Below are positions 1-55,143 of a DNA stretch of 55,143 nucleotides, piece by piece (the first letter of the stretch is position 1; the number at the start of each line of letters is the position of its first letter). The notes under the pieces are model-generated. The model saw nothing but the letters and a program-made list of their open reading frames with translations, had not been told where the DNA came from and did not search any database. Made by a program: the position numbers and the translations under genes. The stretch spans positions 1 through 55,143 of the forward strand of contig JACRCT010000256.1 in NCBI GenBank assembly GCA_016218885.1. The letters run 5' to 3'. Source of the DNA: Deltaproteobacteria bacterium (GTDB taxonomy: Bacteria; Myxococcota; Myxococcia; Myxococcales; UBA5297).

Positions 1-282
1 CACGTCCTTGAGCCGGAGGGCGCCCCTCCCGTTCTCCACCGGCACCACCACCTGCTGCACCAGCCGATCGCCCTCCCGGACCGAGAGGACCGCCTGCGCC
101 CAGGCCGCGCCGCCGACGGTGAGGTCCGCCGCGACATCGCAGCGGGCCCCCACGCCGCCGGCCCGCGGCTGGCAGGCCACGTCCACCCGGCCCAGGGCCA
201 GCTTGGCGTCCGGGGCCTGGGCCGGCGTGCAGGCGGCCAGGGCCGCCAGCAGCAGGGTGGCGCGGGTGGTGGGTGCGGTCAT
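1..282 (-). CDS. putative lipoprotein, 5' part only (gene runs off the left edge)
   Basis: ATG at 282-280 on minus strand. My translation MTAPTTRATLLLAALAACTPAQAPDAKLALGRVDVAC... has a signal peptide ending in a lipobox-like LAAC. Frame stays open to position 1. Absent from the ORF track because no stop lies in the window. Confidence 0.4.
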   Translation of the reverse strand, partial: MTAPTTRATLLLAALAACTPAQAPDAKLALGRVDVACQPRAGGVGARCDVAADLTVGGAAWAQAVLSVREGDRLVQQVVVPVENGRGALRLKDV

Positions 283-368
283 GGCGTCGCTCCGGCCTGG
301 GGTCCGGCCCCACTCTACGTCAGGGTGGGCCGGACCGGGGGCGGCGGCGCGCGTGCTAGCGTGGCCGG

Positions 369-686
369 ATGCGGAACGCGCAGGTGCTCCGGCTCCGCGG
401 CCTGGCCGCCCTCCTCGGCTGGCTGCCGCTCATCCTCGACGCCGCCGACGCCGGCGCGCCGCTGGCTGCCCTGCCAGGCGCCGGCCTCCTGGCCGGGCTC
501 CTGCCGGTGGCGTGGTTCGGCGTGGTGGGGCCGCTCCAGCTCGCCCTGGCGGTTGCCACCCTCTTCCTGGCGCCGCGCCTCACCGTCACCGGCGGCTGGC
601 TCTCCAGCATGGCCTTCGGCCTGGCCATGCTGCTGAACGCCGCACTCTGGCTGCGCGCCCGCCGCGAGGCCGCGGCGCGGGGGTGA
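369..686 (+). CDS. small hydrophobic membrane protein (hypothetical)
   Basis: 105-aa ORF with several Leu/Ala/Gly-rich hydrophobic stretches (LLGWLPLILDAA, LLAGLLPVAWFGVVGPL, MAFGLAMLLNAALWL). Overlapping alternative ORFs are Arg/Pro-rich shadow frames. Confidence 0.4.
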   Translation: MRNAQVLRLRGLAALLGWLPLILDAADAGAPLAALPGAGLLAGLLPVAWFGVVGPLQLALAVATLFLAPRLTVTGGWLSSMAFGLAMLLNAALWLRARREAAARG

Positions 687-710
687 GGGGCGGGCCGGAT
701 GCGGCCGGCC

Positions 711-1136
711 TCACGCCGGCGCGGTCAGGCTCACCATCCAGTGGACGCCGAAGCGGTCGGCGCACATCCCGAAGTACGGGCCCCAGGGGGCGTTGGCGAG
801 GGGCATGTTCACCTTGCCGCCCTCCGACAGCAGGGCGAAGGCGCGGTCGGCCTCGGCCTTGTCCTTGGCCACGATGGAGACGTGGAAGTTGTTCCCGTAG
901 GTGACCGGGGGCCCGTACCCGGGCACCGCGTCGCTCGCCATGAGGTGCACCGCCTCGGTGATGGGAAGCTGGGCGTGGGCCACCTTGCCCTTGGCGTGCT
1001 CGGGGGCGTTCTGCATGAAGGAGGTCTCGCCGAAGGTCTGGCGGAACACCACCTTGGTGCCGAAGACCTTGGCGTAGAGCGCCAGCGCCTCGTCGGTGTT
1101 GCCGGGGAAGTTCAGGTAGACGTGCACGAGCTGCAT
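711..1136 (-). CDS. VOC / glyoxalase-fold family protein (PhnB-like)
   Basis: Internal ATG at 1136 of ORF 711..1673. The 141-aa product MQLVHVYLNFPGNTDEALALYAKVFG...HAQLPI...FHVSIVAKDKAEADRAFALLSEGGKV..PWGPYFGMCADRFGVHWMV is typical of PhnB/VOC proteins. The upstream part of the track ORF is low-complexity Ala/Pro/Gly. Confidence 0.8.
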   Translation of the reverse strand: MQLVHVYLNFPGNTDEALALYAKVFGTKVVFRQTFGETSFMQNAPEHAKGKVAHAQLPITEAVHLMASDAVPGYGPPVTYGNNFHVSIVAKDKAEADRAFALLSEGGKVNMPLANAPWGPYFGMCADRFGVHWMVSLTAPA

Positions 1137-1215
1137 GGCGGGCTCCGCGGTGGGTGTCCCGTCCAGGTAAGGGAGGCCAGGCGGGCGCGCCAGGCCCCGG
1201 GGAGGGCCGGGCGCC

Positions 1216-1950
1216 TTGTGGCCGGCCGCGACGGTCCGTACGCTGGGATCCGTGCTGACCACCGCGCTCCTCCTCGCCGCCCTGGCCGCCGCCGGGCCCC
1301 CGCCCACGGCGGAGGCCCCACCCGCCGCCCAGCCCGCCGCCGAGGTGGCCGGGCCGGGCGCTGTCACGGTGGAACCACCCCCCGCGCCGGACCTCGGCGC
1401 GCCGCCCTTGGCTGCGGGGCCCAGCCTGGTGACCCCTTCGCCCTCATCGCCCGGCGCCACCATCGGCGGCGCGCCGGTGAAGGCCGTGGCGGCCAGCGCC
1501 GCCGGGGTCCTCATCGTGGACCTCGCCTGCGGGGCCTGGCTGGCGGCGTCCCTGGACGACCAGCCGCCCCTGTTCGGCGGCGGCAGCGGCGGGTCGAGCG
1601 GCGGCTCAGGTACCGGGCTCGCGGCGCTGTGCCTCATCGCGGTCCCTCCCCTGGCGGCCGTGGTCGGGGCCAACGCCGCCGGCGTGAAGGGCGCCAGCGG
1701 CGCCGCCTACTGGGCCACCCTCGGGACGCGCATCGCCGCCACCGCCCTCACCGGCTGGGCGGCGGCCAAGGTGGCGGAGCGGGCGTCCCGGGGTGAGAAG
1801 TCGGTGCTGGTCCCGCTCCTCTTCGTCCCGAGCGAGCTCCTGCTGCAGCCCTGGGTGGCCACCCGGGTGCTGGTGGCGACGCCGCGCCCGGCCGCCGGCC
1901 CATCGCCTGCCGACCTGGCGAGGCCGGTGGTGGACCCCGCCGCGCCGTAG
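1216..1950 (+). CDS. Ala/Pro/Gly-rich secreted or membrane protein (hypothetical)
   Basis: 244-aa ORF with an N-terminal signal-like segment (LGSVLTTALLLAALAAAGPPP), Pro/Ala linker, Gly/Ser run and hydrophobic segments. Product is low complexity, so coding status is uncertain. Confidence 0.35.
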   Translation: MWPAATVRTLGSVLTTALLLAALAAAGPPPTAEAPPAAQPAAEVAGPGAVTVEPPPAPDLGAPPLAAGPSLVTPSPSSPGATIGGAPVKAVAASAAGVLIVDLACGAWLAASLDDQPPLFGGGSGGSSGGSGTGLAALCLIAVPPLAAVVGANAAGVKGASGAAYWATLGTRIAATALTGWAAAKVAERASRGEKSVLVPLLFVPSELLLQPWVATRVLVATPRPAAGPSPADLARPVVDPAAP

Positions 1951-2098
1951 GCGCCGCTGGCGATGGCCCGGCCTCGCCCCGGGGCGTACGCGGCCCGGCC
2001 GCCCCGACGTGGCCAGGGCCTGGCCCCTCCGAGACCTGAAGCGGGGGGCGGCGCCGGGTAGGAGCAGCGGCGCGAGCAGGAGGGGCCGAGGAGTCCAC

Positions 2099-2965
2099 AT
2101 GGATGCCACCGAAAGCACCGGCCCGGAGCGGGCCCTCCCCACGCAGCGTACGCCGGCGGCCGGCGACGCCGCCTTCACCTCCTCCATCGCGGCCCTCTAC
2201 GACGAGCACCTCGGGCCCATGATCTTCGAGCCCTACGCGGTGGACCTGGCGGAGCGGGTGGCGGCCCTCGCGCCGGAGGCGGTCCTGGAGATCGCCGCGG
2301 GCACCGGGGTGGCGACCCGCGCCATCGCCCGGCGCCTGCCGCCGGGGGCGGCGCTCCTGGCCACCGATCTCAACCCGGCCATGCTGGCCCGGGCCGAGGA
2401 GGTGGGCGCCTCGCGGCCGGTGCGCTGGCAGCAGGCCGACGCGGCGCGGCTCCCCTTCGGAGACGGGACCTTCGACGTGGCCGCGTGCCAGTTCGGCGCC
2501 ATGTTCTTCCCGGACAAGCCGCGGGCCTTCGCCGAGGCCCGGCGGGTGCTCCGCCCCGGCGGCGCCTTCCTCTTCAGCGTCTGGGGCCCCCTCGAGGAGA
2601 ACGAGTTCACCGAGGTGGTGGTGACCGCCCTGGCGCGGCTCTTCCCGGTCGACCCGCCGCGGTTCATGTCCCGCACGCCCCACGGCTACTTCGACCGGGC
2701 CGCCATCGCCGGGGACCTCACGGTGGCGGGGTTCACCGCGGCGCCCCGGTTCGAGCGGGTGGCGCTGCGGAGCCGCGCGCCCTCGGCGCAGGTCACCGCC
2801 CTGGCCCTCTGCCAGGGGACGCCGCTCCGCGGCGAGATCGAGGCCCGCCCCGGCGCCGACCTCGCCGAGGTGACCGCCGCCTGCGCCGCCGCGCTCTCGG
2901 CCCGCTTCGGAAAGGGGCGCATCGAGGGCGGGATGGCGGCGCAGGTCGTCACCGTGGAGGCGTGA
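2099..2965 (+). CDS. class I SAM-dependent methyltransferase
   Basis: ATG at 2099 within ORF 1793..2965. Motif I VLEIAAGTGVAT, acidic-loop LLATDLNPAM, QQADAARLPFGDGTFD, and RVLRPGGAFLFSVW. Confidence 0.85.
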   Translation: MDATESTGPERALPTQRTPAAGDAAFTSSIAALYDEHLGPMIFEPYAVDLAERVAALAPEAVLEIAAGTGVATRAIARRLPPGAALLATDLNPAMLARAEEVGASRPVRWQQADAARLPFGDGTFDVAACQFGAMFFPDKPRAFAEARRVLRPGGAFLFSVWGPLEENEFTEVVVTALARLFPVDPPRFMSRTPHGYFDRAAIAGDLTVAGFTAAPRFERVALRSRAPSAQVTALALCQGTPLRGEIEARPGADLAEVTAACAAALSARFGKGRIEGGMAAQVVTVEA

Positions 2966-3038
2966 CCTGGCGAGGCAGTGAAGGGGCCGGAGCCGCCCCG
3001 TAGGCCGGGTGCTGCTCAGTTGGGTGCGCACCGCGGAA

Positions 3039-3452
3039 CTACTCGTGCCCGGGGCCCTCATCCACCTGTCGAGCCAGGCGCTCCAGCTCCCGCGCCAGCC
3101 CCGCCTTGTCCATCCGCCGCTCAGCGATGGCGATCATCGCCTCGTAGAGCGCTTCCTCGGGATCGACCACCCGGTAGCCGTTGATCCGGAGGAACACCAG
3201 GGCGGCGCCGAGCCCGGTCCGCTTGTTCCCGTCGAGGAAGGGCTGGTTCTCCGCGACGTGGAAGGCGTAGGCCGCCGCCATGGCGAAGATCGACTCGTGG
3301 ACGAACTGACCGCCGAAGGTGGCCCTCGGCATGCCGAGGGCCGACTCCAGCAAGCCCTGGGAGCGGATGCCGAGGGTGCCACCGAACGCCTCGATCTGAC
3401 GCTCGTGCAGCTCCAGCACCTCCTCGAGCTCGAGGAAGTCCGGCTCGGTCAC
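3039..3452 (-). CDS. doc: Doc (death-on-curing) / Fic-fold toxin
   Basis: 137 aa. Doc-type Fic motif region AENQPFLDGNKRTG. Note Gln (CAG, plus coordinates 3243-3245) where the family consensus has His. 4-nt overlap with the upstream antitoxin gene. Confidence 0.8.
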   Translation of the reverse strand: MTEPDFLELEEVLELHERQIEAFGGTLGIRSQGLLESALGMPRATFGGQFVHESIFAMAAAYAFHVAENQPFLDGNKRTGLGAALVFLRINGYRVVDPEEALYEAMIAIAERRMDKAGLARELERLARQVDEGPGHE

Positions 3453-3673
3453 TTGGCGAGCTTCCGGAAGGTCCCGGCGTGGTCGGCCATGACCTCGTCG
3501 ATGGCGCTCCTGACGCGCGCCTTCCGGCCCTTCCGGACCGGCGCGATGATGAGCCGCTCCCCATCGGTCGTCATGTCGAGCTCGGTGTCCTTGGTGAGGT
3601 CGAGCAGCTCCAGGATGGGCTTCTCGATGACGATGCCGAGGCTGTTTCCGATGGCCGAGAGCTTCTTGCGCAT
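3449..3673 (-). CDS. AbrB/MazE/SpoVT-type antitoxin
   Basis: ATG at 3673 preceded by GGAG. MRKKLSAIGNSLGIVIEKPILELLDL is a swapped-hairpin AbrB/MazE-like N-terminus. Stop overlaps the doc start (3449-3452). Confidence 0.75.
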   Translation of the reverse strand: MRKKLSAIGNSLGIVIEKPILELLDLTKDTELDMTTDGERLIIAPVRKGRKARVRSAIDEVMADHAGTFRKLAK

Positions 3674-3756
3674 GGCTGGCTCCGTTCGAACTAACGTATA
3701 ACGAACCAGCCCGATGGGCGCAAGCAAGCGGCGCCGAGTCTCCAGCCCTGAAGGGC

Positions 3757-4347
3757 CTACTTGCTTCCCAACACCAGCCCTGAAGGCCGCCTGGTGTGGC
3801 TCGTCACGATGTAGTCGCCTCTCGCCTCATCGAAGACCGAGTGGATGAATGAAGGGTAGTCGTTGCCGGCCCGCCGGAACGCGCGCTCCAATTCCACCAA
3901 CGGCACTGCCAGCAGAGCCTTCTTGCGGTGCTGGTCTGACGCGACGTAGAGACCAACCAGGCGACCACCGCTGCTGGACAGGTACACCGCGAGGATGTGG
4001 CTGTGAATTGCCTGATTGCAGACGAACCTCAGAGGCAAGCGCTCCTGGGCGCCCCGCTTGAAGTCGAACAACTCCTCCAATCGATGGTTGTTCCACACGG
4101 TGACCCGCTTGCCATTAGATGGGTACGCGGTCGCGCGCAGGCGCATGTCGCTGGTCTCGATGGAGATCTTGTTTGAGTCGATGAGCTTGCGAATGGAGAA
4201 CAGGCCCAGGACCACGGCCTTTTCGACTGCCACATTGGTTGCACCCGCTGTCGGAAGACTGCTTCGCCGTGCGCGAGCAAGGCGGTCGGCATAGCGAAGC
4301 AGATCGTCTTTCCAGAAGCGCGACTCCCAAAGCATTGGGGACCTCAC
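3757..4347 (-). CDS. hypothetical protein (orphan, lower G+C)
   Basis: 196-aa ORF with globular-looking, non-low-complexity sequence. No motif recognised. Spot counts on 60-nt lines gave about 55-63% G+C, visibly below the flanks. Confidence 0.5.
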   Translation of the reverse strand: MRSPMLWESRFWKDDLLRYADRLARARRSSLPTAGATNVAVEKAVVLGLFSIRKLIDSNKISIETSDMRLRATAYPSNGKRVTVWNNHRLEELFDFKRGAQERLPLRFVCNQAIHSHILAVYLSSSGGRLVGLYVASDQHRKKALLAVPLVELERAFRRAGNDYPSFIHSVFDEARGDYIVTSHTRRPSGLVLGSK

Positions 4348-4378
4348 CTGTGTTCGAGCTGTCGGGACGAGAAGTGGC

Positions 4379-5119
4379 CTACGTGGCCGGGAACTGCTCC
4401 AACTCGCGCTGAAGATCCCGATAGAGGTCCAGGATCCAAGCCGGCCCTCGAGGCCCTGGCGGGGGACCCCGCCTCAGGTCCGTCGGCGCGATGACGACCG
4501 TGAAGGCGTCCTTCCCGACCGTGGCCGCAAGCCAGAACAGCTCCTCGATGGCCTCGTCGCCGATCGCGAGGCAGCCAACGCTCACGTCCTTGCCATGGAT
4601 GAAGATGTCGCCCCCGAGGCGCTGGCGACCATCTCTGGCAGCTTGGGCCCGGTCCACCGCGTTGGGGTAGTCGATCCTCAGCGACAGGTGGTAGGCGCTG
4701 TTCGGGTTGAGCTGGTCGATGCGATAGACGCCCTCGGGCACCTGGCGGTCGCCTTCACGGAGCTTGGGCCCGGCGCCGCCGCTGGCCGCGAGCACCGCCC
4801 AGGAGCGGACCTGCACTCGCCGCCCCGCCGCATCCTGGCCATAGAGGTCCAGGCGCTTCGCGTCCTTGATGGCTACGAGCCAAAGGCGGTTCGCCGGCAT
4901 GGCCACGCCAGCCGCCGTGAGCGCGGCGCGCATCCGACTGCCCGCGGTCTGATCCACCGTGGAGGCGGCGTCCACCACGTTACGTCGGCCCGTCGCCCGC
5001 TGGACCCAAGGCACCCATATGTTGCGCCCGTGGGCGTAGAACAGCCAGCACAGGAGGCCGACCAGCAGCGCGGCCGAAGCGGCAAGCGCGATCCTTCGGG
5101 GGTGGCGCTCTTCCTTCAT
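4379..5119 (-). CDS. L,D-transpeptidase (YkuD-fold) family protein
   Basis: Catalytic motif IFIHGKDVSVGCLAIGD (H-G...S-x-G-C). N-terminal TM/signal segment RRIALAASAALLVGLLCWLF. Start taken at ATG 5119; the track ORF extends to 5185. Confidence 0.75.
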   Translation of the reverse strand: MKEERHPRRIALAASAALLVGLLCWLFYAHGRNIWVPWVQRATGRRNVVDAASTVDQTAGSRMRAALTAAGVAMPANRLWLVAIKDAKRLDLYGQDAAGRRVQVRSWAVLAASGGAGPKLREGDRQVPEGVYRIDQLNPNSAYHLSLRIDYPNAVDRAQAARDGRQRLGGDIFIHGKDVSVGCLAIGDEAIEELFWLAATVGKDAFTVVIAPTDLRRGPPPGPRGPAWILDLYRDLQRELEQFPAT

Positions 5120-5223
5120 AGGCGTCCAGGTCGGTGGGTAGGGCCCCGCTAGGATGAGCCAATCACGGCGAGTGCGGGCGGGCAAGAACCGCTGGCCTCG
5201 AAGTGCAAGGCCCCCTCTCCCTT

Positions 5224-5248
5224 CCCTCTCCCCCAGCGGGGGAGAGGG
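5224..5248. repeat. perfect 11-bp stem / 3-nt loop hairpin
   Basis: ccctctccccc-agc-gggggagaggg read directly, in the 269-nt spacer between two minus-strand genes. No T-tract, so terminator function is unproven. Confidence 0.6.
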
Positions 5249-5454
5249 TGCGTCAACGCTGGAGAAATGCCGGAGCCGTCCTGTAAGCCGGGGACCGCTT
5301 CACCGTCCGTGCGTGTCCACCTGGCGCAGGGCGGCTCCGGTCATTTCAGGTAGTTGGCGGCTGGCTTGGCCGCCCCTGGCAGTCTCAGTTCAGAAGTTTC
5401 GGCCAGCCATAGACCAGAGATAGGGCAGGTGCCTGCAAGTCAAGGACAGGCCAG

Positions 5455-6492
5455 TCACCGCGCGACCACGTCGCGACCTTCTCGGAGCTCCGCCGTGACC
5501 TCCCTCAGATCAAATCGAGCTGACTCGGCTGTGAAGAACCGGAGGCTCTGGGCGGGCTCGCAGACCTTGGTAGCAGCCGACAACACCCTTCCAAGGAGAC
5601 GCTGGCCTCGCCACACCTGGGAAGTGAACTTCGGATCTCCGATGAACACGAAGGGCTCGACTCGAGGCTCGTCCTTCAGGTCAGGAGTCTGCGCGGGGAT
5701 CAATCCAAGCCCACGCTTCTGGTCGATCAGGCGGTTGATGTTCCGAACCAGGTTCGCTCGCTCGCCCGGCGCCTGGAGCGCGCGCGTCCAGAGCGCGGCG
5801 TACCCGCCGACCTGAATGGGCGTCCCGTAGACGCCTTGCTCGTCGCTCCCGTGCTTGGCCTCCATGAGTGCCAGGTCGCCGTCGGGCGTGACGCCGATGA
5901 AGTCGACCCCGCCGCCGCGCGCCTTCTCGAGGCGCCTCTTGCGCCGCCGGAGCGCCGGATCCTCGGTCGCCTCGGAGCTGATCCGCTGCTGGACCTCCTT
6001 CAGCCACACTTTGTCATCGCCAGTCAGCTCCTCGAGCTCGGCTTCGCGGTCGACCGCGATCCATGGAAGGGGTTGCCCCAATGTCGCCAGACGAGCCAGC
6101 CAGCTCTGCCAGCCTCCCTCCTTGTGCCACTGGCGTTCCTTGACCTTGATGGCGCCCAGGAACACGTCCCACTTCAGGACCTTGGCCTCGATCTCGCTGG
6201 CACGGAACGTCCCGTAGACCCCCAGCCGGGTCGCCGGCTCCTGGTCCATGTAGCTGGCGTCGGCCTTGGCCTCCAGCCTGTCGTCGCTCAAGTACTTGAG
6301 CTCGAGGACCTTGGTCAGCCCCGCATAGATGGACACGATGTTGCCGCGTCGAAGCTGCGTGTCGAGCGTGACCCGTGGGTGGTGGTTCACTGACAGGACG
6401 CCTGGAGCGGCGAGGAACCGCCGCAGGACTTCGTGCCCCGCGATCAACCCGAGGAACTTCTCACCCAGCGCACGGTCATATTTGAGTGTCAC
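5455..6492 (-). CDS. PD-(D/E)xK-fold nuclease-like protein (hypothetical)
   Basis: 345 aa. Candidate nuclease core GGGVDFIGVTPDGDLALMEAKHG (D...D-x(n)-E-x-K). Last gene of the 8916-5455 minus-strand operon. Confidence 0.55.
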   Translation of the reverse strand: MTLKYDRALGEKFLGLIAGHEVLRRFLAAPGVLSVNHHPRVTLDTQLRRGNIVSIYAGLTKVLELKYLSDDRLEAKADASYMDQEPATRLGVYGTFRASEIEAKVLKWDVFLGAIKVKERQWHKEGGWQSWLARLATLGQPLPWIAVDREAELEELTGDDKVWLKEVQQRISSEATEDPALRRRKRRLEKARGGGVDFIGVTPDGDLALMEAKHGSDEQGVYGTPIQVGGYAALWTRALQAPGERANLVRNINRLIDQKRGLGLIPAQTPDLKDEPRVEPFVFIGDPKFTSQVWRGQRLLGRVLSAATKVCEPAQSLRFFTAESARFDLREVTAELREGRDVVAR

Positions 6493-6516
6493 TTGGTCTC
6501 TCCCCGAGCCATGCCG

Positions 6517-7761
6517 TCAAACGTCCCACCAGGAACCATCTTGTCTGGTCTCTACCCACGGAAGAGTCGCAGCGTACTTTCCTGGATCGCCCGTGTGGAT
6601 CGGAATCACCCGTACCGGCCGTACCGCGTCCACCAGACGCCGCAGGTCCGTCACATAGGCGTGCCCCGACACGTGGTGCACCTCGAGCGGCACGCCGTGG
6701 CGCGCCAGGACCTGCTGGAGCCGCTGCTCCGCCGGTCCCTCCAGGTACCCCCGCCACATAGACCAGACGGCCAGCGCCCCTGGCAAAGCCCCGGCCTGCT
6801 CCAGTTCCCGTGCCATGGAGGGTCGCTGCATGAGCACCAACTCGCCCGCCCTCGCCGCCAGCTCCTCCGGGAAGACCCGATGCGGATGCACTCGGCGGAC
6901 CCGGCCGAACTCCTTGGCCTCCTTCACCTGGATGCGCTCCCTGCGTCGGCAGTAGACCTCAAGACCATCGACCTCAGGCACGGGAACGCCCGGCGCGCCG
7001 GCGGCGGCCGCCAGGGTGGCCGTGTAGAGGTCCACTACCAGGGTCCGCCCGGCCTCTCGCGCCGCCTCGTAGACCGTCCGCAGCCGGTCCAGGTTCTGCG
7101 AGGACCAGCTGGCCAGCACCAGCCCAGGCCATTCGCGGAATCGCCGGGCGAGCGTGCCGCGCAGGTCGGCCTCGCTCGGCCCCTCGCCCTCGCGGCCGTC
7201 AGCGATCTGGGTCCCCTCCATGAGCAGGGCGTGGACGTCCCGCGGCGGGTCGGCCAGGAGGCGTGCCCAAGGGTCCGAGTCGTTGCCGTGCGCCCGGAAG
7301 TCTCCCGTGTAGAAGAGCCGCCGTCCTTCAGCCTCGACCAGGAGCGCGAAAGCGTCGAGCGCGCTGTGCTCCACCTGATAGGGCGTGATCCGGAAAGGTC
7401 CAACCTCGAACGACTCTCGGTCGCCTAGGGTCCAGGTCGGCTCCGGGAGCGGTGGGCGCCCGGTGAAGAACTCGGCTTCCCGGAGGATGCGCGCGGCCTT
7501 GGCGCCGATTCCCATCGGCAGGCCCGGTCGGGCGGTCGGGATCAGGCCACAGTGGTCCCCGTGCAGGTGCGTGACGAGGACGCCGAGCAGCGACGGGTCC
7601 TCTCCGCGCAGCCCCGCGATGTTCGGGAGCGGGTCCTCCCCCTCCTCCGCGTCGAGCGGCAGGCCGAGGTCGAGCAAGATTCGCTGCCCTCCGGACTCGA
7701 GCTCGACGCAGGTGCCGCCCACCTGGCCGGCGCCGCGGTGGATGCATGCGCGCAGCGTCAC
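6517..7761 (-). CDS. MBL-fold metallo-hydrolase, beta-CASP / RNase J-like
   Basis: 414 aa. HxHxDH motif VTHLHGDHCG, downstream FYTGDFR and LLMEGT, C-terminal VHHVSGHA...IPIHTG. GTG start overlaps the upstream stop (GTGA, 7758-7761). Confidence 0.8.
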   Translation of the reverse strand: MTLRACIHRGAGQVGGTCVELESGGQRILLDLGLPLDAEEGEDPLPNIAGLRGEDPSLLGVLVTHLHGDHCGLIPTARPGLPMGIGAKAARILREAEFFTGRPPLPEPTWTLGDRESFEVGPFRITPYQVEHSALDAFALLVEAEGRRLFYTGDFRAHGNDSDPWARLLADPPRDVHALLMEGTQIADGREGEGPSEADLRGTLARRFREWPGLVLASWSSQNLDRLRTVYEAAREAGRTLVVDLYTATLAAAAGAPGVPVPEVDGLEVYCRRRERIQVKEAKEFGRVRRVHPHRVFPEELAARAGELVLMQRPSMARELEQAGALPGALAVWSMWRGYLEGPAEQRLQQVLARHGVPLEVHHVSGHAYVTDLRRLVDAVRPVRVIPIHTGDPGKYAATLPWVETRQDGSWWDV

Positions 7762-8033
7762 TCGTCCCTCGGTCGCGGAGTTGGTTGCAGGGGGAGCACC
7801 CTTCCGCCCGCTTGCTCTTCAGGAGCAGGGGATACCCCCGGAGCGACCCCGCCGCGCAGGCGGAGCTGGAGCGCGCGGGGGCGAAGCTGTCCCTGGACCT
7901 TGCGGAGATAGGCGCGCAGCTTGGCAGCCACCACATACTCCTCGGCCTGGTTGAGCTGCGCGCAACGCTTCACCTGCGCCCGGTATAGCCGCATGGTGAG
8001 GCGCAGTCGCGCTCGAAGCTGGTCCAGGGTCAC
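7758..8033 (-). CDS. small hypothetical protein (helical N-half)
   Basis: 91-aa ORF with a GTG start. GTGA overlaps at both ends, which argues for real translation. The C-half is low complexity. Confidence 0.35.
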   Translation of the reverse strand: MTLDQLRARLRLTMRLYRAQVKRCAQLNQAEEYVVAAKLRAYLRKVQGQLRPRALQLRLRGGVAPGVSPAPEEQAGGRVLPLQPTPRPRDE

Positions 8034-8209
8034 GCCCGCCCCCGGCTGCTCGGCGGCAATGGCTGGAGCTCGACCGTGAGGAGCAGCGCGCTGTCGGTTC
8101 GGGTCGCGCTCGCGATCACCCAGATCCGCCCGTCCTGCTCGCCCAGCACGTCGCCGACCTCGGGCACCGTCGCCGTCTCCCCGGGCTGGGCGACCGGCTT
8201 GCCGTCCAC
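8030..8209 (-). CDS. possible small protein, start uncertain
   Basis: High third-position G+C in this frame between 8236 and 8030. The only in-frame start after the upstream stop is GTG at 8209. No Shine-Dalgarno sequence seen. Confidence 0.25.
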   Translation of the reverse strand: MDGKPVAQPGETATVPEVGDVLGEQDGRIWVIASATRTDSALLLTVELQPLPPSSRGRA

Positions 8210-8235
8210 GAGCGGTATCGTGACCAGGTAGCTGT

Positions 8236-8916
8236 TCAGCTCACCCAGGGTCCGGCCCCCCTCACGACATCGGGATGATGGATCTGCAGCCAGGTCATGC
8301 GGTACGCGAAGATTGCCATCCCGTCGGCCTGGGCGCGCGGATAGGCGGTCCAGGCGAAGCGCAGCATCGCATGGCTCACCTCCTCGAGGTGGCGCTGATT
8401 GCCTCCACCTTCCTGCGCCGCCGTGAGGAACCGCTGGCGACTCTCCTCCCCCCGCGCCCCGCCCCGCAGCATCTGCCGGCGCCACGCCTCGGCCTGATCG
8501 CGCGAGACCCCCGCGATGATGCCCAGGCAGCGGGCGACCTGGGCGGCGTAGATGGCGAAACCCATGGTCTCGACGAGCGAGTCGTCCACCAGCGGGTGAA
8601 GGGACGGCACTTGGCGGCTACGCCTGCGCTGCAGGTACTCGGTGGCCAGCCCGAGCTCCACGGGTGCCGGGCGGTAGAGCGCCAACGCCGCCGCAAGTTC
8701 GGTCAGGTCTCGGGGCGAAACCTCCTCCACCCATCTGGCCGCATAGGCGCTGAGGAACGGGATGCTCGCCGCCGAGCCGGACGAGATTCCCGAGAAGACT
8801 TCGGGCTCACCGGTGGGCAGGCGGCCCAGGTCGAGGTGGGCCGCCATGGCCGCCTGTTCCAGCCGGCCGTTCATCTCAGCGATAGGGGTGTCGTGCACGG
8901 CCCCCGTTCTCCCCAT
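8236..8916 (-). CDS. DnaE (Pol III alpha) fingers-domain-like fragment, degenerate
   Basis: 226 aa. Collinear with E. coli DnaE as I recall it: ALYRPAPV vs ALFRPGP, GFAIYAAQVARCLGIIAG vs GIILYQEQVMQIAQVLSG, QAEAWRRQM vs ADMLRRAMGKK, AIFAYRMTWLQIHHPDV vs [21 protein letters not shown]. No PHP or palm domain present. Confidence 0.55.
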   Translation of the reverse strand: MGRTGAVHDTPIAEMNGRLEQAAMAAHLDLGRLPTGEPEVFSGISSGSAASIPFLSAYAARWVEEVSPRDLTELAAALALYRPAPVELGLATEYLQRRRSRQVPSLHPLVDDSLVETMGFAIYAAQVARCLGIIAGVSRDQAEAWRRQMLRGGARGEESRQRFLTAAQEGGGNQRHLEEVSHAMLRFAWTAYPRAQADGMAIFAYRMTWLQIHHPDVVRGAGPWVS

Positions 8917-9000
8917 CGAACGGACACAGCCGCGTGCGCCTGCCAGCCAGCCTTGTCCGTCGTCTCGCTAGCCTACATCCACCCACACTGGAGGCTGGCC

Positions 9001-9501
9001 ATGCTGATGACCGATTCGAGGGGCAGGACGTACCGGTGGGACGACCGCCTCACCGAGGCGCTCCGAGAGGTTGAGCGGCAGCTCGCCGAGCGCGAAGGCC
9101 GGCGACCGAGGCGGGATGGGCTCCTCCTCATCGACACGCGGGCACACCCGGACCTTGCTGCCGCCAAGGAGCGCGCGTTCGACGAGGCGGCCGAGCGCTA
9201 CCGGAGCCGGCCACCTCTCCAGGTCAAGACCGGCGACTGGGTGCGGATCGGCGGCTATCGCTTCCGCATCGGCAATGTGAGCGAGAAGAGCGGCCTCGTC
9301 GAGACCGAGCGGGTCGGGCGCGACGGGGCCGTCGTCTCGTCGGTGCCGGCGGACGGGGCCGGACTGGTGTCCGACCCGAGCACGGAGCCCGAGCCGGCAG
9401 ACGGGCTGCGGCCGCCCTACGACATCAAGGAGGCCCACACTCGGGCGCGCTTCTTCCTGAAGGCCCACGAGCGGGCGCTCGGGGACCGCTGGATCGACTG
9501 A
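9001..9501 (+). CDS. hypothetical protein
   Basis: ATG 9001 preceded by GGAGG. 166 aa, the C-terminal part of track ORF 8275..9501. Divergent from the 8916 operon. No motif recognised. Confidence 0.5.
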   Translation: MLMTDSRGRTYRWDDRLTEALREVERQLAEREGRRPRRDGLLLIDTRAHPDLAAAKERAFDEAAERYRSRPPLQVKTGDWVRIGGYRFRIGNVSEKSGLVETERVGRDGAVVSSVPADGAGLVSDPSTEPEPADGLRPPYDIKEAHTRARFFLKAHERALGDRWID

Positions 9502-9548
9502 CGGCGAGCCGCCTTGATGCTGTCGGAGGCAGGGCGCATACTGCTCTC

Positions 9549-9731
9549 ATGTTCAGTCATTCCTCCGACTTCACCGAACTACCTCTCCGCCCTCACTCCC
9601 TGCTCCGGCTCGGCGGCCCCGTCCAACTGCGCGAGGTCATCGCTCAGGTCCTGGCCCGTCAGGCCAGCGTGGACCTGCCCGCGGCGAACCCTGTCGACGA
9701 GCCGCCACCCGAGCTCCCGCGGGCGGCCTGA
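9549..9731 (+). CDS. small hypothetical protein
   Basis: 60-aa ORF. Its stop lies 2 nt before the next start (tga cc ATG). Confidence 0.3.
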   Translation: MFSHSSDFTELPLRPHSLLRLGGPVQLREVIAQVLARQASVDLPAANPVDEPPPELPRAA

Positions 9732-9733
9732 CC

Positions 9734-9961
9734 ATGGCCGAACAGCACTCGCTCGACGCGGCGACCCTCCGCCACGTCGCCAAGCTGCTCGAGGACCGGC
9801 TCCAGGCGGTGGTCACCTACGGCGCCGGCGGGTGCCCTACCTGCCACGACGCAGAGCTCCGCGGCGCCATCGCGACCATCAAGAGGCTCGCGGAGCCAAC
9901 TGCCCTGGAGGACCAAGCGACCAGGGCCGTCGCGGGCCAGCGGCGCGGCAAACGGCGTTAG
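9734..9961 (+). CDS. small hypothetical protein (CxxC-containing)
   Basis: 75-aa ORF, helical, with a GGCPTCHD motif. Tightly follows 9549..9731. Confidence 0.4.
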   Translation: MAEQHSLDAATLRHVAKLLEDRLQAVVTYGAGGCPTCHDAELRGAIATIKRLAEPTALEDQATRAVAGQRRGKRR

Positions 9962-10211
9962 CCGCTGGGAAGCTGCGCCCTGGCCCCCGCGATCCGGGCT
10001 CCCAGCTTGAGCGGGTGGTCCCCTTTCAGTTGATACGGCATCACCTGGAACAGGCAGTGGTCGTTGGCTGCCTGAAGGGCCTGGCCGCTCGCAAGGACGG
10101 CGCTTGGCCGGCCACCTGCCACTACCAGCGCCGGCGGCCCGCCTGATCGGGGCCACGCTACGACTCTTGTCGACTCTAGTCTGGTCTTGTTGGCAGGGGT
10201 TTGCTCAGATA

Positions 10212-10231
10212 CCCTGCACCGTTGTGCAGGG
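10212..10231. promoter_or_regulatory. 8-bp-arm palindrome overlapping the RBS of the HTH gene
   Basis: ccctgcac-cgtt-gtgcaggg read directly. Outer arms ttgct (10201-05) / agcaa (10232-36). The right arm contains the GGGAG 9-13 nt upstream of ATG 10242. Confidence 0.5.
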
Positions 10232-10241
10232 AGCAAGATCG

Positions 10242-10445
10242 ATGACAGCCGAGCCATGGGTGTCCGTTGCAGGAGTTGCCAAGCACCTCGGCGTTGCCAA
10301 GGACTCTGTCTATCGCTGGATTGAGTCGCGCCACCTCCCGGCGCACAAGATCGGCCGCCTTTGGAAATTCAAACTCACCGAGGTTGACGAGTGGGTCCGC
10401 ACCGGGGGCGCCGACACGCTCGACGAGAAGGGGCGAGCTCAGTGA
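10242..10445 (+). CDS. excisionase-family (MerR-like winged) HTH DNA-binding protein
   Basis: 67 aa. WVSVAGVAKHLGVAKDSVYRWIESRHLPAHKIGRLWKFKLTEVDEWV is the classic excisionase/AlpA-type HTH signature. Confidence 0.8.
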   Translation: MTAEPWVSVAGVAKHLGVAKDSVYRWIESRHLPAHKIGRLWKFKLTEVDEWVRTGGADTLDEKGRAQ

Positions 10446-10571
10446 GCACTCCCATGCACGCCACATTCCTTGGGCGCGAAGTGAGCCGGTCCATGACGAC
10501 ATTCTTGCGATCCAGAGCCGCTCCCCATTTCAGTCAACGAGCATGCTGTACGTCCTGCCAGGAGGATAAAC

Positions 10572-11567
10572 ATGGCTCGTGCTGACCTGTTGCTGGATAT
10601 TGTTCGGGCTGGAGCCGAGGGACACCAGGAGCTGTTTCGCAAGACGCTGGAGGCGATGATTGCCGAAGAGAGAGGCAAGCAACACAACCTACTCGCCGAC
10701 CAACTCGCAGCTCACCTTCGGATCAACGGAAGCACCGCACGCCCCACGCGCACCCTGACCGAGCCGATCGGAGATCGGTCCGCGTTTGCCGAGGTGCGAC
10801 CGCGCCGCGACTTGGCGAGCCTCGTACTGCCGACAGTGGTTCGAGAGGCATGCCTCGAACTGGTGGAAGAACACCACCGAGCCGACCTTCTTCGCTCGCA
10901 CGGTCTTGAACCGCGCCACCGGGTTCTCCTGAGTGGCCCCCCCGGCAACGGGAAGACGACGCTCGCCGAAGCGGTTGCGTTCGAATTGGCGGTACCCCTA
11001 TTTGTCGTCCGCTACGAAAGCATTATCGGGAGCTATCTCGGCGAAACCGCGGTGCGGCTGGCCAAGCTCTTTGCCCAGGTACGAACGGAGCGTTGCGTAC
11101 TCTTCTTTGACGAGTTCGATGTAGTCGGCAAGGAGCGGGGCGACGTCCATGAGACTGGCGAGATCAAGCGAGTCGTCAGCTCCCTGCTCTTGCAGGTGGA
11201 CCAGTTGCCTTCTCACGTCGTCGTGATTGCCGCAACGAACCACAGCGAGCTTCTGGACCGTGCAGCTTGGCGCCGGTTTCAGGTGCGGCTGCCGCTACCG
11301 ATACCGACCAAGGAGCAGCGCGTCGAGTGGCTTCGCCAGTTCGAGTCTCGAACGGGCCTCTCGCTTGGACACTCACACGCGAAGCTCGCGAAGTCCCTTG
11401 GCTCCATCAGCTTCGCCGAACTTGAGCTCTTCGCGCTCGACGTTCAGCGCCGCTACGTTCTCGCGCTCCCCGAAGGGGATGTGCTGGCCATCGTGAATCG
11501 CCGACTCCAGCAGTGGAATGCGCGGGTGAAGCCGAAGGCCCCGACCTCGAGGAGGCGCAATGGCTGA
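10572..11567 (+). CDS. ietA: AAA+ ATPase, IetA-like
   Basis: AGGAGGA RBS. Walker A SGPPGNGKTTLA, Walker B VLFFDEFD, sensor-1 VIAATNH. 8-nt overlap with the following S8 peptidase gene. Confidence 0.75.
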   Translation: MARADLLLDIVRAGAEGHQELFRKTLEAMIAEERGKQHNLLADQLAAHLRINGSTARPTRTLTEPIGDRSAFAEVRPRRDLASLVLPTVVREACLELVEEHHRADLLRSHGLEPRHRVLLSGPPGNGKTTLAEAVAFELAVPLFVVRYESIIGSYLGETAVRLAKLFAQVRTERCVLFFDEFDVVGKERGDVHETGEIKRVVSSLLLQVDQLPSHVVVIAATNHSELLDRAAWRRFQVRLPLPIPTKEQRVEWLRQFESRTGLSLGHSHAKLAKSLGSISFAELELFALDVQRRYVLALPEGDVLAIVNRRLQQWNARVKPKAPTSRRRNG

Positions 11568-14142
11568 ACGACCGCTCCTGCTTCTGCCCGAGGCCATTGC
11601 CGCAAGCCGGGCCAACAAAGGTGGCGGTGGTGGAGGTCCGGGGAAGGTCGGCCCAGGTCGCCAACAGGAGCGTCTTGGACCCCGCCTAAACGAACTTGAG
11701 AATGCGCTGGAGAGGAGGCGCGTTCAGCTCCAAGCGGCAGCCTCGGGCATTGTTCCTGAAGATGTGCTGGTTCTGGAGACCGCAGGAACAGTGGAGGAGT
11801 TCGTCAAGGCGGTGAGCCGCATCGAGGGGTTCGAGTTCCTCGTGGAGTACGACGAGCAGGACATTCCGCCCGACGAGGACTTCTTCACCGACAAGAAGGG
11901 CGCACACATTGCGTACACCGGGCGCGTTTACATGGTGTTCGCCAACCAGGACGCCTTTCGGCAACTGCAGCGTCTGTGGAAGCTCTTTCAGAACGGTGAG
12001 GATTTCGAGCGTGGTCTCACAAAGTGGCGCGATGTCTTCGCGCTCCTTCGTGACATCCGCACGTGGAGCGTGAAGGACCGCCTCGAGGAAACTGGCGTCC
12101 TGACGGACTGGGCCGAGCGCGTTCAGTTCGGTGCCGAGAACGTGCACTGCGAGATCGAACTCTGGTTCCGCTCGAACGACCAGCGACGCCAAGAGGCATC
12201 GCAGGTGGTTCGCGCGCGCGTGCAGGAACTCGGCGGAGCAGTTCTCGCCGAAGGCATTGTTCCCGGCATCCACTATCATGGACTCGCCGTGCAGCTCCCG
12301 ATTCAAGCCGTGCAACAAGTCCTGAACACGCACACGCGTGACCAGGTCCAACTCCTCCAGAGCGAGCAAGTTCAGTTCTTCCGCGCTGCGGGGCAGATGG
12401 CGGTTCGAACCCCGGGGGATCGAGTCCCATCAACGACCGCATTCACCGGCCCTCGACCTGCCGGCCCGGCGCGCGTCGCGCTGCTTGATGGCCTTCCACT
12501 CCAGAACCATGCGGCGCTGACGAACCGCCTGATCGTCGATGACCCCGACAATTTCGAAGCCAACTACCGTGCCGACGCTCGCGCCCACGGAACAGGCATG
12601 GCCTCGCTCATCGTCTGGGGCGACCTCAACGCCTCTGACCCGCTGCCGATTCCACAGCCGCTGTATGTGCGGCCCATCATGCAACCGGTCTTCCCTCCGT
12701 CGTGGGCGAATCAAGAGCCATTCGAGTGCGTGCCCGAGGGGACGCTCGTCGTCGATCTCGTTCACCGGTCGGTTCGTCGGCTGTACGAAGCGGAGGGGAA
12801 TGCCGCTCCGGCGGCGCCCGAGATCAGCCTCGTAAACTTCTCAATCGGGATCCGCGACCGGCCATTCTCTAACACGCTGAGCCCTCTCGCGCGGCTACTC
12901 GACTGGTTGTCATGGAACCATAGGGTCCTGTTCCTCGTGAGCGCCGGCAACCATCTGCACGAAGTCGACACTGGCAAGCCGTGGTCCGAAGTGCAGGCTC
13001 TTGCGCCCACAGAACTTTCGGCCGTGATCCTTCAGTCGTTGGCAGCGGACACCCGGAATCGTCGAGCACTCTCACCCGCTGAATCGATGAATGCCCTCAC
13101 CGTGGGCGCCCTCCACGCCGATTCCGACACCGCGAGTCACGCGACAACCCGACTAGACCCCATGCTCGTGGGTTACCCGAGTCCGCTCAATGCTCACGGC
13201 CTCGGCTACCGTAGGTCAGTCAAACCCGACCTCCTCGTGCCCGGAGGGCGTCTCCAATTCGATCGCCCTATTCAGGATCAGCAGACGCGGCTTCGACCCG
13301 TTCGCGTCGAAACGTCGCCTGGCGTCAAGGTGGCGGCGCCCGGCCCCCTCGCCGGCGACGTCACACACACGGTCAAGTCCAGAGGCACCAGCAACGCAAC
13401 GGCGCGCCTAAGCCGCATGGGCGCGTTCTTGGCCCCCGTCCTCACCGAGATCAGGCAAGGCGCGGGCGGCAACGCGCTGGCGGTGGTTCCTGATGCGGTA
13501 GTCCTAAAGGCGCTGCTCGCCCATGGTGCCCGCTGGGGCGACCTGGGCCCTGCGCTCCACGGCCACTTTGAGACGATTGAGAACGCCGACAAGCGCACGG
13601 AGCAGGTCACGCGGCTGTTGGGCTTCGGGCGACTTGAGGTCGACGATGTTGCTGAGTGCTCGCCCACTCGTGTCACCGGGATCGGAGGCGGAACGCTGGC
13701 CGCCGACGGTGGTGCTGAGCACCGCTTCCCGCTGCCACCGTCCCTGAGCGGCAAGCGCGGTTGGCGACGGCTCACCGTTACGCTTGCCTGGTTCACACCG
13801 GTGAATCCACTCAGCCACAAGTGGCGCAAGGCGCAACTCTGGTTCGAAACGCCGAGGTCGAAGCTCAAGGTGAACCGCGTCGGACCCGACTGGCAGACAG
13901 CGCAAAGAGGAACGCTCCAGCATGAAGCATTCGAGGGCGAGGCGGCTGCAGCGTTCGTGGACGGAGATGATATCGTGGTTCGCGTGAGTTGCCGCGAAGA
14001 TGCTCCGGGCCTCGAGGGCTCGGTGCCTTATGCAGTCGCGGTTTCGCTCGAAGTCGCCCAGGACATTGGCGTCGACATCTACACGGAGGTCCGCGAGCGA
14101 GTGAGTCAGCGCCTGCAAGTTCAAGCTGGCGCCGCGCCCTAG
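11560..14142 (+). CDS. ietS: S8 (subtilisin-like) serine peptidase, IetS-like
   Basis: 860 aa. Catalytic triad contexts VALLDGLP (Asp), AHGTGMASL (His), VSAGN (oxyanion Asn), SRGTSNATA (Ser). Confidence 0.8.
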   Translation: MAERPLLLLPEAIAASRANKGGGGGGPGKVGPGRQQERLGPRLNELENALERRRVQLQAAASGIVPEDVLVLETAGTVEEFVKAVSRIEGFEFLVEYDEQDIPPDEDFFTDKKGAHIAYTGRVYMVFANQDAFRQLQRLWKLFQNGEDFERGLTKWRDVFALLRDIRTWSVKDRLEETGVLTDWAERVQFGAENVHCEIELWFRSNDQRRQEASQVVRARVQELGGAVLAEGIVPGIHYHGLAVQLPIQAVQQVLNTHTRDQVQLLQSEQVQFFRAAGQMAVRTPGDRVPSTTAFTGPRPAGPARVALLDGLPLQNHAALTNRLIVDDPDNFEANYRADARAHGTGMASLIVWGDLNASDPLPIPQPLYVRPIMQPVFPPSWANQEPFECVPEGTLVVDLVHRSVRRLYEAEGNAAPAAPEISLVNFSIGIRDRPFSNTLSPLARLLDWLSWNHRVLFLVSAGNHLHEVDTGKPWSEVQALAPTELSAVILQSLAADTRNRRALSPAESMNALTVGALHADSDTASHATTRLDPMLVGYPSPLNAHGLGYRRSVKPDLLVPGGRLQFDRPIQDQQTRLRPVRVETSPGVKVAAPGPLAGDVTHTVKSRGTSNATARLSRMGAFLAPVLTEIRQGAGGNALAVVPDAVVLKALLAHGARWGDLGPALHGHFETIENADKRTEQVTRLLGFGRLEVDDVAECSPTRVTGIGGGTLAADGGAEHRFPLPPSLSGKRGWRRLTVTLAWFTPVNPLSHKWRKAQLWFETPRSKLKVNRVGPDWQTAQRGTLQHEAFEGEAAAAFVDGDDIVVRVSCREDAPGLEGSVPYAVAVSLEVAQDIGVDIYTEVRERVSQRLQVQAGAAP

Positions 14143-14148
14143 CGGTTT

Positions 14149-16257
14149 TCACACCCCGACGGACAGCACGAACCGCCGCGCCGCACCAACGTCCAGCAGG
14201 TAACTCCCCGTCATCTCCAGCGCGAACGCCTCCGGCAGCGCGTCCTGGAACTTGCTGAGGCGGTACGCCGGCAGCCTCGCCAGGAGGGCCTGGCGGGTCT
14301 CTGGCTTCTCCCAGAACACCGCGCGGGCCATTTCCTCCACGGCCGCCCGCACGGCACCGTCGGACACGCCGGGCCCCGACATCCGCAGCGCGAAGTTGTC
14401 CGCCACGACCTTCCAGCCCTGGCTCACCTCGAGCGCGTACTTGAGCGTGTGGTTGATCTTGCCGCCGGCAAAGGTCCACCAGCGCAGCACGCCGACGTCG
14501 TCCTGGAGTGAGAGCGGGCGTCTCAGGGTATCGGCGAGCTCCTCACGGCGGGCCTGGAGAGCATGCAGGCCGGCTGCGTCCACGTAGGGGATCACGTCCT
14601 CGTCGGTGAGGACCTTCTTCATGCGCTGACAAAGCTCGAACCCGAGGAGCGCGGGAACGAACCCGCCCCAGGAAGGCTTCTGTCCGCGCGGAGCCTCGCG
14701 CACTTGGACCACTTTGTCCGCGTGATTCACATGCTCCACGAGCCAGCCCCGACCGGCCAGCAGGAAGGCGCTCATGTCCTCGACGAGCCGGTCGACGAAC
14801 CCCTGCTCGAGCGATCCGAGCTCCCTGCCTGCGGCCGTCTGGACTCGATAGAGGACGGGGCTCGAGAACACGGCGTACAGCTCCATGAAGTTGCGTCGCC
14901 CGAAGACGCGCTCGGCCCGCGTCCCGATGGAGAGGAGGCCCCCCGACTCGAAGAGGAACTCGGTCCGGATCATGTGGGCGACCATCCGGTCGAACTCGGC
15001 TCGCTCGATGCCGCCGAAGTCCGGGACCAGGTGGAGCTGCTCCCAGCAGCGCTCCGCGCTGACGGCGCCGAACTGCAGGGTGAGGGCGAAGAGCTGGTGG
15101 ACCATGACCGGCCAGCAGCGTCCGCTCACGTGCACTGCCTCCACCCACCCGGAGCGGGCAAGCTCGACCAGAGCTACTGCCTGGAGTAGCGCCTCCTCGT
15201 CCTCGCAGAGGAAGGCGGTGTTGGCGACCTGTCCTGCACGCCGGCCGGTCCGACCCATTCGCTGCATGAAGGAGGTGACGGTTGAAGGGGCGTTGGCCTG
15301 GAAGACCAGGTCGAGGTCGCCGACATCGATTCCGAGCTCCAGCGTGGACGTGCAGACGATGCAGGTGTTGGACCCGCTCGCGAACTGGGCCTCGGCGGCG
15401 TACCGCTCTTCCTTGGACACGCTGCCGTGGTGGACGAAGACCTCGGTCCCCTGGCCGCGCATCCGCTCGGCCACGCTCTCGGTGAGCGCCCGGCTCTGGC
15501 AGAAGAAGAGGCTCTTGTTCCCGGCGGCACGACGGGCGGCTTCGGCGGCCAGGTCGGCCAGGCTCTGGTGCAGGGACACCCGCAGGTCGCGCTTGGCCGG
15601 CACCTTGGGCGGGTCCACCACCACGCCCTCCCGCTTGGACGTCCCCTGCAGCCACTCCAGGATCTGCTCGGGGTTGCCCACGGTGGCGCTCAGGCCGACC
15701 CGCTGGATGTCGTTGGTCGTGCAGCGCCGGAGTCGCTCGAGCACGCTCATCAAGTGGGCGCCGCGCTCGGTGCCGGCCACGGCATGGACCTCGTCGATCA
15801 CCACAATGCGGAGGTCGGCGAAGAGCTTGTCGGCCGGGACCCTGGGCGACAGCAGCATCACCTCCAGCGACTCCGGCGTGGTCATCAGGAGCTCGGCCGG
15901 CTCCCGCACGAACTCCCGCTTGGCGCCGTCGGTCACGTCGCCGTGCCAGACGAACCGGCGCAGGCCCACCATCTCGGTGTACGTGCCGAGCCGGTCCTCC
16001 TGGTTGTTGAGCAACGCCTTGATGGGGGCGATGTAGATGACGCCCACGCCCTCCACGCCCCGCTCGACCAGGTTGGCAAGGGCCGGGAACATCGACGCCT
16101 CGGTCTTGCCGCCGGCGGTCGGTGCCAGGACCACGGCGTTCTTCCCGTCGAGGATGGCCTCGCCGGCCAGCTCCTGGACCGGGCGCAGCGAGGTCCAGCC
16201 GAGCCTGGCCACGATTGCCTGCTGGAGGCGCGGCGGGAAGCGGGAGAAGGCGCTCAC
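14149..16257 (-). CDS. brxHI: Lhr-like DEAD/DEAH-box helicase BrxHI
   Basis: 702 aa. Motif I APTAGGKTEA, motif II VVIDEVH, motif VI QRMGRTGRR. Last gene of the BREX operon. Confidence 0.85.
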   Translation of the reverse strand: MSAFSRFPPRLQQAIVARLGWTSLRPVQELAGEAILDGKNAVVLAPTAGGKTEASMFPALANLVERGVEGVGVIYIAPIKALLNNQEDRLGTYTEMVGLRRFVWHGDVTDGAKREFVREPAELLMTTPESLEVMLLSPRVPADKLFADLRIVVIDEVHAVAGTERGAHLMSVLERLRRCTTNDIQRVGLSATVGNPEQILEWLQGTSKREGVVVDPPKVPAKRDLRVSLHQSLADLAAEAARRAAGNKSLFFCQSRALTESVAERMRGQGTEVFVHHGSVSKEERYAAEAQFASGSNTCIVCTSTLELGIDVGDLDLVFQANAPSTVTSFMQRMGRTGRRAGQVANTAFLCEDEEALLQAVALVELARSGWVEAVHVSGRCWPVMVHQLFALTLQFGAVSAERCWEQLHLVPDFGGIERAEFDRMVAHMIRTEFLFESGGLLSIGTRAERVFGRRNFMELYAVFSSPVLYRVQTAAGRELGSLEQGFVDRLVEDMSAFLLAGRGWLVEHVNHADKVVQVREAPRGQKPSWGGFVPALLGFELCQRMKKVLTDEDVIPYVDAAGLHALQARREELADTLRRPLSLQDDVGVLRWWTFAGGKINHTLKYALEVSQGWKVVADNFALRMSGPGVSDGAVRAAVEEMARAVFWEKPETRQALLARLPAYRLSKFQDALPEAFALEMTGSYLLDVGAARRFVLSVGV

Positions 16258-16260
16258 GCG

Positions 16261-17586
16261 CTAGAACTCCACCGTGGTGGCCGGGTACCCCTTGTCGTCC
16301 CCAGGTTCCGGGTCGACCGCCGGCTGGCCCGCCATCTTCCGCTTCTCGAAGTCGTTCGGTTCCTTGGCCTCGAACTTGTACATGGACATCGGGTCGAACC
16401 CGGGGTTCTCACCCACGATGTCGAAGACGCTGACCAGCTGCCGCAGGAACTGGCGCGGCACGACCCCGACGTCGCCGTTGAAGCCCTTGGTCACGTCGGC
16501 CACCAGCCGCTCGATGAACTCCGCGGTGGCGCGCGCCTCCAGGCCAGGCGGATCGGTGGCGGGATAGAGCTCGCGGAGCTTGAGCGCCACCTCCTTGAGG
16601 CGTCCTGCGTCGAAGGGCTTCAGCTCGAGCTGCGGCTGCTTGAGCGGCGCGTAGCCGGCCTGCTGGATGAACTGGATGCGGTCGTGGAGCGGCTGGAGCC
16701 CAGCCACGCCGCGCTTGGTGTCGAAGAACTCGGGCGTGCCGGTGAAGACCCAGAGCAGCCCCTTGAACTGGGCGGCGGCGTCGCAGATCTGCCGGATGCC
16801 GTTGAGCGACTTCCCCCGCACATCCGACTTCATCCGCAGGATGGTTTCGGCCTCGTCGATGACGATGAGCAGCCCCTTGTAGCCGGCCGCCTTGACCAGC
16901 TCGAGGATGCCGTGGAGGTAGGCCAGCGCGTCCCGGCTGGAGATGTCCCCCTTCACGCCGGCCGACTTCTTCATGTCCGCGGCGACGTTGCCGCTGCCGG
17001 AGAGCCAGGAGAGGAGCGCCCCGGCCTCCACGTTCTTGCCGGCCTGTTTGAGCGTGAAGATCTGGCGCAGGACGCGAGCCAGGTCCTCTGGGGCCTTGCC
17101 GCCGGTCAGGGAGGCGATCTCCTCCCCCATCCGCGACTGGACCTTGGCGTCGAAGTCCGGCGCCCGGTCGTCGGCGCCGCCATCCACCAGGGCATTCTCC
17201 ACCTTGGCGATCCAGCGGTCCACGATGTCGCCGAGCGCGCCGCGTGGGCAGGATGCGGTCCCCAGCTCCTGCACTACCTTCCGGTAGACATCATCGAAGC
17301 GGTGGAAGTGCAGGTCGTTATCCGAGACCACCACGAAGCTGGTAGCGAACCCGCGCTCCTGGGCGTCCAGCAGGGCCAGCCGGGCCATGAAGGTCTTCCC
17401 GCACCCGTAGCCACCCCGCAGGAACTTGAAGAGCCCCTCGCCGGCCTGGGCTAGCTCGAGCTGCCGGCCGAGCTCGGACCGCTGGCGCTCGATGCCAACC
17501 GCAAAGGCGTCGAGCCCACGCTCCGGCACCACGCCGGACCGGAGGCGCTCGAAGACATGCTGCACGTCGCGCAGGCTGAGTCCCAT
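16261..17586 (-). CDS. brxD: BREX ATP-binding protein BrxD
   Basis: 441 aa. Walker A GGYGCGKTF, Walker B LLIVIDEAE. Lies between pglZ and the Lhr-like helicase. Confidence 0.8.
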   Translation of the reverse strand: MGLSLRDVQHVFERLRSGVVPERGLDAFAVGIERQRSELGRQLELAQAGEGLFKFLRGGYGCGKTFMARLALLDAQERGFATSFVVVSDNDLHFHRFDDVYRKVVQELGTASCPRGALGDIVDRWIAKVENALVDGGADDRAPDFDAKVQSRMGEEIASLTGGKAPEDLARVLRQIFTLKQAGKNVEAGALLSWLSGSGNVAADMKKSAGVKGDISSRDALAYLHGILELVKAAGYKGLLIVIDEAETILRMKSDVRGKSLNGIRQICDAAAQFKGLLWVFTGTPEFFDTKRGVAGLQPLHDRIQFIQQAGYAPLKQPQLELKPFDAGRLKEVALKLRELYPATDPPGLEARATAEFIERLVADVTKGFNGDVGVVPRQFLRQLVSVFDIVGENPGFDPMSMYKFEAKEPNDFEKRKMAGQPAVDPEPGDDKGYPATTVEF

Positions 17587-17589
17587 CGG

Positions 17590-20469
17590 CTACTTCTCCC
17601 CTTCCTTCACGTACCGCTTCCCATCGGCCGCCGGCTCCACCCTCACCTTGAACGGGACCTTCTTCAGGTAGCCGTCAAACTCCAGGGAGAACCGCCGGAA
17701 GGCGCGCTGCGAACCGAGGAAGCCCACCGCCTCGACCTCGGTGATCGCGCCGTGCTTGTCGATGTGCAGGAACACCCGGCGAGCGCCCTCGTCGGCGAGG
17801 CCGTCGGCCCAGGAGAGCTCCAGGTCACCCCCCTGGACAGGCGTCGGCGGGCCCACAGGAGCCCCCCGCCGGTGGTCCACCTCGAACCAGTCCTCCATCG
17901 CAACCGGGATGACGTTCTCCCGGTTCTCCGGATGGTAGACCTCGATACGGACAAGGCCGGTCGCCGGCCCCTCCAAGGAGAAGAAGAGCTGCGACCAGTC
18001 GGCGTCCGCCGGGACCCGGAGGGTGCCGTCCTGGAGCGCACCGGGGCCGGTCAGGTCGCGCAGCACCGCACGAACCTCGGCGTTGCCCACGGCCCGCACC
18101 CCGAGCGCCACCTCGCCCCGTGAGGCGAAGCCGAGCTGCCCGGCGGCGGTCCGCACCCGGACCTTGAGCTGCCGGGCGCCCATGACGTCCTTCTCCCGCC
18201 TGGCCTCCACCTCATAGCGGACCTGGGAGGCCACCTGGGCGCGCTCCCGCCGCACCGTCAGCACCGGGATGACCCGCTCCTGGAGGCTGTTGCCGCCGTG
18301 GACGAAGGTGGCGCCGGCGTTCCCGGTGGCAAAGACGGCGGTGTCCTCCCTGAACAGCAGGTGCCCGCTGAGGCCGTCGTAGCCCAGTGAGGAGAGCGAC
18401 ACGTTCACCATGCCCGGCTCGGCCCGCGGCAGGTCGTCGAGCACGTAGCGCGGGCACGGGTCGCGCTTGGTCCCGAATGGGACCTGCCGTGTGGTCTCGT
18501 CGAGCAGCAGGAAGCCGTGGTCGGCGGTGAAGACGAAGCTCTTCACGCCGGCCTTCTGGAGCTGGGCCCAGGCCGAGCGGAGCTGGCGCAGGGTGTGCTC
18601 GAAGGTGGCGGGCCCGACGTTGGCCTCCCCGGCGTCGTCCAGCTCGGTGGCGTGGACCACCACCACCCGGGCGCTGGCGATCCGCTTCTTGAGCTGGTCG
18701 GGCTCTGCGTCGCAGACCTCGGAGAGCTTGAGAAGCAGGGCCTGCTTGCCGGCGGTCCTGAGGCCGATGGCGCGGGCGCGGTCGTCGGGGCTCCGGACAG
18801 TGAACTCCCCGGCCTTGAAGCCGCCGAAGATGCCGGCCACCTGGAGCCGGCCGCCCTGCACCACCGGCGCGAGGGCGTTCATGCCGACGGAGGTCACCGT
18901 GGGCAGTTCGGCCAGGCGGGGCTTCAGGTCGACCGAGGTGCCCGGCGCCTTCAGGTCCTCGAGCAGCTCGGTGGCCATCTCGTACCGGAAGCCGTCGAGC
19001 AGGAGGTAGGCGACCCGTTCGTCGGCGGCCGCAGGCAGGACCACCTGGTCGAAGATCTGTCGCTGCTGGAGCGACTCCTCGGGGAGAAAGCCGCTCGCCC
19101 GGCAGACCCCGGCGAAGTCGGCCGCCAGCTGGTCGGCCCAGGCCCGATATACCCGGCGCAGCGCGTGGACGCACCCCTTCAAGTCGCCGAAGTGGGGCAC
19201 CTGCGAGTCGAGGAGCGTTACCTGGCGCTGCTCGAAGCGCCGGTGCGCCCGGTCCACGGGGGCAGCGGTCGCGGCGTACCGCTCCACGGCGGCGTCGAGC
19301 GTCCGGACCCCATCCAGCGGCCGCGGGCAGGCGGCCAGGGCCGTGCCGAACTCGGCCCCTTCGCGAACCAGGGCCCAGGCACGGCGCCGGGCCGGGTCGC
19401 GCTTCAACCAGAAGGAGCGGTCCTCCGAGCGGGCCTCGGCCCACGCCTTCACCCTGGCCCAATCACCGGCCGTCAGGGCCGCGACGGCGCCCTCCAGGAC
19501 CCGCTGCTCCTCCCGCCGGAAGGTGTCCACCTTGCCGAGGTCCTCGGCGCGGATGGCCGGCAGCTCCTCGTAGAGGTGCAGCTCCACCTCGTCGGCCAGG
19601 GCGACGTAGGTCTCGGCGTGCTTCTCGCGGAGGTGCTCCACCAGCCCGATACAGGTCTTCACGAGCGGCGGCGAGAGCTGCTGGAGCGGCTGGAGCTGGG
19701 GCACGTGCGGAGGGCGAACGAGATCGTGGACGTACTCCACCGAGAGGAGCCAGCCGACCCAGGCCGAGAGGAGGCTGTTGAGCGCGCGTCGGTCGGGATC
19801 GGCGGCGCCGCCGGAGACCCCTTCCGCGAAGAAGGCCAGCCAGGCCGCGTCGAGGCCAGTCTGCCGGCCGAGGAACGCCTGGAGCACCTCCCGCGCATCA
19901 GGCGTTGCCACCCGCTCGGCCAGGAAGGTGTCGCCGGGGCCGACGGCGTCCACGGCGTGATCGAGCACGGCCTTGACGCCGAGCGACTCCAGCGTCCGCG
20001 CCAGCCCCTCCCGGGAGGTGTCGAGCTGCGAGGTGAGCCACTCGTCGGCCGCTTCGAGCGTGGTCAGGTGGCCGGCGAGGTACTTCTCCAGCGCCTCCGG
20101 GGCCACCTTGCCGGCGGCGGACTCGCGGACCAGCGTGTCGAGCGCCTTCCGGAAGCGCACGCCCGGCTCGTAGAGCTCCAGCACCGGGGTCTTGCGGATC
20201 GACTCCTCGGTGTAGCCCGGCATGTGGACCAGCAGCGGGGCGTTGTCGAGGCCGCTGCCGTAGGGCTCGAGCTCCAGGATCAGCTCCAAGAAGCTGCCCC
20301 GGAAGCCGACGACGGGAAACGGGAAGTTCCCCTCGTGCGCGCGGGCCGTGAGGCCGTCCACGTAGGGCGTGTAGGCGCTGGCCTGGTCGAGCCAGACCAC
20401 GGTGCCGTGACGGCGCAGTTCGCCGAGCAGCTCCTGCTCCAGGTTGGTGGCGACGAGGCCGGTAGTCAT
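17590..20469 (-). CDS. pglZ: PglZ alkaline-phosphatase-fold protein
   Basis: About 959 aa from ATG 20469; the track ORF starts at GTG 20499. PglZ-type core LLLDGFRYE ... FVFTADHGF. Confidence 0.9.
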   Translation of the reverse strand: MTTGLVATNLEQELLGELRRHGTVVWLDQASAYTPYVDGLTARAHEGNFPFPVVGFRGSFLELILELEPYGSGLDNAPLLVHMPGYTEESIRKTPVLELYEPGVRFRKALDTLVRESAAGKVAPEALEKYLAGHLTTLEAADEWLTSQLDTSREGLARTLESLGVKAVLDHAVDAVGPGDTFLAERVATPDAREVLQAFLGRQTGLDAAWLAFFAEGVSGGAADPDRRALNSLLSAWVGWLLSVEYVHDLVRPPHVPQLQPLQQLSPPLVKTCIGLVEHLREKHAETYVALADEVELHLYEELPAIRAEDLGKVDTFRREEQRVLEGAVAALTAGDWARVKAWAEARSEDRSFWLKRDPARRRAWALVREGAEFGTALAACPRPLDGVRTLDAAVERYAATAAPVDRAHRRFEQRQVTLLDSQVPHFGDLKGCVHALRRVYRAWADQLAADFAGVCRASGFLPEESLQQRQIFDQVVLPAAADERVAYLLLDGFRYEMATELLEDLKAPGTSVDLKPRLAELPTVTSVGMNALAPVVQGGRLQVAGIFGGFKAGEFTVRSPDDRARAIGLRTAGKQALLLKLSEVCDAEPDQLKKRIASARVVVVHATELDDAGEANVGPATFEHTLRQLRSAWAQLQKAGVKSFVFTADHGFLLLDETTRQVPFGTKRDPCPRYVLDDLPRAEPGMVNVSLSSLGYDGLSGHLLFREDTAVFATGNAGATFVHGGNSLQERVIPVLTVRRERAQVASQVRYEVEARREKDVMGARQLKVRVRTAAGQLGFASRGEVALGVRAVGNAEVRAVLRDLTGPGALQDGTLRVPADADWSQLFFSLEGPATGLVRIEVYHPENRENVIPVAMEDWFEVDHRRGAPVGPPTPVQGGDLELSWADGLADEGARRVFLHIDKHGAITEVEAVGFLGSQRAFRRFSLEFDGYLKKVPFKVRVEPAADGKRYVKEGEK

Positions 20470-20535
20470 TGGAACGTGCTCACAAGGCCACATAGGCACT
20501 CGGGGCGGGGCCGCACCTGGCCGCTCGATGACATC

Positions 20536-21771
20536 CTACTCATCGGCACTCCGCATCTTGAGTGCGCCTTCGTCAAACCAGACCTCGATTGGGCTTGTCT
20601 TGTATCGAATCGACTGGGTCTTGAAGACCCTAGAGCTATCGGCGACAAAGGATAGCGGGAATGGGCGCCCACCCCCTCCATTGGGGAACACAACGACATT
20701 GGTCCCTTTGGTTCGCTGCGCGGACGCAAAAATGATGCCCTGAACACCCGGCGAACGCACATGCGCAAGGTACTCCGCCAAGTACTGGGTGATCAGGTAG
20801 TCGCTCTCTCCGTCCGGATGAACCGGTTCGGCCACCAATTTGTGCAACGCCCTCAGGAAGGCCCTTCTCTGGAATAGACGGGAGGCACCCCGCTGGAAGT
20901 AGCTCGCCTCCTTTTCGCCCCGGTATGCCTTGTCCAGGCGACGGAAATCCAGAACTCGAAGGGGCGCCGCAGTTGCGAACTTGCCGACAACCACCATCCG
21001 ACCAAGAGACGGCCGAAGCTCAGCGATGCACGTCTCGCTTTCCAGTGCGCCGTAGAACACCGAGATGCCCTCAGGATTCATCCTGCCGGCTCTCGCCTTC
21101 TGAGGCGGCGGGGCGGCAAGTTCTCTCGCCGGTCGCGAGAGAATCGCCCTCAGAGCGCCAGTCGAATCCGAAGCCCGTGCTCGAAAGAGTGCAGTCCCCA
21201 CGGGCACAGTCCAAACAACACTGATGGGCGCCGACGCACCGCCCGCCCGGCGTCGTCCCGGGGGGCACCTGAGTTGATCCAATTCTTCGAATAGCGCGCC
21301 GAAGAACGCCCTGGCTCGGTCGCTGAAGAAGCGACGCCGATACTTCAGTTCGCCCTTGATGCGCTCCCAGGTCTTGAAGTGGGCGGACAGATCCGTGGGG
21401 CTATTCTCGTACGTGGCATCCCTACTAACAAAAGGCTCACTGCCATCGCGCGGATCTGCCGGATCAGCCTCCTCGAGAGCTTGCAGAAGCGCGTCTTCAC
21501 ATTCCAAGTACTGTCCCAGAATCTCCTGCACCACCCAGGACAGGTCATCTCCAAGAGGCTCGCCATCAATAGCATTGCCCGCCTGAATGAAGTGCTCTTC
21601 AATGATGGGATACATTAGGCCCGCAAGATCCTGAATAGAGATCGCGGGATTCGTTGTGAGGCCGCAAAGAACGCATACCTCGGGAGCACCCCGAGCCGAA
21701 ATGCGAGCTTTCAACGCGTGATCTTGGATGCAGTCGCAGCAGACGTTGTCGTCCACCGAGTAGCTCTTCAT
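20536..21771 (-). CDS. RES-domain protein with Cys-rich N-terminal domain (HEPN/RES-NTD1-like)
   Basis: 411 aa. N-terminus VCCDCIQDHALKARI....CVLCG. RES core FRARAS ... GRMNPEGISVFYGALESETCIAELRP ... GIIFASAQ (candidate R, E, S). One 60-nt line counted at about 50% G+C. Confidence 0.75.
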   Translation of the reverse strand: MKSYSVDDNVCCDCIQDHALKARISARGAPEVCVLCGLTTNPAISIQDLAGLMYPIIEEHFIQAGNAIDGEPLGDDLSWVVQEILGQYLECEDALLQALEEADPADPRDGSEPFVSRDATYENSPTDLSAHFKTWERIKGELKYRRRFFSDRARAFFGALFEELDQLRCPPGRRRAGGASAPISVVWTVPVGTALFRARASDSTGALRAILSRPARELAAPPPQKARAGRMNPEGISVFYGALESETCIAELRPSLGRMVVVGKFATAAPLRVLDFRRLDKAYRGEKEASYFQRGASRLFQRRAFLRALHKLVAEPVHPDGESDYLITQYLAEYLAHVRSPGVQGIIFASAQRTKGTNVVVFPNGGGGRPFPLSFVADSSRVFKTQSIRYKTSPIEVWFDEGALKMRSADE

Positions 21772-21820
21772 AGCCGGGTCCCTGGGCGCCGGCGCTCACG
21801 TCTCCTGAAGGACTTTGGCT

Positions 21821-25795
<3,975 letters not shown>

Positions 25796-25803
25796 CGGTC
25801 CCG

Positions 25804-29424
<3,621 letters not shown>

Positions 29425-29436
29425 CCGGTTCCTTCG

Positions 29437-30096
29437 CTACGGGTAGATGCGGGGGCGGTAGTCGCGGTCGGACATCAGCTCGCCCATGAAGGAGAGGGCC
29501 GTGGTGTCGCGCCGCTCCCCCGGGTAGAGCAGGACCACCGGGATGTTCCGGGTCTTGCCGTCGATGTGCTTGAGGAGCGCCGACGAGCGGAAGAACGGGT
29601 AGAGCGCTCCGGCGCGTCCCAGCAGGATGAGGGTGCGGTCGGTGTCGTCTGGCGCCTTGGCGGCGAACTCCTCGATGAGCGTGATGACGTCGGCCGCGAT
29701 GCCGCTGGGGCCCTCGACGTGCTGGGCGATGGTCTGGCGCAGGTCGTCGAGCGCCCGCTGCGGCCCGTTCGCGTTGGGGCCCTTCTCGAAGAGCCGGCGC
29801 TCCCGGTCGATGAGCCGCTGCAGCTCCTTGCCGCCGCTCGCGCGGATGCGGTCGAGGAGGAGCTTCTGCAGGGAGATGGCGAGGACGCCCCACCCTTCCG
29901 CCTTGAGATCGTCGGAGAGGTGGCGGATGAGCTTGCGGAGCTTGAACTCGTCCACCGGGCGATACGGGAGGATGGCGAACCGGTAGTTGCGCATCGTGCT
30001 GATGCGCGGGCCACCGTCGGCCAGGAGGTCCCGGCGCAGCGCGTTCACGGCCTCCTCGAGCGACGTCCGGTGGAAGAGCTCGTCCTGGTCGGTCAC
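29437..30096 (-). CDS. brxB: BrxB (DUF1788-like)
   Basis: 219 aa with MRNYRFAILPYRPVDEFKLR and IPVVLLYPG. 4-nt overlap with the brxA stop. Confidence 0.8.
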   Translation of the reverse strand: MTDQDELFHRTSLEEAVNALRRDLLADGGPRISTMRNYRFAILPYRPVDEFKLRKLIRHLSDDLKAEGWGVLAISLQKLLLDRIRASGGKELQRLIDRERRLFEKGPNANGPQRALDDLRQTIAQHVEGPSGIAADVITLIEEFAAKAPDDTDRTLILLGRAGALYPFFRSSALLKHIDGKTRNIPVVLLYPGERRDTTALSFMGELMSDRDYRPRIYP

Positions 30097-30878
30097 AGGT
30101 ATGCCTCCGCCCAGGCGGTGAGGGTCGGGTGGGTCCAGTCGAGTTCGACGAGCTTCCCCATGCGCCGGAGCTGGATGGACGGGATGGTCCTCAGCCGCTG
30201 GTCGAGGAAGCCGTCGCCGAGGCCGACCGAGGCCACGTAGGCGTTCTCGGTGAGCGAGCCCTGGTGGGTGACGCCGCGCAGCAGGTGGAGCAGGTACCCG
30301 ATGGCGATGTCGGGGACCTTCGGGAAGAGGAGCGCCCGGGGATCGCGCTTCGGCGAGACCAGGCCCGCCTCGGAGGCGGCCGAGAGGAGCTTGGAGGCGA
30401 ACTGGAGCAGCGTGGTCTCGGCCCAGCGATCCGGCCAGGTGTGGCGCAGCCAGCGGGCCACAGCCGGCCGGTCCACCTTCGGGTCCTTGAGCGTGCGCCG
30501 CTCCAGGAGGAGCTCGCCGGTGAAGCGGCGGTAGATCGGGTCGGAGAGCTGGGTGTGCCAGTGGCAGACGACCTGGCGGGTGGCCGGGTCCATGTGGCGC
30601 CAGCGGCGCAGCACGGCGAGCGCCTCCGGGAAGGCGTCGTAGCGGACTGCCAGGTAGGGCAGGAGCGTCTTCACTCGGTCGAGCGTCTTGGCACCGAACC
30701 AGCGCTGCTCGAATGCCTGGATGGCCCTAGGGCCGGGCGGCACCGCCGGGTCCACGCTGGCCCAGTAGGCGCGGGCTTCGTCGATCCCCAAGGCGAGGCG
30801 GAGGATGCGGGTGTGGATCTCGGTGGTCTCGGCGGGCCGGCGGGGCAGCGTCGGCTCCAGGCCCCCCACCTCGATCAC
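30093..30878 (-). CDS. brxA: BrxA (DUF1819-like)
   Basis: GTG start at 30878 overlapping the upstream stop (GTGA). 261 aa, helical. The Arg/Pro-rich N-terminal extension of track ORF 30093..31526 is rejected. Confidence 0.7.
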   Translation of the reverse strand: MIEVGGLEPTLPRRPAETTEIHTRILRLALGIDEARAYWASVDPAVPPGPRAIQAFEQRWFGAKTLDRVKTLLPYLAVRYDAFPEALAVLRRWRHMDPATRQVVCHWHTQLSDPIYRRFTGELLLERRTLKDPKVDRPAVARWLRHTWPDRWAETTLLQFASKLLSAASEAGLVSPKRDPRALLFPKVPDIAIGYLLHLLRGVTHQGSLTENAYVASVGLGDGFLDQRLRTIPSIQLRRMGKLVELDWTHPTLTAWAEAYL

Positions 30879-31450
30879 GGCTTCACCCGGAAGAACGGGA
30901 GGGGGTACTTCTCCGGCACCGGCACGAGGGCGGCCGCCAGGACGCGCACGGCCACCTCGAGCGGCTCTGGCATGGCGCCCTTGAGCTGCCGGCCGCCGGG
31001 GACGACGTCGTAGGCGGGGGGCTTGCCCTGTGACTGGAGCGCCTTGGCGAAGGCGTCGGGGGTGAAGGGCGCGTCGAGCTGAAGAGGCAACGCGAGCGCC
31101 TCGGCCGGCGCGGTGCCGGACCGCTTGTGCTCGGCGAGCCGCTCGGCCAGCCGCTCGTCCACCTCGAAGCCGAGGAAGAAGATCGAGCGGACCTGGTCCG
31201 GTTCGGCCATGCCCTTGCGCCCCTGCTCGTCGGCACGGCGGGCCGCCTCGCGCACCGCCTCGAGCGAGGCCCAGGCGTGGGTGCGCGGCAGGAGGCGGGC
31301 CATGAGGTCTCCTCCCCCGCTGGCGTCCACCAGGTCCGTCGGCCACCAGCCGAGGCGCTTGGTCTGCTCCTTCGACTCGCCGGCCCAGGCCACGGTGAGC
31401 TGGAGGGCGAGGATGGCGTCGAGGGTGGTGGTCTGGATTGGCCCGAGCAA
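30875..31450 (-). CDS. brxE: BrxE-like first gene of the BREX operon
   Basis: 191 aa. TTG start with GGAGA 5 nt upstream. Translationally coupled to brxA. Assignment is mainly positional. Confidence 0.5.
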   Translation of the reverse strand: MLGPIQTTTLDAILALQLTVAWAGESKEQTKRLGWWPTDLVDASGGGDLMARLLPRTHAWASLEAVREAARRADEQGRKGMAEPDQVRSIFFLGFEVDERLAERLAEHKRSGTAPAEALALPLQLDAPFTPDAFAKALQSQGKPPAYDVVPGGRQLKGAMPEPLEVAVRVLAAALVPVPEKYPLPFFRVKP

Positions 31451-31704
31451 CGGTTCTCCGGCGGGATAATTGAGGATTCTGGCACGGAGGGGGGAGGCGT
31501 GAGCCGGCCCCCGCGCGGATTGGCATCCTACAACGGCGAGGGACAGGGAGGCAGGGCGATCAGGGAGGTGACAGGCGATACCAGGGGTGTGGGTTTGCGC
31601 GGGGTCAAGATCCCTGGTGGTTCAACGCCGTCCAGCGCTGGGCCGCCCGTGGCCTGTCCCTCAAGTGGCTAGCATTCCCTGAGCACGCCCACCGGGGAGG
31701 ACCC

Positions 31705-31944
31705 ATGTCCGTCAAGAGCGAGATCAAGGGCACCATCGGCAAGACCATCACCGGCATCTTGGTGGCCGAGAACCCGCGGCTGCCGAAGCGGCAGCTGTTC
31801 CTCGTGTTCGCCGACGGCACCTACTACGAGCTCTACAGCAGCACCGGTGACCTCCACGGTGCCGGTGGCGTGGACCAGGGCGACATCGCGAAGGCCGTGG
31901 GCTACGCGAGCAAGTTCGGTGGCGAGATCACGAGGTACGAGTAG
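31705..31944 (+). CDS. small hypothetical protein (79 aa, beta-rich)
   Basis: ATG preceded by GGGGAGGA. Divergent from brxE. Ends 95 nt upstream of the first ZnR-HEPN-like gene. Confidence 0.5.
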   Translation: MSVKSEIKGTIGKTITGILVAENPRLPKRQLFLVFADGTYYELYSSTGDLHGAGGVDQGDIAKAVGYASKFGGEITRYE

Positions 31945-32039
31945 GACCGCGCCGCGGACTGCCTCCCTGTCGGAAGCGGGTGCCATAGTTTCCGCGTCTC
32001 TTGGCGGAAGCTCCAGCGAAAGCAGCTGAAGGAGGAGAG

Positions 32040-33107
32040 ATGTTCAGACACCTGCTGCGGGAGATGGAAGACCTCTCCGGCACGACTAGCATCACCATCC
32101 CGGTCGCCGCCGACGAGCGGGGCTATGTCGACAAGGAATGCCCAGTCTCGGAATGCAGGTACCAGTTCAAGGTGATGGGAGAAGACTGGGGAGCGCTCTT
32201 CCACGATGAGGCCGTCTTCTGCCCGATGTGCGGGCATGAAGCGCCGGCGACCCAGTTGTGGACGACTGAGCAGGTCGAACAGGGCCGAGCACGGGCGATG
32301 GCCTACCTGGAGGCTCGGGTTGACTCAGCACTGAGGCGTGGCGCCGCCGAGTTCAACCGAACTCATAGGTCCGATGGGTTCCTTCAGGTGTCAATGCACG
32401 TGTCGGGAGCGCCGCGCCGCGCGGTTATCCTTCCCTTGCCGGCCGCCGAGGTGCTTGAGCAGCGTGTTGCGTGCGAGAAGTGCAGCGCGCGCTACGCAGT
32501 AATCGGAGCTGCCTTCTTCTGTCCATGCTGTGGGAACAACTCAGTGGAGCGGATGTTTGAAGCGTCGCTCCAAAGAGTGCGAGCGAGGGTTGAAAACCTC
32601 GACACGATTCGATCCGCACTTCGCGAGGCAAGCGGTCCGGACGACGCAGAGCTGACGTGCAGGTCTCTTCTCGAAGATGGGCTCCAGCACTGTGTGACGG
32701 CATTCCAGCACTACGCTGAGCGGCGGTATCGCGCGATCCCCGGCACCGCCACGCCAAGGATGAACGCGTTTCAGCGCCTCGAAGAAGGAGATGCGCTCTG
32801 GCGCGCGGCGGTTGGCGCGGGCTACATCGAGTGGATTTCTCCCGACAGCCAGTCTCGCCTCCGGATCTTGTTCGAACGGCGGCACCTGCTGGCTCATCGC
32901 GATGGCATCGTCGACGACAAGTACATGGCCAAGTCAGGCGACCACGTGTACCGGACCGGCCAGCGCATCGTCGTTACAGTACGTGACGTGAGCGAACTCG
33001 TGGACATCATCCAGCGCTTGGCCGACGCCATCCGTGCCGCCACAGAGCCGAAGGACGGGGCGCCGACCATGCTGCCTGGGGCAGAACACGGAAGGGACGT
33101 TCTGTGA
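32040..33107 (+). CDS. double zinc-ribbon protein with C-terminal Rx4H (HEPN-like) domain, paralog A
   Basis: ATG 32040 after GAAGGAGGAGAG. Zinc-ribbon motifs CPVSEC..(x27)..CPMCG and CEKC..(x14)..CPCCG. C-terminal FERRHLLAHRDG, with the Rx4H motif at nt 32880-32897. Confidence 0.7.
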   Translation: MFRHLLREMEDLSGTTSITIPVAADERGYVDKECPVSECRYQFKVMGEDWGALFHDEAVFCPMCGHEAPATQLWTTEQVEQGRARAMAYLEARVDSALRRGAAEFNRTHRSDGFLQVSMHVSGAPRRAVILPLPAAEVLEQRVACEKCSARYAVIGAAFFCPCCGNNSVERMFEASLQRVRARVENLDTIRSALREASGPDDAELTCRSLLEDGLQHCVTAFQHYAERRYRAIPGTATPRMNAFQRLEEGDALWRAAVGAGYIEWISPDSQSRLRILFERRHLLAHRDGIVDDKYMAKSGDHVYRTGQRIVVTVRDVSELVDIIQRLADAIRAATEPKDGAPTMLPGAEHGRDVL

Positions 33108-34279
33108 CCGCAGGTCAATTCCAGGAAGTTGGTCACTGCGGATACGAGCTCACGGTTTCCCTCACTACCGAGAACGGTACTCGGAAGTACGCGCTAGGCA
33201 TTGGAGCGTCCTCCCCATACCCGACAGCGGTGATCGCCGTATACGCGTTGCCATTGGGCATTGCGGTAGGAACGATTCAGCTTGGCGGCATCGGGCAGCA
33301 ATGGAATCCGCCACCCTTCCCTGGCTGCCTATCAATCTTCATTGGGTCAGACACGGAAGGTCGATTCGGGCACCAATGCCCTGCGTGCGAGGGCTATTGG
33401 CGATCGGACGGCGTCGGCATCCGATGGCCTATGAGGTGCGCCTACTGCGGGGCCAAGGGCTTCGCTCATGAATTCCTGACCGATGGGCAGAGGTCGTTCG
33501 TCCAAGCGTGCTGCGAGTGGATCCAGGACGCCATCGGCTCCGAAGTCGACGGCAAGAAGACCCTGAAGCTAGACGAGGTGGCGGACCGAATCGCCCATGG
33601 AGCGGAGCAGCCGAGCTTCTACTACGTCGAAGAAAGCCAGCAGAACAAGTTCGAGTGTGCTGCGTGTGGAACGTGGAACGACGTGCTTGGCCGCTTTGGC
33701 TACTGCTCGTCATGTGGCACCTGGAATGGGCACCAGGAACTGGAGGCTGATGTCGCGCGCATACGAGACCAGATCAACACGACTTCGGCGTGGGAGCGCT
33801 CGATTCAGGAGCTCGTGGGGGCATTCGACTCCGTCGCAAGGCAGTACGCTAAGCAGCTTCTCGATTGCGTGCCGGTCTCTGCGCGGCGGCGCAAGCTCCT
33901 TGAGCGCGTCTTGTTCCACGATCTCAACGCCCGTGCTGGCGAACTCAAGACCATCTTCGACATCGACGTCCTCAAGGATTTGGGTGCGCCTGACGTGACG
34001 TTTGCGGCCATGATGTTCGAACGGCGCCACGTCTACGAGCACAACGGAGGCGAGGCGGACGAGAGGTACATCCAGGCGTCCGGTGACAGTTCGGTTCGCC
34101 CGAAGCAGGCCATCATTGAGACCCGGGAGAACGCCCACCGCCTCGCCGGGATCGTGACGAAGCTCGGACGGAACCTCCATTCCGGTTTCCATGAACTCCT
34201 CCCCGTCGAGGAGGGGCCTGTGAAGCTGGAACAAGAGCGGAAGGCCAGAATGAAGGCGCGTATGGCTAGCGGACCGTGA
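33104..34279 (+). CDS. double zinc-ribbon protein with C-terminal Rx4H (HEPN-like) domain, paralog B
   Basis: GTG start overlapping the upstream stop (GTGA). Zinc-ribbon motifs CPACEG...CAYCG and CAACG...CSSCG. C-terminal FERRHVYEHNGG, with the Rx4H motif at nt 34025-34042. Alignable to paralog A across the second ribbon and C-domain. Confidence 0.7.
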   Translation: MTAGQFQEVGHCGYELTVSLTTENGTRKYALGIGASSPYPTAVIAVYALPLGIAVGTIQLGGIGQQWNPPPFPGCLSIFIGSDTEGRFGHQCPACEGYWRSDGVGIRWPMRCAYCGAKGFAHEFLTDGQRSFVQACCEWIQDAIGSEVDGKKTLKLDEVADRIAHGAEQPSFYYVEESQQNKFECAACGTWNDVLGRFGYCSSCGTWNGHQELEADVARIRDQINTTSAWERSIQELVGAFDSVARQYAKQLLDCVPVSARRRKLLERVLFHDLNARAGELKTIFDIDVLKDLGAPDVTFAAMMFERRHVYEHNGGEADERYIQASGDSSVRPKQAIIETRENAHRLAGIVTKLGRNLHSGFHELLPVEEGPVKLEQERKARMKARMASGP

Positions 34280-34414
34280 CACCCGGTGCCTGGGTGCGAT
34301 TTGCTCTCGGACGGGCCCGCTGCACCTCGCCAGGACCGCAGAAGGAGGAGCAGTCCGAAACTGGCTTACGCGTCTTCCCGCCGAGGCGTCAGGCCGGTCT
34401 CGTAGTGTGAGCCT

Positions 34415-35230
34415 ATGGCCCAATCAACCAGACCCACACCTGAGCAAATGGCGGAGGCCGAGTACCTCGGACTCACTCTGGAGAATCCCTACCAGAACCA
34501 GCCAGGGAAGCCGCTCGCCCTTGCGGTCACCACCCAGTTCGCGAAGCCCCACGGCGCCGGCCATGGAGAGCAGTTTCTACTCTTTGCTGACCACATGCTC
34601 CGAATGATGTGGGATGCGCTCGCCTACTGGACGCCGGAGCGGATTGAGCACTCGGCGCTCGCGCGGGCTGGCGAGGCGGCCGAGCCCTCGCTGTTGTCGC
34701 GGGAGGCGAGCCTCTTCGCTGCGCAGTATTTCAAGAAGTGGCTGCCTGCCCTTCACGAATGGGCTCGCCATGACCACTCCGTTCGAGCCAGTGGCCAGTA
34801 TGAGCGTGCTCTATTCGTCCGCGACCTTCTCCAGGAGGCCACCCAGGCCCTGGAGCGCCGATCGACGGCCCTTGAGGGGCGTGCACTTGATCTGCGGCTC
34901 CGGTTCGACCTTCGCCACATCCAGGCCCTGCTCGCCAGAGAGGACCTGGCGGCAGCTCTGATCTCAGCGGTTGATCAGGCCGCTTTGGCTGCTGACAAGG
35001 CGCGCTTCGATGCAGTCCGAGAGGAACTTGAGAAGGCAGCCGCTCGCCTCGAGCCCCGCCTCGGGCGCCTGGAGGATGCTATCGAGTTCCTATGGGAGCG
35101 TAGCGTCAAGCAGTGGGGACGCGAGGAACTCCTTGCCGGCGGGCCCGTTCGCAAGACCGTGGGCGCGCTCGCGGTCGGCCTTCGATCTGCTTTGATGAGC
35201 GCGGTCTTCAAGAAGTTGCTTGGTCCCTAG
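34415..35230 (+). CDS. hypothetical helical protein
   Basis: 271-aa ORF with Ala/Leu/Arg/Glu-rich helical repeats in the C-half. No motif recognised. Confidence 0.5.
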   Translation: MAQSTRPTPEQMAEAEYLGLTLENPYQNQPGKPLALAVTTQFAKPHGAGHGEQFLLFADHMLRMMWDALAYWTPERIEHSALARAGEAAEPSLLSREASLFAAQYFKKWLPALHEWARHDHSVRASGQYERALFVRDLLQEATQALERRSTALEGRALDLRLRFDLRHIQALLAREDLAAALISAVDQAALAADKARFDAVREELEKAAARLEPRLGRLEDAIEFLWERSVKQWGREELLAGGPVRKTVGALAVGLRSALMSAVFKKLLGP

Positions 35231-35356
35231 CGCCCTCCGCGAGCGGGTAGTGGGATACACGCCGCCTTCGAACTTCCTGGGCTCAATTCGGTACAAGAAC
35301 TGAGTCGCGATCTCCGCGTTCTCGCGATCATCGGCGCGACCGATGCTGAGCACACC

Positions 35357-36331
35357 ATGTCCTTGGAAGGTCAGACTACGAACTTCACGTGTGGCCCCGC
35401 CAGCCTACGAATCGCCAGGTCGCTTCTGGGCGGCGGGCTCCAATACGACAATACCGAGATTCAGGAAGACGACGTTCGTAGGAAGTCGGGCTTGGCCCGG
35501 CGGGAAGTGATGTTCGGTGGCACCAGCGAGTTCGCCATGAAGAGAGCGGCGCGCGCGATGGGAATGACAATTCGGATTCGCGACTACGTGAAGCGGGATC
35601 CGGAGCGGGTGCTGCGAGACATCAGGATCGCCACGGCGAAGGGCCATCCTTGCATCGTCTGCGTGCACGGCCAGGACGAGGGGTATTTCCACTGGATGTG
35701 CGTCGCGAGCGTGGTGGGCCAGTGGGCAGTCGTCCTGGATCCTGCCATGACCGACTGGTGGCTCCCGGAGAGAACTTTCTGGACGGCCGATCGCAGCCAC
35801 TCGCTGACTCCCTCCCTGATGCGGGTGAGCAGACTGCTCCAGTGGATCGACCCCGGCGACGAGCTCGCGGAGAAGGTCCTGGAGCAGTACGGGACCAGCC
35901 ATCAGGTGCTCGAGGTCGCGGTGGCTCCCGGTCAAGGGCATCGCTACGTTCGCGGCACCATCACCGAGGAAACGGTGAGGGCGATGCGCCGAGACCTCAC
36001 GATGGCTTCGGACTTCGACCAGGTCATCCAGGACCTGAAGGAGACCTTCTCCTTCTCATGCAGTCGTGCCCCGGCCGGTGCTGTGCCGGCGGGGCGGTTC
36101 CTGCGTCGCAATGCCGAGCGCCTGACCAAGCTAGTGACAGAACGCGTGGTTAACTCCGCCTGCGACGCGAGGTCAGTCCGGGAGCAGATCCGGAGGCTGG
36201 TACGTGTGGCCAGTGGGTACGCTTTCTACGTGCGCCGAGGCGACGAGCCCAAGGTCTTGGCGGCCCTCGCCTTCCACCTGGGATGGCACTCCTGCAGTGT
36301 CGCCTACGGCATCGAGGAAGGGGCGGCGTAG
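35357..36331 (+). CDS. C39-like papain-fold cysteine peptidase domain protein with unknown C-terminal domain
   Basis: 324 aa. N-terminus QTTNFTCGPASLRIA (Gln-x5-Cys context of C39-like peptidases), then GYFHWMCVASVVGQWAVVLDP (candidate His and Asp). The last 170 aa or so are unassigned. Confidence 0.6.
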   Translation: MSLEGQTTNFTCGPASLRIARSLLGGGLQYDNTEIQEDDVRRKSGLARREVMFGGTSEFAMKRAARAMGMTIRIRDYVKRDPERVLRDIRIATAKGHPCIVCVHGQDEGYFHWMCVASVVGQWAVVLDPAMTDWWLPERTFWTADRSHSLTPSLMRVSRLLQWIDPGDELAEKVLEQYGTSHQVLEVAVAPGQGHRYVRGTITEETVRAMRRDLTMASDFDQVIQDLKETFSFSCSRAPAGAVPAGRFLRRNAERLTKLVTERVVNSACDARSVREQIRRLVRVASGYAFYVRRGDEPKVLAALAFHLGWHSCSVAYGIEEGAA

Positions 36332-36445
36332 AGGATGCGCGTCCCGTCGAGTGGGAAGCACCAGCACCAGACTGGCCGAGATGGGGCGCGCCTCGCCGCA
36401 AGCCGCCAAACCAGGTCGGGGCTCACGTCTATCTTGCAATAGAGG

Positions 36446-36832
36446 TCATCGACCGACCCCACCTTCAGCGGTCGGTTCCGGCGGTAGGACCTCGAGCTCC
36501 ACTTCCTTCAGGTCGACGTCGACGCCCCATCGCTGGCCGAGCTCGCCGTAGACCTTGCGGCGCTGCTCCTGGTCGAGGTCCACCGCACTCATCCAGAGTA
36601 GAACGCCCGCCTTGTCCATCCGCTGGAGGTCGAAGGTCTCGATGAGCTGGACGGGCGACAGCGCGAGAAGCGCTTCTCTAGAGACGGATCGCCGGCGCAT
36701 GGCCCGGAGACGCCGCGCCTTGAAGACGTCGACAAGCACGGCGATGAGCAGGACGACGCCAAGCCAGCCAACAAACAGCATCAGGTCTGACACCAGGCCC
36801 CAGCGCGCCCGTGGGTGATGCAGCGAGGACAT
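36446..36832 (-). CDS. single-pass membrane protein (hypothetical)
   Basis: 128 aa. TM segment LMLFVGWLGVVLLIAVLVDVF followed by a basic patch. Confidence 0.45.
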   Translation of the reverse strand: MSSLHHPRARWGLVSDLMLFVGWLGVVLLIAVLVDVFKARRLRAMRRRSVSREALLALSPVQLIETFDLQRMDKAGVLLWMSAVDLDQEQRRKVYGELGQRWGVDVDLKEVELEVLPPEPTAEGGVGR

Positions 36833-36959
36833 TTCCCGGGCTTCCGAGCTCTCCCGCCGCCACTACGGGGGACGATACCCGTTCAACGGACAGTCGGCGA
36901 TGTCGGGGCACGTGGGCGATGTAGGCCACGACTCAGGCGAGTCTGGCTGGCGCATCGCC

Positions 36960-37229
36960 CTACGGCCTGGTGCTTCGCCCAGAGCGCCTGCTTGGCCGGC
37001 CCGGCCTGGATGGCTCCAGCTTGGCCGGCCTCAACAGCACTGCCGGCTTCACGCCCAGGGCCTTCGCCAGCAACTCCAGGCTGCTCACGTGGAGGTCCAC
37101 GCTGCCGCGCTCGATTCTCTGCAGGTGGCGACCGTTGAACCCTGCGGCCTCCGCGAGCTCCGCTTGGCTGAGCCCAAGCTTCACGCGAAGTCGCCGAGTG
37201 TTGGCGCCGATGTAGGAGAGAAGCGGCAT
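36960..37229 (-). CDS. XRE-family HTH transcriptional regulator
   Basis: 89 aa. IGANTRRLRVKLGLSQAELAEAAGFNGRHLQRIERG is a canonical Cro/C1-type HTH. Confidence 0.8.
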   Translation of the reverse strand: MPLLSYIGANTRRLRVKLGLSQAELAEAAGFNGRHLQRIERGSVDLHVSSLELLAKALGVKPAVLLRPAKLEPSRPGRPSRRSGRSTRP

Positions 37230-37326
37230 CCCGTAGTCGGGTACCGCGCTCTTCCCGGCAGATATGTATCACTAGGAGCCGTGTTACTGTCCGTCCTCAT
37301 CGGCGCCATGTCCGTGGCGCGGTCAG

Positions 37327-37367
37327 ATTGAGGGATACGAGTGCCGGACCTCGAGCCTGCCCTCAAT
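37327..37367. promoter_or_regulatory. inverted repeat in the XRE / TPR divergent region
   Basis: attgaggg (37327-34) and ccctcaat (37360-67), perfect 8-bp arms (9/10 when extended) with a 25-nt spacer. Confidence 0.4.
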
Positions 37368-37432
37368 TTGCAGCCGGGGGGAGCCTTGGAGCAGAAGGCG
37401 GCGCCGCAAGACCCATTCTCTGGGGGAACACC

Positions 37433-39013
37433 GTGAACACACTGCACCGATCACTGATGCTCATCGGAACAATGGTCGCCGCGAGTCTACCCGCCGTACC
37501 GCGCGCCAGCCCCGCGGACGCTGCCAACGAGGCGAAGGGGCACCAGATCTCTGAGGCGCGCAAGGCGATCGCCAAGACAGGAATAGACTACTGGTTCATC
37601 TCACCCGAGGCCCGGGGAGGCAGCAAGGAGTGGTCCAATCAGTTGACTCTCTCTGAGACGGAGGCCGGGAGAACATTGAGCGCGCCTGGCTATATCAAGC
37701 AGGGATACTGCCGTCTGTTTGCCGCGGCACTTCAGGGCAAGGTCATCTCAATGACGGAGGCCGACGTCAGGCAGGTTGTTGGCCCAGGTACTATCTGGAT
37801 TCCACTTCGCCATGGCGATGAAGTCTGCCACCTGCTTGTTGAGGACATCGACCCTTCAGTGACGGACCAAATCGCAAGGTACTTGCCCCACCGGGCCTAT
37901 GAGGTCGGACCGGAGGTGAAGGCGCGGGTCGTAGGCGTTGGCATGGCACCGCTCGGCAACGGGGACCGTCTCCCGGTTATCAGGCTGGTCGCGCAGCGGG
38001 TTTGTCTTCCCTACTGCAAGTCCCCCGCGTCACCTAATCCGGCCACACAGACTCCAGGCGCACAACCAACAAAGAAGGTGGCGAAGCCGGTCATCCAAAG
38101 CGATTCCCAGGGCCCATCACCTTCGGAGGCTGACCGACGCATTGCAATGAACCTGCGCGTCGTCGCCAAAGAACCGAAAAGCGTGGCAGCTTGGATCTCT
38201 CTCGGCAACGACTACTTTGATACCCGTCAGATCCAGCGCTCTATCGATGCATACGGCGAGGCGCTCAAACTCCAGCCCAACAACCCAGACGTACTGACGG
38301 ACCAAGGCGTTATGTACGGCCTGCAATCCAACTTGGATCGGGCCCTCGCCAACTATGAACGTGCTCAGGAGCTCGCTCCGACCCACCTGGCAAGCGCCTT
38401 CAATATCGGCCTCGTCTATGCCCGACGCGGAAGCGACCCTACTCGCGAGGCGGCAGCATGGCGGAGGGTGATCGAGCTCGCTCCCGATAGCGAGCAGGCC
38501 GGCACTGCGCGGAAAGCGCTTCAGGAACTTGGCGAGGCAGAGCGGCAATCGGCGCTAGACAGTGTCCCGTCTACTCTTGGTGCGCAGAGTCGGGCCGACA
38601 TTGAAAAGGCCATCCTCGCTATGACTCAAGGCAAGGACGACTCGACCTGCATTCAGTACTGGCTCAGAGATCTCAATGGGGACGGGGTACCAGAGGTGTT
38701 TTCCATCCCGCAGACCTTTACCAACTGCGGGAACGCCTCCAGATGCATGGTGGACTTGCTGACCTTCAGTAGAGACGGCAGCTTGATGGGCATTGGATCG
38801 TTCGAATCGGAAGTGACAGCGTTCGCTGCCCTTCCAGGTAAGCCATGGAGCGATGTCGTGGCGTTCACCGAACGTGGCGCGTCCCGCTATCGGTTCGAGG
38901 GGACCAGCTACATCCAGGTCAAGGAGAGTGCTGCCGCCACTCAACGCGCATCAAAGGGGGCTAGCGCATGGGGCTTGAGCAGTGGCTTCAGCGAACTTGG
39001 AAGGTGTAGGTAG
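37433..39013 (+). CDS. secreted TPR-repeat protein with FG-GAP-like C-terminal region
   Basis: Signal-like LMLIGTMVAASLPAVPRASPADA. TPR repeats AWISLGNDYFD..AYGEALKLQPNNPDVL..ANYERAQELAP. DLNGDGVPEVF motif. Start is either GTG 37433 or ATG 37457. Confidence 0.7.
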   Translation: MNTLHRSLMLIGTMVAASLPAVPRASPADAANEAKGHQISEARKAIAKTGIDYWFISPEARGGSKEWSNQLTLSETEAGRTLSAPGYIKQGYCRLFAAALQGKVISMTEADVRQVVGPGTIWIPLRHGDEVCHLLVEDIDPSVTDQIARYLPHRAYEVGPEVKARVVGVGMAPLGNGDRLPVIRLVAQRVCLPYCKSPASPNPATQTPGAQPTKKVAKPVIQSDSQGPSPSEADRRIAMNLRVVAKEPKSVAAWISLGNDYFDTRQIQRSIDAYGEALKLQPNNPDVLTDQGVMYGLQSNLDRALANYERAQELAPTHLASAFNIGLVYARRGSDPTREAAAWRRVIELAPDSEQAGTARKALQELGEAERQSALDSVPSTLGAQSRADIEKAILAMTQGKDDSTCIQYWLRDLNGDGVPEVFSIPQTFTNCGNASRCMVDLLTFSRDGSLMGIGSFESEVTAFAALPGKPWSDVVAFTERGASRYRFEGTSYIQVKESAAATQRASKGASAWGLSSGFSELGRCR

Positions 39014-39139
39014 CCCGCGCAGTAACAGGCGAGAGCTTTACACTGAATGAAGCGAAGCAGTGCCTCAGTGGTCACCGCGACACCAAGAGTCCAATTTCAG
39101 GACCTGGAGCGCACAGCCACACTTCAGAATGGAGCCACC

Positions 39140-39604
39140 ATGATCCGTTACATAGTCGCGTCGGCGCTTGCAGCCATGCTACCTAATGTGGCGAGGGCGG
39201 ATGTCATCAATCCTGGGCGTCCCGACGTGACATTTCGCGTCTGCATGTCTTACAAGGGCACCGTCATGCCAGAGGCATTGTACGAGACGCGTTCGTACCC
39301 GCCCACCAGCGCGGTGTCGTGCGTGCGGCAGGGTGATGTTAAGAATCCGATGGTATGCTCGGTTGAACTCAAGAGCGGTGACCCCGAGGACTTCTACGGA
39401 TCCGACCGAGCCTTCATCGACCTCTCGCCGGGGATTCACGAATTCGAAGGAAGGTCGGCGCTGGACCCTTCGCGACTGGTGAAGGTTAGACTCAGCATCG
39501 TGAAGACGGGAACGGGATATGCGTGGCGCCTTGTCGACTTCACTCTTACTGTCCTGCCGGCGAAGGGCACGAAAAGCCCCATAACCGTCACGGTGTGCAA
39601 ATAG
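39140..39604 (+). CDS. small secreted protein (hypothetical)
   Basis: ATG 39140 after GGAG. Signal peptide MIRYIVASALAAMLPNVARADV. Lower G+C than surroundings. Confidence 0.5.
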   Translation: MIRYIVASALAAMLPNVARADVINPGRPDVTFRVCMSYKGTVMPEALYETRSYPPTSAVSCVRQGDVKNPMVCSVELKSGDPEDFYGSDRAFIDLSPGIHEFEGRSALDPSRLVKVRLSIVKTGTGYAWRLVDFTLTVLPAKGTKSPITVTVCK

Positions 39605-39757
39605 TCAGAGGACCTGTGACAACATGCCCGCGTGGGCCAGCACATTGAGGTGGCGCGTGGCTCGTGAATAGTTTCGGCGCGGCCTCTGGGGCGATGCTCG
39701 TTGTCGCTTTGGTGGTAGTTGGTATAGCGGGCTCGCATCCCGCGTGTCGTGCGCCAA

Positions 39758-40186
39758 CTATGCTACGAAACTATCCGAGTAGCGCAGACGCAGTTCAGCC
39801 GCCACGTCGTTCTCGAAGCTCGACAAGCGGCTGGGCTCCACGTGCTTCGTGAAGTACTCTCGCAGGTCGAGACGCTGTACGCCGTACAGCAAGACCTCCG
39901 CGAGATGGTCGTGATGCTCGGCTTCCAGCCACCTCTCCGCCGCCGCAATGCGCTCTCGGAGGGGGATGCGCTCGTTGAACTGGACTGCCAGCCCAGCCTG
40001 CCGCCTTGACTCACGCTCCGCCGTCGGCATCGGCGCTCCAACTGAGCCGCATGCAGCCAGATAGCGAGCATGGTAGCGGCGATGCTGAGCCACCTCGGCG
40101 GGGACGAGCGTCGAATAGGCGAAGTCGCAAATGCGGCACCGGCCGTCGCCTGCGAGGTTCGGGTGCGGAACGAAGTTGGACTTCAC
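39758..40186 (-). CDS. hypothetical protein with CxxC...HxxxH zinc-finger-like motif
   Basis: GTG 40186 overlapping the upstream stop (GTGA). 142 aa. Motif GRCRICDFAYSTLVPAEVAQHRRYH. Confidence 0.45.
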   Translation of the reverse strand: MKSNFVPHPNLAGDGRCRICDFAYSTLVPAEVAQHRRYHARYLAACGSVGAPMPTAERESRRQAGLAVQFNERIPLRERIAAAERWLEAEHHDHLAEVLLYGVQRLDLREYFTKHVEPSRLSSFENDVAAELRLRYSDSFVA

Positions 40187-40500
40187 AGAGAACTCCTCTG
40201 GACGCTGGAGTTGCGCCGGGATTGCCAGTTGGCGCACTGGAAGCAGGCGAAACGAGATCTGTTGGCATCGCGGGGGACCACACCGATCACGCTTGTCTGC
40301 CCCGCGCAGCTTGGGCACACCAGCCAGCGGCGAACTGCACCGAATGAGCCTGCGGAGGGCACGCGGACAATCTTCACGATTGCTGACACGCCACCGGCCT
40401 GCACATGAACCTTCTTCAGGGTGGCGAACTCCCTCGGCGAAAACTGGGCACGGATCTGACGGATCGAGATCCGCGTTACGGCGTCGCGCAGGAGAGTCAC
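40183..40500 (-). CDS. small zinc-ribbon protein (hypothetical)
   Basis: GTG 40500 overlapping the upstream stop (GTGA). 105 aa. Motif CPSCAG...(x21)...CFQC. Confidence 0.45.
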   Translation of the reverse strand: MTLLRDAVTRISIRQIRAQFSPREFATLKKVHVQAGGVSAIVKIVRVPSAGSFGAVRRWLVCPSCAGQTSVIGVVPRDANRSRFACFQCANWQSRRNSSVQRSSL

Positions 40501-40958
40501 TGGCCACCTCCGGCGAAGTCGACACGGTCCGCGTGCCCGATCACCACGCTGGGCCTCTGGCGTAAAGAGCTCTCCACGCCGAGCTGCCTCACCGCCATCA
40601 CCATCCGCTTGGCCACGCCGTCGAGGGCGCGAGAGAGTGCGGCCACCGCTTCGAAGTCCCGCGCCGCCACACGCTGAGCAAGCAGGCCCTCTAGGACGCG
40701 GAGCTGGCTCCGGCAGGCCGCGGCGGTGCGGGCCAGCAGGCGGACCCGGGCGCCATCCCCCGCAGGCCCGGCGAGCGCCTCGGCAAGCTGGCGCGTGTCC
40801 TCGACGAGTCCCTGGATGGTTGCTTGGTCGCCGGAGACGAAACCAATGATGGCGGCCTGGTCGAATGGCGTCAGGCCCAGCGCGCGGGTGGGCATGGGCG
40901 GGGCGGGGGTCGGCGAGACGGTGAGGCAGCGGTCTTCCGCGGAAGGTGAGGTGTGCAT
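40497..40958 (-). CDS. hypothetical helical protein
   Basis: ATG 40958 within track ORF 40497..41261. 153 aa. The upstream part of the track ORF is not protein-like. Confidence 0.4.
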   Translation of the reverse strand: MHTSPSAEDRCLTVSPTPAPPMPTRALGLTPFDQAAIIGFVSGDQATIQGLVEDTRQLAEALAGPAGDGARVRLLARTAAACRSQLRVLEGLLAQRVAARDFEAVAALSRALDGVAKRMVMAVRQLGVESSLRQRPSVVIGHADRVDFAGGGQ

Positions 40959-41078
40959 GACGAAGCATAGGTGGTGGCGCCGGCGGCACCACATCCTCCC
41001 CACTGCCTCCTTGACCGGGTGGGGTGGCCGCCGCCCTCCCCGCCCGGCTGGACGGGCCGCGTGTCCTCGACTGGGCGA

Positions 41079-41192
41079 TGTGACGTCGCCGGCAGCGCAA
41101 GAGGTCACAGCGGCCGCGGGCAATTTCCACCAGTAAGTACGGGACCCTGACCCAAGCCCGCAATCCGGAACTTCGATTGTGACCGTGTGACC
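41079..41192. repeat. cluster of four TGTGAC(C) motifs (iteron/operator-like)
   Basis: TGTGACg at 41079-85, GGTCACA (inverted) at 41103-09, and tandem TGTGACCgTGTGACC at 41178-92. All lie in the 355-nt non-coding gap between the helicase gene and the downstream operon. Confidence 0.5.
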
Positions 41193-41313
41193 ACCTCCCT
41201 GCTGGGGAATTTCTTGGAAATGATCTTCGTGGGTGGCTTGGTAGCGGCTACAGGGCCACAACGGACGCGCCGGAGGCGGCGTGTGCCCCCGGCGGTCCCG
41301 TCGTTTCAGGGAG

Positions 41314-42933
41314 TTACGTCGATCCCGTCGCGCCCAGGGTCTGTGACCAGGCGCCGGTCACACGGGGATACCGGTACGCCAGGGGCCGGGTCGCGCCTGC
41401 GATGATGAGTCGCTCCTTGGCCCGGGTGGCGCCGACGTACGCAACGCGGTTCTCGGCCTCGGCCCCGCCATGGCGCTGGTCCAGGTGCTCCATGTAGGTA
41501 GCCCTGGTCATCTCCGGCACCAGCACCACGGTGTCGGCTTCCCGCCCCTTCGACCCGTGGATGGTGGTCAGGCGCACCTTGGGCTCCACCAGGCTGCCAT
41601 GGCGGGCATGGATCGCCTCGAGGTAGCGCCTGGTCGCGCCGTCCAGCCGTTTCAGCATGCCCAGCGGTCCCTCGGCCGCCGCCACCGACAGCAGGGTGCC
41701 GCCCTGCAGCAGGTTTTTGATGACGCTGGGCGCCAGCTCCCCGTCGAGCTGCGCCGCCCTGGCCTTCACGCCACGAGGGAGCAGGCTCGCACCGTTGCTC
41801 GGGATGAACTCCAGCATCGCCTGGAGGTCGTCGGCCTGGACGTTCCACCCGTAGGCCACCGCCCGGGCGGAGCGCACCGCGGCGAGAAGCTGCGGGCCCA
41901 GGGGGTTCGCGGCCCCGCCACCCTCCACCACGTAGGCCACGCCGGCCGCCTGCAGCTGCTCAGCGACGCCCTCCAGGAAGCAGCGGTTGCGCACCAGGAC
42001 GAACGTCGGGGAGGCCCCGTCGACCTGGCTCAGCGCGGCCTCGAGCGGCAGGTAGTCGACGGAACCGCCGACCTGTCGCGGCGTGTAGGTCTTCCTGATG
42101 CGGTTCTGGTTGCGGGCGACGAGCTGCATGGCCAGCGCGTGCACCGTGGCTGGGACCCGGTACGACTGCGCCAGGACCGTCGTCGGGTGAGCCCGGGACA
42201 GCGCCAGGAGCCAGCCGGGATCCGCACCCTGGAAGCCGTAGATGGCCTGGTCATCATCCCCCGCCACGTAGACCTGCCGGCAGTGTCCGAACCACGCCTG
42301 CACCGCCCGGACCTGCAAGGGGGAGAGGTCCTGCGCCTCGTCCACGAAGGCCACCTTCACGTCGGGCCGCAGGCCCCGGGCGAGCGCCTCCTCAAGCATG
42401 TCGTTGAAGTCGACCACCCGCTTGTCACGCTTGAACGAGACGTAGCGGCTGACGAAGCGGCGGAAGGAGCCGGCGACGACCCGCGCCGGAGCCCGCGCCA
42501 GCGTGGTCTCAACATCCAGCCCCCGGTTCCGCCCCCATTCGTAGGTGGCGCGGAGGAGGTCGTCCGTCGTCTGCCGGGGCGCCGAGCCGAGCGGGTCCTC
42601 CATGTTGGTCCAACCCACCGCGGTGAAGCGGTAGCCGTGGGCGCGACCGAACTCGCTCCAGTGCCGGCCGTCCAGGACCCGATCCGGAGCGAGGTTGAGG
42701 AGGCGGAACGCCGTGCCGTGAATTGTGCGGAGCCAGGGGAAGTCCTTCCCGTCGATGTCGAACCGCCGTCCCACCCTGGCGAGGACCTCTTCCCTAGCCG
42801 CCCGGGTGAAACTCACGAAAGCGACGTCCTCTGGGCTGGTGTCCCCGGACAGCTCGGACTCCAGGCGCTGGAGCAGCGCCGTGGTCTTCCCCGTGCCGGG
42901 GGGCCCCAGCAGGACCTCGAGGTTGGAGGTCAC
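41314..42933 (-). CDS. UvrD/Rep-like superfamily 1 helicase
   Basis: 539 aa. Walker A LLGPPGTGKTT, Walker B AFVDEAQDLSP, C-terminal TIHGSKGREADTVVL and VGATRAKERL. 4-nt overlap with prim-pol. Confidence 0.85.
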   Translation of the reverse strand: MTSNLEVLLGPPGTGKTTALLQRLESELSGDTSPEDVAFVSFTRAAREEVLARVGRRFDIDGKDFPWLRTIHGTAFRLLNLAPDRVLDGRHWSEFGRAHGYRFTAVGWTNMEDPLGSAPRQTTDDLLRATYEWGRNRGLDVETTLARAPARVVAGSFRRFVSRYVSFKRDKRVVDFNDMLEEALARGLRPDVKVAFVDEAQDLSPLQVRAVQAWFGHCRQVYVAGDDDQAIYGFQGADPGWLLALSRAHPTTVLAQSYRVPATVHALAMQLVARNQNRIRKTYTPRQVGGSVDYLPLEAALSQVDGASPTFVLVRNRCFLEGVAEQLQAAGVAYVVEGGGAANPLGPQLLAAVRSARAVAYGWNVQADDLQAMLEFIPSNGASLLPRGVKARAAQLDGELAPSVIKNLLQGGTLLSVAAAEGPLGMLKRLDGATRRYLEAIHARHGSLVEPKVRLTTIHGSKGREADTVVLVPEMTRATYMEHLDQRHGGAEAENRVAYVGATRAKERLIIAGATRPLAYRYPRVTGAWSQTLGATGST

Positions 42934-45140
42934 GGTGTCACCTCGGCGCCGAAGTCAGGGTTGTCACTCGACGGCGACTCCGTCGCCGGCTCGGTCTGCC
43001 CGGTGGCCTCGTAGGCGACCGCCGGTGCGGGCGTCGGCCAAGGTGGCGGAGCTGAGGGGCTGGCCGCCGGCGCGGGATTGACCGGCTGGTTCTTGAGCTT
43101 GGCTGCCCAAGCCTTGACCGTGTCCTTGGGCCCGGGACCGTGCCGCTGCGTCTTGTATGCCAGTCCCAGGTTCTTGAGGTGACGGGAGATGTCGTCGACC
43201 CGGACCTTTTCCAACATGATGTTGACCTTCCGCGAGATCGCGGCCGTCTTAAAGAGCACCTTGCCGTGGACCACGAAGCCCTTGCCGTCATCCAGATCTT
43301 CGATGGAGTCCCCGTGGATCAGCTCATCCACGGCGCGCTTGACGGCCTCGTGCAGGGCGCCGTCGGTGGTGCCCTCGGCGGGGAGGTCGATGATGGTGGC
43401 GGCCTTCATCCATGCCGCGACGATCCGCTCCCACTTGAGGCTGGCGTTCTTGCCCTTCGGCAGCTGGGCGAACAGCTGCGTGCACTCGAAGTACCGCTTC
43501 CTGAACCCGCTCGGGTTCAACAGGTGGTCGGTGGAGAACTTGTGCCAGACGCCGCCGATCTGGAGTTCATGCCGAGGGGTCTCGCCGGTGAAGATCCTCA
43601 CCTGCTGGACCCCGAGATGGGCGCCAGCTCCGCCGGGCAGCGCCGGTGACGCTGGCGTGGTCGGCGCGGCGCCGGCCGTGGACAGCGCTGCTCCGCCCGG
43701 TGCAGGCGCCACCGGCGTGGAGAGCTGCAGGGCCGCCGCTCCCCCGTCCTCGCCCTCGTTCACCCTGGCCAGCGCGGCCAGGACCTTCTCGCGGATGTAC
43801 TCGGCGCCGCGCAGGAGAGCGTGCCTGTCGGGCCGACGCGCCAAGGCAGTCGCAAGCGTTGACGGGTCCTCGACGCCCTTCTTCACCAGCATCATGAGGA
43901 AGCCGGCGTCGTACCCCTCGGGCGTCGCCGGCAGCCGCTGGCCGGCCGCGTCGCACGCGGGCTTCCCGGTCCCGTCCAACAGGGTCTGCAGCCGGACGTG
44001 GCGGGCCACCAGGTCGCCCACCTCGGGCGGCATCGCGTCGCCGATGCGGATGAGGTGCTCGGGCACGGTGCCTTGCCCGAGCGGGCGCTGCACCACGCCA
44101 GCGTCGACCACCGCTTCGGGCTCGGGCTCCTCGAGCTCACAGGCATCGTCGTCGACAAGGAACCCCTCGCGCCGGAGCAGGTCGCGCCGCTCCATGCCAG
44201 CCTCGAAGGCATCCAGGTCGAGTTGGTCGCCGTGCCAGCAGCCGGCACCCTCCAGGCCGACCCCAGTCTCGCCGTGGCCCGTAGAGAAGCAGGCCCACCG
44301 CGTCGCGCTGTCCCCCAGCTTGCCGAAGCACCCATGGTGGTCGCAGGCGGGGCAGCGGCGCGACCGGCCAGCGAAGGAGAGCGGATTGGCGGCGTTGTAG
44401 GCGTCCACCGCGGCCTGGAACCCGGTCATGGGCCGGTCGGGGCGCGGGCCAGAGACCCGGGTCTCCTCGCTCTCCTCCAGGCCGAGATAGGCGCCAACCT
44501 TATCCCGAAGGTCGTCGGGGAGCTCGCCGAGCCGGGCTTCAGCCTCGCAGGCCAGTGCGACGGCCTCCACCTCGCTCCACCCGTGCCGCACCAACAGGGT
44601 GGCGACGGCCAGCCGGACCATGTGGACGCGGAGTTCGGCCGCCTCGATCTCCATGATGGGGAGCTCGTTCTCGAACTGGACCTTTTCGCCCGAGGGGTGG
44701 GTCGAGCCGGGGAAGACGGTCTGGAGCGCCTCGGCCCGAAGCTCCAGGAGGGTCTTGGGCGCCCCCCCGGAGCCGTTCACGTCCGTGAACTTCAGCACCT
44801 TGGCGCCCTTCGCCCGGTAGAGGCGGTGGGAGCTCGGCCGAGATGCCCGGCCAAAGGTGCGGGTGCCTGGCAGGAAGTGATGTGCGAGGCGAACGGCCTC
44901 GTCGCAGTCGAGGTCGGCGTCCACCAGCTCGCCGCTGGCGGCGCCGAGGATGATCCCGATGTTGCCCAAGTTGTCGCCGAACCAATTGGCCACCGTGTCC
45001 ATGGTGACCTTCAGGTCCTTCCAGTCCTTGGTGATGGGCCCCTTCGCCTTGTAGGGGACGGGGATCGGGCTGAATCCTTCGTTGATGTAGGTCTTGGCCC
45101 ACTCACGAGGAGTGGAGTTGCTTCCGTTGAACGTGTTCAC
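42930..45140 (-). CDS. bifunctional DNA primase-polymerase (prim-pol) domain protein
   Basis: 736 aa with a GTG start. N-terminus GFSPIPVPYKAKGP...NIGIILGAASGELVDADLD (prim-pol signature). Zinc motif CPACDHHGC. Long Ala/Pro linker. Confidence 0.8.
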   Translation of the reverse strand: MNTFNGSNSTPREWAKTYINEGFSPIPVPYKAKGPITKDWKDLKVTMDTVANWFGDNLGNIGIILGAASGELVDADLDCDEAVRLAHHFLPGTRTFGRASRPSSHRLYRAKGAKVLKFTDVNGSGGAPKTLLELRAEALQTVFPGSTHPSGEKVQFENELPIMEIEAAELRVHMVRLAVATLLVRHGWSEVEAVALACEAEARLGELPDDLRDKVGAYLGLEESEETRVSGPRPDRPMTGFQAAVDAYNAANPLSFAGRSRRCPACDHHGCFGKLGDSATRWACFSTGHGETGVGLEGAGCWHGDQLDLDAFEAGMERRDLLRREGFLVDDDACELEEPEPEAVVDAGVVQRPLGQGTVPEHLIRIGDAMPPEVGDLVARHVRLQTLLDGTGKPACDAAGQRLPATPEGYDAGFLMMLVKKGVEDPSTLATALARRPDRHALLRGAEYIREKVLAALARVNEGEDGGAAALQLSTPVAPAPGGAALSTAGAAPTTPASPALPGGAGAHLGVQQVRIFTGETPRHELQIGGVWHKFSTDHLLNPSGFRKRYFECTQLFAQLPKGKNASLKWERIVAAWMKAATIIDLPAEGTTDGALHEAVKRAVDELIHGDSIEDLDDGKGFVVHGKVLFKTAAISRKVNIMLEKVRVDDISRHLKNLGLAYKTQRHGPGPKDTVKAWAAKLKNQPVNPAPAASPSAPPPWPTPAPAVAYEATGQTEPATESPSSDNPDFGAEVTP

Positions 45141-45494
45141 TGCGTTCCCCTTGCTCGCCTATCGGGCGAGCAGCTCGGGGACCCCCTTGGCCATGAAGGG
45201 ACCGGTGCCTTCCGGTGTACGTGGTCAAGTTGGCGGTGCGCTCACTGGGCTCGGTCCGATCCCCATATTCTTGCGCGGCTTGGGTGCTGCTCTATCCGAG
45301 GGTCTTGGCGGTCTCGTTGAACTCGTTGGTGCTGCGGCGCCCTGCCAACTTCGGCATGGCGGTCCTGCACGCGCACCACTCGGTCCCGGGCGAGAGCCTC
45401 GCCGTCGACATCGACCTATACTTTTGGTGGCGCACGCTGAACTCCCTGGCCCCGTCGTCGCCTTGTCCGCGGCGCGGGGCTTCCTCATGTGCGG

Positions 45495-45674
45495 CTACGC
45501 CCGGCGCTCCTCGAGCTCAAGGAACATCTCGAACGCTTCGTTCATCAGGTCGGTGATGGGCGGCAGGAGGCCGCCGTCCCGGCGGGCCCGGCGGAGCCGG
45601 AGGTCCTCGAAACGGAGGCGGCGGCGGCGAGGCGTCGTGATGGTGAGGCGGATGAGATCGGTGTTCTTGGTCAT
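45495..45674 (-). CDS. possible ribbon-helix-helix protein (59 aa, below ORF-track cutoff)
   Basis: My own translation: MTKNTDLIRLTITTPRRRRLRFEDLRLRRARRDGGLLPPITDLMNEAFEMFLELEERRA. GGAGGA RBS 8 nt upstream. Beta-strand then helix pattern resembles CopG/Arc. Confidence 0.4.
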   Translation of the reverse strand: MTKNTDLIRLTITTPRRRRLRFEDLRLRRARRDGGLLPPITDLMNEAFEMFLELEERRA

Positions 45675-45687
45675 CTTTGTGTCCTCC

Positions 45688-45706
45688 GCGGCGCATCTGG
45701 CGCCGC
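45688..45706. promoter_or_regulatory. 7-bp-arm palindrome abutting the RBS of the RHH-like gene
   Basis: gcggcgc-atctg-gcgccgc read directly. Immediately upstream (in gene orientation) of the GGAGGA at 45682-87. Confidence 0.4.
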
Positions 45707-45819
45707 ACCTGAATGAAAGCTAGGTGACGGGGCGCAGTCTCACAAACGCACCTTGGTGACCGTCAGCACGCCGCCGGCAACGGCGGGGCCCCGCACTGGC
45801 GACCCCGCCCCGAAGTCCA

Positions 45820-46125
45820 CTAGGCCGTTGGCCCGGGCTGGTGGAGCGGGGTGACCTCCGCCTTCGCGACCTCTCCCACAGCGGCCGTGATGGAAGCAGC
45901 GACCGGATGCGCAGCGCGGAACTCCGCCTGGCGGACGACCCCTTCCAACTCCAGCGCCATCTGCGCGTCGAAGATGTGGGAGCTAGCGCGCTCGAGTTCC
46001 TTCGCGTCGCACGCGTCTGCGGCGCAGTCGAGCTGGATGCAGAGCTGCTCGCGGAGGAAGTCTGTGAGGTGCTCGACCTGGTGCTCGTGGAGTTCCAGGG
46101 TCAGCTTCTTGAACTTGGGATGCAT
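45820..46125 (-). CDS. small hypothetical protein
   Basis: ATG 46125. 101 aa, acidic and helical (MHPKFKKLTLELHEHQVEHLTDFLREQL...). The upstream part of track ORF 45820..46497 is Arg/Ser/Pro-rich and rejected. Confidence 0.5.
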   Translation of the reverse strand: MHPKFKKLTLELHEHQVEHLTDFLREQLCIQLDCAADACDAKELERASSHIFDAQMALELEGVVRQAEFRAAHPVAASITAAVGEVAKAEVTPLHQPGPTA

Positions 46126-46257
46126 GATGCTCCTTGAAGAGATGAAGGCGCAGATCGACCGCCCGGCATGGGCGACGACCTGGGCACGGGCCGACTGGGC
46201 ACGTGCAGATGCGACACGCGGCGCCCGCCACCATGGCGAAGCGCCTCTGCTGGGCGT

Positions 46258-46274
46258 CCCGGCGTAGCGCCGGG
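46258..46274. repeat. palindrome copy 1 (cccggcg-tag-cgccggg)
   Basis: Read directly. 7-bp arms and a 3-nt centre. Confidence 0.6.
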
Positions 46275-46278
46275 GGGC

Positions 46279-46297
46279 CGAGGCGGTGCTGCTGCCT
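46279..46297. repeat. 19-nt exact repeat, copy A (cgaggcggtgctgctgcct)
   Basis: Identical 19-mer at 47500-47518. Flanking similarity extends to about 50 nt (ctgggcgt[c/g]ccggc...). Confidence 0.7.
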
Positions 46298-46329
46298 GAC
46301 CTGTCTGCGGGCGACTGCCCGCTCTTCAT

Positions 46330-46346
46330 CTCGGCGTAGCGCCGAG
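46330..46346. repeat. palindrome copy 2 (ctcggcg-tag-cgccgag)
   Basis: Read directly. Same core as copy 1, with a compensatory c>t / g>a change that keeps the arms complementary. Lies 72 nt from copy 1. Confidence 0.6.
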
Positions 46347-46475
46347 GGGGCCTGTGAGCCGGCCCTGGGGAGCGCATCTGCTGCCGCGCTCGATGGTCCC
46401 GATCATGATCCTCGGGACTTGGTGCAACGTTTCGACATGTACGCATCGCCGAGCCGGTGGTCAAGTCGACGCGAG

Positions 46476-46486
46476 CCCCCCCCCCC
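46476..46486. repeat. C11 homopolymer tract
   Basis: gcgag-ccccccccccc-tcgg counted directly. Lies in the 445-nt gap without a convincing ORF. Confidence 0.7.
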
Positions 46487-46570
46487 TCGGAGTGCAACTC
46501 CGCCAGCAGCCCCGGCGCACCGCGAAGGTGGGGAGGCCGCCCGGCACCTCCCCACCTACGCTTGCCCAGC

Positions 46571-46936
46571 CTACTGCGCCGACAGCGTCGGCTTCTCCGC
46601 CTCGCCGCGGGTCTCCACCGGCGCCACGGCCGGCACGGTCATGCGCTTGTTCCCGATCCACTGTTCCGCCGGCTCGCTGGGGCTCTCCGGGGCCTGAGCC
46701 GTGTCGCCCGCATCGAACGCCTCGTCCACCGCCGCCTCGATGGCGGCGTCGTCCAGGTGGGTAATGAAGTGGCGAAGGATGGAGATGTCGTCCTCTGCGC
46801 CCGCCAGGACCTCGGGCGGGTGGTGGTGACCGCAGTTGCCAAGCGCGCAACGCAGCGTGTTGTCGATGAAGGCGTTGAGCGCCTGCTTGATGGTGGCGAT
46901 GTCGATGCTGTCGAAGCAGCCGTGGATGTGTGCCAT
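46571..46936 (-). CDS. hypothetical protein
   Basis: 121-aa ORF. The N-half is globular with Cys/His residues (HGCFDS...RCALGNCGHHHPPE). The C-half is acidic/Pro-rich. Confidence 0.45.
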   Translation of the reverse strand: MAHIHGCFDSIDIATIKQALNAFIDNTLRCALGNCGHHHPPEVLAGAEDDISILRHFITHLDDAAIEAAVDEAFDAGDTAQAPESPSEPAEQWIGNKRMTVPAVAPVETRGEAEKPTLSAQ

Positions 46937-47012
46937 TGGGTGTCCTTGTCGCTGAAGGTGGAGGGCGGCAGCGTGGTGGCCTCACGGCCACCCCGCCGCG
47001 CATCCCGGGGTG

Positions 47013-47342
47013 CTAGCGGTGGGTGGGCACCTTCTGGTGGGCGGCAGCCTTCGCGGCGGCCTTGGCCTTGGAGAGGGTGCTCTTTGCGTCCTTCAAGCTC
47101 GCGCCGAGATGCCCCAGGCGAGCAAGCAAACCGGCGCACTCAGCTTCGAGCGCAGCGGTGTGACCCTTTCGGAACTGGCCTGCCAACTTCATCGCGGTGT
47201 TGATTTCCAGGATTGCGGCCGTCACCGTATCGTGGTCGCCATCCAGGTGTGCTTCGAGGGCCAAGTGAAGCGTCCGCTTCTGCTCCTCCTCGAGTGTACG
47301 GGCCGCAAACGCCATCGCATCCGAATCCAGATCGAAGTTCAT
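47013..47342 (-). CDS. small hypothetical helical protein
   Basis: ATG 47342 after GGAGCAAGGG. 109 aa. The upstream part of track ORF 47013..47609 is rejected. Confidence 0.5.
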   Translation of the reverse strand: MNFDLDSDAMAFAARTLEEEQKRTLHLALEAHLDGDHDTVTAAILEINTAMKLAGQFRKGHTAALEAECAGLLARLGHLGASLKDAKSTLSKAKAAAKAAAHQKVPTHR

Positions 47343-47499
47343 CCCTTGCTCCTTTGAAATCCATGTTGGTTGCCCTGGCGCGCCCCAGGGCGCGACGAGG
47401 CGCCGGCGCAGGTCCGCGATGCCAGTGGCGTCGGGGAGCGGCGTCGGGTGCTGCCTGCGTGCTGCGAACTGGGCGTGCCGGCTTCCGAGTTCCGGCGGT

Positions 47500-47518
47500 C
47501 GAGGCGGTGCTGCTGCCT
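47500..47518. repeat. 19-nt exact repeat, copy B (cgaggcggtgctgctgcct)
   Basis: Identical to 46279-46297. Both copies sit about 155-175 nt upstream of a small minus-strand gene start (46125 and 47342). Confidence 0.7.
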
Positions 47519-47787
47519 CCGGGCGTGCTGCTCTGATCGGGCCGAGACACAGGCCGGTGCGGCGATCGACGAAGGCCGGGATGCGACCTTCGGAGCTACG
47601 GGCGCTCACTCATCTGCAGTGAGGAGATCTGAACGTACGGGATCTTCCCGAATCGCGCAAATCCGAGAAGCTAGTTCTGCTGTACGCGGAGCCGCGTCCG
47701 AAAATCCCTAGTGATGGCCGGTACAAGGAGTAGGAACAGCGCGCTGTACGGCGCTGATGCCCTGCTCATCTCACTGGAGGCATCACC

Positions 47788-48663
47788 ATGATCGAGAAGC
47801 TCCGCAGCACCCTCGCGGCCAAGGGGGGGGCTCACCTTGGCGACATCACCTACTGGACTCTGAGTGACGCTCGCATCTCTCGCCCGACGCTCGAGACGGT
47901 CTGGGCGTCCGCCGGCCTCGACCCTGCCCACCTGCCGGAGCCGCCCACGGCCGAGAGGGCCATCAAGTTGGCAGCCCGTATGGCCGGCACCGGCCAGGCG
48001 GACCGGCTCGTGCGCTTGGGCCTTGAGTCGGAGAGCCAGGTCATCTTCACGGTGATCCGGGAGCAGCGGCTCGGCGACGGCTCGCTCACCTACGCGCAGG
48101 AGGCCCGCGTGGTCCTGGACCGGAACACCGAGCTCGCGTCCACGGATTCGCCCGGTCACGACCTGGCGGAAGGCATCTTGGCGCGGTTCGCCGAGCTGAA
48201 GGACACGCACCCCAGCGACGACGTCCGCAGGGCGGTCATGAACGTGCTCGGCTCCTGCGCGAGCATCACCCTGCGGGATCACGGCGGCGTGTACTGGATC
48301 CCCGCACCCCACGCCGCCACGCTCCGCAAGCTGCAGGCTGCCATCGAGAAGATCGGCACCTCCCGCGTCTACCTTCTCCCCGTCCACGCCAGCGCCGACG
48401 CCACCAAGACGCTCGGAGAGGCCGCCGTCGCTGCGCTCACCGAGGAGCTCAACGCGCTCAAGACGGAGGTGGAAGGCTTCGTCGCTGCGCCGCCGGAGCG
48501 GCAGTCCACTCTGGTGCGGCGGCTGGACCAGTACGACGAACTGCGCGGGCGTGCCGAGCTCTACCGGTCCGTCCTGTCGGTGACTGTGGCCGACCTCGAG
48601 TCCACACTTACCTCGCTCACCGCGTCGGTCGAGCAGTTGCTCAATGCGAAGGCGGCGGCGTAG
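47788..48663 (+). CDS. hypothetical protein (291 aa), first gene of the plus-strand block
   Basis: ATG after GGAGG. Globular N-region and coiled-coil C-terminus. Contains a G8 tract at codons 12-15 (47823-47830). Confidence 0.6.
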   Translation: MIEKLRSTLAAKGGAHLGDITYWTLSDARISRPTLETVWASAGLDPAHLPEPPTAERAIKLAARMAGTGQADRLVRLGLESESQVIFTVIREQRLGDGSLTYAQEARVVLDRNTELASTDSPGHDLAEGILARFAELKDTHPSDDVRRAVMNVLGSCASITLRDHGGVYWIPAPHAATLRKLQAAIEKIGTSRVYLLPVHASADATKTLGEAAVAALTEELNALKTEVEGFVAAPPERQSTLVRRLDQYDELRGRAELYRSVLSVTVADLESTLTSLTASVEQLLNAKAAA

Positions 48664-48698
48664 CCGGCATGCGCTACCCTCGACCCGGAGAGGCCATC

Positions 48699-48947
48699 AT
48701 GTGGATCGTCGAGTGGCTGCTAAGCCCCAAGGCGGTCGAGGACCTATCGACCGACGAGCTCCGAGAAGAGGTCAGCCGCTTCCGGAAGGACGTCCTCAAG
48801 AAGCGCGCCGGCGACCCCCGGCGCCGCGACGGGGTCATGGGCCGCTGGCGGACACTCGTGAAGGCAGGCGAGGTCGACGAGGTCATCGTTGAGCGCCCGA
48901 AGGTGCACCTGGCAGACCCGCGCAGGAAGCGCGTGAAGAAGAGCTAG
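48699..48947 (+). CDS. small hypothetical protein
   Basis: ATG 48699 after GGAGAGG. 82 aa, basic C-terminus. Confidence 0.4.
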   Translation: MWIVEWLLSPKAVEDLSTDELREEVSRFRKDVLKKRAGDPRRRDGVMGRWRTLVKAGEVDEVIVERPKVHLADPRRKRVKKS

Positions 48948-49027
48948 GCCCGGGTCGTGGCGTTCTCCAAGATTGCCACGCCCGCCGGACCGCTCCCCGG
49001 GCCCCAGGCCCAAGCACCGGTGGAGAG

Positions 49028-49675
49028 CTACGGCCAGAAGTAGCGTGTGGGTCCGGCCGGCCGAACAACCTCCTCGGCCTCGCCTTCGCTATCGCCAACC
49101 GCATGAAGGTCCCGAGTCCAGCGGCCTGATGCTCCCTGCCAGCAGGCCCAAGCTGACAGGACGGCATCGAACTCGTCGTCCGAGGCCATGGCCAACGTTG
49201 GTTGTCCAAGAAGTCCGCCAAGCCAACGGACCATGGCCACGCGCGACCCGGCCCAGTCGTACTTGCTTCCCGAGAGCGCGAAGTAGAGCACCTTGGGGTG
49301 CGTCTCCGTGACCAGGAGCCCGGGCGCGCGGTGTCGCAGCACATGCACGACGCTCATGCCGTTCACGCACATGGCGCCGTACATGGAGTTCGAGCTGACG
49401 ACGCTGGGCGCGACCCTTGGATAAGTCGTCCGAAGCCACACGTCCGCTCGCCGCCATCCCTTCGGGCCCAGCGACCACTCAGTGAGCGTGTCTACCCCGA
49501 GGCCGGCGATAGCCTCCGGGCCGCAGCCGCCAGAGAAGTACTCGAGAAACTGGCCAGCCGTACGAAGCAGCCGCGCTTCGACCGAGCGCACCAATCCAGT
49601 TGCCGGATCGACGTCGAGTCTCGCGGCCCCATGCGCGCCGTCGCCGCCAGGGTCGTACCCGAAGAAGGTCGCCAT
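49028..49675 (-). CDS. RNase H-fold (DUF429/RuvC-like) protein, tentative
   Basis: ATG 49675. 215 aa. MATFFGYDPGGDGAHGAARL (Asp-containing first strand), LVTETHPKV, and SDDEFDAVLSAWA near the C-terminus. Confidence 0.45.
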   Translation of the reverse strand: MATFFGYDPGGDGAHGAARLDVDPATGLVRSVEARLLRTAGQFLEYFSGGCGPEAIAGLGVDTLTEWSLGPKGWRRADVWLRTTYPRVAPSVVSSNSMYGAMCVNGMSVVHVLRHRAPGLLVTETHPKVLYFALSGSKYDWAGSRVAMVRWLGGLLGQPTLAMASDDEFDAVLSAWACWQGASGRWTRDLHAVGDSEGEAEEVVRPAGPTRYFWP

Positions 49676-49745
49676 GGTTGCTCGATACCACGTGACCGCC
49701 ACCCAGTCCCCCACCATCCGGTGCCACACGCGCCGCCGAGGCCCC

Positions 49746-50900
49746 ATGTCCAACGACCAGAAGCACCATCCGCTCCACCAACTCCGCACGGACCTCACCA
49801 CCCGCTTCCCCGAGCGCAAGGACGTCATCGACGGCGCCTTGGCCGCCGTCTTAGCCGGCGAGCACGTCCTGCTCCTCGGCCCGCCCGGCACCGCCAAGAG
49901 CGCGCTTGTCCGCGCCATCGCCGGCGCCTTCGGGGGCACCTACTTCGAGCGCCTTCTCACGAGGTTCTCCACGCCGGAAGAGCTCTTCGGCGCGATCTCG
50001 CTGAAGGCCCTGGAGCAGGACCGCTTCGCCCGCGTCACGACCGGCAAGCTGCCGGAGGTCGAGTTCGCCTTCATCGATGAGGTCTTCAAGGCCAACAGCG
50101 CCATCCTCAACTCGATGCTGACGCTCGTGAATGAGCGCCTCTTCCACAATGACGGCAGTCCGCAAACCTGCCCGCTCATCAGCATGTTCGGCGCCAGCAA
50201 CGAGTTGCCCGAGGGCAAGGACCTGGAGGCGCTGTTCGATAGGTTCCTGGTTCGCTTCGAGGTGGGCTACTTGCTGCGCCCCACAAGCCTCAAGCTGGTG
50301 CTCACCTCGCCCGAGCCGGGCGTGGCGCCGGCCATGCCACTCCCCGAGCTCAAAGGGATGCAGGCCGAGGTCGCAAAGGTGGTCGTCTCCGACGACACCG
50401 TGGAGGGGCTCATCACCATCAGGGATGCGTGCAAGGCCGAGGGCATCATCGCATCCGACCGGCGCTGGAAGAAGGCGCTCAAGCTGGTCCAGGCCACGGC
50501 GTTCATGGCCGGCGAGAAGAAGACGTGCCCGGAGGACCTGGGCATCCTGGAGCACGTGCTATGGCGCGATCCGGGCAAGGAGAAGGCCAAGGTCGCTCGG
50601 CTCGTCGGCAAGCTCGCGGACCCGGTGGGTGCGCAGGCGGCGGAGATCCTTGACGCCGCCCGAGAGACCGCCGCCAAGGTGACCGGACTCCAGTCGGGGG
50701 ACCGCAAGCAGTACATCGCCCAGGCCGCCCAGGCTCTCGAACAGTTCCAGGCCCAACAGAAGAAGCTGATGCTCCTCACCAAGAGCGCCGGCCGCCGGGC
50801 CGTCGGCGTGATCACCGATGCCACGGAGGAGATCGGCGCTCTCCACGCCGACCTGGCCCGCACCGTCAGCGCCGGGCTGGGGCTCCGGAGCGCCCGGTGA
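49746..50900 (+). CDS. MoxR/RavA-like AAA+ ATPase
   Basis: 384 aa. Walker A LLGPPGTAKSAL, Walker B FAFIDEVFKANSAILNSML, FGASNELP, and LFDRFLVR. Confidence 0.85.
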   Translation: MSNDQKHHPLHQLRTDLTTRFPERKDVIDGALAAVLAGEHVLLLGPPGTAKSALVRAIAGAFGGTYFERLLTRFSTPEELFGAISLKALEQDRFARVTTGKLPEVEFAFIDEVFKANSAILNSMLTLVNERLFHNDGSPQTCPLISMFGASNELPEGKDLEALFDRFLVRFEVGYLLRPTSLKLVLTSPEPGVAPAMPLPELKGMQAEVAKVVVSDDTVEGLITIRDACKAEGIIASDRRWKKALKLVQATAFMAGEKKTCPEDLGILEHVLWRDPGKEKAKVARLVGKLADPVGAQAAEILDAARETAAKVTGLQSGDRKQYIAQAAQALEQFQAQQKKLMLLTKSAGRRAVGVITDATEEIGALHADLARTVSAGLGLRSAR

Positions 50901-52171
50901 AGCGGGTCATCTACGACGTGCCGCGCTGGCACTGCTATCTCCATCGAGATGCCCGGGGCCTGGAAGTCGCCGGCGACCGGGACGGTCCAATCACAAAGTT
51001 CGAGGACGAGGTGTTCGATCGCCTCTACTCGGGCGAGCTCACCCGGCTCCCCGCCCGCCAGCAGGACCCGAAGCTCAAGACCTGGGCCGAGGGCGTCCAC
51101 AAAGCGTGCGAGGAGCTGCCCCCATTCACCCGCTTGGTGAACGAGTGCCAAGGCGACGCAATGGCCTCTGGAACGGCGCTCGAGTCGTTGATGGCCGTGC
51201 TCAAGCTCCAGGTGCCGTCGGAGCCGGACCAGAAGGCGCCGGACACCATCAGGCGCTCCATCGGCTCCGCCTGCGAGAAGGCGTCCAAGGCGGTCGACGA
51301 GCTCCGCGACACGCTGGAGGGGCTGGCCGAGGTCGGGATGGCCGGGACGCCGGGGACGAGTACCGCCACCGGTGGCCAGCTCTCCACCAAGGCCATCAGG
51401 TCCCTGGCCGCCAGACTCAAGTCCGACACCAGGCTCAAGCAGATCGCCCTCCTGGCCGGTCGCTTCAAGCGCATCGCCGCCTCCAAGCGCCGCCAGAAGC
51501 TGAAGCACGGCGCCGACGAGATCAGCGACATCGAACAGGGGGCCGACCTCGGTCGGCTCCTGCCGTCCGAGCTCATGCAGCTCACCCAACGGACGCGCCG
51601 CCTGCTGCTTCTGAAGAACCTCCTGGAGCGCCAGTGTCTCCAGTACCAGCTCATCGGCAACCAGCCGCTGGGCAAGGGACCGCTGGTGGTGCTCCTCGAC
51701 AAGTCCGGCAGCATGGACGGGCCGAGAGATCTCTGGGCCACCGCGCTCGCCCTGGCGCTGCTTGACCAGGCCCAGCGGGAGCGGCGTCCGTTCGCCTTGG
51801 TGGCGTTCGACTACCGCGTGAAGTTCGAGGCCGTGGTGAAGCCCGGCGAGCCGCTCCCCGAAGCGGCGTTGTTCACCGCCTGCGCCGGAGGCACCGAGAT
51901 CGCCGACGCTGTCGCTCGGGGTCTCGAACTCGTCAGCCAGTACCAGGGCCCGCTCAAGAAGGCCGACCTGGTGCTCATCACCGACGGCGGCAGTGATGCG
52001 GCCATGGCGCCGAATCTCCGAGCCCAGGCACTCGAACTGGGCGTTACCGTCCTCGGCCTTGGCATCGGGGTGGAGCGTGAGTGGCTGGCGCCCTGGTGCG
52101 ACGACATCCAGGTTGTCACCGACCTCAACACCATCAACGACGAAGCCGCAACCAAGCTGTTCGCAGCGTAG
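50897..52171 (+). CDS. von Willebrand factor A (vWA) domain protein
   Basis: GTG start overlapping the MoxR stop. MIDAS motif VVLLDKSGSM, then GGTEIADAV and LVLITDGGSD. Confidence 0.8.
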   Translation: MKRVIYDVPRWHCYLHRDARGLEVAGDRDGPITKFEDEVFDRLYSGELTRLPARQQDPKLKTWAEGVHKACEELPPFTRLVNECQGDAMASGTALESLMAVLKLQVPSEPDQKAPDTIRRSIGSACEKASKAVDELRDTLEGLAEVGMAGTPGTSTATGGQLSTKAIRSLAARLKSDTRLKQIALLAGRFKRIAASKRRQKLKHGADEISDIEQGADLGRLLPSELMQLTQRTRRLLLLKNLLERQCLQYQLIGNQPLGKGPLVVLLDKSGSMDGPRDLWATALALALLDQAQRERRPFALVAFDYRVKFEAVVKPGEPLPEAALFTACAGGTEIADAVARGLELVSQYQGPLKKADLVLITDGGSDAAMAPNLRAQALELGVTVLGLGIGVEREWLAPWCDDIQVVTDLNTINDEAATKLFAA

Positions 52172-52238
52172 CTCCTCGACCCGCACGGCTCCTCGTTCCC
52201 CAACGAGATTCGTCGGCCGACGATTCGAGGAGACGTCC

Positions 52239-52346
52239 ATGTCAGTGCCCAAGTGGATCACGCCGGAGCTTGCGGTGGAGGTCGTCGCGGCGGTCGTCGC
52301 CGTGGTGATCGCCCACCAGAAGCGCCGGCCCGTGCGCAGTCGATGA
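52239..52346 (+). CDS. possible 35-aa single-TM peptide
   Basis: ATG after GAGGAG. MSVPKWITPELAVEVVAAVVAVVIAHQKRRPVRSR. Confidence 0.3.
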   Translation: MSVPKWITPELAVEVVAAVVAVVIAHQKRRPVRSR

Positions 52347-52410
52347 GCCGGAGGCGCCTCCCGGTGATGCTCGCCGGGGGGTGGCCTCCCCTTTCCCGGA
52401 GGTCAACACC

Positions 52411-52620
52411 ATGAGCTACACGCCGTGCCCCAGCTGCGGGGTCCGATTCGATCAAGGCAGCGCCATCAGGTGGTCAAGGCTGCTCTACCCGCCCGACCTC
52501 CGCCCGGTCACTCCCTTCAACGTCCCCATCCCCGACTACGCCACCCCCGTGACCTACAGCTGCCCCGCATGCCGGTTCTCGCAGTGCTTCCCGCTCGACG
52601 GTCCGCACGCGACGGCCTAG
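52411..52620 (+). CDS. small zinc-ribbon protein
   Basis: ATG 52411 after GGAGG. Motif CPSCG...(x42)...CPAC. Confidence 0.4.
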   Translation: MSYTPCPSCGVRFDQGSAIRWSRLLYPPDLRPVTPFNVPIPDYATPVTYSCPACRFSQCFPLDGPHATA

Positions 52621-52718
52621 CGCAACTTCCACTCACCAGCGCCGGCGATGCCGGGGCCTTCACCAGGCGGCCCTAGCACCTCACGGTGCCGGGGCCTTGC
52701 CGTGCAAGGAGCACCACA

Positions 52719-53501
52719 ATGACGAGCGACGAAAGAAGGAAGCTGTACGCCGCACTGGCCACGCCGTTCCCGGAGGAGGCCATCGAGCGCACCGACGGCA
52801 AGGTTACCGGCAAGGGCTACTCGACCACCGGCATCAAGTACCAGTACGTGGCCAACAGGCTTAACGAGGTCCTGGGCGTCGGCGGCTGGCGCGCCCACCG
52901 GACGGTGAACGTTAAGGAGATCACCCGCTCCAACGGGCGCCCCGCCTTCGAGGCCGTAGCAGACGTGACGTTGGAGTTGGGCGAGTGGGTCGACGGGGTC
53001 TTCGAGGTGTTCGCGGAGAGCCTGGCGGACGGCGGACACGTTGCCACCTCCGAAGCCGACGCCCGTAAAGGTGCCTTCACGGGGGCTTGGAAGAAGGCGG
53101 CAGGGATGCTTGGTGTGGGTCGCCAAGCCTACGAAGGCTCACTCGACGACGACAACGTGCCGGCCGACACCGGCATCGAGATCCCGACGAACCCGGCGAA
53201 CCCGCCGCGCCCGACGCCTCCCGCGCAGCCGCAGCAGGTCAACGTCACCACGCTCCCGACGGCGCCAGCCCAGCAGCGCAACCGGCTTTCGTCGAAGCAG
53301 CTCGGGGCGATCCAGGCGATCGGTCGTAAGCTGGGCTTCGACCCGCAGGGGCTGAGGGCCCACATCAAGAAGACCCTGGGCGTCCAGCCGGAGTTCCTCT
53401 CGCGGGACCTGGCGTCGAAGCTGATCTCCGCGATGAGCGCCCAGGCCGGCAACGGGCACGACACCGGCCACCACCAGGCCGAGCCCGGGGCCGAGGGCTG
53501 A
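52719..53501 (+). CDS. Rad52/22-family single-strand annealing protein
   Basis: 260 aa. YSTTGIKYQYVANRLNEVLGVGGWR and EADARKGAFTGAWKKAAGMLGVGRQ match the Rad52-like SSAP core. Pro-rich linker and conserved tail. Confidence 0.7.
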   Translation: MTSDERRKLYAALATPFPEEAIERTDGKVTGKGYSTTGIKYQYVANRLNEVLGVGGWRAHRTVNVKEITRSNGRPAFEAVADVTLELGEWVDGVFEVFAESLADGGHVATSEADARKGAFTGAWKKAAGMLGVGRQAYEGSLDDDNVPADTGIEIPTNPANPPRPTPPAQPQQVNVTTLPTAPAQQRNRLSSKQLGAIQAIGRKLGFDPQGLRAHIKKTLGVQPEFLSRDLASKLISAMSAQAGNGHDTGHHQAEPGAEG

Positions 53502-53502
53502 C

Positions 53503-54318
53503 ATGGCCCGACCCAAGCACGAGGGGCTCTACACCTCGGTCAGCCAGGTCAAGACCTACCTGCGTTGTCCGAGGCAGTTCGAGCTCAAGTACGTGAGGGG
53601 CGTTCCGGCTGCCTTCCTTCCGGCCCCCCTCGTCTTCGGGAGTGCTTTCCATTCGGCGCTCGCCGCGTACTACGGCGAGATGGAGGTGTCTGGCATGCCG
53701 CTCCGGCGGGACCACGTGCTCGACGTCTTCCGGACCGAGTGGGCTCGCGCCCTCGACGGTCCCGTGCCGCTCCAGGTCGACGAGGAGGAAGATGCCGCCA
53801 CCAGTTTGGTGGACAAGGGCGTGTCCATGCTCCACGCGTTCGTGGAGCACGCGGAGAAGAACCTCGAAGGCGTCACGGTGGAGGCCGTGGAGAGCTCTTT
53901 CGCGGTGGTCATCCACGACCCGGACAGCGGCGAGCCCCTAGAGGAGCAGCTCGTGGGCACGATGGACCTCGTCGTGCTCGATCACGGCCAGCGGGTCGTC
54001 GTGGAGCACAAGACCTCGGCGAAGAAGTACAGCGCTGACCAGCTCCGGTACGACCTACAACTCACGGGGTACAAGATCGCGGCACGCCAAGCCGGGATGG
54101 GAGATGTGGGCTTGAGGTTCCAGGTGATCACGAAGGCGAAGGTGCCGGCCGTCCAGGTGGTAGACGTTGCGCGGGACGATCAGGACGAGGAAGACTTCGT
54201 CCGGACCGCAGTCGGGGTACTTCGGGCGATCGACGCTGGCGTCAGCTACCCCGTGCGCTCGACATGGATGTGCCGTTCCTGTCAGTACGCCCATGCATGC
54301 GCAGGCGCCCGGTCATGA
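53503..54318 (+). CDS. PD-(D/E)xK exonuclease, RecB/Cas4-like
   Basis: 271 aa. N-terminal Cys (YLRCPRQF), nuclease core GTMDLVVL...VVVEHKTS, and C-terminal Cys cluster CRSCQYAHAC. Confidence 0.8.
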   Translation: MARPKHEGLYTSVSQVKTYLRCPRQFELKYVRGVPAAFLPAPLVFGSAFHSALAAYYGEMEVSGMPLRRDHVLDVFRTEWARALDGPVPLQVDEEEDAATSLVDKGVSMLHAFVEHAEKNLEGVTVEAVESSFAVVIHDPDSGEPLEEQLVGTMDLVVLDHGQRVVVEHKTSAKKYSADQLRYDLQLTGYKIAARQAGMGDVGLRFQVITKAKVPAVQVVDVARDDQDEEDFVRTAVGVLRAIDAGVSYPVRSTWMCRSCQYAHACAGARS

Positions 54319-54599
54319 GGCGGGCGGTGAGCGTCAGCGCCGAGCTCGCCACCATCCAGCGCGCCGTCGAGGGGGTTCTTTCCCTCCTGGACGTGGAGCA
54401 CCTGGTGGCCGGCCTCGACGCGGAGGCCGGTCGCCGGGTGGCGGCAGTGCTGGTCCTGGTGTGGTGCCGGCTCCGGGACCTCGACCGCGGTGTCCGCGGC
54501 ATCGTCGACCCGGCGCTGCTGTGGGCGGAGCACAACGCAGCCCTCGAGCCCCAGCCCGGGGACGAGCCCGACGTGCTTCTCAAGCCGATGAAGCGGTAG
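54315..54599 (+). CDS. small hypothetical protein
   Basis: ATG 54315 overlapping the nuclease stop (ATGA). 94 aa. Confidence 0.4.
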   Translation: MRRAVSVSAELATIQRAVEGVLSLLDVEHLVAGLDAEAGRRVAAVLVLVWCRLRDLDRGVRGIVDPALLWAEHNAALEPQPGDEPDVLLKPMKR

Positions 54600-55079
54600 G
54601 TGCTGCCGGACCCGGGGGGATCAACGGTCCCGCCGGGCCCGGTGCCCCTGCCTGTTGACCGGGTGCGAAGTGATGTGTATTCCGGGCTGACGCCGCGTTG
54701 ATCAGCGGCACCTACGCTGGCGAGGCCAGCGGGGCGACCTGGAAGCCTGGGTCGCTTTCCCGGCGCGTAGTGGCCTCTCGGGTCCCTCCGCGCACAGCCG
54801 GTTTACCCGGCTCATGTAGTCCCGGCTGGTCGCGTTACGCGACCCCCTGCCGCCGGCCACCCAGGACCGAGCCCTGTGCTCGGAGCCAAAGGCATGGCCA
54901 TGTTCGACACCAACACTTCCGATTCTTCCGCCGCACCCTGCAACTTCCCCTTCCCCGAGGTCGAGCCGCGTCTGTACGACCTCGGGAGCCCTGTCGCTTC
55001 AACGTAACCGACCGCCGCAGGACGTCTGGCGAGGCTGACCTGCCAGGCTGATGCTTCTCCGCTCACCACGGAGGAGCAC

Positions 55080-55143
55080 ATGGCCGATCAGGACCGGGAG
55101 CGCTGGACGAAGTTGGTGGCGGACTTCGAGTCGAGTGAACTGA
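55080..55143 (+). CDS. 5' end of a gene, possibly an IS66-family accessory (TnpA-like) protein
   Basis: GGAGGAG RBS, then ATG. MADQDRERWTKLVADFESSEL... stays open to the window edge. N-terminal pattern (W..lV.ef..SgL) resembles IS66 orf1 products. Only 21 codons are visible. Confidence 0.25.
   Translation, partial: MADQDRERWTKLVADFESSEL

Follow-up and report, generated by a model that had tools for sequence, protein, structure and literature searches.

Some β-CASP enzymes (SNM1, Artemis, PSO2) are repair nucleases, and an RMMBL domain together with a histidine at motif C is typical of the members of this group that act on RNA. In eukaryotes, interstrand-crosslink unhooking and resection involve two nucleases: the PD-(D/E)xK-fold endonuclease XPF-ERCC1 makes a 5′-phosphate, and the β-CASP enzyme SNM1A digests as a 5′-to-3′ exonuclease. 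In bacteria, the β-CASP enzyme RNase J (PDB 5a0t, 7wnt, 3zq4) is a 5′-to-3′ exo/endoribonuclease. Shedu and the type IV restriction enzymes (Mrr, McrC-type), which are PD-(D/E)xK defence nucleases that act on their own and have variable sensor regions, combine a conserved E..D..ExK core with a fast-evolving non-catalytic region. A role as defence effector has been proven for MBL-fold nucleases with a remote relationship to RNase J and ComEC (PMC12642450; PMC13069673). In Avs, in Hachiman (HamMAB) and in further defence systems, DNase effectors of this fold are activated by a protease (PMC12642450, PMC12799240, PMC13069673); they are zymogens defined by a neighbouring trypsin-, caspase- or subtilisin-like protease.

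The window analysed here is a DNA stretch of 55,143 nucleotides. An earlier note had described five of its minus-strand genes as a translationally coupled operon and a candidate nuclease-based system. The five reading frames were confirmed in the sequence, as were the GTGA stop/start overlaps at 8030-8033 and 7758-7761 and the 24-nt gap before the last gene. The region comprises:

8916-8236, minus strand: 226-aa gene, DnaE-fingers; ORF confirmed (220 aa if the start is at 8898)
8209-8030, minus strand: 59-aa small-protein gene; ORF confirmed
8033-7758, minus strand: 91-aa ORF, doubtful; ORF confirmed (78 aa in a second gene call)
7761-6517, minus strand: 414-aa predicted RNase J-like β-CASP MBL gene, core gene 1; ORF confirmed
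6492-5455, minus strand: 345-aa PD-(D/E)xK-motif partner gene, core gene 2; ORF confirmed
5347-5222, minus strand: two stem-loops, just 3′ of the last stop codon
8917-9000, no strand: divergent intergenic region of 84 nt, separating the operon from a plus-strand gene set

In a second assembly of this DNA, genes called independently encode products of 220, 59, 78, 414 and 345 aa. Third-position G+C is 0.83-0.95 in four of the genes, which supports coding, and the start of the 59-aa ORF, which lies inside a longer ORF, was picked by this measure (0.95). The 91-aa ORF has the lowest value of the five (0.75) and a weaker coding signal. As the earlier note stated, the operon sits between a TA module (a Doc/antitoxin pair at 3039-3727) and IetAS/BREX, with IetA/IetS at 10572-14142 followed by the BREX genes BrxHI, BrxD, PglZ and PglX. 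HTH_17, PrimPol and UvrD helicase proteins are also encoded on the contig.

The 414-aa product is predicted to be an RNase J-like β-CASP nuclease of the MBL fold, in line with the assignment first made from its HLHGDH motif. It matches the Pfam families Lactamase_B_2 (4.9e-12) and RMMBL (1.8e-5), as well as the NCBIfam RNase J model TIGR00649 (5e-17), where it scores 61.5 bits against a curated cut-off of 400. By profile comparison, the closest solved structures are RNase J and, as best match (1.3e-26), EF2904 of Enterococcus faecalis (PDB 2az4), an uncharacterised structural-genomics β-CASP protein of similar length (429 aa). With RNase J the MBL shares the MBL/β-CASP core, and a near-identical stretch, HVSGHAY...P.H, aligns residue for residue to RNase J motifs B and C. 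The catalytic motifs, including HxHxDH and the RNase J-type motifs B and C, are intact, and residues D31, H65, H67, D69, H70, H132, D154, E182, H363, H367 and H389 are invariant in 26 homologues. Unlike true RNase J, the protein lacks the C-terminal dimerisation domain, and its gene is accessory, horizontally mobile and linked to a PD-(D/E)xK-motif gene. No match to the ligase-associated exonuclease family was obtained at E <= 0.1. Since it combines a motif C histidine with a match to the RNA-metabolising RMMBL domain, the MBL may act on RNA, and would therefore be a poorer fit to a model in which DNA is cut and then chewed.

The 345-aa product, hereafter the partner, contains DGDLALMEAKHG and carries the nuclease-type motif E150, D197, E211-x-K213 and Q227. 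D197, E211 and K213 are kept by all of 19 relatives, and E150 is nearly invariant, which bears out the nuclease-like core noticed earlier. The protein has no match in Pfam, PADLOC, NCBIfam or PHROGs, and only two homologues among 5.8 billion proteins, both encoded directly downstream of an MBL. At the profile level, solved PD-(D/E)xK proteins are matched weakly (ST1444, 0.015; Shedu effector, 0.13; NucS, 0.43). On the basis of the motifs and these weak matches (E 0.015-0.43), the protein is a putative PD-(D/E)xK-type nuclease. The E..D..ExK..Q consensus recurs in the partner families SFA, to which this protein belongs, SFB and F1, and in hhalign comparisons this core alone connects SFA with other partner families. 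The AlphaFold2 model (pLDDT 52.7) was too poor to use. The partner resembles Shedu and the type IV enzymes in joining a conserved core to a fast-evolving region, but differs from them in having no significant PADLOC or Pfam model match and in its linkage to an MBL nuclease.

The conserved unit consists of the last two genes alone, the MBL and its partner. Among 138 evaluable loci, that is, those with room for a partner gene, 90 have a gene of one of five HMM-defined partner families next to the MBL and on its strand (79 downstream, 11 upstream); six further small families occur in the rest. Partner starts often overlap the MBL stop. The reverse test gave the same picture: each of the four partner homologues that were looked up (P0002, P0003, P0125 and P0132) lies directly downstream of an MBL. 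The co-occurrence and synteny that the earlier note had singled out for checking are therefore found, as a tight same-strand pair in many phyla. Its proposal of a five-gene system stands in part: the two-gene core is conserved, but the set of five is not. Roughly 3% of loci have a DnaE-related gene, two other loci have the 59-aa gene, and none of the fetched loci contains a homologue of the 91-aa ORF. Conservation is high in the MBL, whereas the partner is hypervariable: an MBL identity of 76% goes with a partner identity of 52%, and MBLs that are 73-80% identical (80% to the window's MBL) carry a partner of a different family. This difference may be read as an arms-race signature.

The RNase J-like MBL falls into more than 890 protein clusters and occupies at least 423 loci in 185,579 GTDB species genomes, with a sparse and patchy distribution over many phyla (Myxococcota, Actinomycetota, Gemmatimonadota, Bacteroidota, Alphaproteobacteria and others). 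Plasmid copies of the pair occur in Rhizobium, Burkholderia and Ochrobactrum; in RefSeq they are labelled 'MBL fold metallo-hydrolase' and 'hypothetical protein'. In another genome the two genes alone are inserted between hemB and mfd. In viruses the family is rare: it was detected in 2 of 2.9 million viral contigs, with a single weak match in phage genomes. No model of PADLOC-DB 2.0.0 matched the pair, and Pfam, NCBIfam and PHROGs returned only general MBL/RNase J and DnaE domains, with none for the partner or the small ORFs. We found no published description of an MBL/PD-(D/E)xK pair in the literature, in agreement with the earlier note, which knew of no named defence system composed in this way. 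The pair is thus widespread and unnamed, and moves between distant bacteria.

Many but not all of its neighbourhoods are defence islands or mobile elements. Genes found near the MBL include SIR2, UvrD with PDDEXK_1, GIY-YIG, SNF2-DUF3427 and HNH, in other loci HNH_2, Mrr and SNase, and elsewhere a type IIG restriction-modification enzyme or McrB with RmuC. One copy of the pair lies beside an Eco57I-like methylase and GIY-YIG; another (L001) follows, with zero intergenic gap, two genes of which the first matches PDC-M26A. Among the 138 nearest neighbours, matches at E <= 1e-15 include HmaA, DrmD, BrxH, GajB-like, WYL, Cas5/6 and several PDC families; PADLOC matches concern a minority of these neighbours, a raw count unmatched to the background rate. 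Locus L178 is flanked by housekeeping genes, and L096 lies inside a conjugative element. The MBL shares its fold with the effectors of Avs, Hachiman and the other anti-phage systems named above, but it adjoins a nuclease-motif gene instead of a protease gene, and no protease family appears among the neighbour families listed for MBL loci. In the window, the S8 protease IetS is encoded 3.6 kb away and belongs to the separate, divergently transcribed IetAS.

The DnaE-fingers assignment of the 226-aa product was verified: it matches DNA_pol3_finger (Pfam, 6e-21) over model positions 17-164 of 166, and DnaE models at positions 579-772. A search of 1.84 billion representatives gave no match above 35% identity other than the protein itself. 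It aligns over 212 aa with a 362-aa mini-DnaE at the same gene position in L095 (29% identity, E 5e-21), and also with the mini-DnaEs of L032, L113 and L078. These four align end to end with 27-36% identity, one common internal deletion and no frameshifts, which favours a maintained family over independent decay. Compared with DnaE and DnaE2, the mini-DnaEs keep the fingers and the first part of the palm but have lost the PHP domain, the second palm half including the third catalytic aspartate, and both the clamp-binding region and the OB fold; the 226-aa product, a further-truncated member of the group, keeps the fingers alone. It cannot be a polymerase. In the L095 mini-DnaE, both palm aspartates are replaced, as read from its sequence. 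Including the window, five non-redundant loci have a truncated mini-DnaE next to the MBL, so that the polymerase-derived gene suggested earlier as a component is not a one-off; L095 has the very layout of the window (mini-DnaE, small protein, MBL, partner), with a partner of another family. In L011 a full-length DnaE gene has its stop overlapping the MBL start. The 59-aa protein resembles the 65-aa product encoded between mini-DnaE and MBL in L095 (40% over 48 aa, E 1.7e-10) and a 61-aa product encoded directly upstream of the MBL in L007. An HMM of these three proteins found no further members in 178 loci, and conservation of the 59-aa protein is confined to the closest clade; it and the DnaE-derived gene recur within a subclade only. 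In place of the 91-aa ORF, L095 has a 146-nt gap, and the ORF is absent in L007; its only family match, to ZorG (0.0065), is at chance level.

We consider the locus to be, most probably, a mobile two-nuclease cassette with lineage-specific accessories, whose most likely role, judged from context, would be defence against phages or other mobile DNA; we give this reading about an even chance. The variable partner would supply target recognition and a first endonucleolytic cut, leaving a 5′-phosphate end, the preferred substrate of RNase J/SNM1-type β-CASP 5′-to-3′ exonucleases. The conserved MBL, translationally coupled to the partner, would then degrade the cut nucleic acid, DNA or RNA. The non-catalytic part of the partner is hypervariable and is swapped between otherwise near-identical cassettes. 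The clade accessories encoded upstream, a catalytically dead DnaE-derived protein and the ~60-aa protein, may bind DNA or nucleotides, or serve as a sensor or regulator. Complex formation, this division of labour, the substrate and the defence phenotype are only what we infer from sequence. The pair itself includes no methyltransferase or other self-protection gene, which counts against defence. If the reading is correct, the pair would be a new defence system, which is credible. It is rather unlikely that the last two genes alone are functional partners, the DnaE fragment and both small ORFs being decaying debris or unrelated island genes. The orphan status of the fingers-only 226-aa protein, the weak codon bias of the homologue-free 91-aa ORF and the ~97% of loci with no DnaE-related gene nearby point that way; the gene order repeated in L095 despite its other-family partner, the deletion shared by the four end-to-end alignable mini-DnaEs and the conservation of the 59-aa protein in three loci argue against it.

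The same endonuclease-then-exonuclease logic could serve DNA repair or recombination, with the partner as a structure-specific endonuclease, the β-CASP 5′-to-3′ exonuclease processing breaks or crosslinks as in XPF-ERCC1 plus SNM1A, and the DnaE-derived protein providing a link to translesion or repair synthesis. DnaE-related genes do recur beside the MBL, including the full-length one, an ERCC4 domain is found in one partner-position gene, one copy of the pair adjoins mfd, and β-CASP repair nucleases exist. We nevertheless regard this as improbable: homology to the eukaryotic enzymes is limited to the folds, motifs B and C are of RNase J type and not SNM1 type, the ligase-associated exonuclease family gave no match at E <= 0.1, and nothing of a ligase, Ku or LexA-type context was observed. 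Moreover, the pair shows the distribution and context of accessory, mobile genes, being sparse and plasmid-borne, and partner turnover between near-identical MBLs would be unusual for housekeeping repair. A selfish function for the carrier plasmids, conjugative elements or islands, such as destroying rival elements or the host's nucleic acids, or post-segregational killing, instead of shielding the host against phages, seems quite unlikely too, although the unit moves as a cassette, is carried by conjugative or mobilisable plasmids as well as by a conjugative element, and shares the window's contig with HTH_17, PrimPol and UvrD helicase genes. Both proteins keep nuclease active sites, neither is antitoxin-like, and many copies lie among bona fide anti-phage systems; the two readings, selfish function and defence, also overlap, since mobile elements carry many defence systems. 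Finally, the MBL could be an RNase J paralogue for RNA processing or decay, with the partner as cofactor and no conflict with mobile elements. RNase J enzymes are its closest characterised relatives and it has the RMMBL domain and motif C histidine, but the low TIGR00649 score, the missing C-terminal domain, the accessory, horizontally spread and plasmid-borne gene and the pairing with a fast-evolving nuclease-motif protein make this very improbable.

Two strong hairpins lie downstream of the last stop codon, a long one (~5347-5266) and then a perfect 11-bp G+C hairpin, CCCTCTCCCCC-GCT-GGGGGAGAGGG, at ~5246-5222; the folding energy of the region is -101.9 kcal/mol (z = -2.56). A consensus terminator scan was silent on these hairpins because no T-run follows them, yet they likely form the 3′ end of the operon's transcription unit. 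Inside the operon, the consensus scan picked up neither a terminator-like nor a sigma-70 promoter-like site, a weakly informative result, and it gave no sigma-70 consensus promoter in 8917-9000, so that an operon promoter there is assumed. On the other side of this region, the frame plot shows plus-strand coding from ~9000 and the gene calls concur, with a 166-aa gene from 9001, two small genes and a gene whose HTH_17 domain was confirmed.

The window spans a whole contig of 55,143 bp from a 'Deltaproteobacteria bacterium' assembled from a metagenome. As an earlier note had claimed, it carries a run of five minus-strand open reading frames:

8236-8916 (-), gene 1, DnaE-fingers protein
8030-8209 (-), gene 2, 59 aa
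7758-8033 (-), gene 3, 91 aa
6517-7761 (-), gene 4, RNase J-like beta-CASP metallo-beta-lactamase (MBL), 414 aa
5455-6492 (-), gene 5, partner of the MBL, 345 aa

The sequence also bears out the junctions described there: GTGA overlaps at 8030-8033 and at 7758-7761, and a gap of 24 nt ahead of gene 5. Codon-position G+C indicates minus-strand coding throughout 5455-8916 and plus-strand coding from about 9000, the weakest signal of the five being that of the 91-aa reading frame, and when genes were called on this DNA as assembled independently a second time, the products came to 220, 59, 78, 414 and 345 aa. The domains proposed for gene 1 (DnaE fingers), gene 4 (an MBL closest to RNase J) and gene 5 (a nuclease motif) hold, as does the setting, with a Doc/antitoxin pair on one side and IetAS and a BREX system on the other. 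The five genes may form an operon: they lie on one strand with overlapping or short junctions and two strong hairpins lie 3' of the gene 5 stop codon; a sigma-70 consensus scan identified no promoter for the run, and the order of genes 1, 2, 4 and 5 is kept in only one other locus, L095. The G+C content falls from 0.77 to 0.66 at about 3000, and the operon therefore sits within a lower-G+C island. A description as five genes thus suits this contig, and one as genes 1, 2, 4 and 5 suits a single sister lineage; what holds in general is the pair of genes 4 and 5.

Judged from its motifs, gene 4 is a member of the beta-CASP subgroup of the metallo-beta-lactamase superfamily, which is defined by MBL motifs 1-4 (D; HxHxDH; H; D) together with the beta-CASP motifs, A being D or E, B being H, and C being H or V. 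Every metal-binding and beta-CASP motif residue is invariant in 26 homologues, the invariant positions being D31, H65-x-H67-x-D69-H70, H132, D154, E182, H367 and H389. The protein exceeds the cut-offs of both Pfam Lactamase_B_2 and RMMBL, and its stretch HVSGHAY...P.H agrees at every residue with motifs B and C of RNase J. It is a beta-CASP enzyme and bears a resemblance to RNase J. However, it scores 61.5 bits against a cut-off of 400 (TIGR00649) and 34.2 against 820 (NF047419), the RNase J model match spans only positions 8-249 of 546, and the 414-aa protein lacks the C-terminal domain present in true RNase J. Since both score and length fall short, gene 4 is not a true RNase J orthologue. 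An anti-CBASS/Pycsar phosphodiesterase was likewise rejected, the match to NF041851 (24 bits, cut-off 400) reflecting generic MBL similarity. The ligase-associated DNA damage response exonuclease of Lhr-MPE-ligase-Exo operons, a family linked to an ATP-dependent ligase and an Lhr-type helicase, was set aside as well: its family model is not among the NCBIfam matches at E <= 0.1, and no ligase genes were seen across the annotated neighbourhoods of MBL loci. Because motif C is a histidine and an RMMBL domain is present, DNA and RNA are both possible substrates.

Gene 5 has no family match in Pfam, PADLOC, NCBIfam or PHROGs. It carries DGDLALMEAKHG, a PD-(D/E)xK-type motif, in which D197, E211 and K213 are invariant and E150 nearly so among 19 aligned relatives. 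The PD-(D/E)xK superfamily is recognized by an (E)...D...(D/E)xK motif on an alpha-beta-beta-beta-alpha-beta core; gene 5 and the other partner families are predicted members at the level of the motif only. Iterated HMM searches let us sort the partners into five families: SFA, to which gene 5 belongs, SFB, F1, F5 and F7. Profile-profile comparison revealed a core consensus E..D..ExK..Q common to SFA, SFB and F1, with probabilities, over this short core only, of 89% for SFA-F1, 56% for SFA-SFB and 55% for SFB-F1; earlier partner sub-clusters had given 97-98%. Against the PDB, the SFA profile yielded weak matches to the PD-(D/E)xK proteins ST1444 (0.015), Shedu (0.13) and NucS (0.43). AlphaFold2 models of gene 5 (three sequences, pLDDT 52.7) and of the related partner P0124 (ten sequences, pLDDT 35.3) were too poor for a fold search, and the order of secondary structures around the motif in the former is compatible with a restriction-endonuclease-like fold. 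A mixed alignment of 13 sequences put the catalytic core out of register and was left out of the results. Only two homologues of gene 5, at 50-52% identity, were found among 5.8 billion proteins, and both are encoded directly downstream of a 414-aa MBL.

The association of the two genes extends far beyond this contig. Homologues of the MBL form more than 890 clusters, many at 70-80% identity, and occur in at least 423 loci in GTDB (one genome per species), in Myxococcota, Actinomycetota, Gemmatimonadota, Bacteroidota, Alphaproteobacteria, Kiritimatiellia, Dehalococcoidia, Desulfobacterota and others, with at least 522 further metagenome matches. Among the cultured carriers of the cassette are Azospirillum rugosum, A. 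oleiclasticum, Blastococcus sp. CPCC 205250, Luedemannella flava, Rhizobium phaseoli (plasmid pRphaN671a) and Burkholderia sp. YI23. Viruses gave 2 matches in 2.9 million viral contigs and one weak match in phage genomes, a near-absence for which we rejected a phage origin of the cassette. We called open reading frames in 178 fetched loci and clustered the neighbours of the MBL. A same-strand partner from the five families lies beside the MBL in 90 of the 138 loci with at least 900 nt downstream of it (downstream in 79, upstream in 11), and the remaining loci contain six additional small partner families. Conversely, P0125 and P0132, two partners found by the partner profile alone, each lie directly downstream of an MBL. 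The co-occurrence and synteny of the MBL and PD-(D/E)xK homologues, which the earlier note had proposed to check, are thus borne out in both directions.

The partner diverges much faster than the MBL. An MBL 76% identical to that of the window is paired with a partner 52% identical to gene 5, and one 54% identical with a partner at 30%; MBLs at 73-80% identity are found next to a partner from SFB rather than SFA. Such a pattern, in which the enzyme stays fixed and its companion is exchanged and evolves rapidly, is typical of conflict genes. No conserved third gene was found upstream of the MBL: in other loci the upstream genes are often translationally coupled to it but are mutually unrelated.

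One group of genes beside the MBL derives from DnaE. Gene 1 matches Pfam DNA_pol3_finger (6e-21, positions 17-164 of 166) and corresponds to DnaE positions 579-772 of 1146, scoring 54-79 bits against DnaE models with cut-offs of 434-1806. DnaE and DnaE2 are recognized by a PHP domain, a complete palm that holds the three catalytic aspartates, a thumb, fingers, a motif for clamp binding and an OB fold; gene 1 retains only the fingers and does not qualify as a DNA polymerase III alpha. Its best non-self matches among 1.84 billion representatives are full-length DnaEs at 35% identity. Short DnaE-related genes were also found in other MBL loci:

L032, 9762-11111, mini-DnaE, 450 aa
L113/L115, L113:3351-4823 (-), mini-DnaE, 491 aa
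L095, 7455-8543, mini-DnaE, 362 aa
L078, 7168-8004, mini-DnaE, 279 aa
Window, 8236-8916 (-), gene 1, member of the group, fingers only

The mini-DnaEs of the other loci (about 280-490 aa) cover two stretches of DnaE, at about 340-480 and 605-838, and all have the same deletion between them; pairwise they align end to end at 27-36% identity, which argues for a single family rather than independent wrecks. Missing from them are PHP, the palm's second half, the part that binds the clamp and the OB fold, and in L095 both palm aspartates appear to be replaced. All examples seen lie beside the RNase J-like MBL, and our literature search found no description of such proteins. Gene 1 could alternatively be a recent pseudogene of the host dnaE; we rejected this reading because its identity to any DnaE does not exceed 35%, it shows no frameshift over about 190 aligned residues and it groups with the mini-DnaEs, which have an internal deletion in common. 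In L011 the DnaE beside the MBL is full-length, its stop codon overlapping the MBL start. The gene order of the window recurs in L095 (mini-DnaE, 65-aa gene, MBL, partner), where the MBL is 69% identical to gene 4; the 65-aa product and gene 2 share 40% identity (E 1.7e-10), and the L095 partner belongs to SFB, not SFA. A relative of gene 2 also lies directly upstream of the MBL in L007, and gene 3 has no homologues in the loci examined. The polymerase-derived gene that had been counted as part of the unit thus recurs beside the MBL elsewhere, but as an accessory of particular clades only.

To compare the genes with known systems we used the named and candidate models of PADLOC-DB 2.0.0 (2023). 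At E <= 0.1 genes 1, 2, 4 and 5 matched none of them, and the 91-aa reading frame matched only ZorG (0.0065), through a low-complexity helical stretch. Representatives of SFA, SFB and F1 had no match, and the partner of L094 had only weak ones (2.6e-4 or worse) to PADLOC candidate (PDC) families. The claim that no named defence system has this composition therefore agrees with this database. RefSeq annotates the partner as hypothetical, and we found no description of the pair in the literature. Its nearest functional precedent is the group of protease-activated MBL-fold DNases of Avs and Hachiman, which are defined by an adjacent protease (PMC12642450, PMC12799240, PMC13069673). Whereas the gene adjacent to those MBL modules encodes a protease, here it encodes a nuclease-motif protein in 90 of 138 loci, and no trypsin, caspase or S8 family is listed among the MBL neighbour families. 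In the window, IetS could in principle serve as the protease of such an effector; we discarded this possibility because other loci have no protease neighbour. The XPF-ERCC1/SNM1A pair is a mechanistic analogue of the cassette and the basis of a rival reading in DNA repair.

Annotated neighbourhoods of the pair frequently hold defence genes:

Annotated neighbours of the pair
L094: SIR2, UvrD+PDDEXK_1, GIY-YIG, SNF2-DUF3427, HNH
P0018 context: HNH_2, Mrr, SNase
L095: MmeI/Eco57I-type enzyme, HNH_2, bpMoxR-VWA, RadC
L097: McrB, RmuC, M78 peptidase, kinase-helicase
Rhizobium phaseoli plasmid: Eco57I-like methylase, GIY-YIG, TcmP

At L001:4872-8738 a 755-aa ATPase (PDC-M26A match, 4e-37) and a 527-aa protein, putatively McrB-like and McrC-like from their motifs, precede the pair in a four-gene run without intergenic gaps. 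A minority of 138 nearest neighbours (at least 200 aa) matched PADLOC models at E <= 1e-15, among them HmaA, DrmD, BrxH, GajB-like, WYL, Cas5/6 and several PDC families. One copy of the pair lies inside a conjugative element, and at L178:4724-6891 it forms a bare two-gene insertion between hemB (ALAD) and mfd in a 3.1-Mb contig, which suggests a minimal cassette able to move on its own.

The active-site motifs of both enzymes are intact, and the two genes are closely coupled. Turnover affects the partner, whereas the MBL is conserved, and the mobile pair is often found in defence islands. On these sequence grounds the cassette may be viewed as a nuclease-based module of the defence-island kind, and a role in defence is a reasonable prediction. 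No modification gene belongs to the pair. The nuclease-based system suggested by the earlier note thus persists as an unnamed nuclease cassette and a reasonable defence candidate, but with a core of two genes, the rest being clade-specific. The partner would recognize its target through its variable region and then cut. PD-(D/E)xK cuts leave 5'-phosphate ends, as the partner's cut would, and RNase J/SNM1-type exonucleases prefer a 5'-phosphate. Given this preference and the conserved HxSGHA motif, the RNase J-like MBL could degrade DNA or RNA from that end. The mini-DnaE and the small protein might act in sensing or regulation. It would be a long shot to propose a new immune family against mobile elements, in which an RNase J-like 'shredder' is combined with interchangeable PD-(D/E)xK specificity modules and, in a subclade, guarded by a mini-DnaE that is catalytically dead (decoy or sensor), with an adaptor of about 60 aa. 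Such a mini-DnaE would detect phage factors that hit the host replicative polymerase, or aberrant replication intermediates, and thereby license both nucleases.

If the cassette does serve in defence, it represents a widespread family that has had no name until now, the pair having hundreds of species-level occurrences in at least eight phyla as well as plasmid copies. Its architecture, which joins a beta-CASP nuclease of high conservation to an exchangeable, rapidly evolving PD-(D/E)xK partner, would be unusual; it would offer a natural test of specificity-module exchange on a fixed effector and would extend the recent finding of MBL-fold immune effectors to a protease-independent form. As far as we found, the recurrent mini-DnaE would be the first case in which such a module has taken up a domain derived from a replicative polymerase. 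With several cultured carriers, the cassette is directly testable.

The window itself contains further genes of mobile-element or defence type:

41314-45140 (-), PrimPol-domain protein (736 aa) beside a UvrD-family helicase
10104-10445 (+), HTH_17 (excisionase-like) gene near IetA
32001-33107 (+), PDC-M14A-like gene

The PrimPol, UvrD helicase and HTH_17 genes point to an integrative mobile element that may make up much of the contig. The window has no Rfam match and no tRNA, and repeats flanking the cassette are short and of low identity only. A 31-nt direct repeat (81% identity, 2986-3016 and 5269-5299) and related inverted repeat arms (2979-2998 and 5329-5348) lie in intergenic regions on either side of the Doc toxin-antitoxin, 196-aa and YkuD-like genes, and the first direct-repeat copy coincides with the G+C drop at about 3000. 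These repeats could be the mark of a small insertion, a REP-like element or chance. On the other side of the cassette, a divergent 166-aa gene (9001-9498, +) without Pfam or PADLOC match is followed by two small genes (60 and 75 aa), likewise with no recorded match, up to about 10100, ahead of the HTH_17 gene. Between PglZ and PglX of the BREX system lies a 411-aa RES-domain protein (20536-21771, -; Pfam 3e-18) without PADLOC match. The unannotated 196-aa protein downstream of the cassette (3757-4347, -) has a homologue with 38% identity (E 2e-30) at L078:497-1033, some 7 kb upstream of the MBL in this other Myxococcota mini-DnaE locus. Radical SAM genes lie within 10 kb of the pair in four loci (L001:17787-19226, L078:1143-2828, the P0018 context and L090:5183-5572); two also have a B12-binding domain, and the L001 gene adjoins a HicA gene.

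Follow-up and report, generated by a model that had tools for sequence, protein, structure and literature searches.

Genes of the operon and their surroundings

The window considered here is the whole stretch of DNA that was analysed, 55,143 nucleotides long. It contains an operon of five tightly packed genes on the same strand. The first of them encodes a fragment of the replicative DNA polymerase, DnaE (Pol III alpha), and is named the fingers ORF below. The genes are listed in the order of the operon.

8236..8916, minus strand: fingers ORF, 226 aa; of Pol III alpha it contains the middle and index fingers alone, the motifs being degenerate
8030..8209, minus strand: small beta-rich protein, 59 aa; second gene of the operon
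7758..8033, minus strand: p91, helical protein, 91 aa (78 aa from the ATG at 7994, according to the Logan gene caller)
6517..7761, minus strand: beta-CASP MBL-fold nuclease, RNase J-like, 414 aa; Pfam domains Lactamase_B_2 and RMMBL
5455..6492, minus strand: p345, PD-(D/E)xK-like protein, 345 aa; fixed partner of the MBL gene

The operon lies in a phage-defence island and is flanked by genes of known defence types.

3039-3727: Fic/MazE-type pair
10239-10445: HTH_17 gene
10572-14142: IetA/IetS
from 14149: BREX genes

None of the fingers, small, MBL and p345 proteins matched any defence-system model of PADLOC-DB 2.0, and p91 had only a chance-level match there to ZorG (E 0.0065). Scans of the locus for promoters and terminators, repeats, tRNAs and Rfam families produced nothing informative.

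The MBL protein belongs to the RNase J family by its match to TIGR00649 and is similar to RNase J in PDB (E 2e-17). Its homologues, with 69-82% identity, were found in at least nine other loci. The alignment of p345 contains an invariant motif D197...E211-x-K213. No family and no PDB entry was matched by p345, profile search included; its structure model (pLDDT 52.8) is too poor for a fold search, and a search of genomes for loci related through p345 found none. Homologues of p345 are encoded downstream of the MBL gene in the loci L017, L021 and L027. Directly upstream of the MBL gene we observed homologues of the small protein in L021 (43% identity) and L035 (42%, E 1e-8), and homologues of p91 (37% identity over 67 aa) in L038 and L040. 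The small-protein alignment is too variable for scanning.

Scanning of metagenomes with the MBL alignment yielded 30 loci, among them L035, situated on a 156-kb contig. In L035, a gene for a DnaE derivative of 421 aa (hereinafter mini-DnaE) is followed by the small-protein homologue, then by MBL (69% identity), and then by a protein of 332 aa that has the D...EVK motif. The order DnaE-derived gene, small protein, MBL in this diverged second locus supports the link between the fingers ORF and the operon. The initial annotation placed the fingers ORF first in a coupled operon. The dense packing of five genes on one strand and the order of the DnaE-derived, small-protein and MBL genes in L035 agree with that; on the other hand, the fingers ORF is followed by a gap of 26 nt, and the GTGA overlaps hinge on the choice of start codons, the Logan caller beginning p91 later. 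Fusion of the fingers ORF and the small-protein gene by a frameshift was considered and rejected, the small protein being encoded by a separate gene in both L021 and L035.

The MBL and p345 genes form a conserved pair, the genes upstream of which are very different. L017 has a McrBC-like pair there, the genome locus G042 has a WYL regulator with two small genes, and L021 has the small-protein homologue alone. In an Anaeromyxobacteraceae MAG, a truncated partner of the MBL gene lies beside an IS3 element. No DnaE-like ORF was found in any of these loci. A DnaE-derived gene is tied to the MBL operon only in the window and in L035, whereas in about eight further loci whose MBL genes are close homologues the upstream genes are different or absent. 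The nuclease pair can thus do without mini-DnaE.

Middle and index fingers of Pol III alpha

The fingers ORF is open over 226 codons, with neither stops nor frameshifts. The start chosen by two gene callers is the GTG at 8898, yielding a product of 220 aa, and a GGAG-like sequence precedes the start codon. The codon-usage log-ratio (+0.215 per codon) is like that of real genes, and the module does not stand out in net charge.

The product matches the Pfam family PF17657 (DNA_pol3_finger) with E 6.2e-21 and 74.9 bits (cut-off 22); its residues 25-169 are collinear with positions 17-164 of the 166-position profile. Phmmer against PDB aligned it with residues 633-837 of Taq Pol III alpha (E 2e-14) and with residues 583-780 of E. 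coli alpha, which we take to be the middle and index fingers of the 2HNH structure. The best match in NCBIfam is to DnaE1, PRK05673, positions 579-772 of 1146. The AlphaFold model (pLDDT 74.6, pTM 0.69) was compared with PDB using Foldseek, and retrieved only Pol III alpha structures (TM 0.71-0.77, rmsd about 2.5 Å, about 193 residues); from a library of viral structures it retrieved only phage DnaE-type polymerases. All this bears out the earlier claim that the product is collinear with the fingers segment of DnaE. As for the profile comparison with Pol III alpha that had been proposed as a check, the significant match lies in PF17657, and the palm family PF07733 gave none.

Although score, collinearity and fold make the product a homologue of the PF17657 domain, the motifs GVFQLES, YQEQ and FNKSH of functional fingers are not preserved. 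YQEQ is replaced by YAAQ and FNKSHS by YPRAQA, as noticed initially and seen again in the alignments, and GVFQLES is replaced by SIP-FLS. The product retains 25 of the 44 columns conserved in at least 80% of DnaEs, the median in a background of 150 DnaE-type sequences being 41 and the 5th percentile 34. Among the retained features are ALYRP, HP, ET-G, and the Y and last Q of YQEQ. By alignment with the E. coli protein, the equivalents of R709 and R710 are kept and that of K758 is changed to R; all three residues presumably participate in binding of the incoming nucleotide.

When the window was searched in six frames with an HMM of full-length DnaE, the fingers ORF was the sole match (HMM positions 561-761 of 1121). 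Hence the window contains no relic of PHP, palm, HhH or OB domains, and their absence, stated initially for the product, extends to all 55 kb. Within the ORF, only the fingers region matches: PHP, palm, thumb, HhH/clamp-binding and OB families produced no hits. A palm with the catalytic aspartate triad (PDxDxD and the third Asp) is absent from both the ORF and the window. The product of the fingers ORF cannot polymerise DNA.

A probably truncated gene of a dead mini-DnaE

In L035, the 421-aa ORF consists of an N-terminal palm stub (PF07733 positions 2-97), a linker, and the fingers (PF17657 positions 17-161); after FERFLEP the catalytic motif PDxDxD is absent. The same architecture was observed in P0092, a protein of 410 aa from a different island with a different gene neighbourhood, which also has no PDxDxD. 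In both of these intact members the palm stub covers PF07733 positions from 2 to about 99. The family is tiny, its members are 27-30% identical to one another, and a protein scan with the L035 sequence returned mainly canonical DnaEs.

Irrespective of tree placement, the fingers ORF shares several rare states with the L035 protein: RPAP for RPGP and D at column 684, each with a background frequency of 0.01, and AYP in place of GFN, with 0.03. In both FastTree and IQ-TREE trees its nearest neighbour is P0092, a placement that has moderate support and is open to long-branch attraction. Thus the fingers ORF has the derived residues and the operon position of the mini-DnaE family, and what it does not have is the palm stub in one ORF of 410-421 codons.

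The missing part can be followed upstream of the present ORF, where the following features were found.

8968..8970, minus strand: TAG stop in the frame of the fingers ORF, between it and the upstream relic
8971..9093, minus strand: relic of the mini-DnaE linker, 41 codons, ALGELPLNLSERLGEAVVPPVRPAPRIGHQHGQPPVWVDVG, collinear with the fingers ORF and in its frame
9001..9501, plus strand: divergent gene, 166 aa, at the place of the palm stub, overlapping the relic with its first codons

When the L035 mini-DnaE is aligned with the window by tblastn (frame -1), the match does not end at 8916 but runs through the TAG to 9093. The relic is 41% identical to L035. Its Smith-Waterman score against residues 130-225 of L035 is 64 (z 8.2), not reached in any of 2000 shuffles; the similarity to the P0092 linker is weaker (z 3.8). 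Further upstream, beyond 9109, the next 120 codons have no similarity to L035 (z -0.2). The present ORF restarts 17 codons after the TAG. An in-frame stop together with a linker relic outside the ORF is the structure of a truncated gene. Since the palm stub is absent and the linker relic is behind the TAG, we consider the fingers ORF a truncated derivative rather than an intact member of the family. It is probably the 3' 55-60% of a gene for a dead mini-DnaE of about 410-420 aa, the 5' part of which has been lost.

This arrangement is not an assembly artefact, as a second, independent assembly (run SRR12113407) reproduces the locus with 99.98% identity over 9.3 kb. The two assemblies differ only at positions 1989 and 8543, and hence the second one carries the same TAG. 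Position 8543 is the single internal difference; it is non-synonymous and changes YAAQ of the fingers ORF to YADQ.

The codon-usage log-ratio of the minus frame in 8971-9468 is -0.263 per codon, favouring the plus strand, whereas all 16 control genes are positive. The coding gene there is thus the plus-strand one at 9001-9501, which was also called by the Logan gene caller and has no match at family cut-offs in Pfam, PADLOC or NCBIfam. We also considered the relic as a shadow of a conserved antisense gene; this was rejected, as z for the plus-strand protein against the frames of L035 is at most 2.0. Preservation of the relic may nevertheless owe something to the overlapping gene, and therefore the age of the truncation is uncertain.

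These observations change two points of the initial annotation. The fragment was not free-standing originally, given the in-frame TAG and the linker upstream of it. The intact frame had been taken as an argument against a pseudogene: stops and frameshifts are indeed absent, but in a gene that has lost its 5' part this argues only weakly against pseudogenisation. More generally, in high-G+C DNA an open ORF whose ends exactly match a domain may be the stump of a longer gene, and here the stump was revealed only by a diverged syntenic relative.

Remnant or working protein

To estimate the effect of neutral drift, a host-like fingers gene was drifted in simulations to the observed identity of 25.5%. 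Only 2% of simulations remained free of stops. Core hydrophobicity over 64 columns is 0.84 in the fingers ORF, compared with 0.535 +/- 0.059 (maximum 0.73) in simulated drift. With its 226 codons open and its core above drift, the fingers ORF did not decay neutrally from a canonical DnaE. The constraint on the core, however, could date from the time when the mini-DnaE gene was whole. Indeed, the ORF is as degenerate as the intact L035 protein: each retains 26 of 46 conserved columns, and the core hydrophobicity is 0.84 and 0.87, respectively. There is thus no sign of extra decay, which fits either a recent truncation or continued selection. The periodicity of G+C content over codon positions was rejected as an argument against decay, the same pattern (0.67/0.55/0.82) being produced by simulated drift. 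On balance, a non-functional remnant and a protein still made and useful as a fingers-only subunit seem about equally probable.

That the fingers ORF is a pseudogene remnant, still open because the truncation is recent and stops are rare at 70% G+C, has a probability just short of one half in our estimate. The N-terminal 40% is gone and a TAG stands in frame; the relic, with its 41% identity to L035, suggests a young event; the region holds many long spurious ORFs, and G+C periodicity does not discriminate. Moreover, most loci with the MBL and PD-(D/E)xK genes have no DnaE-like gene, and the sole internal SNP between the assemblies in 9.3 kb is a non-synonymous one in this very ORF. It is harder to reconcile with a remnant that the ORF is no more degenerate than an intact member of the family and has acquired no frameshift or stop. 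A usable start codon follows the TAG, and if the promoter of the downstream genes, which are intact, lies upstream of the ORF, the ORF would be transcribed together with them.

One more possibility, suggested initially, is a selected, free-standing fingers-only protein, which would be either an adaptor or a decoy or sensor of phage proteins directed against the host Pol III alpha. On this view the upstream relic would be a leftover of no consequence. The ends of the ORF match the fingers module and its start codon is accompanied by the GGAG-like sequence; the C-terminus lies at a boundary where many truncated DnaE-like proteins end; the hydrophobic core is kept; and the ORF heads an operon that is otherwise intact and lies in a defence island. 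Another fingers-only protein exists as well: P0110, of 224 aa, which adjoins a NERD-UvrD helicase. Of the other proteins considered, P0049 and P0021 are encoded on short, uninformative contigs. Still, we consider this function rather doubtful, since the TAG and the linker relic show that the ORF recently belonged to a longer gene, and since the ORF is its own only homologue of similar length. The word-indexed search of 5.8 billion clusters, limited to proteins of similar length, retrieved the query alone, whether the sequence itself or a profile of five degenerate fingers sequences was used; looking up the exact protein of the window retrieved no contig. An exhaustive HMMER search, covering 1.84 billion representatives, produced 6724 matches, of which the query alone had E <1e-30, the next-best match being a full-length DnaE with 35% identity. 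No short fingers-only copy was found in 60 relatives of the host. Overall, among about 15 billion proteins the only close relative is the same locus in the second assembly. The literature, as far as searched, contains no description of DnaE derivatives in defence that are dead, stand alone or serve as decoys, and the family name DNA_pol3_finger retrieved no relevant paper. No phage protein binding to the middle or the index finger is known to us.

A bolder variant treats all mini-DnaEs, whether stub plus fingers or fingers alone, as exchangeable sensors of an undescribed anti-phage nuclease system, the other components of which would be the small protein, the beta-CASP MBL nuclease and the PD-(D/E)xK protein, with the fingers-only form in the window as a working minimal version. 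Replication intermediates or anti-replicase factors of phages would be recognised, and the nucleases unleashed. We regard this as unlikely.

The origin of the ORF from the host polymerase was considered using the host MAG (8.7 Mb in 1290 contigs), in which one dnaE is complete (contig C779) and another dnaE-like gene, on C1009, is cut by the contig end. Scanning of 400 genomes of the phylum with PF17657 produced one or two matches in nearly every genome, and the matches listed are canonical. A recent piece of the host dnaE or dnaE2 is highly improbable: the ORF is 25.5-28% identical to the host DnaE1, 23-30% to every DnaE1 and DnaE2 of the 60 relatives (same genus included) and at best 35% to anything, even though the fingers region of the C1009 gene is not comparable. 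The low identity and the hydrophobic core thus uphold the view that this is not a decaying copy of the host gene. Of the two alternatives posed initially, a recent fragment or an old exapted family, the former is contradicted as regards the host dnaE, and for the latter no family of free-standing fingers was found.

Proposed history and role of mini-DnaE

We return to the preferred reading, the fingers ORF as the 3' part of a mini-DnaE gene. The intact dead mini-DnaE begins with about 100 first residues of the palm (an NTP-binding stub with no catalytic aspartates), which a variable linker joins to the middle and index fingers, and its 410-421 residues end at a natural boundary after the HYP motif. 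Its gene is probably an optional leading gene of an operon encoding a small beta-rich protein, the beta-CASP MBL protein and the PD-(D/E)xK-like protein. An ancestral mini-DnaE of the L035 type probably lost its palm stub by a rearrangement at about 9100. Such an event would have left 41 linker codons, the in-frame TAG, and an ORF of 220-226 codons corresponding exactly to the fingers module.

In intact operons, mini-DnaE is probably a subunit with no catalytic function that serves for recognition or as an adaptor. Through the surface by which fingers bind template and nucleotide, it would contact template or primer-template DNA, a nucleotide, or one of the partner proteins, and would direct or license both nucleases on foreign replicating DNA. 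This recognition role is inferred throughout, and the decoy would be a special case of it. The copy in the window would then be a reduced, possibly crippled mini-DnaE.

Comparison with known systems

The fold of the fingers ORF is that of the DnaE1/Pol III alpha fingers (2HNH, 2HPI, 3E0D, 5FKV), with collinearity to E. coli residues 583-780. Compared with these polymerases, it has no PHP, palm, thumb, ring and little finger, HhH, OB or tau-binding parts, has lost GVFQLES and FNKSH, and is only 25-35% identical to any DnaE. The L035 and P0092 proteins have similarly degenerate fingers with the same C-terminal end, but retain the palm stub lost in the window. L035 in addition resembles the window in its matching linker and in its operon partners, the small protein, the beta-CASP MBL protein and the PD-(D/E)xK-like protein.

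The closest published parallel is found in group 2.2 jumbo phages, the split, minimal Pol III alpha of which has no accessory domains and is divided among separate small genes; their products are predicted to rebuild an active enzyme, the Mg2+-binding part included (Iyer et al. 2021, PMC7824862). Despite this precedent, the fingers ORF is almost certainly not one half of such an active enzyme: unlike the phage proteins, it has neither a catalytic part nor a partner gene, no palm with the catalytic aspartates is encoded in the window, the other PF07733 matches in the genome are only dnaE and the contig-end dnaE2, and the related L035 and P0092 proteins have no PDxDxD either.

An analogy from another polymerase family is provided by ImuB, a full-length protein of the Y family working with DnaE2 in translesion synthesis. 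Like mini-DnaE, it is derived from a polymerase and has lost the catalytic residues, presumably being kept for binding; unlike mini-DnaE, it is not known to be tied to nucleases or defence islands. ImuB is mentioned in a survey of bacterial polymerases that left out fragments shorter than 200 residues and truncated sequences (PMC12926913). Pseudo-enzymes derived from polymerases are thus known for the Y family, whereas in our search domain-stripped dead forms of the C family in immune-type operons were not found described; the copy in the window is probably a damaged example of such a pseudo-enzyme. If mini-DnaE is indeed a subunit of a beta-CASP/PD-(D/E)xK system, a part of the replisome would have been re-used for recognition in defence, and the operon would offer a way into a candidate for a new defence system.

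The MBL/PD-(D/E)xK cassette

The fingers ORF heads an operon whose distal part is a two-gene cassette conserved in the window and the comparison loci:
window 5455-7761, minus strand: beta-CASP metallo-beta-lactamase-fold (MBL) nuclease and PD-(D/E)xK-like protein; also at loci L017, L021/L034, L027, L015, L035-L038 and L040

The MBL nuclease is 69-82% identical from locus to locus, and its PD-(D/E)xK-like partner evolves fast. The genes tightly coupled to the cassette on its upstream side differ widely: a McrBC-like pair, a WYL regulator, small ORFs or a mini-DnaE (dead palm stub, linker and fingers). The cassette is a candidate defence module by itself; it has no entry in PADLOC. At L035, which carries an intact mini-DnaE, other genes lie close to the mini-DnaE operon:
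L035 8342-10826, minus strand: pairs of MoxR-type AAA+ and vWA genes, bpMoxR family

A full-length dnaE gene was observed 0.9 kb downstream of a distant MBL homologue. Their proximity may be due to chance, or may be a trace of an older linkage between MBL and dnaE genes.
L045 5001-10806, both genes on the same strand: distant MBL homologue (35% identity) and full-length dnaE

The fingers ORF and the linker relic

Over 9.3 kb, the window and an independent assembly of the same locus (L031) have a sole internal difference, at window position 8543 (position 2724 of L031). The change is non-synonymous and falls in the degenerate YQEQ motif, which reads YAAQ in the window and YADQ in the other assembly.

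Upstream of the fingers ORF, the minus frame of positions 8971-9108 still matches the linker of the mini-DnaE significantly (z 8.2), and codon usage of the region 8971-9468 taken whole favours the plus-strand gene starting at 9001. Therefore, the first ~30 codons of the latter appear to derive from the strand antisense to the linker relic.

Other dnaE-like genes

The genome that the window comes from contains a second dnaE-like gene, which is probably dnaE2:
contig C1009 2937-3578 (L032): dnaE-like gene running off the contig end

The 3.6 kb contig ends within this gene, and its fingers region is missing from the assembly.

Four further DnaE-like sequences were found at other loci:
L013 741-1415: P0110, fingers-only protein of 224 aa with degenerate motifs
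L014 1908-4295: P0004, 795 aa, two degenerate fingers modules with an HHH_6 domain between them
L063 5001-6116: compact DnaE-like match of ~372 codons, Lachnospiraceae MAG
L022 8001-9233: P0092, dead mini-DnaE of 410 aa

The N-terminus of P0110 (RRQALASGFGAMVLPFGPSC) resembles a twin-arginine or lipoprotein signal, and its gene adjoins that of a NERD-UvrD-type helicase. P0004 has neither a palm nor a PHP domain. The L063 match spans residues 20-415 of the L035 mini-DnaE with 23% identity and may represent a further mini-DnaE lineage. The island encoding P0092 includes genes for a GTPase, an HTH_3 protein, and proteins with the Pfam domains MC2 and CTD6. The P0092 operon has partners unlike those of the window operon.

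Follow-up and report, generated by a model that had tools for sequence, protein, structure and literature searches.

Two overlapping genes from a myxococcal genome, here termed A and B, raise the question of whether they encode the subunits of one enzyme or two related proteins that act on their own. They are located at 32040..33107 and 33104..34279 on the plus strand of the window (the whole 55,143-nucleotide stretch of contig JACRCT010000256.1 that was analysed), and the first-pass annotation had read them as a heterodimeric HEPN RNase gated by zinc-ribbon sensor domains. The analysis points, with moderate confidence, to a different answer: A and B belong to one uncharacterised superfamily of single polypeptides, in which a double zinc ribbon is fused to a HEPN-type RNase domain, and have diverged from each other within it; they would provide stand-alone immunity, most likely as autonomous abortive-infection RNases combined in one cassette.

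Both open reading frames and their GTGA junction are present as first described. Gene A encodes 355 aa from an ATG preceded by an AAGGAGG Shine-Dalgarno sequence, and this start codon is also supported by its homologues, which open with a nearly invariant M1 F2. Gene B encodes 391 aa from a GTG, a start supported by the B-family proteins, which are ~390 aa long and align from residue 5-6 on; judging from this length and alignment, the NCBI annotation of gene B (282 aa) is too short. The junction reads ...TTCT GTGA CC..., in which the TGA stop of A and the GTG start of B overlap by 4 nt. The lower G+C noted earlier for the cluster is confirmed (0.629 for gene A and 0.609 for gene B against 0.688 for BREX), and the GC3 of A and B is 0.74 versus 0.96 for BrxC. 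On the evidence of the foreign GC3 that both genes carry, A and B were acquired together in the source DNA and, by the form of their junction, they are translationally coupled. Homologues number more than 440 for A (roughly 45-76% identity, across phyla) and more than 800 for B (roughly 50% identity, full length).

The domain order of A is an N-terminal helix, zinc ribbon 1, a long helix, a linker, zinc ribbon 2, and a C-terminal HEPN-like helical domain, while that of B is a B-specific N-terminal beta domain, zinc ribbon 1, a helix, zinc ribbon 2, and a HEPN-like domain. Ribbon 1 of A (32139..32231, plus strand) has the form C34-x4-C39...C61-x2-C64, with its cysteines placed on beta-hairpins in the AlphaFold2 (AF2) model, and ribbon 2 (32472..32531, plus strand) the form C145-x2-C148...C161-x2-C164. 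The corresponding segments of B, both also on the plus strand, are C92-x2-C95...C112-x2-C115 (33377..33448) and C185-x2-C188...C201-x2-C204 (33656..33715). All eight cysteines are invariant in each family, as judged from alignments of 61 A-family and 59 B-family sequences. The earlier description of two CxxC...CxxC ribbons per protein is thus right with regard to the ribbons and needs amending in one detail, the first knuckle of A being C-x4-C.

The putative catalytic motif is found exactly where it had been placed, as RHLLAH (R281-H282-x3-H286) at nt 32880..32897 in A and as RHVYEH (R308-H309-x3-H313) at nt 34025..34042 in B, both on the plus strand. R281/H282/H286 and R308/H309/H313 are invariant in the 61 and 59 aligned homologues, respectively, and the R-H-x3-H form occurs in every sequence of the best 120 matches of each family. 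Such invariance of the arginine and both histidines across distant phyla and archaea argues for catalysis. Besides the active site, the ribbons have the lowest entropy of all segments and rank with the best-conserved regions of both families, ribbon 2 being the lowest-entropy segment of the A family. This fits poorly with a fast-evolving sensor of phage proteins and points to RNA binding, a structural role, or a ligand that is itself conserved.

The C-terminal domains had been taken for HEPN-like, and this assignment is moderately supported. For A (residues ~169-336; 32544..33047, plus strand), the AF2 model has a pLDDT of 90.2, and ranks 1-8 of the Foldseek search of the PDB with the full-length query are HepT HEPN toxins (prob 0.93-1.0, target TM 0.55-0.61), the best being 7bxo, 6m6u, and 5yep (prob 1.0, target TM 0.61, E 1e-2); Csm6 appears at lower rank. 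The only HEPN sequence family with a profile signal to the A family is the RiboL-PSP-HEPN / AbiD-AbiF clade (HEPN_RiboL-PSP, PF18735), which is matched by 4/61 A homologues at E<=0.1 (best E 2.2e-5) and for which a precomputed match also exists on one homologue (P0049). The gene A protein itself remains below the threshold (E 0.41; 11 bits where 28.4 bits are required) and, unlike members of that clade, has no L-PSP fusion. The case for a HEPN-like domain in A is moderately strong. When the A profile was run against PDB sequences, the sole nominally significant matches were designer PPR repeat proteins, which were spurious, as many weak repeat matches had been summed.

For B (residues ~209-388; 33728..34267, plus strand; AF2 model pLDDT 89.2), a HEPN-like domain is suggested mainly by homology to A, via the profile alignment with the A HEPN domain. 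Foldseek with full-length B was weak, the only matches at target TM 0.46-0.49 being the HEPN toxins 8yuf, 8xdj, and 8xeh (E 1.5-3). No Pfam HEPN match was obtained for the B protein, and the B-family profile retrieved nothing from PDB sequences. The additional N-terminal beta-rich domain of B (residues ~10-75; 33131..33328, plus strand; strands E14-58 in the AF2 model) is absent from A and conserved within the B family, and has no match in Pfam or the PDB.

That A and B are diverged paralogs, as had been proposed, is borne out by both BLASTP (22% identity over 313 aa, E=7e-14) and hhalign of the two family profiles (99.5% probability, E=7e-23), and the alignment is more extensive than first described, spanning both ribbons and the C-domain and not ribbon 2 alone. 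Paralogs encoded with a 4-nt start/stop overlap could be the halves of a clade-specific hetero-oligomeric HEPN RNase, an obligate A/B heteromer in which each protein contributes one Rx4H to a composite site and the beta domain of B serves as a second sensing input. The translational coupling implied by the overlap is consistent with such an enzyme, as are the foreign GC3 common to both genes and the intact catalytic and cysteine residues of both. Moreover, the overlap is kept in four independent contigs with 65-80% protein identity (this DNA; L095, the closest tandem contig; L089/L090; and L091/L092). These tandems are confined to a small clade with at least 65% identity to the present A and B genes, and within the same clade one member (L087/L088) keeps an intact A while B has decayed to a 112-aa ORF with a remnant of the B N-terminus only.

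The two families are overwhelmingly solo. No B homologue lies within 6 kb of the A homologue at 79/80 genome loci, and all 11 B-family loci outside this clade lack A (six viral contigs and five genomes or metagenomes, L004-L006, L096, and L097). The sole one of the 80 with both, in Marinobacter profundi (L036), has them non-adjacent, with an unrelated gene in between; a third paralog at this position was considered and rejected (hhalign probability 2.5%). Rare co-occurrence had been named in advance as evidence against the heterodimeric RNase, and it is what was found (1/80 A loci; 0/11 B loci outside the clade). By these counts, an obligate A/B heterodimer is poorly supported, and the clade-specific obligate heteromer is unlikely. 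The superfamily probably represents a new family of anti-phage RNases that work alone, and not an enzyme requiring two proteins; a lineage-specific A/B hetero-oligomer is possible.

With regard to distribution, a survey of 185,579 species representatives yielded 285 loci of the superfamily, some of them in archaea (ANME-1 and Methanophagales), and the A profile retrieves 1,159 clusters at 50% identity (E<=1e-10) from many bacterial phyla and ANME archaea. The homologues occur in defence islands and mobile elements, near restriction-modification (RM) systems of types I, IIG, and III, Dsr1, CBASS, and AbiE. Among ten large immediate neighbours, eight are BrxC, PglX, type I, IIG, or III RM, Dsr1, a methyltransferase, or PDC-S06, and the neighbour census comprises Eco57I, integrases, SMODS/CBASS cyclases, AbiEii, BrxC, and transposases. 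The defence association is judged from such neighbour censuses; they agree with the defence-associated setting originally noted for the source DNA, which is itself a defence island with BREX and IetAS. Plasmid homologues are mostly found on conjugative plasmids. No A homologue was detected in cultured phage genomes, and IMG/VR holds just 9 contigs with A and 6 with B. Taken together, the superfamily behaves as a mobile stand-alone immunity gene, sporadic in bacteria and some archaea and carried in islands, integrative elements, plasmids, and prophages.

Part of this context would also suit a role other than immunity, such as that of a selfish toxin, of an addiction module, or of a zinc-ribbon protein that serves mobile elements in RNA processing or regulation and uses R-x4-H for binding and not for catalysis. 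At several loci the gene is part of a conjugative or integrative element and sits beside ArdC, relaxase, and integrase genes; strongly conserved ribbons would suit nucleic-acid binding, and both proteins are annotated just as hypothetical. In addition, an HTH_3-Peptidase_M78 regulator gene is directly upstream in L001, L087, and L089. Such a role is quite unlikely in view of the invariant arginine and histidines, the predominance of defence genes among the immediate neighbours, and the lack of any conserved antitoxin-like partner: all-vs-all clustering of 449 neighbouring ORFs from ~75 loci yielded no family in more than four loci.

Candidate partners were also evaluated one by one. The 79-aa gene reported 95 nt upstream of A on the same strand does exist (31705..31944, plus strand) and looks coding, but it probably does not belong to the module. 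None of 112 related loci carries a homologue, it has no family match and forms a singleton cluster, and its GC3 of 0.95 is host-like (BrxC 0.96) and unlike that of A and B, so it was rejected as an antitoxin or partner. The downstream genes at 34415-35230 and 35357-36331 were rejected as well, being conserved with A or B nowhere, including L095. As a universal partner, HTH_3-Peptidase_M78 fails because it shows just weak partial similarity in 2/80 genome loci and is absent from the source DNA; it accompanies the family now and then as a regulator and is no component of it. A search of 31300-35400 for an RNA component, such as a type III toxin-antitoxin RNA, gave no Rfam match and repeats at chance level only. 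A 17-nt repeat at 32869 and 34014 is the coding sequence of a shared FERRH motif, and a promoter/terminator consensus search returned nothing informative.

The neighbouring BREX genes offer another possible partner. As first reported, the pair is next to and divergent from BREX: BrxE (30875-31450, minus strand) heads the operon BrxE-A-B-C-PglX-PglZ-BrxD-BrxHI, outside which A and B lie in the opposite orientation. The pair might be a BREX accessory that works with or backs up BREX, for example by becoming active upon inhibition of BREX, and not an independent system. In keeping with this, an A homologue is nested between BrxC and PglX in L056 and L062, on the same strand and with gaps of 9 and -1 nt, and the PDC candidates of PADLOC, including PDC-M14A, were defined by their embedding in BREX, DISARM, or type I RM (bioRxiv 10.1101/2024.01.29.577857). 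Nevertheless, PglX or BrxC adjoins just ~3/75 homologue loci, so that the family does not belong to the BREX core; most loci are without BREX and have RM types I/IIG/III, Dsr1, CBASS, AbiE, or plain mobile-element genes as neighbours. The GC3 of A and B, sharply unlike that of BREX here, indicates a separate acquisition, and an accessory role is very unlikely.

Neither full-length protein has a named family in Pfam, NCBIfam, or PADLOC, and the sole significant match is that of the ribbon module to PDC-M14A; the PADLOC scan yielded nothing else beyond weak noise at E<=1. The first-pass statement that the architecture matches no named system holds for the full-length proteins; it does not hold for the combination of zinc finger and HEPN, which has precedents in RAZR and HEC-08, or for the ribbons, which match PDC-M14A.

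RAZR (ring-activated zinc-finger RNase; PD-T7-4) provides the best functional parallel to the presumed action of A and B. It is a validated abortive-infection defence encoded by one gene, in which an N-terminal Cys4 zinc ribbon precedes a C-terminal HEPN RNase; its R/H catalytic residues are required, and it is non-toxic until triggered (PMC13017515). RAZR assembles around phage ring proteins, and this trigger-driven oligomerisation positions the HEPN active sites for non-specific cleavage of ssRNA (PMC13017515). There is no detectable sequence relationship to A and B, with no PADLOC PD-T7-4 or Pfam DUF4145 match at E<=1, no RAZR among the best 50 Foldseek matches of either protein, and no RAZR match to the family profiles in a 2026 copy of the PDB sequences, a copy that may not include 9Y9C and 9Y6U. 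RAZR has one zinc finger, whereas in A and B a long helix lies between two ribbons, and B carries the extra beta domain as well; the motif is R146...H154 in RAZR and R-x4-H in A and B. Furthermore, the zinc finger of RAZR is its most variable, specificity-determining part, in contrast to the highly conserved ribbons of A and B.

HEC-08 (Hma-embedded candidate 08) is another validated single-protein defence, which combines zinc-ribbon-like domains with a HEPN domain structurally similar to SO_3166/5YEP, and it was discovered embedded in another defence system; the histidine of its Rx4-6H motif is essential (bioRxiv 10.1101/2024.01.29.577857). Its order is the reverse of that in A and B, an N-terminal DUF3644 HEPN being followed by C-terminal zinc fingers, and the HEC-08 and DUF3644 models have no match in A or B. 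The HepT/MntA-type HEPN toxins (SO_3166; 5yep, 6m6u, 7bxo), which are the best structural matches to the A C-domain and have the Rx4H motif in common with it, are dimeric HEPN RNases of ~130 aa neutralised by an adjacent MNT nucleotidyltransferase antitoxin. A and B differ from them in their large N-terminal zinc-ribbon modules, and no MNT/NTase antitoxin was matched among the source-DNA neighbours, nor is any partner conserved in ~75 loci. RiboL-PSP-HEPN is distantly related to the AbiD/AbiF abortive-infection proteins, and HEPN zinc-ribbon fusions were noted in the same survey, in which the double-ribbon architecture was not described (Anantharaman et al. 2013, PMC3710099).

Homology to the double ribbon itself is found in PDC-M14A, a 152-position PADLOC model that matches residues 16-167 of A, a stretch that includes ribbon 1 (model 4-150, E=1.8e-13), and the ribbons of B (residues 77-206) at E=1.2e-3. 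PDC-M14 is a PADLOC candidate two-gene cassette (FAM_02625>>FAM_00494) with 247 occurrences, given in a supplement without functional annotation, and the name 'PDC-M14' was not found in the main texts of the literature. PDC-M14A is a stand-alone protein of ~155 aa, whereas in A and B the module is fused to HEPN; no match to the M14B partner was found among the five cluster proteins scanned against PADLOC. On Microbacterium and Rhodococcus plasmids, the stand-alone PDC-M14A protein overlaps a CAP12/Pycsar-type TIR gene. A tentative and rather doubtful extension is that the double ribbon constitutes a portable trigger-sensing or adaptor module with interchangeable effectors, either a fused HEPN or, on actinobacterial plasmids, a separate TIR. 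The result would be a modular immune superfamily in bacteria and archaea with activation unlike that of RAZR, plus a coupled A/B hetero-oligomer in the source clade. Ribbons that are conserved and not hypervariable would then imply that the recognised ligand is itself invariant, for example a nucleic-acid structure or a component of the host.

HEPN RNases owe a metal-independent activity to a dimeric composite site. For A and B as autonomous RNases, the activity, oligomerisation, trigger, and abortive infection would most likely follow the analogy of RAZR, HepT, and Csm6. Copies of each protein would associate via their HEPN domains, thereby forming a composite Rx4H active site, and would be kept inactive in uninfected cells until switched on by phage infection. 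The active enzyme may then cleave RNA, so that translation stops and infection is aborted, while the conserved double-ribbon module would act as the regulatory or ligand-binding part, with a protein or a nucleic acid as ligand. In the present DNA, A and B would most probably represent two autonomous sensors of different specificity within one cassette beside BREX.

The potency of zinc-finger-HEPN proteins as anti-phage RNases, and their unusual activation, came to light only recently (RAZR, 2026). The A/B superfamily is separate from RAZR, sizeable, and completely uncharacterised, and it arranges these building blocks differently, its ribbons being conserved and not variable. If its members are defence RNases, they would add a new family to defence catalogues, one that PADLOC, Pfam, and NCBIfam miss at present, and would offer a natural comparison for how HEPN enzymes stay silent and are then triggered, as well as an example of a defence gene that is found time and again within or next to BREX. 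The tandem described here provides a ready-made test of whether paralogous sensors are independent or heteromeric.

Gene A (32040-33107, + strand; locus tag HY901_07895) and gene B (33104-34279, + strand; HY901_07900) lie on the 55-kb contig of a deltaproteobacterial MAG and encode proteins of 355 and 391 aa, respectively. As stated in the first-pass annotation, the two ORFs form an overlapping tandem with a GTGA junction, in which the TGA stop of A is overlapped by the GTG start of B. Gene A is preceded by a strong ribosome-binding site (AAGGAGG), and the residues M1 and F2 are nearly invariant at the start of A-family proteins. In the public NCBI annotation, the product of gene B has 282 aa and lacks part of zinc ribbon 1 as well as the conserved beta domain at the N-terminus. 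Since B-family proteins are ~390 aa long and align from residue 5-6, the NCBI start is placed too far downstream, and the long reading is the correct one.

Sequence comparison identifies A and B as real paralogs, as had been proposed, with a BLASTP E value of 7e-14 and an hhalign match of 99.5% (E=7e-23). The alignment covers the second ribbon and the C-domain, to which it had initially been confined, and also includes the first ribbon. Two zinc ribbons are present in each protein; the CxxC...CxxC description needs correction only for the first knuckle of A, which is C-x4-C. After recomputation of the Cys and R/H positions, nt 32880-32897 and 34025-34042 were found to correspond exactly to the R-x4-H cores. 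Neither the eight Cys nor the R-H-x3-H residues vary among the aligned 61 A-family and 59 B-family sequences, and a motif of the R-H-x3-H form is present in 120/120 top matches of each family. A 17-nt direct repeat (94% identical) at 32869-32885 and 34014-34030 is the FERRH-coding motif of both genes and reflects the active-site sequence common to A and B, not a regulatory repeat.

AF2 models of high confidence (pLDDT 90.2 for A and 89.2 for B) give both proteins the same architecture, namely two zinc ribbons formed by beta-hairpins, with a long helix between them, and then an all-alpha C-domain; B has an extra N-terminal beta domain. The C-domain is likely a HEPN-like RNase domain, as first suggested, on the basis of the Foldseek ranking and of matches to Pfam HEPN_RiboL-PSP. 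When A was compared with the PDB, the HepT HEPN toxins 7bxo, 6m6u, and 5yep ranked first (probability up to 1.0, target TM 0.61, E 1e-2), with Csm6 and other HEPN toxins at lower ranks. Full-length matches of B were weak, and the only ones with a target TM of 0.46-0.49 were HEPN toxins. HEPN_RiboL-PSP is sub-threshold against the A protein of the window (E 0.41) and matches 4/61 homologues at E<=0.1 (best 2.2e-5). The PADLOC candidate model PDC-M14A matches the ribbon module of A at E=1.8e-13 and that of B at 1.2e-3; apart from this model, no match for A or B was obtained in Pfam, NCBIfam, or PADLOC, and no sequence-related solved structure was found for either family. Alternative N-termini or C-terminal extensions occur in some A-family members: the proteins P0257, P0258, P0295, and P0323 (485-558 aa) carry C-terminal extensions of ~170-200 aa, P0259 has additional Cys-rich ribbons at its C-terminus, and in P0359 ribbon 1 is replaced by a long unrelated N-terminal region.

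The two families have many members, which are ~45-55% identical across phyla. The A profile retrieved 2,478 (E<=1e-3), 1,159 (1e-10), and 403 (1e-30) clusters at 50% identity, and A-profile loci numbered 285 in a set of 185,579 species-representative genomes, ANME-1 and Methanophagales among them. A heterodimer had been put forward as plausible; co-occurrence is the deciding test of this idea and does not support an obligate heterodimer: a B homologue lies within 6 kb of A in only 1/80 fetched A loci, that of Marinobacter profundi (L036), where an unrelated gene separates the two. Solo B homologues were found in five loci (L004, L005, L006, L096, and L097) and six viral contigs. Outside the window, the overlapping tandem was restricted to its close relatives (loci L095, L089/L090, and L091/L092). 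In two further loci, A is intact and B is reduced to an N-terminal remnant, a 112-aa ORF downstream of A (L087 7042-7380; L088 2682-3020) that keeps no more than about the first 29 residues of a B-type protein (62% identity), which looks like decay of B inside the tandem clade. The close A relative P0006 has an IS element next downstream. Clustering of 449 neighbouring ORFs revealed no conserved partner in more than four loci. Because of this low co-occurrence, the solo B loci, and the lack of a recurring partner, each family is normally a one-gene unit, and the tandem is lineage-specific.

The defence setting proposed for the genes is borne out by their homologues, whose neighbours comprise restriction-modification methylases and endonucleases, PglX/BrxC, CBASS cyclases, AbiEii, integrases, and transposases. 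Eight of ten large genes directly beside A homologues encode BrxC, PglX, type IIG/I/III restriction enzymes, Dsr1, a methyltransferase, or PDC-S06. In a Lachnospiraceae MAG (L056, 6001-6984) and Oribacterium sinus (L062, 3220-4218), the A-family gene lies within a BREX operon, flanked by BrxC and PglX in the same orientation at distances of 9 and -1 nt. Other homologues reside in integrative/conjugative elements, plasmids, and one prophage; none of the A family was found in cultured phages. A fused HTH_3 and Peptidase_M78 (ImmA/IrrE-like) gene, absent from the window, immediately precedes A-family genes in three contexts (L001 6523-7650; L087 4897-5997; L089 4898-5989), but not in general, and is itself preceded there by a gene of ~210 aa; in L004 (1-812) it stands at the head of a cassette holding a B-family gene. 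It may be a common regulator of defence cassettes.

In the window, BrxE (30875-31450, - strand; E=2.5e-74 in its own frame) lies to the left of the pair, in agreement with the divergent adjacency to BREX noted initially, and the setting is a defence island. The gene order is BrxE-A-B-C-PglX-(RES)-PglZ-BrxD-BrxHI, which differs from textbook type orders. A 477-aa ORF overlapping BrxE (30093-31526, -) is over-extended, since its BrxA match is restricted to residues 230-477. The RES-domain gene (20536-21771, -; 411 aa; Pfam RES E=3e-18), nested between PglX and PglZ, has no PADLOC match and could represent a toxin that targets NAD, or a defence gene, embedded in BREX. An IetA/IetS pair (10572-14142, +; PADLOC E=2e-145 and 2e-303) to the left of BREX makes the left half of the window a defence island of several systems.

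The lower G+C reported for the pair was reproduced (0.61-0.63 vs. 0.69 in BREX), and GC3 is 0.74 in A and B vs. 0.96 in BrxC. The 79-aa ORF upstream of A appears to be coding, but a role for it as a partner of the pair is not supported: its GC3 of 0.95 resembles the host and BREX, unlike A and B, it has no family match, and related loci yielded no homologue of it. The genes downstream of the pair are likewise not conserved with A and B in related loci, and no Rfam families or meaningful repeats were found around the pair. A lower-G+C stretch extends past the pair (34415-45140), an indication that A and B sit at the border of an integrated mobile element. In this stretch, a 271-aa ORF gave no matches and a 324-aa product gave a weak match to a C39-like peptidase (DUF3335, E=4e-5); further genes encode a TPR protein (37328-39013), a UvrD/GajB-like helicase (41314-42933, -), and a Prim-Pol protein (42930-45140, -).

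The model judged most likely for A and B rests on analogy to HEPN enzymes that have been characterised: each protein would self-associate via its HEPN domain to form a composite Rx4H site, stay silent in uninfected cells, be triggered upon infection, and then cleave RNA, leading to abortive infection. In RAZR, the zinc finger is hypervariable and sets phage specificity (PMC13017515), whereas in the A and B families the ribbons, together with the active site, are the most conserved segments; this points to a ligand that is itself conserved, to a structural function, or to RNA binding. A stand-alone version of the ribbon module, ~155 aa long, also occurs (1,111 database matches, the named ones being actinobacteria). 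In plasmids of Microbacterium and Rhodococcus, the gene for such a double zinc-ribbon protein (137-155 aa; PDC-M14A E about 1e-15) overlaps a CAP12/Pycsar-type TIR gene at the 3′ end of the latter (pairs at L093 3039-4450 and L094 3114-4414), a hint that the module is able to serve different effectors.

Proteins that combine zinc fingers with HEPN are bona fide defences, as reported for RAZR/PD-T7-4 (PMC13017515) and HEC-08 (bioRxiv 10.1101/2024.01.29.577857). A and B gave no HMM matches to either, and both systems differ from them in domain number or order and in HEPN clade. The two-gene PADLOC candidate PDC-M14 has the ribbon module alone in common with A and B, and HepT systems possess an MNT antitoxin that A and B lack. 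A and B are best classed as double-zinc-ribbon HEPN proteins of a family not yet catalogued, and the window instance as a co-acquired, translationally coupled paralog pair beside BREX. For the class of architecture that joins zinc fingers to HEPN there is now precedent, and this uncharacterised, widespread family is a timely one after RAZR.
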